From positions 868,001 through 932,000 of the forward strand of contig VJWM01000068.1 of the NCBI GenBank assembly GCA_010909165.1: a stretch of 64,000 bases of DNA, given 5' to 3'. Source of the DNA: Anthoceros angustus (Eukaryota; Plantae; Anthocerotophyta). Below the pieces are notes generated by a model. The model saw nothing but the letters and a program-made list of their open reading frames with translations, had not been told where the DNA came from and did no database searches. Positions 1 to 64,000 of this stretch are shown one piece after another (position 1 is the stretch's first letter; every line of letters starts with the position of its first letter). The position numbers were made by a program, and so were the translations under genes.

Positions 1-1235
1 GTTGAAGGATTCTTCTTCAACTGTACCTGCCTGATATACACACATACTTCACGTCTGGTGAATGAAACGCCCCGGGGTAGTTATCCTCGATGTAGTTGAG
101 AAGGCCCCTTGTTTGGTCAACAACACCCTTCACCCCCTTAGGTGGTGGCCTGCATCATCATGCACAGCAGCAGATTCCAAGCATGTTCAGGATATTGAGC
201 GTGGAGCCTGACTGATCAAACCACGAAGCAAAACAAGAGCAGAACCACTTTTGTGACGGATGGATTCCAGTTCCAGTACAAGTGTGGGCTTCCGAGAGTC
301 AAGAGCAGAGCAACATCGTGGATGCCAATTTCACCCAGGTACAGCCGAGCCAGCCATCCACCTGCAGAATGGCCGATTACCGACACCTTGGCATCTGCAC
401 AAGGGAATCAACCTTCAACAGACAATTCAAATGCAGCTCAAAAGCAGTTCAAAGGTTTTCCAATCTGCACAGGAGAAAGCGAAAATGAAAAATTACCAGC
501 CTGAGGGCAGAATGCTTTGGCTTGCTCTATGGCTGTTTGTACCTTGTCCAAGTACCTGAAAATTTGCATGCAACATTCGCATTGCATGCAACCACAGTCA
601 CCATCATGCCGGAGTCTTACCATGGGCTCTGCAATGAAAAACCTCCATCAGCTTACCAGTCAAGAACAGGTCTGGGACGCAGATTCCCAGTCCAGTATTC
701 TGCTTCCAGCAAGCCGGCAGCATTTCGAAGCCAGTCCGGGCGGGACACCTTGGCGACTGTCACGGACAGCCCTCTGGCGCTGAGAGAGGCTCCCAGCGAC
801 GTGTAGTCAGCTGAATTGTTCCCCAAGCCCTGGACGACATAGGGCCGGAAGCTTAGGAAATCCAGGATCAGCACACTTGTTGGCATGGGAAGAAGTTGCC
901 TGTCAATGTGCCGGCCAATGTTGCAATCTAAATTCGTGGATTTCTCTTCACAAAGATCAATCCAAGCAGCCAGCGATCGAGGCAATTCCATGCATGAGAT
1001 GGGAATTCACCGGAAGGATGACAACCGGACGGTACGCAAGCGACCTCCCGGCTTCTCCCTCGGCATCACCATCCACTTCCTCACGCTGAGTGCTCACCGA
1101 CACCGCCCGAATTCGGCAGCCAGAGGCTCCCCGTCCGAGCCCACAGCGGAGCTGTTGCTGCTGGATTTGCTCCCCGCGCACCTTGTGGATGGGGGCAGCA
1201 AATGTGGCAGCCTGCGACGCCAGACTCGCCACCAT
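1..1235 (-). CDS. PGAP1-like alpha/beta-hydrolase (lipase/esterase family), probable plastid transit peptide; multi-exon, 3' end beyond the left window edge
   Basis: ATG at 1235. Spliced reading: MVASLASQ...YRPVVILP|GLGNNSADY...RPDWLRNAAGL...RPVLDW|YLDKV...|GKVSVIGHSAGGWLAR (GxSxG nucleophile elbow)...LLTLGSPH|PPPKGVKGVVDQTRGLLNYI. GT-AG introns. Confidence 0.85.
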
Positions 1236-1728
1236 TATTGCTGGTGCCGGAGCCTGAGTCTCAGCGTGAGCCTGAAGCCTTTACTACTGCTGCCAGAGCA
1301 ACAGACACGGAAGGCAAAGCGCTCTGAGATGGCGATCCCTAGACATACCCGATTTCTAAATGCAAAAAGTGACATTCCTTGCTTGGCTTGCCTGCATGCT
1401 GAGCATATCAATGTCCCAGCCCGGGGACAATCGAGAATGCCGGCCGGGCAGTTGAGCTGTTTGCATTTCGTCATGGTTTGCTATCCTGTGTCTGGTCTCC
1501 ACATGCATATGCAGGCAGCTTTGCGCGACTCGTGCTCGATGGCCCATTTACTTCCTTCAGTTACTGCTCAACAAGAGCTCACCTAATGCGATGTTCACAT
1601 TGCCCACATGTGCAGCAGGTACTGTTCACCTGCTCAACTGGCTCGATGCAACGCAGTGCTAAGGGACAGCATATGTACTCGGGGAGCGTAGTAGCATAGC
1701 CAGGAACCCACATGGATACTCATTCCAA

Positions 1729-4700
1729 TTAAATGGCAGCAGTCCTGTAGTTCTCCTCAAAGGGATTCCGGCCTAGTACCTTTGCAAACACTTGCTGCAA
1801 GACATGAGCAGGACTCGGTGTCGCTTCACCTTTTGATCTCCAGGCTATGTGGTTGTCAGGTCTCACCAGAATCGCTCCAGAATCAGGAATCCCACATGAC
1901 TGCCACCATGGCTTGGACGTTTCTTCAGCATATAGTACACTGGCATGGTGATCATGGAAGTGACAGGTGTCTGTGAAAAACAAGCGCATTGACTGAGTCA
2001 GCTTCTGAAGCCTAAGCTTCCTCTACTATGTGCGACACTAAAATGCATTCCTTACACTCCTAAGGCATTTACAAAGTCAGACTTTCTGCCGTCCCACATG
2101 CCCTCTCACCTGATTCTTTACTCTGCTGCAGTTTTGCCTCCAGATGTAGCCTTGAGAATCCCGCAGGGCCGATGAACACGGTTTTCAGCACCACACCTAA
2201 TGTTGGAGCTATTTTGAGGCCAGCACAAGCCCAATTGCAGCCAGTCTCATTAGGCGCCACAAATAGGACAAACTCTACATGGTCGATGCTTATGAGATCC
2301 AGCGTGGAGAGACGTTTCTGCCCCCATTGAACAAACAACATCATCCAATTCAGTGTGACGTTACTGCATAAGGACTTCAATAACCTGGCAATGTCCGATA
2401 ATGTCACATACCTTGCTCGCTGTAGCTGCATCACTATCAGTCAGCCAGACATCCATGTGCGGAAGACGTGAACCAGGCAAGGTGGAAGGGACATATTCTT
2501 CTCGTCGACCTGAGGGCTCCTTGCGGTTAGCCAAATTTTCTCCCGTGGATTCAGCTACAATGGCCCCTTCTGTATACCTGGGAGGTGATCGGATTCACGA
2601 AGCATTACATCAGAAGCACGAGAACCCACTGGGTATCCAAATGCACCCTCAAGCTCTTCCATAGAGTCAGGGAGGGATGCGAGAGCCCACCTAAAGCCAA
2701 GGTCTTCAGCAGGAAACTGAAGCTGCAAGCTCCTTCCTTCTTCCAGGATCTTCTTAACTTGGGCCAATCGTGCTGATGCTAGGGGGTTGTACTTGTTTAG
2801 AAAGAGTGGTGAAACCTGTGACCGCCCAATGGCAAGAAGGCCATCCATAATGTTACTCTGCATGTTCCTTGAGAGCCAGGAGCCGGTAGCACTGTTCAAC
2901 ACTGTGTGCACAACCCTAGCCCAGGCCACGAAAAATACCCAACGTCAAACCGCTGTGAATGATGTCAAACCCACAACCTGTAAGGCACATTAGCAGAGAA
3001 ATAGGTTACAAGCACACCTTGCAGAGGCTGGATTGAGACCCAGAGCTGATGGAATTGCCATTGCTGCTTTAAAATTAGCAACACTGAGAGCAGTGTTTGC
3101 GAGAGCAATCTAACATGCCCAGTGCCACACCAGCTCAGTGTTGCATCCTCATAGCTCGCGCTCGATCAAATCACGAAAGATGCACGGTTGCATTTAAAAA
3201 CTCAACAGTTAAGATGGAATTTCTGTGTATACCGGTCGACGCTCCAGCTCATATGTGTGAAGAAGACTTGGAGGAGCTGATCCATTAAGGGTCAAGCAGA
3301 GCTTCCAGGCCAAGTTGTGAGCATCCTGGATCCCTGTATTCATCCCTGTAAACCAACAGCAAAATTTCTACAAACCATAAATGGACCTGCCAGCCCCTGG
3401 AACACATACAAGAAGAATGTATCCTTGGGCTAGCAAATTACCGAAACCCCCAGCGGGAGGAAATCGATGAGCAGCATCGCCCACCAGAAAGACGTGAGCG
3501 TTGCTACTGACAAACTTTTCAGCGACCTGTGCATGCATAGTCCACTGTCTCACTGCTAGCACCTCCACAGGTATATTGGAAATCCCTGCTGCACTTCGGA
3601 TGACATCTCTGCACACCTGCAATGACATTGATGTATCCCAAAGTTAGCAACGATCTGCACAGAATATTGTTGCACACATAGGGAAAAGAACAGGTAGAGA
3701 GATTGCATTGGGAGAGAAGTCTTGTAATGACTGCTGAGGCGGAAATATTGGTATCTGTTCCAACCAAGAAAACAAACTGATGAGACAAACTAGGCCTAAT
3801 CCTTGAGTGCACAAGATCAACATCAGAAGGCCTTAAGAAGTACAGGGTGAAGAGGCACCTGAATAACAAACTCCCCAGCCTCAAGGTCGTGCGCAACGAC
3901 CACAGCGATCACATTGGAGTTGAAAACAAAGTAAAGCATTCCAGGTTCAGTATGGACAAGATGCTGCCCCAGTTCCTTGCTCAAAAAATGAACACTGATA
4001 AGGTGTTGCATGTCTTCCACCCCTTCCATCGTTAACCCCATCAACCTTCTAATAGAGCTTCCAGCACCATCAGCAGCTACCAGATAATCAGCTCTGAAAT
4101 ACATGGGATCCACTAGATTGCTTTCCACAGGTTTTACGGTTGCCACAATTCCGCTGTTAATGGGCTCAAAGGAGACAAACTCATGACCCAACAATACACC
4201 AGATGGCGACTCCTTGTTACCCAAAGCCTGTGACTGCCTTGTGGCACGATGATACAAGAGTGGTAAAAGTCTATGCTGGGAAAAGTGAGCAACATGTTCT
4301 GGACTCCGTGGATGCCCAATGTCTGCAGGTACGAAAGGACAGTTCTGACCGATGAGCTTCGTAGTTCCATGTCTGGGAACAATTCACGGCTACCATTCAT
4401 GGTTAATTGAAAAAGAACGACAGGATGCAAATTGAACTTGTTTGTCGCATTGCACATTCTAAAGCACCATGGGACCGTCAGAATAGCAAGTCCAGCCGAA
4501 TCATACCACTAGGATGGAGATGATCCACAGTTCCAAGAACAGGACCAGAAAGCGTGGTGCAGTACACGAACCTGCGCCAGTGCTCCAAAGGTGGCTGCAA
4601 AGCCATGATCTCCTCAGCCAGTCCATCCATTTTCCTGAAAATCTGCACAAGAAACAATAACCGGACATCTCTAAGGCAACAGGCCGTGGCAAGCATCGGC

Positions 4701-5115
4701 CAAAGTGCAATTCTGCCATGGATTCCACATGTCACCTCCATGGTGCGGTTATTTATAAAGTGGGCTTGAGGATGCTGAGACAGCTTGGCCATCCTTTCGA
4801 TCACCAATGATCTGACCCCTGTCGAGCAATTCCTCATACAGAGTGAGTGAGCTCCAGAACGTCCCCGCAAGCTGGAAGCCCATATATGCAGCAAAATTCA
4901 CCAGCTACAAGCGACGTCGCAGACTCACCAAGTTTTGACAGCAGAATTGACAGAGTGAGACCCACTGGACCAGCACCTACAATAAGCACTGGCACATGCT
5001 TTTGCTGTGCACCGGAAGCCTTGATTGCAGGGACTTGGCCATCCACTGAGGAGGAAGAGAGCCATCGGCGTGCAGAGCGAGCAGAAAACGAGCAGAAGCA
5101 CCTAAAAGACCGCAT
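1729..5115 (-). CDS. FAD-dependent monooxygenase (PHBH/phenol-hydroxylase family, similar to Arabidopsis EMB2421-type), multi-exon, probable mitochondrial presequence
   Basis: VLIVGAGPVGL (FAD Rossmann), YLVAADGAGSSIR (DG motif), VFLVGDAAHRFPPAGGFG|MNTGIQDAHNLAWK (GD motif), PGSRLPH, C-terminal AILVRPDNHIAWR. R/S-rich N-terminus from ATG 5115; stop at 1729. Confidence 0.9.
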
Positions 5116-5280
5116 TCCGCCTAGGTGCTAGTTTTCTGTTTCTGGGAAACCGCGCTGTTTTCACCAACGGAACTGGGAACCAGGACGAGGGCAAGCACGG
5201 TCTGCCCTAACAGATCCCGCCATTTCGACACCCTTTCGAACGCACACCATCACGATCGATCATTCATGGCCTGAAGCTTG
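5116..5280. promoter_or_regulatory. Probable bidirectional promoter between the monooxygenase and IscA genes
   Basis: Only 165 bp separate the two divergent ATGs (5115 minus, 5281 plus). Confidence 0.6.
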
Positions 5281-5868
5281 ATGGCGTATCCCGCGTCCCG
5301 GCAATCAGCCTCTCGCTTGCAGCGAGCAATTTTCAGAAGATTCAGGGCTGTGCCGAGGGATTCCCCGTCTGCTTCGCGCGCTGCAGCTTTTGCGCGGGTA
5401 GCACCATGTGAGGACACGCATCCAGTCCGCGAGGGCGAGATCAGGAGACAAGCTTGTGTTGGCATGTGGAGGACGGAAAGGTGGAGGCTCATGTCCAGTG
5501 TCGCCGTCGTGGATTCACTCTCCTCCTCTTCATCGGAAGGTCTGACCATCACGGACAGCTGCATCAGACGGCTCAGGGACATTCAGAAGGAGGAGAAATC
5601 GGAGAAGTTGCTGCGGCTGAGCGTGGAGGGTGGAGGCTGTTCAGGCTTTCTGTACTCCTTCTCGTTGGAGGACACTCAGAAACCAGATGACCGAGTGTTC
5701 GAGAGGGACGGAGTGAAAGTGATAGTGGATGACCTCTCCTTCTCCTTCCTCAAAGGGTCCACGATCGACTTCACAGAGGAGCTCATCAGGTCTACCTTTG
5801 TGGTAGTGGGGAACCCGAATTCCACTTCCTCCTGTGGATGTGGGAGCTCTTTCACTGCCAAATCTTGA
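5281..5868 (+). CDS. ISCA2: Iron-sulfur cluster assembly protein IscA-like 2, mitochondrial (A-type carrier); intronless CDS
   Basis: LRLSVEGGGCSGFLY...KGSTIDFTEELIRSTF...NPNSTSSCGCGSSF contains the three A-type carrier cysteines; Arg-rich presequence. Confidence 0.92.
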   Translation: MAYPASRQSASRLQRAIFRRFRAVPRDSPSASRAAAFARVAPCEDTHPVREGEIRRQACVGMWRTERWRLMSSVAVVDSLSSSSSEGLTITDSCIRRLRDIQKEEKSEKLLRLSVEGGGCSGFLYSFSLEDTQKPDDRVFERDGVKVIVDDLSFSFLKGSTIDFTEELIRSTFVVVGNPNSTSSCGCGSSFTAKS

Positions 5869-6262
5869 CTCGGCATTTGCTCCTGACATTTCCAAAACAG
5901 TTTTCTGCGCCTGTACAGTTCCATCTTTCATTCCCCATTTGCTGCATGTCACACATAAGCACCTTCTCCTAAGCTGCACATGCAGCAGCTCCCTGTCTTG
6001 TATGCTTTTGGAATCTGATGCAAACAGAGGCAAGGCAGGCGCAAGCAGGCTATCTTTCGGATCCGTTGCCTCGTAGTTTTTCCTCGCTCTGATCACACAG
6101 ACGAGCTTCCTGGTGTATCCTAGATGATGGTTCCTTCTGTTGTGTGGGCTAATGAAGAAGACTTTTAGAATATACAATAATGTAATACCCGTTTAAAATA
6201 GCTAAAACAACTCCTTTTCCGTCTTCCTGCAATTGCACGCCCAGTCGAGGAGCTACACGGCC

Positions 6263-7589
6263 ATGGCGGACGAGGAGCGACAGCAGGAGGTGCATGTGTT
6301 CTGGGACGAAGGTATGCTGGCTCACGCGCCAGATGGCGGCGTCTTCGATACGCTTCACGATCCAGGCATTCTGGCGGTGCTGGATCAGCACCCCGAGAAC
6401 GCGGATCGCGTGCGGAACATTGTGTCGATCCTACGGCGGGGTCCGATCGCACCTCTCGTCCGGTGGCATGCAGGGCGCGCTGCGGAGATCGAGGAGCTTC
6501 TGTGCTTTCACTCGCAAGGTTCGTGCAGAGCGCCCGTCCCCGCCGCATGTTCCCGCCTTGCGTTGTAGGGGCTAAGAGAGAGCCTGCGTGGCGATGGCCG
6601 CGCAGACTACATTCAGCAGCTGGTGGAAGCGGACGCAGCGGGGGGAGCGGTGATCTGTCCCGGAACTCAGCTCAATCCGGGGTCATGGCGGGCAGCTCTC
6701 TTGGCGGCGGGCACCGCGCTGGAGGCGATGAAGTTTGTGCTGGAAGGGGAGGGCCGCCTGGCGTACGCTCTGGTGCGGCCTCCGGGACACCACGCGCAGC
6801 CGACGCAGGCAGACGGCTACTGCTTCCTTAACAACGCGGCGCTGGCTGTGCATCTGGCGTTGCAGGCGGGATGTGAGCGGGTGGCTGTTGTGGATGTGGA
6901 TGTGCACCATGGGAACGGGACGGCCGAGGGTTTCTTGCTCAGGGACGACGTGCTCACCATCTCCCTGCACATGAATCACGGGTCGTGGGGTGACTCGCAT
7001 CCGCAGACGGGGCTTGTGGATGAAGTGGGAATTGGCGAGGGGATCGGCTACAATTTCAATATTCCTCTGCCGAACGGAACTGGCAACAAAGGGTACGAGC
7101 TGGCCATGCTCGAGCTAGTGCTGCCTGCCCTCGCTCGATTCAAGCCGCAGATGATAGTTATGCCAGTTGGTCAAGATTCCAGTGCCGTAAGTTACAGTAC
7201 CATTCCCTCCTCCTTTGCCAAGCCCAAGCTCCAAAATCGGGGGCCTGATTCGTGTTCCAATTTCTCTGCAGTTCGACCCCAACGGGCGCCTATGTTTGAC
7301 GATGGATGGCTACCGACGGCTGGGTCAGATAATGCGGCAGCAAGCTGACTTATTTTGCGGAGGGAGATTGCTCTTGGTGCAGGAAGGTGGTTATCAGCTC
7401 ACATATGTCGCCTATTGTGTGCACGCTATCCTGGAAGGGATACTTCATGTGAAACAACCACTTCTCGATGATCCTCTAGACTCTTATTTAGAGGACGAAA
7501 GCTGGGCTATGAAACGGATACTCGATATAAGAGATGATTTTGATCAGCACGTGGCGGTAGCGCAATCTGAGTCAAGACCTGGTTCGTAG
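6263..7589 (+). CDS. HDA8: Histone deacetylase 8 (RPD3/HDA1 family); 3 exons: 6263-6518, 6606-7186, 7272-7589
   Basis: HPENADRVRN, RPPGHHA, DGYCFLNN, DVDVHHGNGT, GQDSSA|FDPNGR, QEGGY motifs; both GT-AG introns keep the frame. Confidence 0.92.
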
Positions 7590-7728
7590 AGAAGGTCGGA
7601 GTACTTTCTTGCTTGTCGCCCACCATTCAGGTCATGGTTCGTTGTAAAGGGTTGACGAATTATCAACCGTGACCGCTCTTCATAAATGGGAGTCCTCACA
7701 CCGCCTGGGCAAAAATTTGGTGGGTACC

Positions 7729-10011
7729 TCACGTTCGATGCAGAAAGTACTTTACGGCCTCATAGAATGAAACGACTATTGCTACAGAGGGCCCAGCTCT
7801 GGCCACTCGGGGACCCACCCCTGCAAACAGACTTCGGGCGCCTCCGTCTCTGCATCCGCCCCGCAACCAACGTTAAGCTTACAACTTGGATTTGCTTCAC
7901 ATGTGACCTGTGAAGTCCATCAAACAAAATCACTCACCTCCATACGTCTTTTAGAGTTTGCGACGTACTCATCCGCAAGGCCTTCACCGGATCTTTCTGT
8001 CGGGTCAGAACAACCGGGGTGTCAGCAGGTCACAAGGGCGACTAACATGAGGCAGCATGTGGAAAACCTTTTTCGTAAAGAAGGTAACCTCAATTTGCCT
8101 CCGAGTCTTCACAACATCCAGAGGGCAGGTGGCAGCAGCAGCGAGAGAACCAGCAACAACTCCGGCTGCAATGTTAGCACCCAAAACACTTGAAACGCTA
8201 GGTTGAGGCCCTGCCTTCTCCAGGAGGTTTTGACGCAACTGCAAGACAGCATAGCTTTCTTCATTAGTTTGCCACACAGAAGCAGTTCTAACACATAGTG
8301 CGAGAATCTGCATTCAGCGGATTAGGGACATGAGAAGTGAGGTCTTACTGGTTCTAGGGTGGCCCAGCAAATTGCAGAGAAAGGTACATCACGAGCTAAC
8401 TGTGCACCAACTCCGGTCCAGAGCAACCTCACTCCATGGACTGCAGGGGAACCGGCACCAACAATGTAAAAAACGTTACAGGCAGGGCTTTGTAATTAGC
8501 AAATAGGCATTCAGAGTGGTCTTTAAAGCCATCATCAGAGAAGCCGGGGAACCACAGGTTCTCTGGCACTTACAGGGTCTACTATCACCACCTTTCACGG
8601 TTGAGACAACTTCATTGAGTATTGCATACACTCCTGGGGGGCTTGCGCCTGCCCACTGAGCCTGCTCACAGTTGAACAGACATATTTAATTTGATAGAAG
8701 CAACTGCGAACAGAAATGGATTTTACTACATCACAAGCTGAGTGAACATCTGAGTAGAAAAGGGAGTGAAGCACTTCACCTGCATCCTTGTTTTCGCTAG
8801 CTCAATTGGTGAGCAAACAATACAGGCAAATGATCGAGCCAAGGCTCCAGCAAATGCGGGAGCATAAGGCTTTATGTTGAGTGAACGGCTATCTGAAAAC
8901 TTTTCAATCTTGTCCCGTAGAACATCATAACACGGGAGATAAATGCCAACCTGTCACAAGTGTAGACACCAGGAGACTCTACTTCAATGTCAGACAGCAT
9001 AAGATTCAATGGGAGCGTCACCCAAGCAAACGCACTTTCGGCATACATGCCGCCCAGAGTTTCATACACATGAAAGGGGACATTCTAAGTCCGCTGCCCT
9101 AATCCTACAGGATGTGGTGGTTATTTACCGTGGGGATCGCTATAGCGAGGGCAGCATTTGTGCCTCTCCAAAGCCTGAAAAATCCTTCCTGCACAAAAAC
9201 AAAAACACGGGCAAATCTCACTTGAATGCATCAAGAAACAAAAGTGGACTGAGGAATGAGGCGGAGTCAACACTCAAACCCATCAGGGTATCTAACCTGC
9301 CGTATGACTTTTGAAAACACATCGAAGGTTCCCGTATATTGGAAGCACGAGGGAGGGCAGAGCGGTCCAATGTCAACATTGCCAATCCTAGGACAAACAG
9401 GCGGGCATTTACCCTCTGCGAGGAACTGCATAAAAGCATTGCGATGTCAGGCTTCCTTCAGAAGCGCCGACCGCTTTCACATAGCTGTTGATGTGCAACT
9501 TGCAAGAATACACGAATATAACCTTCTCAGCCAACTCCACCCTGAAGGATCCAGCCCTTGCTAGATCTTGCCATGGCGCGTGTTGAAATGGGACACCCGC
9601 AGACTGGGCTTGCAACCTTGTCTGCACACGCAAGCCACAGTGGCACATACTTTTAACAAGCAGAACCAACCTACCAATTCTGCAGCATTGCAGAGTTTGT
9701 AGCTTAGCCAAAGGAGGAGAACGCAATAAGCTGGACAGGAGACTTGTGCCACTCACCTTTGCGACATCGAGTGGATTTACGATGATAGCCGAAATAAACG
9801 CTGCCCCAGCAGCAGAAATTGCTTTCTCCCTGAAGTCGACGTCCCGAAGCACAGGTCCCTCCATTTGTGGACCAATGTCACTCGACTCATCGGAGGCTCC
9901 GTGATCCTTTTGCTGCTGCGGTTCTGAAGACTTCGGCCCTTCCGAAGCCAGATTTAAGGGATAATCAATACCCCGGGCAGAGGCGTAGGAAGACGGCACC
10001 GGTGTGATCAT
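7729..10011 (-). CDS. MTM1: Mitochondrial carrier protein, MTM1/SLC25A39-40 type, multi-exon
   Basis: Carrier signatures NPLDVAK|TRLQAQ, SPIELAKTRMQ, CPLDVVKTRRQIE; also LWRGTNAAL, LARDVPFSAICW, GVGPRVARAGPSVAIVVSFYE. Stop TGA at 7729-7731. Start at 10011 is the best ATG but is not proven. Confidence 0.88.
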
Positions 10012-11589
10012 CGACTTACTCCACTGACCTGCCTACATGCGTCGAGTTCAACAAAATATCACCAGTGGTTGCGCCTGTATAGCACCACCTCAAAACCCTA
10101 AACCCTGACCAATACGCACTGTGGGACCAATCTGCAATCCACAGGCGCCACCAATGTGTATTGCGGGAGACGCTTCCGAGCAGTGCATTCAATGCTGACA
10201 ACGGTGCGTGACAGAGCCAAAATTCCTGGCCTGATGAGCCTCCCCTTCCCTAACAATGAGTAACCGGCATCCCTGCAACTGCTCCCCTTCCAGGACACCT
10301 CCAGACATCCGCTGCCCAAAAACTTCGACACATTTCAAAGAAGCGTCGATATCCCTCGCAACTACAGCTCGTTGGCAAAATTCGAGACTGCCAGAATCCG
10401 GATTTTCAGAAGGCCTTAGACCTACACAAGCTACCAATCTAGTGATGGGCAATGCAAGCTACAAATAAGGGGAGAGGAGAAGGGGAGGGAGAGGTCCCGT
10501 GCAGCGATCGCCACGTACGGGCGTAAAGAGCCTTCACTTTGTTGCACGCGATGGGGACAACCCGACAGGATGGACAGCCTTTGCTTCAAGGAGGCGACGA
10601 GGGCTCCAGGAAGCAGGACACGAGGCTTCCTTCAACGAAACGCGACACCCAACGAAATACACTACGAATACCGAGGCACCTGGAGGCACGCTGCGTGCTG
10701 CTTCTAGCCCGTGCCACGCTCGTGCCCTTATTTTTTATGACAGCTACATACATACTGTATGATGTATACGTACATACAGAGGAGCCTCATTTGTTGGTGT
10801 ACCTATACAGCAGGTAGGTATTTTTCTTTTCTCGATAACAGCCTTCCAAAACTGGCCAAAATTAACAACTATTTTGTGGTCACAACTGTCCATGCAGGTA
10901 GGGTCCAGTGCACATATAGAATTTTTGTAGGTAATGAATATTCCGCGATGCCTTTAGGGCCGAGGGCACCAGATAGTTCATAGAAAGAACCCAAGTGGCA
11001 GAGGTGTGAGAACGAACAACAGTATGAAGGGTTATCACGAAACAAAAGCTACCCCGAAGAACCAAGTTTTGAAGCGCGACTTCTCACTAGAACTTGACTT
11101 CGAAGCAGATGCGGAGCGTGACCACGAGAATGTTCAATCAGAACCAGTGAAGTTGGGTTCCAAGGCATCCCGTTCCGGAAGTCAGTCAGTTGAAGTACTG
11201 AAAGAGAGTTGAAAGAATCTGGAATGAATTGAGTTTGCCTTTAGAGTTTGAAAGTGGGAACATCGGAAAGGATTCTGCCTCCGGGAGGACAATGTGCCAC
11301 CCCCACCCTTCTTTAGCTGGTAGAAGCTTCTATCTCTTGGAAGAGCCACATCCCAACCTCCCCAGTCTTCTTGCTTCACTAGCAACTGACCTGGGAAGAG
11401 ACGGCGCTTGAGCCAACTCCTGAGATTCCCGAATACCGGCCAGATAGCTTCAGCAAGACTCCAAAGGCATGTCTGTAGTCATGTCTCCTGATGACCGAAC
11501 GCTGTTGGGTTGCATCCTTGACAATCTGCCAAGCCCCTGAGCACTGCCCACCTGCAACTGAGCTCTCTCCCTACCAACATAAATAATGC

Positions 11590-15606
<4,017 letters not shown>

Positions 15607-17275
15607 GGCAGCCGTGTCCAATTCCACGCTTTCCACACTCCTACCGGAGTCGCGCGGACCCAGGGTTTGGCAATGCGAAGAGATAGCAGAAGAGCGTTGA
15701 CCCCTTCCCTCAGGCTGCAGTCCCGTCTGCAACATGGGACAAACAAAATAGATTCTGACTTCCCCCCCTCCGGCACAAAACAATCCCTACACCAGAAGCC
15801 TACACATCACGCCACTGCTCAATCCCTACCTCAACCTAGCACGTCACTCCACCCAAAAAAGAAGCCACAGACCTCTAGAAACCCGATTTCAGCCAAGCTC
15901 AAAGTTGGCATGTTGTCAAAATACCATGCCCTTCAAACATCCTGGCCAGGAGCGCTCTCCTCCGACTTCGGCTCCCGATCTCACACCACAGGCCAACAGC
16001 TCCCCACATATACAGTGCCGTACAACCTCGAAAAAGCTCTATCTCGATATTTCCTACTTCCCAAGACGAGATCGAGGAGGCCTTAGGGTAATCAACCTGC
16101 ACAGACCATTCTAGTGCTCCCCAGGCCCGGCAGCCTCAAGACAAGTCCGTGTGCCGTGACCAAAGCGTGCCGCGAAAGCACAAATCCAGCACCTTCCTGC
16201 TCCCTACTGGATCTACTGGCGGGAGTGATCCGATGTAGCGAGGAATTAGGCGGAGAAGGCAATCGGGAGCGGAATTGTGGCACACAAGGGCGCGCGCACC
16301 GGGCCCTGCTCTTGATTGCACCAATGGCCTGCCACAGGGCCGGCTGCCGCAGAGAAGCAAAGGTCTGTGGACCAGCGTCTGCTTCCTGCTGTTACCCGCC
16401 CCAAGGCCGCTCGCTCCGCACAGCCCCAAACCACCGGTTTAGGTTCGGCTCGCGATCCTTCCCCGACCCTTCTGCATTTTGACACAAGGTCTAATTATAT
16501 TTATTCGTGGTATTTACTTCATTGGCGAGCCCAACCTACCCAGTCTGGAACATACACATCGTGGTAGGAAATGCTTGCGAACTGATTGAAAATCGCGCTA
16601 TTTGCACAACTCTTTTTGCAGCCTTCCTTTTCAGAGTTAGGTCCTGTCGAGTCAGTTCCTCTAAACGCAGTCCGTTGCAAGTTTCCTCGAGTAAACTACA
16701 AGCCAGCATTTTCCTGGGTTCTTCGACCCTAACGAGGTTCACACAGGATTTTTTGGGCGTTCACCAATTCCATTTAGATACTGCTTTGATCTGGAAAGAG
16801 GGGCATCGGTCCCATGTTCCATCATGGGCTCCGAGTGGTGAGACCCAGTCGTTGGAACACAAATTGCTGCGGAAGCAGCGGCTGGAACAAAGGAGAAAAG
16901 AGGCCCAGCAGGTTGACTTGTTCACATTGTGGAAGAGGGAATCGGAAAAATCACCATAGAGGAAGCAGGGAGGATGGTGCAGCTGTGCGGTAGGCGCGAC
17001 AGTGAGCTTGCTTGCCCGGCACCGATGTCGTGTGGCAGGACCGAACCGATGTGCTTTGCTCCGGTGGCCTGAGCTGCCAGGCTCGGCCGGTGGGCAAGCC
17101 CGGCGAGTGCGGGGGAATTGGCAGCGCATGTCGTGACGAGTGCCGACCAATCCATGCGAATTGCCGGCCTTCGCTTCTACGCTCTCGCCGCTCATTTCGC
17201 CGCTCTGAATGCGTGACATCGCGGTGCGTGCGGCCCCAATACCAGGGCTCCACGAATATGCCTCGGTTGACCGGC

Positions 17276-17290
17276 TTAGGGTTAGGGTTT
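17276..17290. promoter_or_regulatory. Telo-box (AAACCCTA) / short telomere-like motif
   Basis: TTAGGGTTAGGGTTT = reverse complement AAACCCTAACCCTAA, in GC-rich sequence. A similar motif lies at ~10093-10106, upstream of the MTM1 ATG. Confidence 0.5.
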
Positions 17291-17981
17291 GTGGCGGGTT
17301 CGCTGACCCGGGTCGGGCTGACCCGGGTTAGGGTAACCTGTCTTGCTGGTTACGCCTGCGGCCTCGGCCGGAAGCTTGGAGCGCAAGGGTTGCGGGGGAG
17401 TGCGCGGCAGTGGAGCTTTGAATATGTTGAAGGTTTGAATGTACGCTCTCCGGTGGAGGCTACGGGACAAACGGCTGATGATCAGCGCTGTCTGAGGGAG
17501 TTGGCGCCTTCGTACTGTTCCGTGCCTATTCAGCGGCCGGGCTCGGCCGGCCTGCTGGTTTCTTTGTCGCGCAGATGATGCGGGTTCTGGACTTCTGGTG
17601 CTGGCGGAGTCCTGTCTGTCGCGCGCTTCAAGCTTGTTGCGTAAGTCCCTGGCGGCAGGTGCAGGTGGTGGTGAAGAGACCGAGTCTGCGAGTATGGTAA
17701 ATTATGCGTGCATGTACATCGTGGTGTAAGTACGTACAGTGGTTGTGCGGGATTCATTGCTTGCTTGATTATCCAAAGGCGGGAGGTGGCGCAAGTTCCG
17801 GTGAGCACGCCCGGGCGGGTGCGCAGAAGCTGCGCCCTCGTGCCAGGGCTGCTTGCTGCGGTTTCGCTGCCCCTGCAGCGCGTTACCCGAGGTGCTTTAC
17901 TTTTCTGTTTTGTTATGCCTGCGTGAGCCATACAGGACGCATCAAGGAGGAGAGAGCTGTGAGCTGATTATTCGATCGCGA

Positions 17982-18008
17982 GTGTGTGTGTGTGTTTGTG
18001 TGTGTCTG
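17982..18008. repeat. Imperfect (TG)n microsatellite
   Basis: gtgtgtgtgtgtgtttgtgtgtgtctgtg. Confidence 0.8.
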
Positions 18009-19746
18009 TGAGCGTAATCGCTGAGGTCCGTCCTGTCTGGTTGACCGGTGTTTTCTGGTTTGCCGGCAGTAAAGGTGACGTATGTAGTGGCAGTCGTGGG
18101 AAGGGGTGTCTGGTTATCTCATAATGTGGATCATTAGGCCATGGTTTGCTTGCTGTTCATTGTACAGCATCAAGGCGTCTTCCTAGTTGTTTTCCTAGGT
18201 GCGTCTGGACAAGGTGCACAATGCACATGCAGGGAATTTTGTTTGGTAGCGGGCCCATACGCATATGAGCCAAACAGGGGAGGGAACTTACATAGCACCG
18301 ACGCCGTCGTTATGTGATCATTTTACGGCTTGGAGGCTCCAGGGCCGGTTTCCTTGTCAAACCGCAACCGTTACGACGCACAGGACTGCTGCCAGCAACT
18401 GCGTGTACGTCTCCAGTTGCGGAGTCCCGGACGCAGTTGCAACATCCGTCTGTTGCAGATAAGTTATAACCACGCTGTACGTATGAATACGTCCATGTCG
18501 TGGCGTTTAATCGCCACCTGTGGATCAACTCATGTACATATTACGTAGGTGGATAATACTATTACCTTGTCTCCGCCAGCCCTTGTAGGAACCCCTTTCA
18601 ACGAGTTTGTTCAGCTTGCCCTCGCCATTTGGAGGACTCTCTGCATAGTGGGATTTCCTATGGACTTACACATGTATGTACATGGGACCGTCACCCTACC
18701 TAGGTTTCTGGAACTCGGATATCTGCATGCGGGCTGCAGAGTTTGCAGTGGAAACTCGCCGGTTGCTGAAGGAACATGATTGCAGAGCAAAGTATTGAAG
18801 GCTGAAGTACTTCAACTTGAGCCCTCTGTTTGCGTGTACAAGTGTGTCACCAAACATACTCATCAGGATGCTCTGCTACAAGAACAGAAACATGGCGCCA
18901 TGTCAGTGGACGGATGGGCGTGGTTGAGGCAGAGCTCCAACTGTAGGCAGGATTGTCCCGGTTCAGCACTTGCACAGGGCATCAGTAGCTGAAGCTTGGC
19001 CGGTGACAATACGCCAATAGCCGACATTTCCACACTGTAGTCCCTCGCAGGCCCTGTCAGTCAGACTCGCACAAGATTGGATGCCCCATCCGCGCATAGC
19101 AATTTCTCACTCTTTTAGTCCCTACAGTGTATCCCTGTGTTTTTCGTAAAACCAAGGGAAGACAGCCGTGCAGTCGTGCACGATGTATCATTCTGTGACT
19201 CCCCTTCTAATCCTAACACCCATGTTCTATCACTGTATGAGACTTTTCTAGATGTAGGATTTTTTTGGAGTGCTGAAGCGAATTCCAGATACATTTGAGG
19301 ATGCCTTCGCTATGTTGTGAAGCGAGTGAGGAAGAACAGCACCATCAAACAGTTCATCTCATCATCAATATACAAATTAGATATCAGTACTGTATGAAAG
19401 AATCGAAGCTTCTGGAACAGGTGTTTTGAGGGAATCCTGTTGGGTCTTGTAGGCGTCGATCGCTACCTCAGCACCAGCTTCCACGGTGCTGCACCCAGCT
19501 TGAATAGAAGCTCAGCGTGGTTGCTTGGCATTGTTTATCCACAGTCTGGTTTGATTCGATGGACGGAACATCTAGGGTAGTGGCCCGATATTGCCACTGG
19601 TGAAGTACCACGAGTGGCGGCTTATTCAGTGTAAAAAATGACCACATACTGCCAAATTGTCCCCTTTGGCTTTGGTTGTCATGTAGGACCGTAGTGGAGA
19701 GAGTGGGGAGAAGCTTATCCGCTAAGTGTACAGAAGGTGCATGCAC

Positions 19747-22700
19747 CTAGGACTCACTAGCAGAGCTTTGGCCCAAGGCTCCTGGAGATGACGCCCAGGC
19801 CAGAGACCAGGATCCTTCTGCCTGCGGACTAGCATTGCCCAATTGCACACCAGTCACTGCGGAGGCTGCTGCTGCAGCCGATGCAATGTCGCTGGTCAGG
19901 GCGTTGATGCTGAGAGCACCGTCAGGCCCCTGCACGGAACTGATCACTCCCTGCAGCTTCTTCAGAGATCTGCTTACTTTGTTGATCTTCCGAGAGGGCC
20001 ACCTCGGGATTCCATGCTGGCGACATATCCTTTTCAGAGTTGTCGGACATACTGCCAAACCACCAGTGCCAAAGTGTCAAAATCACTAGCCTAGCTAGCG
20101 TAGAGTAGTGCTACATACAGCATGTCCAGGTTAGCTACTACTGCTGTACGACAAATAGTGGGTACGCTGTGAAGGTTAAGTTGCTCACCGCCAATGCTCT
20201 TTGCGGCATCTTTGAGGCTACCAGCAAAGTACTGTTGAAGGACATTCAGGCCTACTGTTTTCTCAGTCGAGCCGCGTCTCCTGTCTACTCTTCTCTTCAA
20301 CGCAGTTTCGTGCAATGAAGGCGTTGGGAAATACCCAACAACTGAAGACGAGCCGGTCACATTACTCCCCACCAGGATATCCTGATGAAGGTGGTCTGAT
20401 CGCTGCATGAAGGGACGCGGCGGCTGGAATAGTAGTTGAGGTTGCTGCTGCTGCTGCTGCTGCTGCTGAAGCTGAAGCTGCTGCTGTTCAAGCTGCTGCT
20501 GTTCGAGATGCTGCTGCTGCTGCTGTTGAAGCTGCTGCTGCTGTCGAAGCTGCTGCTGCTGCTGTTGCAGCTGTTGATACTGTAGCGAATGAAGGTGCTG
20601 ATGATGTATCTGTCGCTGCTGACCTGCTGCGTCATGACGAGGGGGATGGAAAAGAGCAGGCTCACACAGCAAGTCTTGGTGCTGTTCAGACTTGACTGCA
20701 AACTGACTTGCTTGCTGCCCACAGTCATACCAATGCACGCCCTGCCCATCACTTTCCGCAACGTCCTCCTTCTTCACGGTCACGGTCATGTGACTATCCG
20801 CCTCATAGGACTCCTCTGTGACAGCCGGTGCCATATCCTCTTCCAGTTCCCCATCCGAGACGCTGCGCAGGCTCCTGCAGGCACGCTTCATGGTCACGTA
20901 CAGCGCATTCAACGTAGTCTCTTGCTCCGTGCTACCAGCTTCACTACTCGGGGGCAGGAAGAACTCGAGCACGAAGTCCTCCTTCCCGGAATGCTTGCTC
21001 CTTACCCGAATAGCCACCGCCGCCGTCAGCCCAAACATCCGTGCATAATGCCCCAGAGGGTACTCCCCCTTGGTATAACTGCTGACATCGCTGCAAAACA
21101 CAGGCTGGTTGGACGCGTAGGCCTGGCCAGCCACACCCTGTCCTCTTTCCAAGCAGTGCTCCTGGCAGGCCTGGTGGAAATCCCACAAATCCTCGTACCG
21201 AACACAACACGGCCCCTTCCTGCTCACCAAACAGCTCATAGGCTCCCCACACGACTCGACACTGGACCCGCAGCAGCTGCTCACACAGGTCCCGGAATCC
21301 CCCTTCCCCGCGTTCTTCATCCCGGTGCAAGGCAGCCACGTCTGTGCCAAAGGCAGCTTGTGGGTCTCGCAAACGGCAATCAACACTTGCTCTATCTCCG
21401 CCATGGCCGCCTGCCGCCCAGCATCCACCTCCACCTACACCAAACAACCCAACCAAATACCTCACTCGCCTCTTCCAAGCAATGCAGCAAACAAGCCTCA
21501 CTCACTCAACCGCCCACAACGCCCTTACATCTTCAACAACAGCGTCCCCCCCGTCCGTGCTCGCCAGCTCCACAGCCTACAAAACCGCACAAAGCCCACA
21601 AATTCTAGCGTCAGCCCAACATCACACAGCCAAGAAACCTTGCAATCGGAAGAGCTTCAGTTCCGCCAACCATCAAATCACACCGGCTCACCATCTCCCA
21701 TCACCCAACTCGTGATCGGATTTTGGCAAAGAGAGATCATCACAGAGCCAAGTCCTGCTGGCAGCATGAACGAACCTGCAGCGCTCGGGAAATGGCGCGC
21801 ATCTCCGGGCCGTAGTGCGCCTTCTGGACGGTGACGCAGAGCTCCACAACTGCAACGGAAGACCCGGTAGCGGGATCCAGCACGGGCACCGCCAGGGTCC
21901 CCCGCACGTTGCATTGCTGGGCGTCGGTGCCGCGCAGGAACTCGTGCCGCTTGTAGAACTGCACGTTGGGGGTCCACTCCGGCTTCCTCCTGGAGAAGAC
22001 CCGTCCCGGGAGGCCCAGGAAATCCCCGGCCTTCTCCCTGGCCGCGAACTGGTACCTGGTGGAATGCGCGCGGTAGCGCACAGCCCGGCCAGCTCCCCTG
22101 CCACTCCTGGTCCATCTCCAGCGAGAACGGCTGCCCGTTGGTGATGAGCAGCACCTTCCCGCCCACCTCCACGGGCATCCAGGCCTGCAGGAGCGCGTCC
22201 CGGCACGGCACCATGGCCAGCGCCCGCCCGATGCGCTCCTTGAAGCTGTAGTCCAGGGTGATCCAGAGGCCCCGCCGCTGCAGCCCAATCCCGGGCCCGG
22301 GCCCGGGCCCGGGCCCGTCCTCCGCCTGCGGCCCCCGCTCCTCGCTCTCCGCCAGCGACTCCAGCAAATCCTTCCCGCCCACCTCCAGCTGGGGCTGCCC
22401 CGGAGGAGATACAGCCGTGACCGTCGTGGCAGGCGATAGGACTTCCCCCCGGCCCGTGAAACCCAGGCTGGTGTCTCCATCCCTGGCCCTGTCCCTGTCC
22501 GTCACGCCCGAGGATTGCACCGCCTCCCACCCCTCCAGAGACCCAAAGAGCGGGTGGGACGTGAAGCGCGAGACGTGAGACGTCTCCGGCGCCGCCACCA
22601 GCGTGAGATCTCCCTCGTACTGTCGGCAAGCAGCGGGAGGCATGGAGGGCGGGAGAGGCGGCGCCGCCTCTGCCGCGCCACAGTAGCTCCCGGCCGGAGG

Positions 22701-22991
22701 TGATGCTGCTAACACTGTTGCTGCTGCTGCGGCGGCCGCTGTTGCCGCTGCCGCTGCCGCCGCTGCTGCGAATGGAGATGCGGAGGAGGAATTCATGGCG
22801 GAGTAGTTGAGAGAGGAAGACACTCCGAAGTCGGTAGGGGCCCAGCCTGCGAGAGCCGCCGGGTCGCAGAGGGACTCGAAATCCAGCATCTCCATAAGCA
22901 GGGAATCCTCCATCAGGAGGCGGGAGTCCATCCCGAGTCCTCCCGCGGCCATCCACGGCCCGACGTTGTTCACAGGCGAGCCTGCCGCCAT
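19747..22991 (-). CDS. NLP: NIN-like protein paralog A (GAF-like nitrate-responsive region + RWP-RK, no PB1); exons 22991-21776, 21576-21529, 21434-20189, 20051-19747; two apparent 1-nt deletions at ~22078 and ~22095-22098
   Basis: [67 protein letters not shown]|[26 protein letters not shown]. Stop ~75 codons after RWP-RK. Exon structure matches paralog B. Confidence 0.85.
20440..20580 (-). repeat. CAG-rich polyglutamine tract in NLP-A (between GAF and RWP-RK)
   Basis: (ctg)n runs encoding [46 protein letters not shown]. Confidence 0.9.
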
Positions 22992-25079
22992 GCTTCACCA
23001 GAACGCTCCCGAACGCAGCTCGCAGGTAGTACTAGAAGACGACGCAATCCCCGAACCGCAGCAGCAAGCGCCCATTGTGGTATGCGCCCACCAGCCTCCT
23101 CACGGCCATTGCCCCTGCACCAGACACGGCATCAGGAAAGGAAGCTCCATTTGCATTCGCATCCGCATTTGCGCTATGGGTTGTTCCAGGCAGGGATCTC
23201 TACGCTGGAACAAGGCTTGCCGAGGACTTCTTGTGCCCCAATCTCCCGAGTCGTGCACGGCAGGCAGACAAAGGCAGAGCTGCAGAGCAGGTGGGTAGAA
23301 GGGTCTCACCTCAGGGGGCAGCGATTTGATGGGCTGTTGCCGGTCCGTCGGCGCTGCCGTTCCCCTTCCCTTGCAGATGCGTTACGGGTTCCGGAGATGG
23401 GCGTGCAGTGCCGAAGGGGCAAGGGAGGCGAGGGGGAAGGAGTCCGGGGTGGCGGGAGATGCAGACAGAGCCAGAGGCTCGGGCAGCGGACAAGAGCAGG
23501 GAAGAAATGGGAGGGGAGGGGAGGGGAGGCGTGTAGCGTGAAGTTGTGAACAAGCGAGCGTCTCGGGCGGGCTTGTTATAAAATCGGGCAGCAGTCCAGG
23601 ACAGGACGACTGGCTACAGCGTGGATAGATAGCAAGCAAGCAAAGCAGCGTTTACACGGAGGGAGGCCAAATTTGTGGAGTCCACGTTCCGTTGGGTGGG
23701 GCCGGCACATATAAATTTAGGCGCGCTGGGGAAGAATCTGGTTGTAAATACCAGACATACAGACAAGCAGCTGCGCACAGGCACAGTGACAGACCACACC
23801 GCGACACAAATGGCCTTGTCAAGTTGCATGGGTGATTCTTTCTCACATGCTATCTCTTCCACCACTTCACGCTCATGCACCCATGGCCCATCTTGCTTGG
23901 AGCTTCCACAAGCAAGCTGCCCGCAAAATAACCCATCCGCCGATGCAATTTTGGCTGGGCCTCTCCAGGCTCCCAGCCGCTTTTCAGGTTGTTCCACAGA
24001 CGTGCCGAGATGCCTTTGCAGAATATGCTCCCTCTCCATTTCGGCTGCATTCCATGCTCCTGGTCCAAGGTTAAGGTTACCCGGATGCGGGCGTGTGCGC
24101 GCGCGGTCTCAGCATCGTCAACTTGGGTGCCCCGTGCCACTGCCGGACTGCCGGCATTGCTCCTATGTGTACACCATCGCGCTTGTGTTTACTGTGGTAT
24201 TGTGGGGAAGTGGGCCTGGAGGGCTGCCTGGCTCGCCTCTTTAATGAGAAACTATTTTCTTCGTGGCCAAAATAATACATTCAGGTGACGTGTCTCTCTG
24301 CTACATGTACACTCCTCCTCACAATTCAACACAACCCCGCTACCGGGGAGCTGCCCTACAGCCACTTGTACACTGCCCAGCAAGTGCGTGGAGGAAGGTG
24401 CCGCCACCCAGCGAGTGCGGTGGCGCTACAGACATGCCGTGCCTGATTCCATCAACTCCTCGCCTGGCTGCGTGCAGTGCGTTATATTCTTCAGCTGCAA
24501 ATCACAACACCGGCTTCGGTGAGTCCACGGCTCGGACAGGAATCACGACCCTAACAACCTCAGAACCAAGTTCTCCTTTTGCGTTTACAATATGCGGCAT
24601 ACCTCATGCATGAAGGCCGCCAAGTTTGAATCAAGTCGTGTGAATTGGTGGAGAGCATGGCTGTTTGATACCCGCACTTACTCTCTTGGATTGCCTTGCG
24701 CCCCGTCTAGGCCACTCCTCCAATAATGTTCGCCGTGGATTGCCAAGGCCCGAAAATCTCATCATGTGCAACAGTACCCTGGCTGAAAACATTACGACTT
24801 GGTAAGAGGGGTGACCACCCAAATATTCGTCCCCTTCTATATCATCGCATTTCTTGAATTGTAGCTTCCGCATACACTTACAGGCTCCTGCACTGTATCC
24901 CCAGCGGCAGTATATCCTGTAACTGAAAGGATAGCGGTTTCGGGCGAGGGTCAACGGACCATCACCTCTATGAATGGACACCTCCAGAGTGATACCGGAA
25001 GCAACCTTGGCAAAATACTCTCATCAACCAATACTGACAATACCAGCTCCATGCGGGATTTTTGGGGAGGGTGCCACCG

Positions 25080-28000
25080 TTATTGGTCACCATTGTCGGA
25101 GCAGCCTTCTATACATTTTGGCAAGTTACATTTCACCAGAAGCTTGATGCAGTGTCCGCCTGACATTTGCATCAGGTCTATGCACTCTTGCAAATCCGGA
25201 TCGGAGGACAGCAGCATCCACTCGGCATCGTCGTCCAGATACTTTAGCAGCATCTCCCCACCTGCGCATATCCTCTTTGAGACTTCGGCTCTCAGATTTT
25301 CGTAAGAAGTGTTCAAGGGCATTTTGAACCGGACAGTATCCGGTCCACACGTAGCCTTCACTATCACTTGATCGTCCTGCATGTACTTCTTTGTGGAATA
25401 CCCTTTCCTCTCCATGGACGAAGGGCTGCAGGGACTACCAGCCTCACTACGGCCTGGAAAGGTGGTGGTGGGTTGACTTCCCTCGTCTGAACTGTCGAGC
25501 GAGAATCCACAGGGTGAAATGTCTCCCGTCTTGTTCGTGCCGCAATCTTGCATGTAGCTTTCTTTATCAGCCCCACTTAATGCCACCAAGGCTGCTCCCC
25601 CCCCATGTACACGATTCTCGCCTGCTGTTCCCGTCCGCTGCCTACTGAGGGTCTCTCCACTATCAGCTGAGTTAGAGCCAGTTCTTATCACATCCCGGTC
25701 AACCTCGTTAAAGGGAGACAGACCCTCCGGTAATCCATTCACTCCGTTCGAGCCATCCCCTACGCTTCCACCTTCCGGCGTGCAACATTCCCTCTTCTCC
25801 ATAGAGTCAGCTCTCACTTCTGTTACTCGGGCATTCATGTCAACGTCGGGCACATCTCTTACAAAAGTCTGCCCCACCGGTTCAGGTGCTGAATTGCTCC
25901 AGGCAATGGTCCAATTCGCCCTGCCTGAAGACTCACCACCATTTCCTAATTGCACCCCTGCTACTGCGGAGGCAGCAGCGGCAGCAGATGCAAGATCACC
26001 TGTCAGGGCGTTGATGTTCAGAGCACCATCTGCCCCCTGAACAGAATTGATCACTCCTTGAAGTTTCTTCAGAGACCTGCTCACTTTGTTGATCTTTCGC
26101 GATGGCCACCTTGAGATTCCATGCTGTCGGCAAATTCTTTTCAATGTTGTCGGACAAACTGCAAAGAAACAGAGAGTTTGAGTTAGCGCGCCCTCATTGG
26201 ATGGCATCAATCCGGCAGAAGCAGACATTCAAATGTTAGGAGTCTAAATGCAAGGGTCTACAACACCTCTGGTTGCTCACCTCCTATGCTCTTTGCAGCG
26301 TCCTTGAGGCTACCGGCAAAGTATTGTTGAAGTACATTCAGGCCTATTGTCTTCTCCGTAGTGCCCCGCCTCCTGTCCAATCTTCTCTTAAGCACAGTCT
26401 CCTGAGATGGAGAAGGCAGCGGATAACCAGCCATTGACGAAGATGTCCCAGTGGCTGCCTTGAGCTCTTCTTGACGGCCTAGACTGGAAGTTGGACGTTG
26501 GGGATTCGTAGATGCAACGCTGTGAGCTTGCTGCAGAGGTTCCTGCGGCTCCACCTGTTGTAGAGGTGCGTGACGCAATGGTTGCTGCAGTCGTTGCTGA
26601 AGCTGATGATGAAGTGGAGTGCACTGGGGAGGATACCCAGGTAGCTGAGCATGACCAGGTTGCCGCTGCTCTCCCTGTTTGTGATCCACAACACCACTCC
26701 ACTGCTGCTGAGGCCCATCCACGTGATGACCAGGCGAAACCTGTGAATCAGACCAAGACACATGTTCATCACTGTGATTTTGTCCGCCACCAGCATGACT
26801 GTCAACCTCCAAAGAGTCATCATGGCGCCCTGCAGCTCTCTCATCATCCTCCACCTCCCGAGCGGAAACTGTACGCAAGCTTCGACAAACTCGCTGCATC
26901 GTAATGGAGAGCGCATTCAAAGTTGTCTGCTGCTCTACACTACCTTGGCAGTTGGGAGGCAGAAAGAACTCTAGCACGAAGTCATCATTACCAGTATGCA
27001 CACTCCTTAGCCGGATAGCCACAGCTGCAGTCAATCCGAACAAGCGGGCATAGTGCCCCAGAGGATACTCCATCTTGGTGTAAGCTCTTACATCACTTGC
27101 GAAGAAGGGCTGATTTGAAGAGTAGGCCTGACCAGGAACACCCTGCCCTCGTTCCAAGCAATGTTCTTCGCAAGCCTTGCGAAAATCCCATATCTTGGTA
27201 TCACTGGCATAATTACCCACATAACAGGGCCCATCTCCCGTTATCAGATATCTCAACTGATCTCCACTGGACTCCGAGCTATGGTTACTTGAACTACTAC
27301 TCGTGGGAGCAGTTGCAGATTCCCCATTCTTGCCACCACCCTTACTCAGGCGCGCGCGGGCACGATTACAGGGGACCCATGTCTGGGCCAGGGGAAGTTT
27401 GTGAGTCTCACACACAGCTACCAACACTTCCTCAATCTCCGCCAGGGCAGCTTGACGACCTTCTGAACGGATCTGGAGGCCAAAGGAAGAGAGGGATGAG
27501 TCGGCTATTCCAGAGCATAGCTCAAAACATCATCACACATGCTGACCGTCCACGATTACAAGGGCATTACCTCTCCGGGCACGGTGACACCGTCAGGGCT
27601 TGTAAGATTAACAGCCTGGACAAAGGATGGCAAGAGGGAGTTAGTGTCCTGGTGTAAATTCATATCACAGCCTCAAATGAAAAATCCACAGATTTCATCA
27701 TCACGTTCTCCAGAGCTGCGCATTCAACCGCGGTTCGTAAAAGCCGCAAACCTGCAGGGCATGGCAAATGTCTTTGATCTCCGGGATATACTGAACCTTG
27801 GAGGCTCTCATACAAAGCTCAATAACCGCAATACAAGAACCACTAGAGGGATCGAAGACGGGGACAGCGAGAGTCCCTCGCACGTCGCACTTCTCCGCTG
27901 CATTCACACGCCAGAACTCCTGCTTCTTGTAAAACTGTACATTAGGCGACCACTCAGGCGTCTGTTTCACGAACACCCGGCCAGGCAACCCTAGCTGGTC

Positions 28001-29131
28001 CTCGTTCAAGTCCCTCTCCGCACTGAAGCGGTACTGCATAGACACCGCCCGGTACTGACACAGCCCCGCCACATCGCTCTGCGAGTCGTGCTCCAGCGCG
28101 TACGGCTGGCCATTGGTGATGAGCTGTACCCTGTCGTTCACAATCTCCGGCATCCACACTTGCACCAGGACATCCCCCTTGCCCCGTGCAATCATCTGTA
28201 ACGCCTGCATCATCCGGTCCTTGAAAGAGAAGGACAAACAGGGAGTGATCCAAACGCTACTTTTCTTCTGCTGCAGACCGACCGGCGAAACCAGCTGCAT
28301 CTGCTGCTGCTGCTGCTGCTGTTGCTGCTTCACATCCTCCGGCCATCCCCCCGCGTCCCGCTCCTTCGGCGAGGCCAAGTAATCCAGCAAATCCTCCGGG
28401 GAAAACTGCCCCGGCGGAGACATCCCCGCCGCAGCCTGCGGCACCGGCAACACGGCCTCCACAGGCGCCTGCATACCAGCACCAGCCTGCGCGGCGGCAA
28501 GCGCGTAATCTACATCCGAAACCTGCCGCACCTGCTGCGACTGCTCCAAACCGAAGAGCGCCTGCGAGAGCCGCGCGTACTCGGACGCGGCACTGAATCC
28601 TCCAGGATTCAACGCATGCTGTTGTTGCTGCACTTGCTGTTGCACTTGTTGTTGCTGATGCAATTGCTGCTGTTGCTGCTGCTGCTGCAGCTCTCCTACT
28701 CCAGGCCCCGGCGGACTATACGACACAAAACCCGGCTGCTGCTGCTGCTGCTGCAGAGCCGCGGAGTACGGCGAGCCCGCGGGAGACAGGTTTTTCGGCG
28801 AGAAGGAGAAGTTGAGGAACGGCATCCCGAAGTCCCCCGGGGATCCGGCCATCCAGGCCTCGGAGCCTTGATCACACAGCGAGTCCAGCTCCATGAGCTC
28901 CATGAGCGGCGGGTCATCCACAAGAAAACGCGCATCCGGAGAACCCGACGCCAGCAACTTGGAGACGTCACCGTCCCATCCTCTTCCGCCATTCACCCCG
29001 GCCGAGGCCGGGCTCGCCCCGGCCGGGACCGGGCTCGCCCCGGCCATCCCCTCCGGCATGGACGCCTGCTGCAGCTGCAACTGCAGCTCCTGCGTGCTAA
29101 GGCGGGGCGACTTGGTCTCGGCTCCGTCCAT
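25080..29131 (-). CDS. NLP: NIN-like protein paralog B, full length (GAF-like + RWP-RK + PB1); exons 29131-27752, 27615-27571, 27472-26281, 26158-25080
   Basis: Same motifs as NLP-A plus PB1 ([15 protein letters not shown]...[23 protein letters not shown]); all introns GT-AG and frame-preserving; N-terminal polyQ tracts. Confidence 0.95.
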
Positions 29132-30060
29132 CACAGCTGGAAGCTTCCGTCACCGCCATGCTCCGCCGCGGTCCAGCTCCAGCTCCAGCTCCAGCTTCTC
29201 CACCACCAGATTCAGCATCCCAGTCCGAGCACCGGCGCCAGCGGCACACGCAAACGCAACGGCAGCGGCAGCGAAGGTGACGAGATGCCGGCGATTGGCC
29301 TCGGCGGAGACGATTTTTCTTTTACCGCGTAAGTCCCCAGCCCGCCGGGGAAGGGATGAACCGAAGCGGGCCAAGCGTCGGTTGGCTGTTCGCACTCCAG
29401 TTGAGAGCGACTTGGCTTAGTGCATATGTAATTACGGGCGGTGCGACGGCGTCCCAAATCGGGCCGCCAACTTGTCCGGGTATCGGGAATACAGTATTCA
29501 CCCAGGGGTAAAGCAAGAGAAAGGGATCTGTCGCCAGATTCTATTTTGTCACTATGCACGAAAAGTGGGGGGGACAACACGCGCAGGCGGGCGCAGTCCT
29601 GTGACAGAAATTTGGATGCCGCGACGCGTGCCCAGCCGACGTGGCCCTCCCCACCCGGTGGCGCCACGATCTCCTACAGATCAGCGCGCATTTTAGGCGA
29701 ATGCTGCTCCCGCTTTTCCACATGTATCATATCACACACCTCATCTCCATGAATAACGTTAGTTTTTATTAAGAAAACAAAAAGCGAGAGAGGTGAAAAA
29801 TAGAATAAGGGAGTATCAAGCTCCATGTCTAAAGTCACCTACGCCGCCTGCAATGTCATAACTAGGGAGATTGAACGGCCTAGATATTATTGACTAGTTG
29901 AGGATACACCTGCAGCTGTTGTACGTAAGACAGCCCTATGAGTCCCCTTTAAAGGGTAATGGACACCCCAAACAACACTTTGAAATAGGACAAGGTAGTC
30001 CTTCTCAATTCTCCTTGCATGGTATGCTTTGGCTTGTGACTAGATAAATTTATCAAAGTC

Positions 30061-32971
30061 TTTTAAAGCCAATGTCCTATATATCCATAGTAAACAATAA
30101 GTGGAATGAAGAAGTGGCCTGCCCTGCATTCTTTACACTTAGTGACCTTAGAAGCTACCTCTCCAATTGCCACTTTTAAAGCCAATGCCCTATGTCTCCA
30201 TAGTAAACCATAAGCGGATTGAAGAAGTGCCCTGCCTGCATTCTTTACACTTAGTGACCTTAGAAGCCACCTCTTCAGCTACCACTTTTATAGCCAATGC
30301 CCTATGTCTCCATAGTAAACAATAAGCGAAATGAAGAAGTGCCCTGCCTGCATTCTTTACACTTAATGACCTTAGCCACCTCTTCAGCTGCCACTTTTAA
30401 AGCCAATGCCCTATGTCTCCATAGTCAACAATAAGCGGAATGAAGAAGTGGCCTGCCTGCATTCTTTACACTTAGTGACCTTAGAAGCCACCTCTTCAGC
30501 TGCCACTTTTAAAGCCAATGCCCTATGTCTCCATAGTAAACAATAAGCGGAATGAAGAAGTGCCCTGCCTGCATTCTTTACACTTAGTGACCGTAGAAGC
30601 CACCTCTTCAGCTGCCACTTTTATAGCCAATGCCCTTTTAAAGCCAATGCCCTATGTCCATAGTAAACAATAAGCGGAATGAAGAAGTGCCCTGCCTGCA
30701 TTCTTTACACTTAGTGACCGTAGAAGCCACCTCTTCAGCTGCCACTTTTATAGCCAATGCCCTATGTCTCCAGAGTAAACAATAAGCGGAATGAAGAAGT
30801 GCCCTGCCTGCATTCTCTACACTTAATGACCTTAGAAAGTGCCCTGCCTGCATTCTCTACACTTAATGACCTTAGAAGCCACCTCTTCAGCCGCCACTTT
30901 TAAAGCCAATGCCCTATATCTCCATAGTAAACAATAAGCGGAATGAAGAAGTGGCCTGCCTGCATTCTTTACAATTAGTGACCTTAGCCACCTCTTCAGC
31001 TGCCACTTTTAAAGCCAATGCCCTATGTCTCCATAGTCAACAATAAGCGGAATGAAGAAGTGGCCTGCCTGCATTCTTTACACTTAGTGACCTTAGAAGC
31101 CACCTCTTCAGCTGCCACTTTTAAAGCCAATGCCCTATGTCTCCATAGTAAACAATAAGCGGAATGAAGAAGTGCCCTGCCTGCATTCTTTACACTTAGT
31201 GACCGTAGCCACCTCTTCAGCTGCCACTTTTATAGCCAATGCCCTTTTAAAGCCAATGCCCTATGTCCATAGTAAACAATAAGCGGAATGAAGAAGTGCC
31301 CTGCCTGCATTCTTTACACTTAGTGACCGTAAGCCACCTCTTCAGCTGCCACTTTTATAGCCAATGCCCTATGTCTCCAGAGTAAACAATAAGCGGAATG
31401 AAGAAGTGCCCTGCATTCTCTACACTTAATGACCTTAGAAAGTGCCCTGCCTGCTACACTTAATGACCTTAGAAGCCACCTCTTCAGCCGCCACTTTTAA
31501 AGCCAATGCCCTATATCTCCATAGTAAACAATAAGCGGAATGAAGAAGTGGCCTGCCTGCATTCTTTACAATTAGTGACCTTAGAAGCCACCTCTTCAGC
31601 TGCCACTTTTAAAGCCAATGCCCTATGTCTCCAGAGTAAACAAGCGGAATGAAGAAGTGCCCTGCCTGCATTCTTTACACTTAGTGACCTTAGAAGCCAC
31701 CTTCAGCTGCCACTTTTAAAGCCAATGCCCTATGTCTCCATAGTCAACAATAAGCGGAATGAAGAAGTGGCCTATCTGCATTCTTTACACTTAGTGACCT
31801 TAGAAGCCACCTCTTCAGCTACCACTTTTATAGCCAATGCCCTATGTCTCCATAGTAAACAATAAGCGAAATGAAGAAGTGCCCTGCCTGCATTCTTTAC
31901 ACTTAATGACCTTAGAAGCCACCTCTTCAGCTGCCACTTTTAAAGCCAATGCCCTATGTCTCCATAGTCAACAATAAGCGGAATGAAGAAGTGGCCTGCC
32001 TGCATTCTTTACACTTAGTGACCTTAGAAGCCACCTCTTCAGCTGCCACTTTTAAAGCCAATGCCCTATGTCTCCATAGTAAACAATAAGCGGAATGAAG
32101 AAGTGCCCTGCCTGCATTCTTTACACTTAGTGACCGTAGCCACCTCTTCAGCTGCCACTTTTATAGCCAATGCCCTTTTAAAGCCAATGCCCTATGTCCA
32201 TAGTAAACAATAAGCGGAATGAAGAAGTGCCCTGCCTGCATTCTTTACACTTAGTGACCGTAAGCCACCTCTTCAGCTGCCACTTTTATAGCCAATGCCC
32301 TATGTCTCCAGAGTAAACAATAAGCGGAATGAAGAAGTGCCCTGCATTCTCTACACTTAATGACCTTAGAAAGTGCCCTGCCTGCTACACTTAATGACCT
32401 TAGAAGCCACCTCTTCAGCCGCCACTTTTAAAGCCAATGCCCTATATCTCCATAGTAAACAATAAGCGGAATGAAGAAGTGGCCTGCCTGCATTCTTTAC
32501 AATTAGTGACCTTAGAAGCCACCTCTTCAGCTGCCACTTTTAAAGCCAATGCCCTATGTCTCCAGAGTAAACAAGCGGAATGAAGAAGTGCCCTGCCTGC
32601 ATTCTTTACACTTAGTGACCTTAGAAGCCACCTCTTCAGCTGCCACTTTTAAAGCCAATGCCCTATGTCTCCATAGTCAACAATAAGCGGAATGAAGAAG
32701 TGGCCTATCTGCATTCTCTACACTTAGTGACCTTAGAAGCCACCTCTTCAGCTGCCACTTTTATAGCCAATGCCCTATGTCTCGAGAGTAAACAATAAGC
32801 GGAATGAAGAAGTGGCCTGCCTGCATTCTTTACACTTAGTGACCTTAGAAGCCACCTCAATAAGCGGAATTTAGTGACCTTAGAAGCCACCTCAATAAGC
32901 GGAATGAAGAGGTGGCCTGACTTGATTCTTTAGACTTAGTGACCTTAGAAGCCATCTCTTCAGCTGCCACT
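30061..32971. repeat. Tandem satellite, 112-bp monomer, ~26 copies, with higher-order structure
   Basis: Consensus ttttaaagccaatgccctatgtctccatagtaaacaataagcggaatgaagaagtgccctgcctgcattctttacacttagtgaccttagaagccacctcttcagctgccac; first unit starts at 30061, 30174, 30286. Confidence 0.97.
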
Positions 32972-32999
32972 AATTATCGTGATGTACGAATGGTGTGTC

Positions 33000-33153
33000 G
33001 CACAACCTGTTTACTTATTTAACTATAGTTCTCATCTATCATCATCATGACACACATTCAACACAAGCATGCAAAAGCACAACCTGCTTACTTATTTAAC
33101 TATAGTTCTCATCTATCATCATCATGACACACATTCAACACAAGCATGCAAAA
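33000..33153. repeat. 77-bp tandem duplication (2 copies, 1 mismatch)
   Basis: gcacaacctg(t/c)ttacttatttaac...acacaagcatgcaaaa at 33000 and 33077. Confidence 0.9.
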
Positions 33154-34448
33154 CACATGTTGTCCTTCATGACTGTAGGCACATTAAGAAGGAGCTTTCA
33201 GTCACACTACATACATCCCACACCCTCACTTTTTTTTTTCTTTTTGGTGTAACCAAATTTCATATTAAGGGAAAAAAATCTACGATAACACGCTTCACCA
33301 CATCAATACTTCAACCTCAAAAACTTCTCAAGCTTAGCTCCCGATGCACATACGTTGCGCAGTCTTTCAAACACACACATTTTATTGGACTCTCACGAGT
33401 ATACAAGGTTACGGTTGATTAGCGTCATGTTGTGCTAGGTTTTGATCTTGGGCTGGGTTGTCTTCCTCTGTCGTTCTCGCGTACACCAGGTTGCTCTCAC
33501 CAGCCAACGTCCGTTGGCCTCGTCGTTCGACAATTCCAAGCCTGATGTTGCGCTTCCTTCATTTCGGCTATTTCCAATGGATTTATCTATCTCTGAATTT
33601 CGAGAAAATGCTAATTTGATTTAACTACTTAATTAATATTTATCAACAGCACGCATCCACGCATGAGAAGATAGAACGCAAGACAGGCCTCTTCATGAAG
33701 ATGCTTGGGAAGCCTACAAAATATATGGAGGCATGGGAACGAGTCTCCAACATCCTCATAGTGTGATCTAGCTGAGTTTGCATCCATTCCCATGTGATAA
33801 TTTCTAATTGCATTGTGATGAGGTATTTGTGAAGCAAAGCTGGTGAAGGACACTAGACATACTTGGGCCTCTAATGTAGTTTGATCGAAATCCTTATGCC
33901 ATCTTCCCCAAGTGAGATTTCACCCCTCTAATTCCATTGAATACTTTGGCACAAACCGAACAAAGGTCTCCTTTGCACTCGCGGAAGGGGGGGCTCCATT
34001 CTAGTTCACAAGTAGATCGACTAGGATAACAAGTTCAGGTTAGATGGTCACGCTCGGCTCCCATGATTGAAACCTAGCAACATAAATAAGATGAGCTACA
34101 ACTTGAAAGGTTGGATGAGGCACAACTTGAGAGTAGGGCACTTGGATAAGCCATAGCTTGAGCTTGAGAGCCACTAAGTAGCTACATTGAGCAGCTAGCC
34201 CTAAAGGTGCAATAAGTTAACACCCAACATGAACATACCCTAATCCCGATTGTGATCCGCTCCTAGGGCTGTGGAGTGAGGAGTGAGCAACCACCTCTCT
34301 AGGTGGAAAAGGTAAACAAACATGCCCCCATCCCAACAGAAATCCCCTCTATCCTTCTTCTATCTTCTGTGTTTCCATGTACAAATGGATGTCACGATTC
34401 CGATTCTGATTCCGATTCCGATGTGTATACACGCATATTAATGTATGG

Positions 34449-34532
34449 TTATGAGACGCGGGGGAAAGTTATGAGACGCGGGGGGAAGTTATGACACTGC
34501 GGGGAAAGTTAAGGGGGAAAGTTATGACACGC
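34449..34532 (+). repeat. ~20-bp G-rich minisatellite
   Basis: ttatgagacgcgggggaaag and variants, 4-5 copies; preceded by a (gattcc)n hexamer run at ~34396-34422. Confidence 0.8.
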
Positions 34533-37524
34533 GGATGTATGACATTACTGTACATATGGTTGAAATGACACACCAAATCTGAATGTTTGTCGGTTGGAAG
34601 TTTGCATGGAAGCAAAACTTCCAGGTCAGGCTAAGCATGGCAGGGCTTTACAGGTGAATGCAACGAATATGTGTGTGATGGCAGCGTTGAAGGAGGAGGG
34701 TACCATGAATATCCTCCTCCGTGATGTATGCTGGCTCCCTGGCCGCAGACTGGGTGTTGCAAATTATGGAGGCCATCTGGTTCCAAACTTGGAGCATCAT
34801 GGACATGGCAGGAAGGAAGGAAGGTGATTGGATGTCGGAGTTGTGTGAAACTGCCGAAGGTGAGCGGCAATGGCATTGAGAAGAGTCGCGTGGCACACGA
34901 TCTCTGTCCCTCCCAGGTGCGGTGCACGGTGCGCCGTGCGCCGGAGCTGGCCAGGGCTTTGCGAGGCCTAACTCGGGGTGGGCGGCCGGGGCCCGAGCAG
35001 GGTGTACGAACGCGGGGAGGCCGAGCGTCGGCGCTGAGCTTGTGCGGCGGCATAATTTCGGACCCGGGCACGCTTCGAGCACGCAGTGGGTTGTGGCCAC
35101 ATGAAGAACATTGCTCACTAGAAGCAGCTCAGTCACATGGAAGAAGTAGGTTAGTCACAGGAGGCTCCTATCGCAGGGCGGCCACGACCGGGGCGCAGCT
35201 GATGAGCAGGACACGTTGAATCCGTGACGTCGGTGGCCGCCTTGACGTTAGCAGCCCCGCACATGGAGGTTGCGAGCGTGGCGAGAGCGAGCGGGTTGGG
35301 GAGAAAATTTCCTCAGGAGCTGGAGCCAGTGAAGCGGGGGATCCCGGAAATGAGGGTTCGGCTGTTGCCGTGGCTGTGTGTGGCTGGGGCCCGGCCGGTG
35401 CTGGCCTGCTGGCCTGGAGGAGCTGCATTTTTGGAGGTGGAACTGGTATGCGTGTTGGCTTTTGGAAGGCGGGAATGGGATCTCAAAATTTCACCACTGG
35501 ACTGGGTGTGCAGTGATGAGAGGTGCGGAGCGGTCAGTCGTGTTCCCACAGAACATTGATTGTGTTGGGAGTGGGTGCCGGTGGCGCCGCTTTTGTAACT
35601 CAGCTTTTGGCCAGCTGTGGCCTGGTTATCAGGAGCCAGTCTCGGAGGAAAGAGCGGGCAACACTCCAAGAGGGATGCCATACTCAAGTCCGAAGTTGAA
35701 CTGGTACTTGACAGGCCTCGCCGGGAATGGCATCAATGGCGGGGGGCCAGGATCGAGCTCGTGGCAGGATCCCAGGACCCAGCATGCGGCCGGACGCCCA
35801 CCTCCACTGCACTTGCCCAACTTCTCGTACATGTCGTGTTGAGTGTAGTCAAACACACAACACACTGGACTGCACACAATCAAGCACTCCATGTCTGGTT
35901 TTGTGGGTCGTGGTGTTTGTCCCTTTTGCATCGTCCAGTCGTGCGTTGCCTTGCGGGTCCTGCAAACGCACACCTTGCTTGCACTTGCACTTGTAGCACA
36001 GCACAGCACAAACCCTGCAGTTGTGAGTAACTTGTGCTCGAGCGGGTCCATGCTGCTCGGCTCAGGTCTGCGTGTGACATGCATGGCACATGACATGACA
36101 GCACTCCGCCCCACCCTCCAGTGCTCGTGTTGTTGCCCGCCATGTCGTTTATGCAATGTTGGAATGGGCTGTTATGCTAGACTGTGTCGACATACGCACA
36201 GGAGCTGTGGTCGCCTGTCGTCTCCCTCTCTTTTCTGCTGCTGCCACCATTCCCATTTTGTCAGACAGCGGGCCCGCAGCCCACAGCGGCCGGGCGCACC
36301 GCTTCTTTCCCTTTTAAAGATGGTACCCAAAATGCGCAGTCTGCATAACGTGCTCCATCTGCTGACAGGCCCTGGAGCCCGGGCGACCGGGCCCTCCTGG
36401 AGGCTGGAACTTGCGGTGCAACCGGGCCTGGAGGAAGCGAACGCAATCCCATTGCCCTACAGTGCGTCACAGTATGCATCCTGTACTGGATTCACTGTTG
36501 GACACACTTGGTGCATTCTTACATGGCGTTACAAACCACAGTGCATGCAAGGGCAGGGAAGGGAGTCTCGTCTCGAGCTCCGCGAGTCCATGGAAGTCCA
36601 ATACGACCCGGCCCGCAGTACTAGGGTGTTGTCAGGAAGCTCCCCAGCTCCATTCCCACCCCTTGTCGTGTGCTGCTGCTTTAGCCCGGCTGCGGGTGCA
36701 GGGAAGCCGCAGGCCAGAGCGTGAGCGTGCACTGCGGTTCCACTTCGGATGCGGACTCGGCACTCAAGTGGGTCCTCCGATTTTGGAACTGGCCCACAAG
36801 CCGGAGGCGGAGCAGGAGCAGGAGCAGGAGCCGGAGCCGGAGCCGGAGCCGGACTTTTCTCTCCCACTCTCGGTTGGCTGAAAAAAGCCACGGTGCCCAG
36901 CCTCACACGTCTCCTCCGCCCGCACCGTCGAATCAAGGATTCTAAGAATGTAATGGCATCTTCTCGCTCTGGTGGGCAGGATGGAAGAGAAGTAGAAGTG
37001 GAAGAGGATGGGGATCTGTTAGCTGTGATGGAGGGGGAGGGGAATTTGTTCCTGGTGGTTTCCTGCTTGTTGCTTGTTTCATTGTTTGTCAAGAATCAGG
37101 TGTTGGGTGCACTTGGATGCATCGTGCGGACTCGGATGCTCCTCACATGCCAGGAGAGATCCGACGCCGCCCAATTCATATCTGGTGGGCCACCGGGGCG
37201 CCCACTTTGCTCTGGTGACGACTTGGGCTCGTCACATAGATCACGATGCGACTTCGAAGCTTCCTGTAACCTGCTCCTCCTGGCCAGACACACAACAAAC
37301 ACGAACACCACATACGTACGAGCATAAATGCTTTTCGAGGGAGCAAGGGAGATCCAAACCAATCTCCCAGGTGTCATGACAATCTGGGCGGGTATGCCCA
37401 AAATAACACTATATACTAGGTAGGTACTGTTGCTCCTCCATCGCGACTTGCATCGCCACAGGAGTGAATAATGGTAAGATAATAGTATGGTATCGCAAAA
37501 CTGCAACGGAACTTTCTTCTCTCT

Positions 37525-40500
37525 TCAGTTGTGAGATTCCAGAACCTGTTTCAGCCGCTCCACGAGCTGGGCCCTCCTCGATCCCTCCAGCTGCCATGCC
37601 ACCGACGAGATTCAGTTCGCATTACTGGCAACCGGGGCTTGTATTGGGTGCCGTAACAGGAAACGAGGCAAGGAAACAAGGACACTAGGCAAGGAAACCA
37701 AAGAAACAAGAGAAGAAACGAAACGAGGCAAGCAAACAGCATCCTACCGTGTGCAGGAGGGCATCCAAGCCTCGGGGCAGAGCTGACAAGTCTGAGTTGC
37801 TCCATGAGCTCATCTCCTTCGACAGCCGGTCGGCTCGTAGTGCTTGCAATTGCTCTGCCAGAGGCTGCCCATTATTGCACCATTCCAAGAACACGGCGTC
37901 CTTGCTCCATGGATCGTCTCCAGGGCCGCTGCATGGGAGCTGAGAAGCAAGGAACCACTCCTTTATCCATTCCAATGCCTGGTTGTCGGAGCAAGAATTT
38001 CCAGCTGCGCCTTTCACATCCTGGATCACTGATTCCTCTGCTAGCCTCCGTTTCAGCCTCTTGTAGAAGAAGTTGCGGGATTCCTCCCAAGGGACTACCT
38101 GCTTGATTACCTGCTTGGCAGCCATACGATAAGAGGTGTCGTGTAGCTCGGCGAACCGAATCGCCACTTGCTTGTAGTACGGAAGGAGGTGCTTCTCCCT
38201 CGCTTTTATTTGCTGCTGCAATTCAGCCGAGCCAGTAGAAGGGCTGCTTGCAAGCTGCTGCTTCAGACTAGCCAGCTGTGGGTCAAGGCGGTGCATGCAT
38301 TCCACAAGTTCCCGAGGACGGAACTTGATCTCTATCATGCCTTCAGGCTCCAGGACTCCACCCTTGGCTGTCGTGTCGGCGTACAGTTCCACCTTATCAG
38401 GGTTGATTTTGCTGTCCACCACAACCCAGGCTCCTCCTCGAAGTTCTCCCGTCTTGGGAATGTACACAAACACCGGTCGCTTGTAGGTTCTCAGGTGTTC
38501 CACTATCAGGGAGCCAGCCTGAAGGATTCCTTCAAAAAGATCTCTTTGCCCGCCAGAGAACCCCCTCCAGTTAGCCAAAATAAACAACGGAATGCCCTCC
38601 TTGTTAAAATCCAGCAGAGCTTGAGCAGTCTTTGCAGCAGAATCGGGGAACCAAACCTGTCCTGCCTGTGGCACCACTCTTTCATGGGAGTCCAGTTGCC
38701 CAGGATCAGCAGGTATTACCTGCATCACTGTCTGTGTTTCCACAGCAACCACGCCGACAGGAATACCCCCCAGCCGCGCACGCCCAGTCACCACAGTTTG
38801 TGCCCATCCTTCCAGAGTCTCCGTGAAGCTTCCTTTGTCAAATATCCCTCCCAGCCAGCTTTCGCTGCCCTGGACACCTTTGATGGCAGCTCGTGGATCA
38901 CAGGCGGTCTCTGGTATATACTGAACCAACCTCTCTGGAGGGTCTCCCAGATCTAGCACCGGCAGCCTCCCTTCTTGAACGGACGGAACGTAGCTAAGCC
39001 ACCTTAAGATTGCAGAAACCCCTTCTAGATCGTCTGTAACTGTGAGATGTACCACACCATTCTGAGCCATTACTTTTGGCCCACCCAACTGCATGTGAGA
39101 ACTGTAAACCTCTCTACCCAGAAGCTTATTCAGTGCTGAAAAGCCTGTGAGGATGATAGGCTGATCCACCCTTTGAATGCAGCGCATGCCTAACCTGGAA
39201 AGGTAAGCACCGATACCGACTGTTCTTCCAGTGACGTAGGTCAGAGTGAACGTTTCCTGATAAACCTTCGAAAATGCACCAGCGATTGCACCACTACCTG
39301 ACAGATTCTCTACCCCTAGCCCGTCCTCCTTCCCGACAACATCATCAATCACCCACCGTATCTCCCCAGACGGCAGAATCACTTCATGAGCATTCACGGA
39401 ATCTTGGATACGTCCATAATCCTCCGGAGTTAGGTACAGGTACTGCAAGCCACGCTCAGGAGCATCTTCTAACCATCCCACTTTGAATGTGGACCTCACT
39501 TCCTCTGCTAACCCAATCCTTGCTCCAGAGTTGGCTGCAAGATAGATTAGTGGCAACTTCTTTTCACAAGCAAGATCTGTTACTGCTTTGAAGAACTTAT
39601 CCTCCCTGGGTCCAAACGCGCCTGCACCGTACGCAACATCGTTTGCCACAACCAGGATGGTGCGCCCAGACGGATACTCACCAGTCCTGAGATGAAAGTA
39701 CCATGCGACCATCCCCACGTCATTTGTCGCAACAGGTCGCTCAACCTCAATCAGGGGTGTCCTCCAGTCTGCCTCCGAGTTTGAAAATACGAGTTCAGAG
39801 GTTCTCAGGAGAGACCCTTCACCCGCCTTCCCTGCAGCTTCCCACCACTGACGTAGAGCTGTCTCAAAAACCTGCAATCAGCATGCACAAATGATGATGA
39901 TTCGCTGTTCGGGCACGCCGGACCACAGCTCCAATGCTCGTGTGATTGTCAAAGTGCACTGGAGTGAGTACACATACCAATGGAAAGTCGTAGCAATATG
40001 TCGTGTTGTTTTTTCGTGCCAACAATCTCTTTCTGTCAATTGCATCCAAGGATTTGTACTTCGTCGTGAGCGGCTTCCCATGCAAGGAGCCCACACAGCT
40101 GTCCAGTGGCGAATAATATACCACAGCGTGTTGTGCTGGATCCAGTGCTTCTCGGTACACCTATGACATGAGGTACGGTACGGGCATCTCAGAATCACAA
40201 GAACACAAGCATATAAAGATGCAAAACAGCGAAACTGAACCAACAAACTAGACATTCATTGAAACCTGGACAGTGCATGTGTGGCCTGTTGGGTTGAACA
40301 CGACAATACGCCAAGCCCCACTAGCTGAGCCAACATTCTTGATATGCAGACGAAGCTCCCAAATCGCAACAGCAAGACGGTACATGCGGGCACCTAGTCT
40401 GCCGTAGATGTTTTCTGCCAAGCGTTGAAGGCTGCTAGCAATCACCTGTGGATCGCTTCCTGAACTGGTCGCCGAAAGACTATTGCTGCAAAAGCCATCC

Positions 40501-43500
40501 ACTGGTCGAGTTTATTCACATGATACTGGCTACCCTCATTGATATTCACTGGTCAACATCAGCTTGCCAAAAAGCGCATAGGAGTACAATATAAGTTACC
40601 TTGCGTCTCCTCCGATGCTCTCCAGGCTCTGTGCTCTCAGAACACTAAGGAACATGTGGACATAATCTGCCTTGGCATTCGAATCATGAGCTGCCAATTC
40701 TAATTCTTCCAATGCTCCCTGTAGAGCCTTGATCACACTTCTGGAAACTGGAGATGTGTCCCCGTCAGCTTCCACATCTTCACCGTACATGCTGGCAGAC
40801 CGAGGCTGCCTCACAAATGTGCGAAGAAATACACGTCGAATGTTGCCAGGCTTGTCCACTGTAGAGTACATGTGCCACTGCCGATCCCTGGACGGAGCAT
40901 ATAGCAAGGAAGTAAAACCCTTCAGCTTTTCCTGCACACGAGAACGGAGCACAGTCAGGCACGAAGAAGCCTGCCCCCTTGGTATGAAGCCGCACTGGAG
41001 GATTAGTACCAGCTCTAGCAGTCTCGACAAGGGTGGTTCCACATGTCGCAGAAGAGGCTCTTCTGTGAAGTGTTGACGGTCTGTGGACCAGTGGAAGCAA
41101 TGACGTGTAGGAGGCCTACCCTCATCCCTCTGAATAACGCAGCTTATCACGCCAACCCCAGCTTTGTGCAACATCGGGCCTAAGCTCTCGCCTTTCAGAG
41201 CTTTACCAAGCTTTTCCACTCGCTCTTGGGCTTGATCTTCATCTCCGCTGCATGCATGTTGCACGTTGTCACCAGATGCCACATTGCCAAAGCAGTATAT
41301 GATTTCGAAGAATAATGACCTGCCAGGACCAGACCCCAACTTATACTACTAACCTGTCTTGAAGCGCACTCATTTGGTTCTTGATGCCGACAAGCGCCAC
41401 ATGCAAGACGTTGCCAAAGTTGGCAAATGTTTTCTCATCGTTGGATACTGACCCCTTGGTCAAAAGGTCCCCGGTTTCATGAAGAGCAGCACCGACAGCA
41501 CTTGGCAGGAAATGCAGAGAGGAGAGAATGACCATGGCTCCCCACCGCTTCACACCAGGATTGTCAGTGGCTGACGATCCTAGAGACCCACTCAGCATCT
41601 CAGTAGTCCTTGGAGGGGTTCCCTCCGAGAATTGCCAAGAAGCTATCAAGCCAGACCGATTCCACTGCATTCTGACTGATCCCGTCACCAGACGTGGCTG
41701 CAACAGAGACACAATGACGTCAGCTGGTCCTGAACTTGCAGCAACTTAACCATCCAACAGTGCCATCTCTGTTCTGCAACAATGCAGCGACTGAAGGTCA
41801 GTCATTGACATCATTGTACCATGTAAAAACAAAGACTTCCCCATTCTGAATTTGGCATCAGCCATCTGAGATCATCGCCATGGAGACAAATCGTCAAACA
41901 AGTTATACACATAGACATCACCGTACCTGATAGAGTCGACGAACATAGGTTTCAACAACACGCCTCTGTAAGGTGTGGTCACTGTGGTCGAATAATGCAA
42001 TCAGAGCATCCTCAACAGCCAAAGGTGCATCTACCAAATCATCCATTCTGTCATCAATAGCACTCCTTCTGCGGCCATGGGCTCCATCTCCAGCGTCTTC
42101 TGTGAACATTTCAAGCTGTGATAAACTTCTGGCAATGTTTGCTCTTAATTCACTTAGCTTCGTGTGTTCTAACAACTGGCGAGCCCTCAGTGCAATCTGA
42201 AGATAGTCAACAGTTAGTTTTGAACAGGACGAGATAAAATAATAACTCCATACTGCCCCCTACCGACTCAACATTGAAGGGAACTAGTACCTCAGCGTGA
42301 TTCGTGTGGCTCAACCTCGAAAATCTGATAAGCTGCTCCCGATATGCTGCAGGATTAGGGTACACGAGAGCCCCCATCAGCTGTAATATCAACTTATTTT
42401 TCCTCTTTACTCCCTGCAGAAAATTGACCCTCCTTCAGCCTGATTCCATCCTTTCAATAATTGCGAAACAAGGGTAATGATGTAGAAGCTACCTGATGCG
42501 AGAGTACAACATCCACGACCCTTGAAAGGTCCTTCTTGTGTTGAAGTCTCAGCATCTCTATGACATCAGCCTGCATCACAGCATCCAAGAGATGACGTGC
42601 AAATGCTGGTGAGCAAACTCATGTCACCACAAGCTGATACGGGTCTTGATGTTGTATCGTGCTGCATAGTGGCTGGGCTAGGCAACATACAAAGAGAGCA
42701 AACATGCAATCACAGGCATCCTTATAGAAGGTCATCCATGAAGGCACCTGCAGATTCTCACTGAAGAGCTCTTCCACAACGAGATAGTCGTGGAACAAAG
42801 AATGAACGATGCTGCAGGCATGACCTTCACGCCCATGTTCATATGACTTAGCCAGGGCCAGTAGAGGCTCAACTAGCCTCTGCTGAGGTGCTCTATCCTT
42901 GTCTGAAAATGTCCCCAGAAATGTCTGCACAACGAACTCCAAAATAAAGACCAGACTCGTCTGCAGATCCACTGCTCCAATGAAATTTACTGTTTCTGCA
43001 AATACCTCTAGCACAGCTCCAAGAGCCTTTGCAGGAAACTCAGCAGCTCCTCCATTTCCAGAGAACAAAACTTCATACTCCCTGAACTTGGTGTCTAGCT
43101 GAAGAGTTCAATGAATTTGCACACTACATCATCTGCTAATGTATCTGACCTAGCATACACAGTGCAGCTAACCATGAGAAGAGTTTCAGAGCAGATAAAC
43201 GAAACCGTGCCTGGTTTTTCAGTTCCTTGGACAGACGAGTAGCCAAGACAGCCATGCACTCCTGCCACTGTAACAAAGGCAGTTGGGGATCGTCCAGACA
43301 GCTGAGCAGTGTTTGAACAACCTGTTAACAACCGTTTGCGATGCAGAATCAGCATTTCTCAAATCAAGAGGATTAAGTCCACAACACACTAGACATAGAA
43401 TGCAATCACAGCAGATAAGATTACCTCCTCTATGTTATGCTCGTACCCGGCTAGAACCATTTTTGCAGCATTAACACTTGCTGCATACCGATGGTGTACC

Positions 43501-46500
43501 CTCCCAGGCATGGCTGTCGGTGTGCCAAGGAGAGGAAAGTTTCCGTCAAATGGCTTAGCCTTTCTCACAGCCGAGGGGTCATCCAAATCAAGTGCTGCAA
43601 TAAGATCCCCTGCCTGCAGTCAATTATAAGGTGCCAAACTCTCCTTAGACCAGAATCTTTCCTCAAGAAGACCTCGGCGTTAGGCAGCAATTTAGAGGAT
43701 AAACTCCTACCAGCATTGTTTGGCCCTCTGCCATCTTGAAACGGATGGTTCCAGAAGCAGGGGAGAGCAGTGGCATGCACATTTTCATCACCTCAACTTC
43801 TGCATATGGTGTGTCTGTGTCAACATGAGTGCCGTCCTGGACAAGAAACCTCATCAACTTGCACGGCGTTTCTGCAACTAACCGTGAAGGATCGTGATCA
43901 TTCTGCCACAAACACGAATGTAAGTGACATGACATGAAAGGCAACGTCAACCTTGAGGATAAACAGAGTGGAAGTTCTGCATACCTGTAAGAGACAGGTC
44001 CTGCCATCAATCAGGAGGCGGGTCCCTGCTGCTTCTTCCTCTGCATATAAAACATGACTGTTTCCATCGAGCTGCAAGGGGCCGGTTTCAATAGCACTCA
44101 GCATCAGAATAATGTTCCACACTGCCATCAAATACTTTCCAAGCACGTCCAAATAGAAGGGCACACCCCCACAACTAGAGAGCCACTTCCAACACTTTAA
44201 CTGCAGAGGTACTGATTCATACAAACCTGAACAAGAAGGCCTCCGTCTCGAAGAGTGTGTACTTCCGCTTCTACCTCAGATTGATTTAATGTAAGGCAAT
44301 AACTTCCTTGACCTCCCTTGGTCACATCTACCTGCAAATGTTGTGACTTCACTGCTGAGGAACCGACCATCTATGCTACTAACTAACAAATGTTGTTTGA
44401 AGCACCAATAAGCAGGCGAGATACCTTGTACTTACTCCCTTCAATGTTCAGTACAATCCTGAAGCTGACCAGAGATATGTGCTGCACATTGGGAGTTGGT
44501 CTTAAGTCGAGGGAACAAAGCATTTCATCCTGTGAACTTAACTGACTTCAAAATTTCAACATGGCACAATACCTTGGGGGGTATCTGCCCTTTTTCAAGA
44601 TATCCTATGTATTCCGATACCCTAGCTGCTGTCAGCATCGTCGCTTTCTGTGAAGGCACATCCTTGTTAGACACAAATGACATCCCCACTGAGCAGCCCA
44701 CACTCCTAGAAGACTGTATTTGAACTATTGACACCCCTTGCTTAGAACGTGAGGTGAAAATGGTCGGAAGGGCTTACATAAAGAGCTCCTCCGACTACTG
44801 ACAGATGCCATGGCGGTCTTTCTACCCGCAGACGCATTGCAATCCGACTATCAAGCCAGCCAGTGTGAATCTTGTTATCTCGGTACTCCGCAGCCTGTCA
44901 CAGCATGATCAGAATCGTCAAAGTTACAAAACTTTTGTGCCATAGAGTAACCTGAGGAGGGTCTTCACGATGAAAGCATTACATGAAGGAGGTCAACTGT
45001 GTAATCAACGTTTGTGTGTATTTCCCCACGAATATGCAATTCCTTCAAACCAAGCACCATATTTGCAATTGCTGTTGGTCGTGTTTCTCCAAATGCAAAC
45101 ACATGACCTGAACAGTTACGGCAGATTAGCACTGCTGACCAAAGGTTTCTTCATGAAAAAACATCTAGACAGCGCCCCAAACAGCCCAGCCACGTACTAT
45201 GGATAGCATCAATTCGAGGTGCAACTTACCGAATTGGGAGTCTGAAAACTCATGAATTCCTCCGCCAGACTGAAAAAACAATGGTATAAGCAAATCCTTA
45301 AAATTTTGAAACTGACCCATGTCAAGGCTTCGATAACCAGGTGGAAGGACAGCCCTTACCTTTACAGAGAAATAAGCCCAGACATTTGGCTTGCTCCGAA
45401 AACTAAGCTCCTGGAAAATGTCACAAGTCGAAGAGAATGAGATGTTTACTGCGGTTCCCTTAATCATGCAAGCATGACGACCTATGAGTTATCAAGGTGT
45501 TCCCCTTTGGATCGTTCTAGATGACTTCACCTGCAATCTCCCGCTTGTGGGTTTGAACCCATCATCAGGATCTTCACTAGTGATGCGAACAGCAACAACA
45601 TGCCCTTTTGGCTTGACAGATTGAGCAGAATCGAAATTGAACTCTGTAGCAACTTCTGCTGTCTGTCGCCAGCTATCATGCCCACCTCCTCCTTCCCTTC
45701 CATAGAACTTGCGAATCTCTGATAGAACGTTGAGAAGTCAGGATACCATCCACAGACAATAGGCTGGCTGACAACGGCCAAGTGGGTTCGCAGAAGCAAA
45801 ACCTGGCAGAGCCCACAGAGGAATGCCCATTCCGACTGCAACCTGAGCAGCTGGTACGTTGATCTCTGCTATCCATTCTGTTACAGGATGCTCTACCTGC
45901 AAACCTGGGTCAGCTCTTATGGTGTACAAATTTTGATCTGGACCAGTTGACATGACTCAGATTGATGTCACCTGCAGTCGTGGGTTCAGCTCCAGAAAGT
46001 AGAACTCTCCAGTATCCATACTATAAAGGTACTCCACAGTAGCTGCACCCACATAATTCACACTCTTCGCAAGCCTGCGGGCACCTTCTTCTAACTTCCT
46101 TACTGTCTCTGCTGGCGCAACTGTAACAGGTCCCTCCTCAATGATCTGAAACAAGAAGAGTTTTCAAACAAATGGCCTGAGCATAGCCATGTGGAAAATG
46201 CTAAAACTCCTCGTATATTGGCAAGAGCAAAACCTTTTGATGACGTCTTTGCACACTGCAGTCCCGGCTGTGCAGAGCTGCAACATTTCCATACTGATCA
46301 CAAAGCAGCTGCACCTCCAAATGGCGGCTCTGCTCCAACCCAATAAAAGCTGGATTAATACTTCAGCACGAACTCAAAACGCACAGATTAACTCAAGTGG
46401 AGCAGCATCGCAAGTAGTACAAAGGCAAGAGGCAGACCTGCGACGCAACTTTCATGACAAACACTGGAGAACCAGGCACTTCTCCCTGCACTTGCTTGAA

Positions 46501-47680
46501 AAGTGCACGGACCTCATCATCATTGTGGACCTGCATTGTCAACCTCATTGCTTTTGTGAGCAATCAGTGGGGCATTTCACCGCAATGAAAACACCCTACG
46601 AAAGTAGAAATGTCTTTAAGTTACAGAAAAACGTTCCCAATGATGCTATACCTTTCGAATGCCTTTACCACCACCGCCCCAAGAGGCCTTTATCATGACT
46701 GGGTAACCAACAATTTGGCATGAACTCAGTGCCTCTTCCGTTGTGTGTACACATGCTTGGCTGTAGATCTCCTCTGGAATAGGCTCCTGACAGCTCTCAA
46801 ATGCAATTTTCACCTGTATAACCAAGAGCACTCTAGATTAACTGTCACATCACCAAGCAAAAACCACAGCATCCATGCCAACCATTATGCAAAGGCAACT
46901 AACTAACAAAACGTCCAAGAGCAACACCTCGAACTGGGAATATTAGCAAAGACAAAATTCGATAGCACGATAGCTTACACCAGATCCACTCCAGGGTAGT
47001 GTCGGCACACCGGCAGCCTGAGCAATGAGAGAGGAGCCAATTTTATCCCCAAGAGCAGCCATGGGTGCGGCTGGTGGCCCTAAAAAGGCAATCCCACGCT
47101 CTGTAAGCGCATCAGGAAGTTCTGGGTTCTCCGAGGCGTGACCCCACCCTGGCCACACAGCCGAAACTCCTGTACGTTCAGCAACCTGGCACAGAAAAAC
47201 TCAAATTCAATCCTCCTGCCAGAATCACACAAACAACAGCCAGCGGAAAGGACCCGAATTCCAATCCCAAACAACCCAACAACAGATGCAGGACAACGAG
47301 GGGCAGCACAGCACCTCCACAATAAGCTGCACATTGGCATAATTATTGTTGTTAGTTCCACCAGGCACCTCCACAAGCTGGTCGGCCATCCGAATGTGCT
47401 CAGCATTGATCCGCATGTCCTCCGGCGTGGCCATGGCCACAAGAAGAATAGCCCGCTCCACCCCGAATGATTCATACGCCCAGGTCCTCACGCTGCGCAT
47501 AAACTTAACTGCCGCCATCCCATTGTTGGCAATGAGAATACTGTAAATCGGCCTGTTTCCTCCCAGCGCGTAGCAGTACTCCTCCACAAGCGAAACATTG
47601 CTTCCAGCCTTGACCGGCGCGACTCCAGCGCTCTTGGTAACCTTCCCGGCGAGCCCATCAGACGCCCAGATCTCCGCCAT
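37525..47680 (-). CDS. ACC1: Multidomain (homomeric, eukaryote-type) acetyl-CoA carboxylase, about 30 exons
   Basis: BC domain: [47 protein letters not shown]|VEHPV. BCCP: AEVEVMKM (biotin Lys). CT domain: [31 protein letters not shown]. Last exon 37590-37525 ([21 protein letters not shown]). ATG 47680; no evident transit peptide. Confidence 0.96.
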
Positions 47681-49351
47681 CGCCCAGCCTCCCCCTCCGG
47701 GCCCGACAACCCAACACTCTAACAAACTCACTCCTCAGGCGAAAGCGGGGGCCATCCGCCGACAGACCTGAACAACGAACAAGCAGAAATCCAAATCCGA
47801 CTTCCACAGTGTCCGAGACGTAGCATCTAAAAACAGGCCTCTCCAACACGAGCTCACTATATACAGCATCCGCCCACCTGAACACAAACTCCCGATTTCC
47901 ACACTGATTCCAGCCTCAGGCCACAGCCCACCAGGTCCATTCGGATTCCCGACTCCGATCAGAGAAACCCAACACTCCGCGCCCGCTCGCCAGCTTGCCA
48001 GCTCGCCAGCTCGGCCCCGGACTGGAGAGGAAAGGAATGGACGAGAGAGGCTTGCGGGCTGCAATTCACGATCAGGCTTCACAGCTCTGCGGGGCCGGAC
48101 GGTGGCAGCAAAATGCTGCACATGCCAGAGGAGTGCGGAGACAGTAACTCCACGAGTTCAGAGGTGCGGGACATACCGGCCCACCGGGCTAGACGGGACC
48201 TTTGCGATCCCGGCCCGGCAAAGGGGCGGCCGGGGAGGTCTAGCCCGGGGGCTCGTCGTTGTCGCCGTCTCACCAACTGGGATTCACTCGCTCGGCGTGA
48301 CAGACCGGGGTGAGCGTTGGGCAGGGCTGCTGGTGCCTTGGTTTTGCCCCGACTTCACTTCATCTTGTTCTAAAGGGAGGAGTAGGAGCAATGCAGGTAG
48401 AGTTCCAACTGCCCTTGCCTTCTCTTCCTGTTTTTGACCACTTGTTGTTTCTCCATATTTTAAATCGGACTGGGTATATTTTCACACTAGATTAGGACTC
48501 GGTGAGTCAGTCGTCTTTGTCGCCTTGCATGGCATGCAATAATGTTGCAGAAGGATGAAGTGCGTTAGAGGAATATAGAATTGTTCCCAGTTGTAGACAC
48601 AACTTTATGGAGGGAGGAGCTACGGATTTTCTATGTAATCTATTTTTCATGACTATTTTTCAATGTAACTCTAGATTGACTAGCTTGGGTATCACCCCAT
48701 GGATATTCTATTGACAGTGCGTCCTGGTCAATGTTCACATATACTAATCCACTAAGTGTGTGTTTACACCCTATGTTGCACTCCCTTCCCTTCTCCTTCC
48801 TCTGATATGCTTGGTAGAGGTGGGTCCTTCTCTCCTAGTTGCATAAATTCGGGTTGGAACACTGTACTTCCCTCCATCAGCTTCGATGCTGCGTCCTTCT
48901 CAGCTGATGCTTGGCCGGTGAGTCCATCGTCTAGGAACTTTTGTTGTGGAGGCTCTCCCACGAACTTCTTAAGCTCTCCTTGGCCTTTGGTGAATGCTTG
49001 CAAGCAAGCTAGAATATCTTATACGACTACTAGTCCTTGGCCTTTGGTGAATGATTACAAAATCAATAATGTGTGTGATGTGGAATCCCTAGACATAGCA
49101 TTAAGGATTTCTATATATGTGGGATATGCCTATTATTAAAGACATAATATCAACCTAACTTCTCATTACCAATCTAAACTTTCTGTTTGGATTTGTAATA
49201 TCTCGAATCCCTAACTATAGCAAGGCTGATCTCTATATATGTGAGACAAGGTCTAGTACAAAACAACATACCCATCAAGCTAACTTGTATAAGGCTGTAA
49301 GACCCAAGTTGTAAGATCCTTCTAAGAGTTGTTCATCGACTCTACCATACC

Positions 49352-51185
49352 ATGGCCGCAACCTTTGGAGAATTGATTGATATGTTGCAAAACTTAATAC
49401 TTGAGCAAGTTGAGAAAGATGGAAATGTACAATTCGGACGAAAACAAGCCATACTAAATTTGGTGAGCTATCATACCCTGCTAAATAAGTTAATAAATAG
49501 ATGCTTAATAAATTAGTAAATAAATTGAGTTAAACTGAATGAATTACTTGTTCTTAATAAGTTTTCATGTTAAACTTCTTTGTAGAATGACCATGTGCAT
49601 CACTTATTGAAACGTATTCATGCACCAAACAATAGTGGTCATGGAAAACGAAAACAAAACCATGTCATTGGGAGTGAAGACTTAGAAGATCAGTTTATTT
49701 ATGTTGTACTTAGTATTGTGTGTGTGGAATATGCATGTGGGCTCAATATGTTGGAGAGCAATTTCTACGAGCAACATTCTCATTGCACTTTTGGTCGTCC
49801 TCAAAGATTTAAGAAATTGATTCTTAAGATGGGAAAAGCTCTTGGCCAGGGTTTGTGCATGCTTCCTCATGCAATAAACTTGAGACACTTAGAAACACAA
49901 CGGGAAATGAAGATACGGAAGTGTAGCAAACTTTTTGAAACATTAGTAAGTTTCTTCAATTTCTATTGCTTTATGTATCAACAACTTTAATTGGTTACTA
50001 ATTAATAATTGGTATTCATAATAAAAAGATTTTTTTTGTGTAGATTTTAACTTTAACATTGCTATACGATCTTTGGAGAAGAAGAAAATTCAACAATATA
50101 CCCGTTATGGGCACATATGGATAAGGAGCTTATTCAAAATGGTTTAACCATCCTTTTGGTAATAATGATACTCCTTGCACAAGAATTTAAAATTGATTTA
50201 CAAACAGCGATCATAAGCGAGTTCTCGAAAGGATTTCCAAAGAACAATCAACCTGTAAGGAAAAAAGGCCTTAAAATGCATTTATGAAATGACATCAATC
50301 ACCTTAAAAGCTCTCACCCGGTTTCAAGCATCTTAAAAATTTACCTCCAATCTTTGGTGAAGATAGATATAAATATCTTTCTCCTTAGTGAAGTATGGAG
50401 CTATCTTTTCTTCTTACGCTCCAATCAACTGTAATTGCTAGAACTTTGTAGAAAGATCTATAGATTTGGAAGGAAGATGAATAAGATATTTGATATGAAT
50501 TTTCCCCTAGTGGTTGCTAGGCTATTGCTCGAGTTGTGTGTGGAATATGCATGTGGGCTCAATATGTTGGAGCAATTTCTACGAGCAACATTCTCATTGC
50601 ACTTTGGTCGTCCTCAAAGATTTTAAGAAATTGATTCTTAAGATGGGAAAAGCTCTTGGCGAGTTTGTGCATGCTTCCTCATGCAATAAACTTGAGACAC
50701 TTAGAAACACAACGGGAAATGAAGATACGGAAGTGTAGCAAACTTTTTGAAACATTAGTAAGTTTCTTCAATTTCTATTGCTTTATGTATCAACAACTTT
50801 AATTGGTTACTAATTAATAATTGGTATTCATAATAAAAAGATTTTTTTTGTGTAGATTTTAACTTTAACATTGCTATACGATCTTTTGGAGAAGAAGAGT
50901 GAAATTCCAACAATATACCCGTTATGGGCACATATGGATAAGGAGCTTATTCAAAATGGTTTAACCATCCTTTTGGTAATAATGATACTCCTTGCACAAG
51001 AATTTAAAATTGATTTACAAACAGCGATCATAAACAGGATTTCTCGAAAGGATTTCCAAAGAACAATCAACCCTGTAAGGGAAAAAAAGGCCTTAAAATG
51101 CATTTATGAAATGACATCAATCACCTTAAAAGCTCTCACCCAGAAGCCACGCAATCTTAAAAATTTACCTCCAATCTTTGAGTGA
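49352..51185 (+). CDS. Putative ~266-aa protein with two tandem degenerate dCTP-pyrophosphatase/MazG-like domains; exons 49352-49462, 49586-49945, 50856-51185 (a damaged duplicate of exon 3 starts at 50044)
   Basis: ATG in good context (ACCATGG). Donors GTGAGC and GTAAGT, acceptors ctttgtAG and ttttgtgtAG, both introns phase 0 and the frame stays open (37+120+109 aa). Domain 2 LYDLLEKKSEIPTIYPLWAHMDKELIQNGLTILLVIMILLAQEFKIDLQTAIINRI aligns without gaps, by eye, to plant dCTPP1 LSEIFQWKGEV..G.PDWKEEEKVHLGEELSDVLLYLVRLSDACGVDLGKAALRKI (recalled from memory). Confidence 0.65.
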
Positions 51186-51372
51186 AGATAGATATAAATA
51201 TCTTTCTCCTTAGTGAAGTATGGAGGCTATCTTTTTTCTTCTTCTGCTCCAATCAATCTGTAATTGCTAGAACTTTGTAGAAAGATCTATAGATTTGGAA
51301 GGAAGATGAATAAGATATTTGATATGAATTTTCCCCCTAGTGGTTGCTAGGCTATTGCTCGAAGTTGTGTGT
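49716..51372. repeat. ~820-bp tandem duplication covering part of exon 2 through the 3' end of the MazG-like gene
   Basis: Copies at ~49716-50533 and ~50534-51372, with TTGTGTGT microhomology at all three boundaries; copies differ mainly by small indels. Confidence 0.9.
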
Positions 51373-51375
51373 CAG

Positions 51376-51614
51376 TGTAGCTCAGGTCCTCAACCCCAAG
51401 GCTGCCCTTGGTTTGGGAACGGGCCTTGGCTTACATGGTCTTTTTCTCTATTTTTGTATGCTGGGCCCTGGCTCTTCCTAGTTTTTCACGGTGGCTCCAA
51501 CTACCGGCTTTTTTTTAGTCTTCAAGAGTAGCTTGCTACCTTTATGCTCTTATGCTTCTGCCAAGCACGTTTTGTAATTTCATATTTATAAAGCTTGGAA
51601 TTCTATAAAAAAAA
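51376..51614 (+). mobile_element. Possible 5'-truncated non-LTR retroelement 3' tail with short poly(A)
   Basis: Abrupt composition change at ~51373; T-rich 3'-UTR-like sequence ending ttttgtaa...tttataaag...tataaaaaaaa. Confidence 0.35.
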
Positions 51615-51615
51615 G

Positions 51616-52894
51616 TGTGATCAGCATTCCTCGGAGATGGGAGACCAGAGACATGAAGGGCGTGGCAAGCTAAAATGCAAGAGTGTCTTGATTCTTGGGA
51701 ACAAGCTGGAGTAGCCCGCGCCCCTATCCACGCACGTGTTCGTTTCTCCTCGATTGCGGTTTTGAGTCTGATAACTAGCTAGCTAAGTTAATGTTATCTG
51801 GGTAAGCCCAATCTGTTGTCCGTCTAACCTGGTTAGCCTATCTCCCTCAACCAGCTTCTTAATGCGTGCCCTCGACTGCTTGTTGCTGCGTTCTTAGTCT
51901 TGGCCTCAGTTGTGGCCTTGGCCTCGGCCTTTGGTGAATGTGTGGGAGGGAAAACCCCGGGGCTCCCGAGGCTTCCCCTCAGCGCCACACTTATCCCATC
52001 GCCGTCAGACGTTGGGTTTCGTCCCATGAGACTCGTGTGAAAGTTCGAGGTCTTGTGATGGCGATCGCTACTGCGGTGACACAACTTCGACTTTCTACAC
52101 AAGCAAGGCGCCTACTCTCCCCTCACGGTGCACCACTTGCCGAAAATCACCAATCTCACCGACCGACACGACACAGTGCGAGTTACGCCTTAGCGAGGAG
52201 CCTATCACGGCGCCGGGGACCTGGTCCACACATAATTTCGTCCCTACTTAAGACCAATCTTCTCCACTCGGGGCGCTCTTTTACTTGATTTGGGATTTGT
52301 CCTTAGGCTCACCATGGCCTTCCACTAACACCTACACTCTAATCCTCTACTCATCTTCTCATCCTCTTCCTCCTATTCTAACCTCGATTCGGGCTTCTTG
52401 GCTTCACTCGCCCTTACGGCTGGCACTTGGTCGGCCTCCACCAAGTTCTTCCTTGGGCGGTTGCTATGAGTTTGACACAGACGTGAGCACCTCCAGTCTT
52501 TCCCGTGGATTAACCTCAAGCCGAGAGCAAAGCAATTTCCGGCAACCATTCACAAGGGAGCAACTCGTTTAGGCACTTGCGAGGTGTCCTCCACCAACAC
52601 TCGACCACTTCTTCCTCTCTACCGGCTGCGTTGGCTCACGGTACGCGAAATTCCTTTACAAGAGCAAAGGACTCATGAGTATGGAGCGCAAGACATGATA
52701 CTTTACTTTGTGAAATCCTCCTCCTCTTATAGGAGGCCTTCCACATACAACCTCCCCTTAGGTGACCCTCTGCAGTCACCTTTCCAATATTCTATTATTT
52801 CCTACATGACATTTAAGGCATCTAAGTCTACTACGATAGGTAAATTCTATTCTAGCAACTTCACCTAGATCATCCTTAAAGAATGTCATCTACA
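51616..52894 (-). mobile_element. Probable 3' LTR of retroelement A (~1.28 kb)
   Basis: On the minus strand it starts TGTAGAT at 52894, immediately after the purine tract AATGGAAGAATAGGAAGGATAGGCGA (PPT); TATA-like CCTATAAGAG at ~52730; ends ...ATCACA at 51616 (imperfect terminal inverted repeat). Left end less certain. Confidence 0.55.
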
Positions 52895-55800
52895 TCGCCT
52901 ATCCTTCCTATTCTTCCATTCAACATTTATGGTCTTTGACCACTGATCCTCACCCTGGGTGCGTGTCCTCATGGATTGGCTCCTCGCCCTCCTTTTGCTC
53001 TTGCCCTTCCCGGATCTTCTTCCTAATGTGGGGCAAGTACAATTTGCCCTTCCTCTTCTCGGGCACAGTTCCTCTTATCAGTGATCGCGCCTCCTCCGCG
53101 CTTAAGCGCCCTTCTTCCGCCTCCGCTGGCGCTCCTTCTTCGGCACACTAGCGGTGGTGGCGGACTACGGTGGTGACTACCTATGGTAGTCTTTCTTCTT
53201 CTTCTTCTCCATCGGTGATGTCTCTTGGGTTGATCCTCTTGCTCCTTTCCTCATTTGGTTGTCCATACCTATCATGGAGCATTTTCAAAGTCTTCCCCAT
53301 TTCACCGATGTTGTCACTAACTCTCGGGCCCTTTTGCGTTGGTCTCCTCTCTTCAGCTCCTCTCTCTTCGTGGGGTGAGAACTTCACCCCTCCCCTTCCT
53401 CGTGGATCGCTCCTGATCTCCTCGGTGGGTTGTTTCTCCCACCTCGCCTTCTTCTCCGGTATGCTCTGGACCCCGGCTCCTTCATTCACAGGCCGGGCCC
53501 GACTCCTCAGCAGGCTCCTGCCGGTGCCCTACCCGTAGTCAGCGGACTACGGCGTGTGGCTACCTACGGTGCAGCGGACTACGTGGTGGTGGTCACCTGT
53601 GGTAGGGTGACCCCTGAGGCGGGCTGTCCCCCTCCTTGCTCCGCCATCTTCTCCGCTCCGCTCCTCCTCCTGTCTCCTCGGACTCCTCGGAGTCCATGTC
53701 GCTCGTGGCCTCATCAAAATCGGAGGCCTCGCACTGCTGCTCCTTCTGTCATCATCATGAGGACCCAATGTCCTCCTCTTGTGGCCAATAAGACTTCATT
53801 GTTGGCCTTCAAAATCTGTTGTGGAGGTGAGCCCCCAAGCTGTAATCGCATTTGGAGATCATCAATCTCAGTGGGCCACTCTCCATCCTCACACCTACTC
53901 TTGTAGGCATCTCTTGATGGTCAATTCCCCACCTTCACATGGAGGTTCACGTTCTCCTCCTACTTCTCTTTGGTTGGCCATCTTTGCAGGGCATAATCTT
54001 AAAATCTTCTTCCTTACCACTAGCATCACGTACCACCTTCTTGTGGTGCTCCTCCTCTGGGACCTCTTCCTCTCCAAGTCCCCTGTTGAGCAAGCCCTTC
54101 CCTCGCTTGAGCATTCTTCTCGCTCCACAATTCTTGGTCTTGCGACTCGCTCACGCTTCTCCTCAAATGTCGGGTCCCAATTCTTCTTCCATGTCCCGGA
54201 TTTTGATGGCTTGGGTAGCCATCACAGCTCTGTCGTCCATTTTGGACACCTTCTCCTTCCTAGAGCCTCGTTTTGCCCTTCGCTCTTGCTCTAATTGGGC
54301 AAAATGCTCTTCATATACATCTCCATGAGTCTTTTTGGTGGTTGCGACTCTCTCCTCCGTTTGAGCCAACCTTCCCTCCAAGACCTTTTCCCTTGTTGGT
54401 CTATAAGATCGCGGAGCTTCTCCATAGCCTTCTCCAACTTGGCTGCCTTCTCATCGGACTCCATGGCCCATTGCCACTTGGTCCTGCCCTCCTCTCAGTC
54501 ATCTCTTGGGCCTTGTCTTCCTCTGGCATGCCACAGGAGGGTTCTAGCCCCTTCAAAATCTACACGGTGAGTGCTTCACAAGCACTCGGCCAAATCTCAG
54601 GGGCCATTGCCTGGCCGGCTTCTTCTGAAATCTCAGCTCCTTGCACTCCTCGGGCCATCAGCGGCGTGGTCCCTCACGTCGTATGCTCTTCCTCCTAGCG
54701 GGTGGGGCAGGCGCCGCTGCAGCGCCTCCTTCCTTCCCCCTACTGCGTGGCGCCTCTGGCGTGGGGTGCACCTCCCGGTGGTGCTCCCCAGCGGTGAGTC
54801 GCTACCTACCTGGTGGTGGTGGCGCCTACTGCAGTGAGTGCCTCCAGGGGTAGGTGCGTGCCTCTTCCTAGGCACCCAAAATGGTGGGGACTCCTCCCAC
54901 CCTTGGGGTTATCACCTCTGGTAGTCCTCCTCTCGCACTACCATGGCCTTCCTCGGCGGATCTCCTCTCCTTCCCTTGCTCTTGTGGGGAAAGGCCTCCT
55001 CCGCAACCTTGTTGCCTCTACTTCCTCCGCCCTTGGTCCTGTGCTTGTGGAGTCGGCCTCCCATGGTCTTCCTTAGGCAAAGGCAAAGGCTCTAAACTAG
55101 TGGGTGGATTATCTCAAGGATGCCAAGCATCCTCAAGCTCCCTTGGTGAGAGCCTCTCTCCCACAAATGCACCAAATAGGTGCTAAGATGAGGCCTTGGC
55201 CTTCCTCATCCACGAATTTGGCCTAAGGAGCTTCTCACATGGTGTATAGGCCTCATACATAATGGTGCCCCAATCGGCTTGGCTCCTCAAAATCTTCCAC
55301 AAAATTGAAGGAAGTTGGTGCGAAATAAGAAGTCCGCTGATAATTCACCAACCCCAACACAATCTTTGCAGCCTCCACTTGACTCCTTGATGCTTCGTCT
55401 TCCACCATTCTTGGCGTGGGCCTTCACTCCTCCATCCATCATGTGGACTTCTGGAATCTGAGAGGGCAATCCTCTTCCCTCCATTTGTCCTCTCGAGAAG
55501 AGCAATGCCTGAGCTCTCCTCCTCCGGCCTTCCATACACTTGCCTAATGCTTGGGTCCGGTGACGGAGGATCGGTCAAACCCCTCTCCGAGGCGGCAAGG
55601 CGCCGATTGATGGAGGTTGATATAACACTCCTCAATGAATTCCAAATTGGTGTAGGCCCATTGGCGGCCATACACCCATCCCAATTGGATGTTATCTTCC
55701 TCTGCCCAGAAATCCACCAAATCCCTGGGATTGAGCTGCCCTGCAAAGCACGTAAATTGGGGCATCACAACTTCATCTCCCCCTGGTGGCGCAGCCTCCG

Positions 55801-56412
55801 CTGCTGGCTTCTTCCCTTTTCTTCCTCGCGAGGAGGAACCCTTGGCATGCGGTTCCTTCCCCTTGCCCTTTCCTGCTCGAGGCATGGCTCCTTTCCACTC
55901 CAAGTGCTTCTAGGGGACTAAATTACTTCCCAATTTCAAGAGTTGGCAATTCCCAGAGCTTCCCTTCTAGGTTCTCACCCCCGTGCCACTGACAACAAAG
56001 CCCAACCTAAGACACAAGTGCACGTTAGTCCTCGTCGAACACCCGTTTGTTCGTAATTACTTCCGCTCCTCTTCCCCAGAAGCCGGGCCTTGCTTCGCAA
56101 AATGTCCGATGCCCCTCATAATGTCGTCACTCTCGATGTTGGCTGCGTCACCCCAACTGTGCTTCTCACAGCGTGGTTCCACTGCGTGGTGTCAAGCTCC
56201 TTTACGCTCCACGACCTTCGGCGTTTTCCTCCTGCGCTCCTTCTCCTTCTAGCTTCGAGCTCAGACCGCAGATAGGGTTCCTCCTTCTGCCTCAAACATG
56301 TGCCTAGCTCCCTTTTGCGCCCAATTCGACCGCGGCGGCATTGGCGAGGGCAATGGCAGCTTTCCTCTCCTCTCCTCTTACGTTCCGACTCAGTCTGACG
56401 AAGTGAAGAACG
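52895..56412 (-). mobile_element. 3' internal region of LTR retroelement A (Ty3/gypsy OTA-like) carrying a degenerate extra ORF
   Basis: Lies between PPT/LTR A and LTR B and contains the frameshifted ORF listed below; no gag/RT/IN motifs visible. Confidence 0.6.
53150..55885 (-). pseudogene. Frameshifted retroelement extra ORF A (basic N-terminus, plant-transposon-protein-like domain, coiled coil)
   Basis: Fragments in shifting frames: MPRAGKGKGKEP...QWAYTNLEFIEECY...ADWGTIMYEA...RPRPHLSTYLVHLWE...EGRLAQTEERVATTKK...AYKSRCEDGEWP. Confidence 0.6.
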
Positions 56413-57776
56413 TGTAGACTCTGGACTTCCTTGGGGTTAGGAAATAAGTGGGGTTTTGTTTTTCGTGTAGGTCGAATAGTAAAATAAGGCGGAAAGGGAG
56501 GAATAAGCACGGATGGTGCTCCTGACTGGAGTATACTCCGGACTGGAGTGGGTAACCCGACCCTGGTCCACTATGATGTCACAGCGACCGGTAGCAGGAT
56601 AAGTCAGGACACCACTGGTCAAAAGCAGGATAAGTATGCTGCAGTAATTTAGAAGTTGAGTCGTGAGGACGAATCGGCGCCACGTGGGCGGCCCGGGTGG
56701 AGGTCGGGCATGCGGCCAGACTGGGAGCCTTGCCAGTGGGCCGTTAGGCAGTATTCCGCGGAGCGGCGGCATAAGGCCAGTACAGCGGCGAAGGTGGCAA
56801 GTTGGTGCACTTCAGCGACGAGGAAGAGGCACCCTCCCGCCAGTTACTTCCTAACGCGCGGGAGAGGCCTCTGCGCGACCTTGAGATCTGCTTTCTTGGC
56901 TCCGCAACCCAGCTCAGCCTATCTCTTTGAACGCCAGCTCGGCTCACCGCTGAGGTTGAAGCGGCGAATGCGGCGGAAGAGGGCGATCGTGCAGGTCCCT
57001 GTCGGCAATACGTCGACGAAAGGAGAAGAAGGCGATGGGACCCAAAAAGGCTGCGGAGTATGGGAGCCATGGAACTGGTAAGAGCGCAACATTGTAACTC
57101 GGCGCATTATCCGGACTTTGGGCCATGGCCGAGGAGGCGGGAGGATTAGTCGAAGAATGGCATAGGCGTGTTCCAGCCGTATGGACGTTTGTGATGTCAC
57201 TGATCCCGGGAGTTCGCCGGGAAGATGCTGGCAGCGCCAACAAGGAGTTAGTCCCAGAACCTCGGGAGGATCCCGGAGATGGACCTTGGAGGTCACGAGG
57301 CGCTTACAACCGCCAACGGAGGAGGTTGGGCGTGAGTCGAGCCCCTCAAGGCGTAGGGAAAGATAGAGGCGGCGGCGTCTTTGAACGCAATGGACAACCA
57401 ACGGTGGTTGATATCGGACTGATGTATGGGTGAGGCGTAGCCGAATCATTGTCCATCGGAACTTGCTCACCAAGGTGGATCACCTTAGTGATAATTCTTG
57501 GTGTTCTGCATGCGCTGTGAGCGGGCAAGAGGGCTGACCGGGAAGGATCATCTTCGCGGGTTCAGCCTGTGAGGCCTGTCGGTGAGGCGAAGCCACCGCT
57601 GTAGGACTATCCCATACACCGATCCATGTGGGGGATTACTGAACTCGAAGGATGGGGAGGTAGGCGGGCGCTCGGAAGGGGTTGGCGCCCATCAAGGAGA
57701 GCGGGCAAAGCGCTTGAGGTAGAGGCCCGACCCACGTGAGTGTAACCTTGTGTCTAGGGACACCGTGAGGTCTACA
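56413..57776 (-). mobile_element. 3' LTR of retroelement B (1364 bp)
   Basis: Perfect 7-bp terminal inverted repeat TGTAGAC...GTCTACA; on the minus strand it is directly preceded by PPT-like TTGAGGGTGAA (57787-57777). Confidence 0.75.
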
Positions 57777-58152
57777 TTCACCCTCAATGTCGTTGTAGGC
57801 CTAGGATTCGGCCCCAAGGGAATGGTTTGTGCCAAGAGACGCTAACTTCTATCACCACCGACCTTTGCCTAAGTCGTGCTCACCGCTATCACTCTTACCT
57901 ATCTACTCAACTACTACTACCTTCCGACTTGTCCAACGACCGCAAATCCCATTTCACGACCGCAAATCTCATTCCACAACCGGGTAGTTACGACTCACCG
58001 AGGTGGGTCCCACCAAACCCTAGCAACTCATCTCGGCGCCATGGGATCCCTAGCACGGCACACTGTGCTCACAGATCGGACTTTATTTGGCACTCCACAC
58101 TTCATGCACCCACCAATTCCTAGAGACCAAAGTTCCTAGGATACCCGCGCTC

Positions 58153-58179
58153 ACACACACACACACACACACACACACA
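58153..58179. repeat. (CA)n microsatellite
   Basis: cacacacacacacacacacacacaca. Confidence 0.9.
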
Positions 58180-58949
58180 GGCGCCACCCCACACGGTTTC
58201 TACTAGAGACTTTGTTTTCCTTGTGCACTTTCCACGCCAAAGACCGGTTTGAGTTCTCAATTCACACAATTCTCCACCGAGGCCGCCTCCACCCGCCACT
58301 TACTCTTCCCACTTACGATCTCACACCTGATCGCTGCATGATTTGATCTCTCCTTCACCCGATCTCTCTCTCTCTCTCCCCTCCCTCAATTCGCCCACAG
58401 TGCTACCAACCATGCACTCACACAATTCGATTTGAACACAACTTTCGGTTTAAAGGTGAAGGAGGAAGAACCGGGCGCGAACAGCGCATGCAGCAAGCTG
58501 CACCGCCCCGCCGATCCCTTGGCTTCCTCCTCCGTTGTCGACAAATTGCTCCATCACCTCCTTCCCTCCGTTGCGGAGCAAGCTCTCGACCACTCCTGTG
58601 AGCTGCCTCGCACACCACCTCTCAATCGGACGTCTCCAACCATCCACAGCAGCGTGGGGATCTCAACCGAGTTATCTGTTGTGGTGGGCAAAGTTGCCCC
58701 TCTTATACATCGGCCGGCCGCCTGCTTTCCCATTTCTAGATCCTAAAAAAGGGACGCACCCACAATTCTAAGCGATCTTAGGTCCGGGGCATCCTACCCA
58801 AATTTCATTCCTAGGATGCTACCACCTATTGCCTCGCTATCCGCCCTCCCGACTCGTCACTTTGGCCCTTCGTCCTCCATCGCCGCCACGAGCCCTCCCG
58901 CCACGCCGATCCGACGGGTTTTCCACAGGACTTCCACCTCACCGCCACT

Positions 58950-61900
58950 GGACGCCTAATTGAGGGCATACCGCCCGGAGCTTCCGCCTCCGGGCCTATT
59001 GCCGAGGATTACCACGGTTCCTCATCCACCCAAGCTCGGACCTCCTCTTCACTCAACTCCTCCAAGGTCGCCTCCGCATAATAGGGGCCAATCCCCACAC
59101 TGGCGCAATGGTAGAAGTATGCACTTGGTCCTCACTTGAGGTGGTAGGACCCGATCCTCCTATTTCCACACGCACATGGGCGGTGAAGTTAAGCACGCGT
59201 TCCCCATTCACATATAGACCGTGCACGAAGTTTCCTCATCCATGTGCCGCAACATAATAGGACCTCTCAGTGAGGTGCTTACCCCCTCCTCCGTAGACTA
59301 CACCGTTGCTGGTCCATGTCCTCGCGGTGCCGCGCCGCCCCCATTGCCGCCCGCCACTACCACTGTAGTGGTCTCCACGACCGTCGTTGGTCCGGCCGTG
59401 GTAGGTGTTTGACTACCTTGGCTGCTTGTCCTTCCCTCGATAGTGCCTTCCACTACCCCCGGCCGTAGTCCTGCCACCTCGCTTCCCCTTCTCTTTTCTG
59501 GTTCGCCACGTGCCTCATCCTGCTCCTGCTTATACTGCTCCGCCAGCTTATGGACCTTCTCCACCGAGGCCGCCTCGCCTCCGGGCTCGCAACAACTCTC
59601 CCTGCATCTCTGGTTTGACTCGTGGGCATCCTTGATTTGAGCCATGGCGCTTCCTGACTCGTCATGGCTGCGGCTTCTCACAGGCCTGCACAAATCCTCC
59701 TCAAGCTTGATCTTATCTCCTCTAAGGCCCGCTTGTCTTCCTCCAGCTTGCTTGGCTTCTCCTTCCCAAACCCGGCCTTCACCACTTCCTCCGCCGCCTT
59801 GCACCGAGCCATGTGAGAGCCAAGGCCGCTTGGTCCAACAACCGCTTGGGCCCGGATCATCGATGTCGTCGGCTCACCAATTCCACTGCGGCGGCCCGTG
59901 CGGGCGCCATCCCTCCTATTTCCACACATGGGCGGTGAAGTTAAGCAGTTCCCCATTCACATATAGACCCGAGCACGTAAGTTTCCTCATCCATGTGCCG
60001 CAACCTAATAGGACCTCCTGCTGTAGCTGAGGTGCTTACCCCCTCCTCCCGTAGACTACACCTGGTTGCCTGGTCCATGTCCTCGCGGGGTGCCGCGTCG
60101 CGTCCTGTCGCCCCGTCCATTGCCGCTTCCGCTACCACGGTAGTGGTCTCCACGACCGTCGTTGGTCCAGCAGCCGTGGTAGGTGTTTCAGCTACCTTGG
60201 CTGCTGTCCTTCCCTCCGGTAGTGCCTTCCACTACCCCGGTCGTAGTCCTGCCACCTCGCTTCCCCTTCTCTTTTCTGGTTCGGCCACGTGCCTCATCCG
60301 TTCCGTTTATCGTTCGCCGACATGGACCTTCTCCACGAGGCCGCCTCCGCTCTGGGCTCAACAACTCTCCACTGCATCTCTGGTTTGACTCGTGGGCATC
60401 CTTGATTTGAGCCATGGCGCTTCCTGACTCGTCATGGCTGCGGCTTCTCACAGGCCTGCACAAATCCTCCTGAAGCTTGATTCTTATCTCCTCTAAGGCC
60501 CGCTTGTCTTCCTCCGGTTGCTTGTTGGGCTTCTCCTTAAATCAAACTGGCCTTCACCACTTCCTCCCGCCCTTGCACCGAGCCATGTGAGCCAAGGCCG
60601 CTTGGTCCAACAAATCTTGGGCCCGGATCATCGATGTCGTCGGCTCACAATTCCACATTGCGGCCCGTGCAGACGCCATCCCTGTCGAGCACCTTCCTTC
60701 CCAACAAAGTGCGCACCACCACCCGGCTGGCCCACCTCTGCTGCTGGAGTCCCTTGAAAATCTCTTCCCATGCCGAGGAGGGTCCGCTCGAGGTCGCCCT
60801 AATTCCTCTGGCCGGCTCATCATCATCGCATCCAGTCGGCAAAATTTTCTTCCTCGGACCGCGCCTCTTCCTCCGCCACCTCGCCCGCCGCTTTCATTTT
60901 CTTTGCTTTTTCCTGTAGCGCGCACCCGCTGACCAGGACGCGTCCACCTTCACTTTTTTTTGGGACCGTCTGCTCCGGTCTTCCTCTTCTTCTTGGTAGA
61001 AATTTCCTTCTCTTCCTCGAACCGCCTGCCGCCATGGACTCCCACCGTCCGATTCCTCCTCAATTTCCTCCTTAGGCTCCTCCGCTTCCACTTCACCTCG
61101 ACGGCTTCCACATATGAAGGAGGCCACAATTTCTACCTCTGGCGGGCAATTAGCATGCGCATAAAGATGAACTAGGAATGGTGAAATTAGAGAGGGCCGG
61201 GGTAGGAGAAATCGATTCAACCTTTCTTCACTCAACTTCTCAAGAGGATTCGTCCCCCGATTTTCCTTGACAACTTCATGGAGGAACAACAAGTGGTCGG
61301 ACAAATAATCCTCGCTTCAGTGTCAGAAAGGAGAAGCCATCCGCTGCACTCCATTAACTGGCTGCTACACCGCCCAACCATTGGGTTCCGGATTCGCCCG
61401 CCTTCACTGGCGGCGGGCCGGCCGTGCTCCTTTTCCGAGAAGGTTCCATCACCAAACCCCCTGCCTCCTCCTTGCTGCGCCCATACACTTCCCTAACCAA
61501 TGCCAGGTCCCAATCCTGAGGTTTTGCTCTAATTCCCTCGCCCGGTTGCTTGTCTTTTAGGTGGCGAGCGCACTCCTGCACCAGTCCCGAATTCGCGTAA
61601 TTCCACCGCTTCTCCATGAAGCCCAGCCCGAGCTCCTTCACCAGGCCCCCAGCTCGGACTTTCCAATGGTCCATGTTTGGCCATTGGGCAAGCGCAATCT
61701 CAGCTGTGGCTTTGGGCGCCATCCTTCCGCAGTAGTCCCCCTGGTCTCGCGCCTCAGACGGGTGCCACCTCGCCGCGAATTTCCTGGCAAGGTCAGCTTC
61801 CAGGGTTCCTACCTCCTCCGCAAGCCGCGCCGCCGCAGCGCCGCCTTCCTTCCACAGCGGGGGTTGCGACTTCACTGGTGAGGGTTCGAGGCGGCCCTCC

Positions 61901-62130
61901 ACCACGATCGCGCCCTCTCGCTCTCCGACTGATCACGGTCCGCCTCTCGAATGCAGCTCCTCGACGACCTCACGCTCCAGCCGCCGTTGCGCTCCACTCC
62001 TCACTGCCGCCTCCGCCTCCGCTTGAACGCCTCGTCACCCTACCGGTTTCCTTAGGGTTAAGTTTGGCCTCCACTACCGGTTGTCTTCTCGACCGCCCAT
62101 GCCCACCCACAACCCCATACTCATTCAACT
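58950..62130 (-). pseudogene. Frameshifted retroelement extra ORF B, homologous to ORF A (partial second copy at ~62515-63860)
   Basis: Fragments: RWNYANSGLVQECAR...LVREVYG...LPRPSLISPFLVHLYAHA...KLEEDKRALEEIRSSL...AYFYHCASV/GDWP. Confidence 0.6.
59154..60680. repeat. ~760-bp tandem duplication inside ORF B
   Basis: Copies begin atcc(c)tcctatttccaca at ~59154 and ~59909; many 1-3 nt indels. Confidence 0.9.
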
Positions 62131-64000
62131 CACTGCGGGTCGACCCTAACTTAGGAGACAACCCCAAATAACCACCCCTACCCGCATATATAGACCTTGT
62201 AGTGGATATCGAGGTCCATGGGCCAAGGAACACCGAGTTTTGACCATTTATTATCTAACCTAGGCAAAAACAAAAAAGAACTCCATAGGCCAAGGACATT
62301 TTACTATGAATATCCCCAACTACCGTCAATCGACTTATTTTCACACCACTCTCAAAGAAAAACAAAAAATTCACTTGGGCACATTTTAACAGGGTTCGAG
62401 ACTAGATCGTTTAGGTAGACCCCTAGGGCCAAGCAGGTCAGGGAGGAGGCGGGAAGGATACCGGACTCCATACGTCTGAACGGACCCTCACCAATTGCGT
62501 CCACCTCATTGCCGGTGGAGTCCCTTGAAAATCTCTTCCCATCTTTGAGGAGGGTCCGCTCGAGGTCACCTAATTCCTCTGGGTGGCTCATCATCATCAG
62601 TCGGCAAAATTTTCTTCCTCGGACGCGCCTCTTCCTCCGCCACCTCGATCGTTTGGCTTTCATTTTCTTTGCTTTTTTCTGTGTGGCGGCACGCCGACAG
62701 TGTGTGGCGTCCACCTTCACTTTTTTTTGGGACCGTCTGCCACTCCGGTCTTCCTCTTCTTCTTGGTAGAAATTTCCTTCTCTTCCTCGGGGCCTGCCAT
62801 GGACTCCCGGTGTCAGATTCCTCCTCAATTTCCTCCTTAGGCTCCTCCGCTTTCCACTTCCTCCACAGGCTTCCACATATGAAGGAGGCCACAATTTCTA
62901 CCTCTGGCGGGCAATTAGCATGCGCATAAAGATGAACTAGGAATGGTGAAATTAGAGAGGGCCGGGGTAGGAGAAATCGATTCAACCTTTCTTCACTCAA
63001 CTTCTCGAGGATTCGTCCCGATCGATTTTCGCCCGCCAACTTCATGGAGGAACAACGGAGTGGTCGGACAAATAATCCACTTCTTGTCTTTGTAGGGCGG
63101 AGAAGCCATCTGGCGGACCCATTAAGCATCTTTGTTGCCAATTCTCGCGTCGACCAACCATTGGGTTCCGGATTCGCCCGCCTTCACGGGCTGCTTCTTC
63201 TTCTTTGCTCCTTTTAGAAGGTTCCATCACCAAACCCCTGCCTCCTCCTTGCTGCGCCCATACACTTCCCTAACCAATGCGGTCCCAATCACGAGGTTTT
63301 GCTCTAATTCCCTCGCGGTTGCTTGTCTTTTAGGTGGCGGCGCACTCCTGCACATCCCGGTCGTGTAATTCCACCGCTTCTCCATGAAACCCGAGCTCCT
63401 TCACGGCTCGGACTTTCCAATGGTCCATGTTTGGCCATTGGGCAAGCGATCTCGGTGTGGCTTTGGGCGCCATCCTTCCATGATAGTCCCCGGTCTCGCG
63501 CCTCGGGGCCGGGTGCCACCTCGCCAATTTCTGGCAAGGTCGGACTTCGAGTTCCTACCTCCTCCATGCCGCGCCCGCGGCTCGCCTTCCTTCCACAGTT
63601 GCGACTTCAGGTGAGGGTTGGCGGCCCTCCACCACGATCGCGCCTCTCGCTCTCCGGCGATCACGGTCCGCCTCTCGAATCGGCTCCTCGGCGACCTCAC
63701 GCTCCGGCCCGTTGCGCTCCACTCCTCACCTCGCTCCGGCCCGGTTGCGCTCCGCCGTTTGAGCAGCTCTGGTCACCCGGTTTCCTTAGGGTTAAGTTTG
63801 GCCTCCACTACCGGTTGTCTTCTCGACCGCCCATGCCCATCCACAACCCCATACTCATTCAACTCACTGCGGGTCGACCCTAACTTAGGAGACAACCCCA
63901 AATAACCACCCCTACCCGCATATATAGACCTTGTAGTGGATATCGAGGTCCATGGGCCAAGGAACACCGAGTTTTGACCATTTATTATCTAACCTAGGCA
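60745..64000. repeat. ~1.75-kb tandem duplication (promoter and N-terminal half of ORF B)
   Basis: tggagtcccttgaaaatctcttccca at ~60745 and ~62516; the window end tttattatctaacctaggca matches 62247-62266. Confidence 0.9.

Follow-up and report, generated by a model that had tools for sequence, protein, structure and literature searches.

A candidate non-catalytic dCTPP1-derived gene, probably internally duplicated, in an AT-rich island of the hornwort Anthoceros angustus

Introduction

What is encoded by an AT-rich island that lies between an acetyl-CoA carboxylase gene and transposon-like sequence in the hornwort Anthoceros angustus, and has its reading frame been kept by selection? The original prediction, made from the 64,000-nucleotide stretch of DNA analysed here (the window), placed in this island a three-exon gene for a tandem, catalytically degenerate relative of dCTPP1, a pyrophosphatase of the all-alpha (MazG-fold) type. 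In plants, dCTPP1 is an extremely conserved protein that awaits characterisation, and its Arabidopsis representative is presumably At3g25400. E66 and E95 are among the metal-binding acids of dCTPP1. Roles for W47/W73, Y102, E63 and D98 have been described (PMC13291643 and PMC13510388), and in the tetrameric enzyme the Trp47/Trp73 pocket spans the dimer (PMC13291643).

Methods

Eukaryotic dCTPP1 loci were fetched by a DNA-pattern scan (107 loci, 605 kb), and a profile was built from their C-halves. Database searches were run exon by exon, the three-exon join being translated only for the frame check. For neutral evolution, six plant genes were left to decay in simulation, with an AT bias and with indels ignored, until their identity had dropped to that observed.

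Results

Genomic context of the candidate gene

The window is a piece of a compact, intron-rich plant genome with a GC content of ~50%, and it contains genes for HesB, HDAC, an ECA-type Ca-ATPase, two NLP proteins and, on the minus strand, a homomeric acetyl-CoA carboxylase (ACC). The NLP-type genes form a tandem pair (19747–29134, minus strand) that is 66–82% identical within matching blocks; upstream of the pair lies a satellite (30060–32970) with ~26 copies of a 112-bp unit, including partial units and indels. The ACC gene (37600–47680, minus strand) stands head-to-head with the candidate dCTPP1-derived gene, the two start codons being 1.67 kb apart, and an N-terminal transit peptide is not evident in ACC exon 1.

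The CWG-depleted island occupies ~2.3 kb (49000–51350, borders approximate, no strand assigned), with the ACC promoter on one side and TE-like sequence on the other. Its GC content is 33% vs 46–57% in the neighbours, in line with the strong AT-richness at a gene/TE boundary that had been noticed before, the TE-like sequence lying on the 3' side. This TE-like region (52000–59000) is GC-rich, strongly skewed and CWG-depleted (0.65), carries broken minus-strand coiled-coil ORFs and is without any Pfam match. A 27-nt motif occurs twice just 5' of the island (48977–49003 and 49034–49060) and again 570 bp 3' of it (51921–51947), and these copies may be TE remnants on either side of the dCTPP1-derived gene. 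Within the island, a putative plus-strand promoter (49069–49246) comprises two 56-nt imperfect direct repeats (49069–49124 and 49191–49246, 71% identity), each with a TATATA box (49112 and 49234); a TATA-like box lies 118 nt 5' of the start codon.

Gene model and tandem repeat

Three exons, GT/AG intron ends, phase-0 introns and an open frame of 266 codons, as first described, are all present on the plus strand. Exon 1 (49352–49462, 37 codons) starts in a strong context (ACC-ATG-G), would encode the N-half of a putative unit 1 and ends at the position of the plant NLLLAL motif. Intron 1 (49463–49585; 123 nt, 24% GC, phase 0, GT-AG) occupies a position that we infer to be homologous to that of the land-plant dCTPP1 intron. 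Exon 2 (49586–49945, 120 codons) would encode the unit-1 C-half, a short linker and the unit-2 N-half; the last of these opens with an internal ATG (49829–49831, AAG-ATG-G) that aligns with the start Met of exon 1 and probably marks the place at which translation of the duplicated unit once began. Exon 3, the unit-2 C-half, is intact in a copy at 50856–51185 (109 codons plus TGA). At the composition of the island, frames as long as those of exon 2 (120 codons) and exon 3 (109 codons) would be open by chance with probabilities of 7e-5 and 2e-4. The 266-codon gene is predicted to be spliced and expressed.

The second intron had been drawn at 910 nt, and here the model has to be redrawn, as that span consists of a 98-nt intron, a frameshifted exon 3 copy, a 3' region and a duplicated part of exon 2. 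The real intron 2 (49946–50043, plus strand, phase 0, GT-AG) has an identical twin at 50758–50855. It is followed by the first exon 3 copy (50044–50365, plus strand, end approximate), whose assembled frame is shifted by differences of the deletion type, probably sequencing errors. This arrangement belongs to a tandem duplication on the plus strand, in which copy A (49719–50541, 823 bp) holds the intact exon 2 and the frameshifted exon 3, and copy B (50535–51372, 838 bp) holds the frameshifted 3' part of exon 2, intron 2, the intact exon 3 and the 3' region. The copies are 95.8% identical, and the earlier gene model joins the intact part of each, exon 2 from A and exon 3 from B. A 7-bp TG-repeat microhomology marks the duplication junction (50535–50541) and recurs at 49719–49725 and 51366–51372.

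Of the 18 clusters of difference between the copies, 17 include indels and none is an isolated transition, and a central 224 bp that includes the entire intron is identical. Bases are missing from copy B close to its start and from copy A close to its end, so that the deletions lie toward the junction. Of seven CWG sites within these error zones, six differ between A and B, the background rate being 0.28 (p = 0.003). Because the differences are nearly all indels, the intron is identical and CWG sites are enriched, they are best read as unpolished long-read errors on CHG-methylated DNA, without evolutionary divergence, and the two copies are probably identical in truth. An old, diverged duplication was rejected on the indel-dominated differences and the identical intron. 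Published Anthoceros assemblies combine nanopore sequencing with Pilon (PMC8075897). The 7-bp microhomology fits a very recent real duplication and a microhomology-jump assembly artefact alike, and the protein would be unchanged either way. Further tandem duplications are seen at 59156–59914/59912–60683 and 60732–62266/62501–64000 (periods of ~770 and 1,760 bp, 86% identity, mostly indels), the former with a short motif common to both copies at the junction; both probably reflect an artefact of the same kind, due to long reads or microhomology, in TE sequence that is methylated.

Relationship of unit 2 to land-plant dCTPP1

Against the profile of eukaryotic dCTPP1 C-halves, exon 3 scored 22.9 bits (E = 4e-6) and ranked first among the 1342 six-frame segments of the window, with a register of 10-to-10 and its own frameshifted twin as runner-up, which bears out the dCTPP1/MazG ancestry and gapless alignment proposed for the second domain. 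When anchored at the splice acceptor, it reached z = 8.3 vs shuffles (z 7–8 across tests) and scored above all 11,559 natural windows. The Pfam MazG-like family (PF12643) was matched at E = 0.028 and 15.1 bits, below its 27-bit cut-off, all four matches in the PDB were dCTPP1/RS21-C6 (best E = 0.14), and ESM features fell into MazG-like clusters (0.87).

In 62 genomic land-plant dCTPP1 loci a phase-0 GT-AG intron separates NLLLA[LM] from VGEVGE, and exon 3 begins exactly at this site, ungapped from codon 1; comparison with plant genes therefore sustains, for exon 3, the intron homology that had been suggested. Since exon 3 starts at a plant-specific intron site that is lacking in algal and protist loci, unit 2 descends from a land-plant dCTPP1 gene. 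Algal and protist dCTPP1 loci were without the intron before VGEVGE, and several other introns were present in the C-half of the algal-type loci L043, L082, L105 and L130. A horizontal origin from a prokaryote was rejected on the plant intron position.

Identity between exon 3 and plant dCTPP1 is 20–28% over 60 ungapped residues (~75% divergence), and mainly the hydrophobic core is retained. At the positions of human E63/E66/E95/D98/W73/Y102, unit 2 carries T/L/G/I/K/I. The cytosine pocket of the enzyme comprises W47/W73, Y102 and H38/H51 (PMC13291643), and the RDWxxFH motif was not recognisable in the N-half of either unit. Judged from these residues, catalysis and cytosine binding by unit 2 are very unlikely, and the suggested role as a nucleotide sensor finds no support, given the loss of the base-stacking Trp and Tyr from domain 2. 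The unit-2 N-half, at the end of exon 2, scored at background when anchored (p = 0.14), and a dCTPP1 N-half HMM found nothing.

Unit 1 and a probable internal duplication

The internal duplication proposed for this gene is favoured by tests anchored at the intron and not by unanchored ones. Exon 2 scored 2.3 bits against the dCTPP1 profile when unanchored (E = 13 window-wide, not significant), unit 1 had an hhalign probability of 0.9%, ESM recognition of exon 2 was low (features 0.78), and no direct similarity was found between the C-halves of the two units. From these values one could argue that unit 2 is the single real dCTPP1 unit, that everything up to two thirds of the way through exon 2 is an unrelated N-terminal extension and that the second intron match is chance. 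Two independent tests anchored at intron 1 run counter to such a reading, with p = 0.009 for the start of exon 2 and p = 0.03 for the end of exon 1 vs natural proteins (Fisher-combined ~0.003), as does the Met-to-Met match between exon 1 and the later half of exon 2, which begins with Met (p = 0.009 for the protein and z = 3.5 for the DNA, in an alignment chosen after inspection). The exon 2 motif ACGLNM, which matches the family ACGVDL, and the match of SEDLEDQFIY to GEELSDVLLY (28.4) argue in the same direction. A single unit is thus improbable in our assessment, and internal duplication of a dCTPP1-type unit is likely. Introns 1 and 2 were without DNA similarity to each other (z 0.6).

Within this probable unit 1, the H-x-x-H of exon 2 falls at the ExxE position of the first helix in register 0. 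For the second helix, the one-residue offset first proposed for domain 1 scored 10.2 vs 28.4 for register −3 over the same columns; the ACG motif that it was said to keep is present, and the offset is one of at least two possible registers. Under register −3 an E is retained, and the positions of E95, D98 and Y102 hold D, D and Y, at the cost of a 3-residue deletion and a 4-residue insertion, and over the entire unit-1 helix the two registers are near equal (~26 vs 24). Unit 1 thereby carries H, H and then D, D or Q, Y at the metal positions, depending on the register, with A at the equivalent of W73 and Y102 possibly retained. The loss of the metal acids that had been claimed for both halves stands for domain 2 (T/L/G/I) and lacks support in domain 1, where the best-scoring register keeps D-x-x-D.

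These residues open the possibility that unit 1 was remodelled into a transition-metal site built from His-x-x-His, Asp-x-x-Asp and Tyr, with Zn/Mn/Fe binding or a new hydrolytic activity and with unit 2 as its inactive partner. Such remodelling would agree with the E, D, D and Y kept by the best second-helix register, with His at both ExxE positions in register 0, with the 10 His and 5 Cys of exon 2 and with the existence of asymmetric two-domain MazG proteins. It is weakened by the deletion and insertion that the register needs and the similar helix-wide scores, by the loss of the W73 equivalent and by the fact that AT drift favours CAT His codons, and we regard it as quite unlikely.

Probable fusion of the two units

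The fusion of the halves hinges on one base. At 49808–49810 (plus strand) copy A reads TTT and copy B, at 50621–50624, reads TTTT; four T at 49808 would bring TAA straight after unit 1. Unit 2 would then start from its own ATG 17 nt on, and two small proteins would be made, their frames being adjacent or bicistronic. Two proteins are suggested by the TTTT and TAA of copy B, the predominance of deletions among long-read errors, the canonical proteins, which stop a few residues past the KYP motif, and the strong context of the internal ATG. The sequence after ACGLNM fits the family slightly better in the copy-B reading than in copy A (6.6 vs −2.0), and the copy A reading at this point is not certainly right. 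Yet the first 130 bp of copy B are poorly polished, with three other deletions, one of them at CCAGG, the space is too small for a terminator and a promoter, and nuclear genes of land plants seldom give bicistronic mRNAs; two separate proteins are very unlikely. Fusion is favoured because copy A is the better-polished copy at the disputed T, and we hold it to be very probable.

Selection and a probable methylation footprint

In the simulated neutral decay, 60 codons stayed stop-free in 1–3% of runs, and changed sites in the candidate lean more conservative than simulated ones (p 0.02–0.15). Because neutral decay keeps 60 codons open in so few runs, the frame was maintained by selection through most of the divergence, which says nothing on present use.

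The observed/expected ratio of CWG is 0.36 in the island vs 1.75 in ACC. Leu is encoded by CTG in 0 of 40 cases in the gene vs 57 of 168 in neighbouring genes, and Gln by CAG in 3 of 15 vs 46 of 68; GAG and AAG drop less. Since CWG and the CTG and CAG codons are depleted, the AT-richness is better explained by CHG methylation and deamination over a long time than by a foreign origin. A class comprising 14% of the genes of A. agrestis is marked by H3K9me1 together with methylation in the CG and CHG contexts; these genes are silent in the thallus, and 9.3% of them are expressed in sporophytes (PMC10952607).

CHG methylation is also expected of a silenced relic, and the CWG depletion and CWG-linked base-call errors would suit a gene that was once selected and is now CHG-methylated, untranscribed and possibly broken by a real duplication. 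Its first exon 3 copy is frameshifted, and nearest-acceptor splicing would stop after ~26 exon 3 codons; the surroundings are TE-like, and the junction microhomology is compatible with a real duplication. However, indels without isolated transitions and an identical intron are unlike real divergence, two more indel-rich tandem repeats occur within 15 kb, neither the promoter nor the Kozak context nor the splice sites are damaged, and the frame survived deep divergence. A relic is conceivable, if unlikely, and a maintained gene remains our preferred reading.

Structure prediction and database searches

Single-sequence AF2 models were all-helical with pLDDT 45–48. In both models a helix at 2–12/14 is followed by a loop and a long helix from 29/30, with exon 2 helices at 2–12 and 30–63 (low confidence), and these positions agree, at pLDDT 45–48, with the expectation for the dCTPP1 family. 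Foldseek/VIA/Atlas fold searches with the low-confidence models returned zero structural matches.

A phmmer search of exon 3 against 1.84 billion representatives gave zero relatives, hornwort sequence being seemingly absent from the collections; the best protein-database match of ACC exon 1, at 77–89% identity, likewise suggests that close relatives are absent from them. Word searches with exons 2 and 3 and exact look-ups yielded no relative, exon 3 had no informative match in phages, plasmids and a metagenome scan, and an Rfam search was blank or uninformative. An RNase P match at E = 0.011 in the PHROGs/NCBIfam search was taken as chance. Synteny followed through ACC relatives led just to distant short contigs, apparently from mosses, and in the literature no paper was found on hornwort dCTPP1 or MazG pseudoenzymes.

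Discussion

Proposed origin and role

We propose that a native land-plant dCTPP1 gene, whose single intron (phase 0) separates NLLLAL from VGEVGE, was duplicated first, and that this copy then duplicated internally, from the start codon to near the stop, and fused. The product would be a gene of three exons, with introns of 123 and 98 nt, for one chain of ~266 aa with two dCTPP1-type helical units; the 823-bp repeat would stem either from a duplication through microhomology in the very recent past or from misassembly of identical sequence with unpolished long-read errors. As the dCTPP1 site spans two subunits, the fused units would fold as a pseudo-dimer within one chain, in which the hydrophobic core of the helices persists and dCTP hydrolysis and binding are lost. 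It may serve in protein interactions, as a module that evolves fast and pairs with itself into a pseudo-tetramer; that it poisons canonical dCTPP1 is possible, and less likely at 20–27% identity. The gene would lie in CHG-methylated chromatin beside transposon sequence, which would account for its AT-richness, and it would probably not be expressed in the thallus that was sequenced, its use being limited to a particular stage, e.g. the sporophyte. Taken as a whole, a fused, catalytically dead dCTPP1 pseudo-dimer that acts via its helical surfaces in a stage-restricted manner has, in our judgement, an even chance of being correct.

PP2A-B56 docking through a C-terminal LxxIxE motif, part of the original prediction, is dropped from this proposal, as 19 chance motifs occur in 91,148 six-frame residues (~5% per 266 aa); the motif is found in the copy-B frame only. 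A different stage-specific hornwort protein can also be envisaged, in which unit 1 has a metal site or new activity based on H-x-x-H/D-x-x-D next to a structural unit 2, or which poisons canonical dCTPP1 and so tunes 5-methyl-dCTP clearance; we think this doubtful.

Comparison with known systems

Land-plant dCTPP1 (RS21-C6/XTP3TPA, PF12643) resembles unit 2 in its phase-0 intron site and in a gapless alignment over 60 residues. It is a single-unit, highly conserved protein with invariant ExxE..ExxD, W73 and Y102, whereas the candidate is probably doubled, with the site lost or remodelled. No degenerate second unit was found near any of the 107 fetched eukaryotic dCTPP1 loci (605 kb). By descent the candidate is a member of the dCTPP1 branch within the all-alpha NTP pyrophosphatases, while lacking the ExxE..ExxD acids and cytosine pocket of an active enzyme.

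Two-unit proteins are known elsewhere in the all-alpha NTP-PPase superfamily: dimeric dUTPases carry two such units, and in E. coli MazG just one of the two domains is active. Two-domain MazG proteins of E. coli and M. tuberculosis hold tandem all-alpha units in one chain (PMC10014863), as proposed here. Two-domain MazG and the dimeric dUTPases are ancient and retain an active acidic metal site; in contrast, the candidate would represent an independent, lineage-restricted duplication of the plant dCTPP1 branch, with a plant intron and without an intact canonical site. Hornwort cluster-P2 genes, which are protein-coding and marked by H3K9me1/H3K27me1 and CG and CHG methylation, offer a further likeness, the candidate being likewise short, TE-adjacent and marked by a CHG footprint, although its methylation is read from sequence and base-call errors alone.

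Significance

Copy-to-copy indels at CWG sites in this assembly are readable as a methylation footprint, and its tandem repeats distort gene models. The locus offers a candidate non-catalytic protein, its clearer half, unit 2, being without catalytic residues while the frame is open. If the proposal is true, the hornwort would possess a methylated, TE-adjacent gene that evolves fast under constraint, and a fused, catalytically remodelled dCTPP1 paralogue under selection would be a new architecture in the dCTPP1 branch. Read as a neo-enzyme or a pseudoenzyme, it would be the first plant MazG-fold protein of such architecture.
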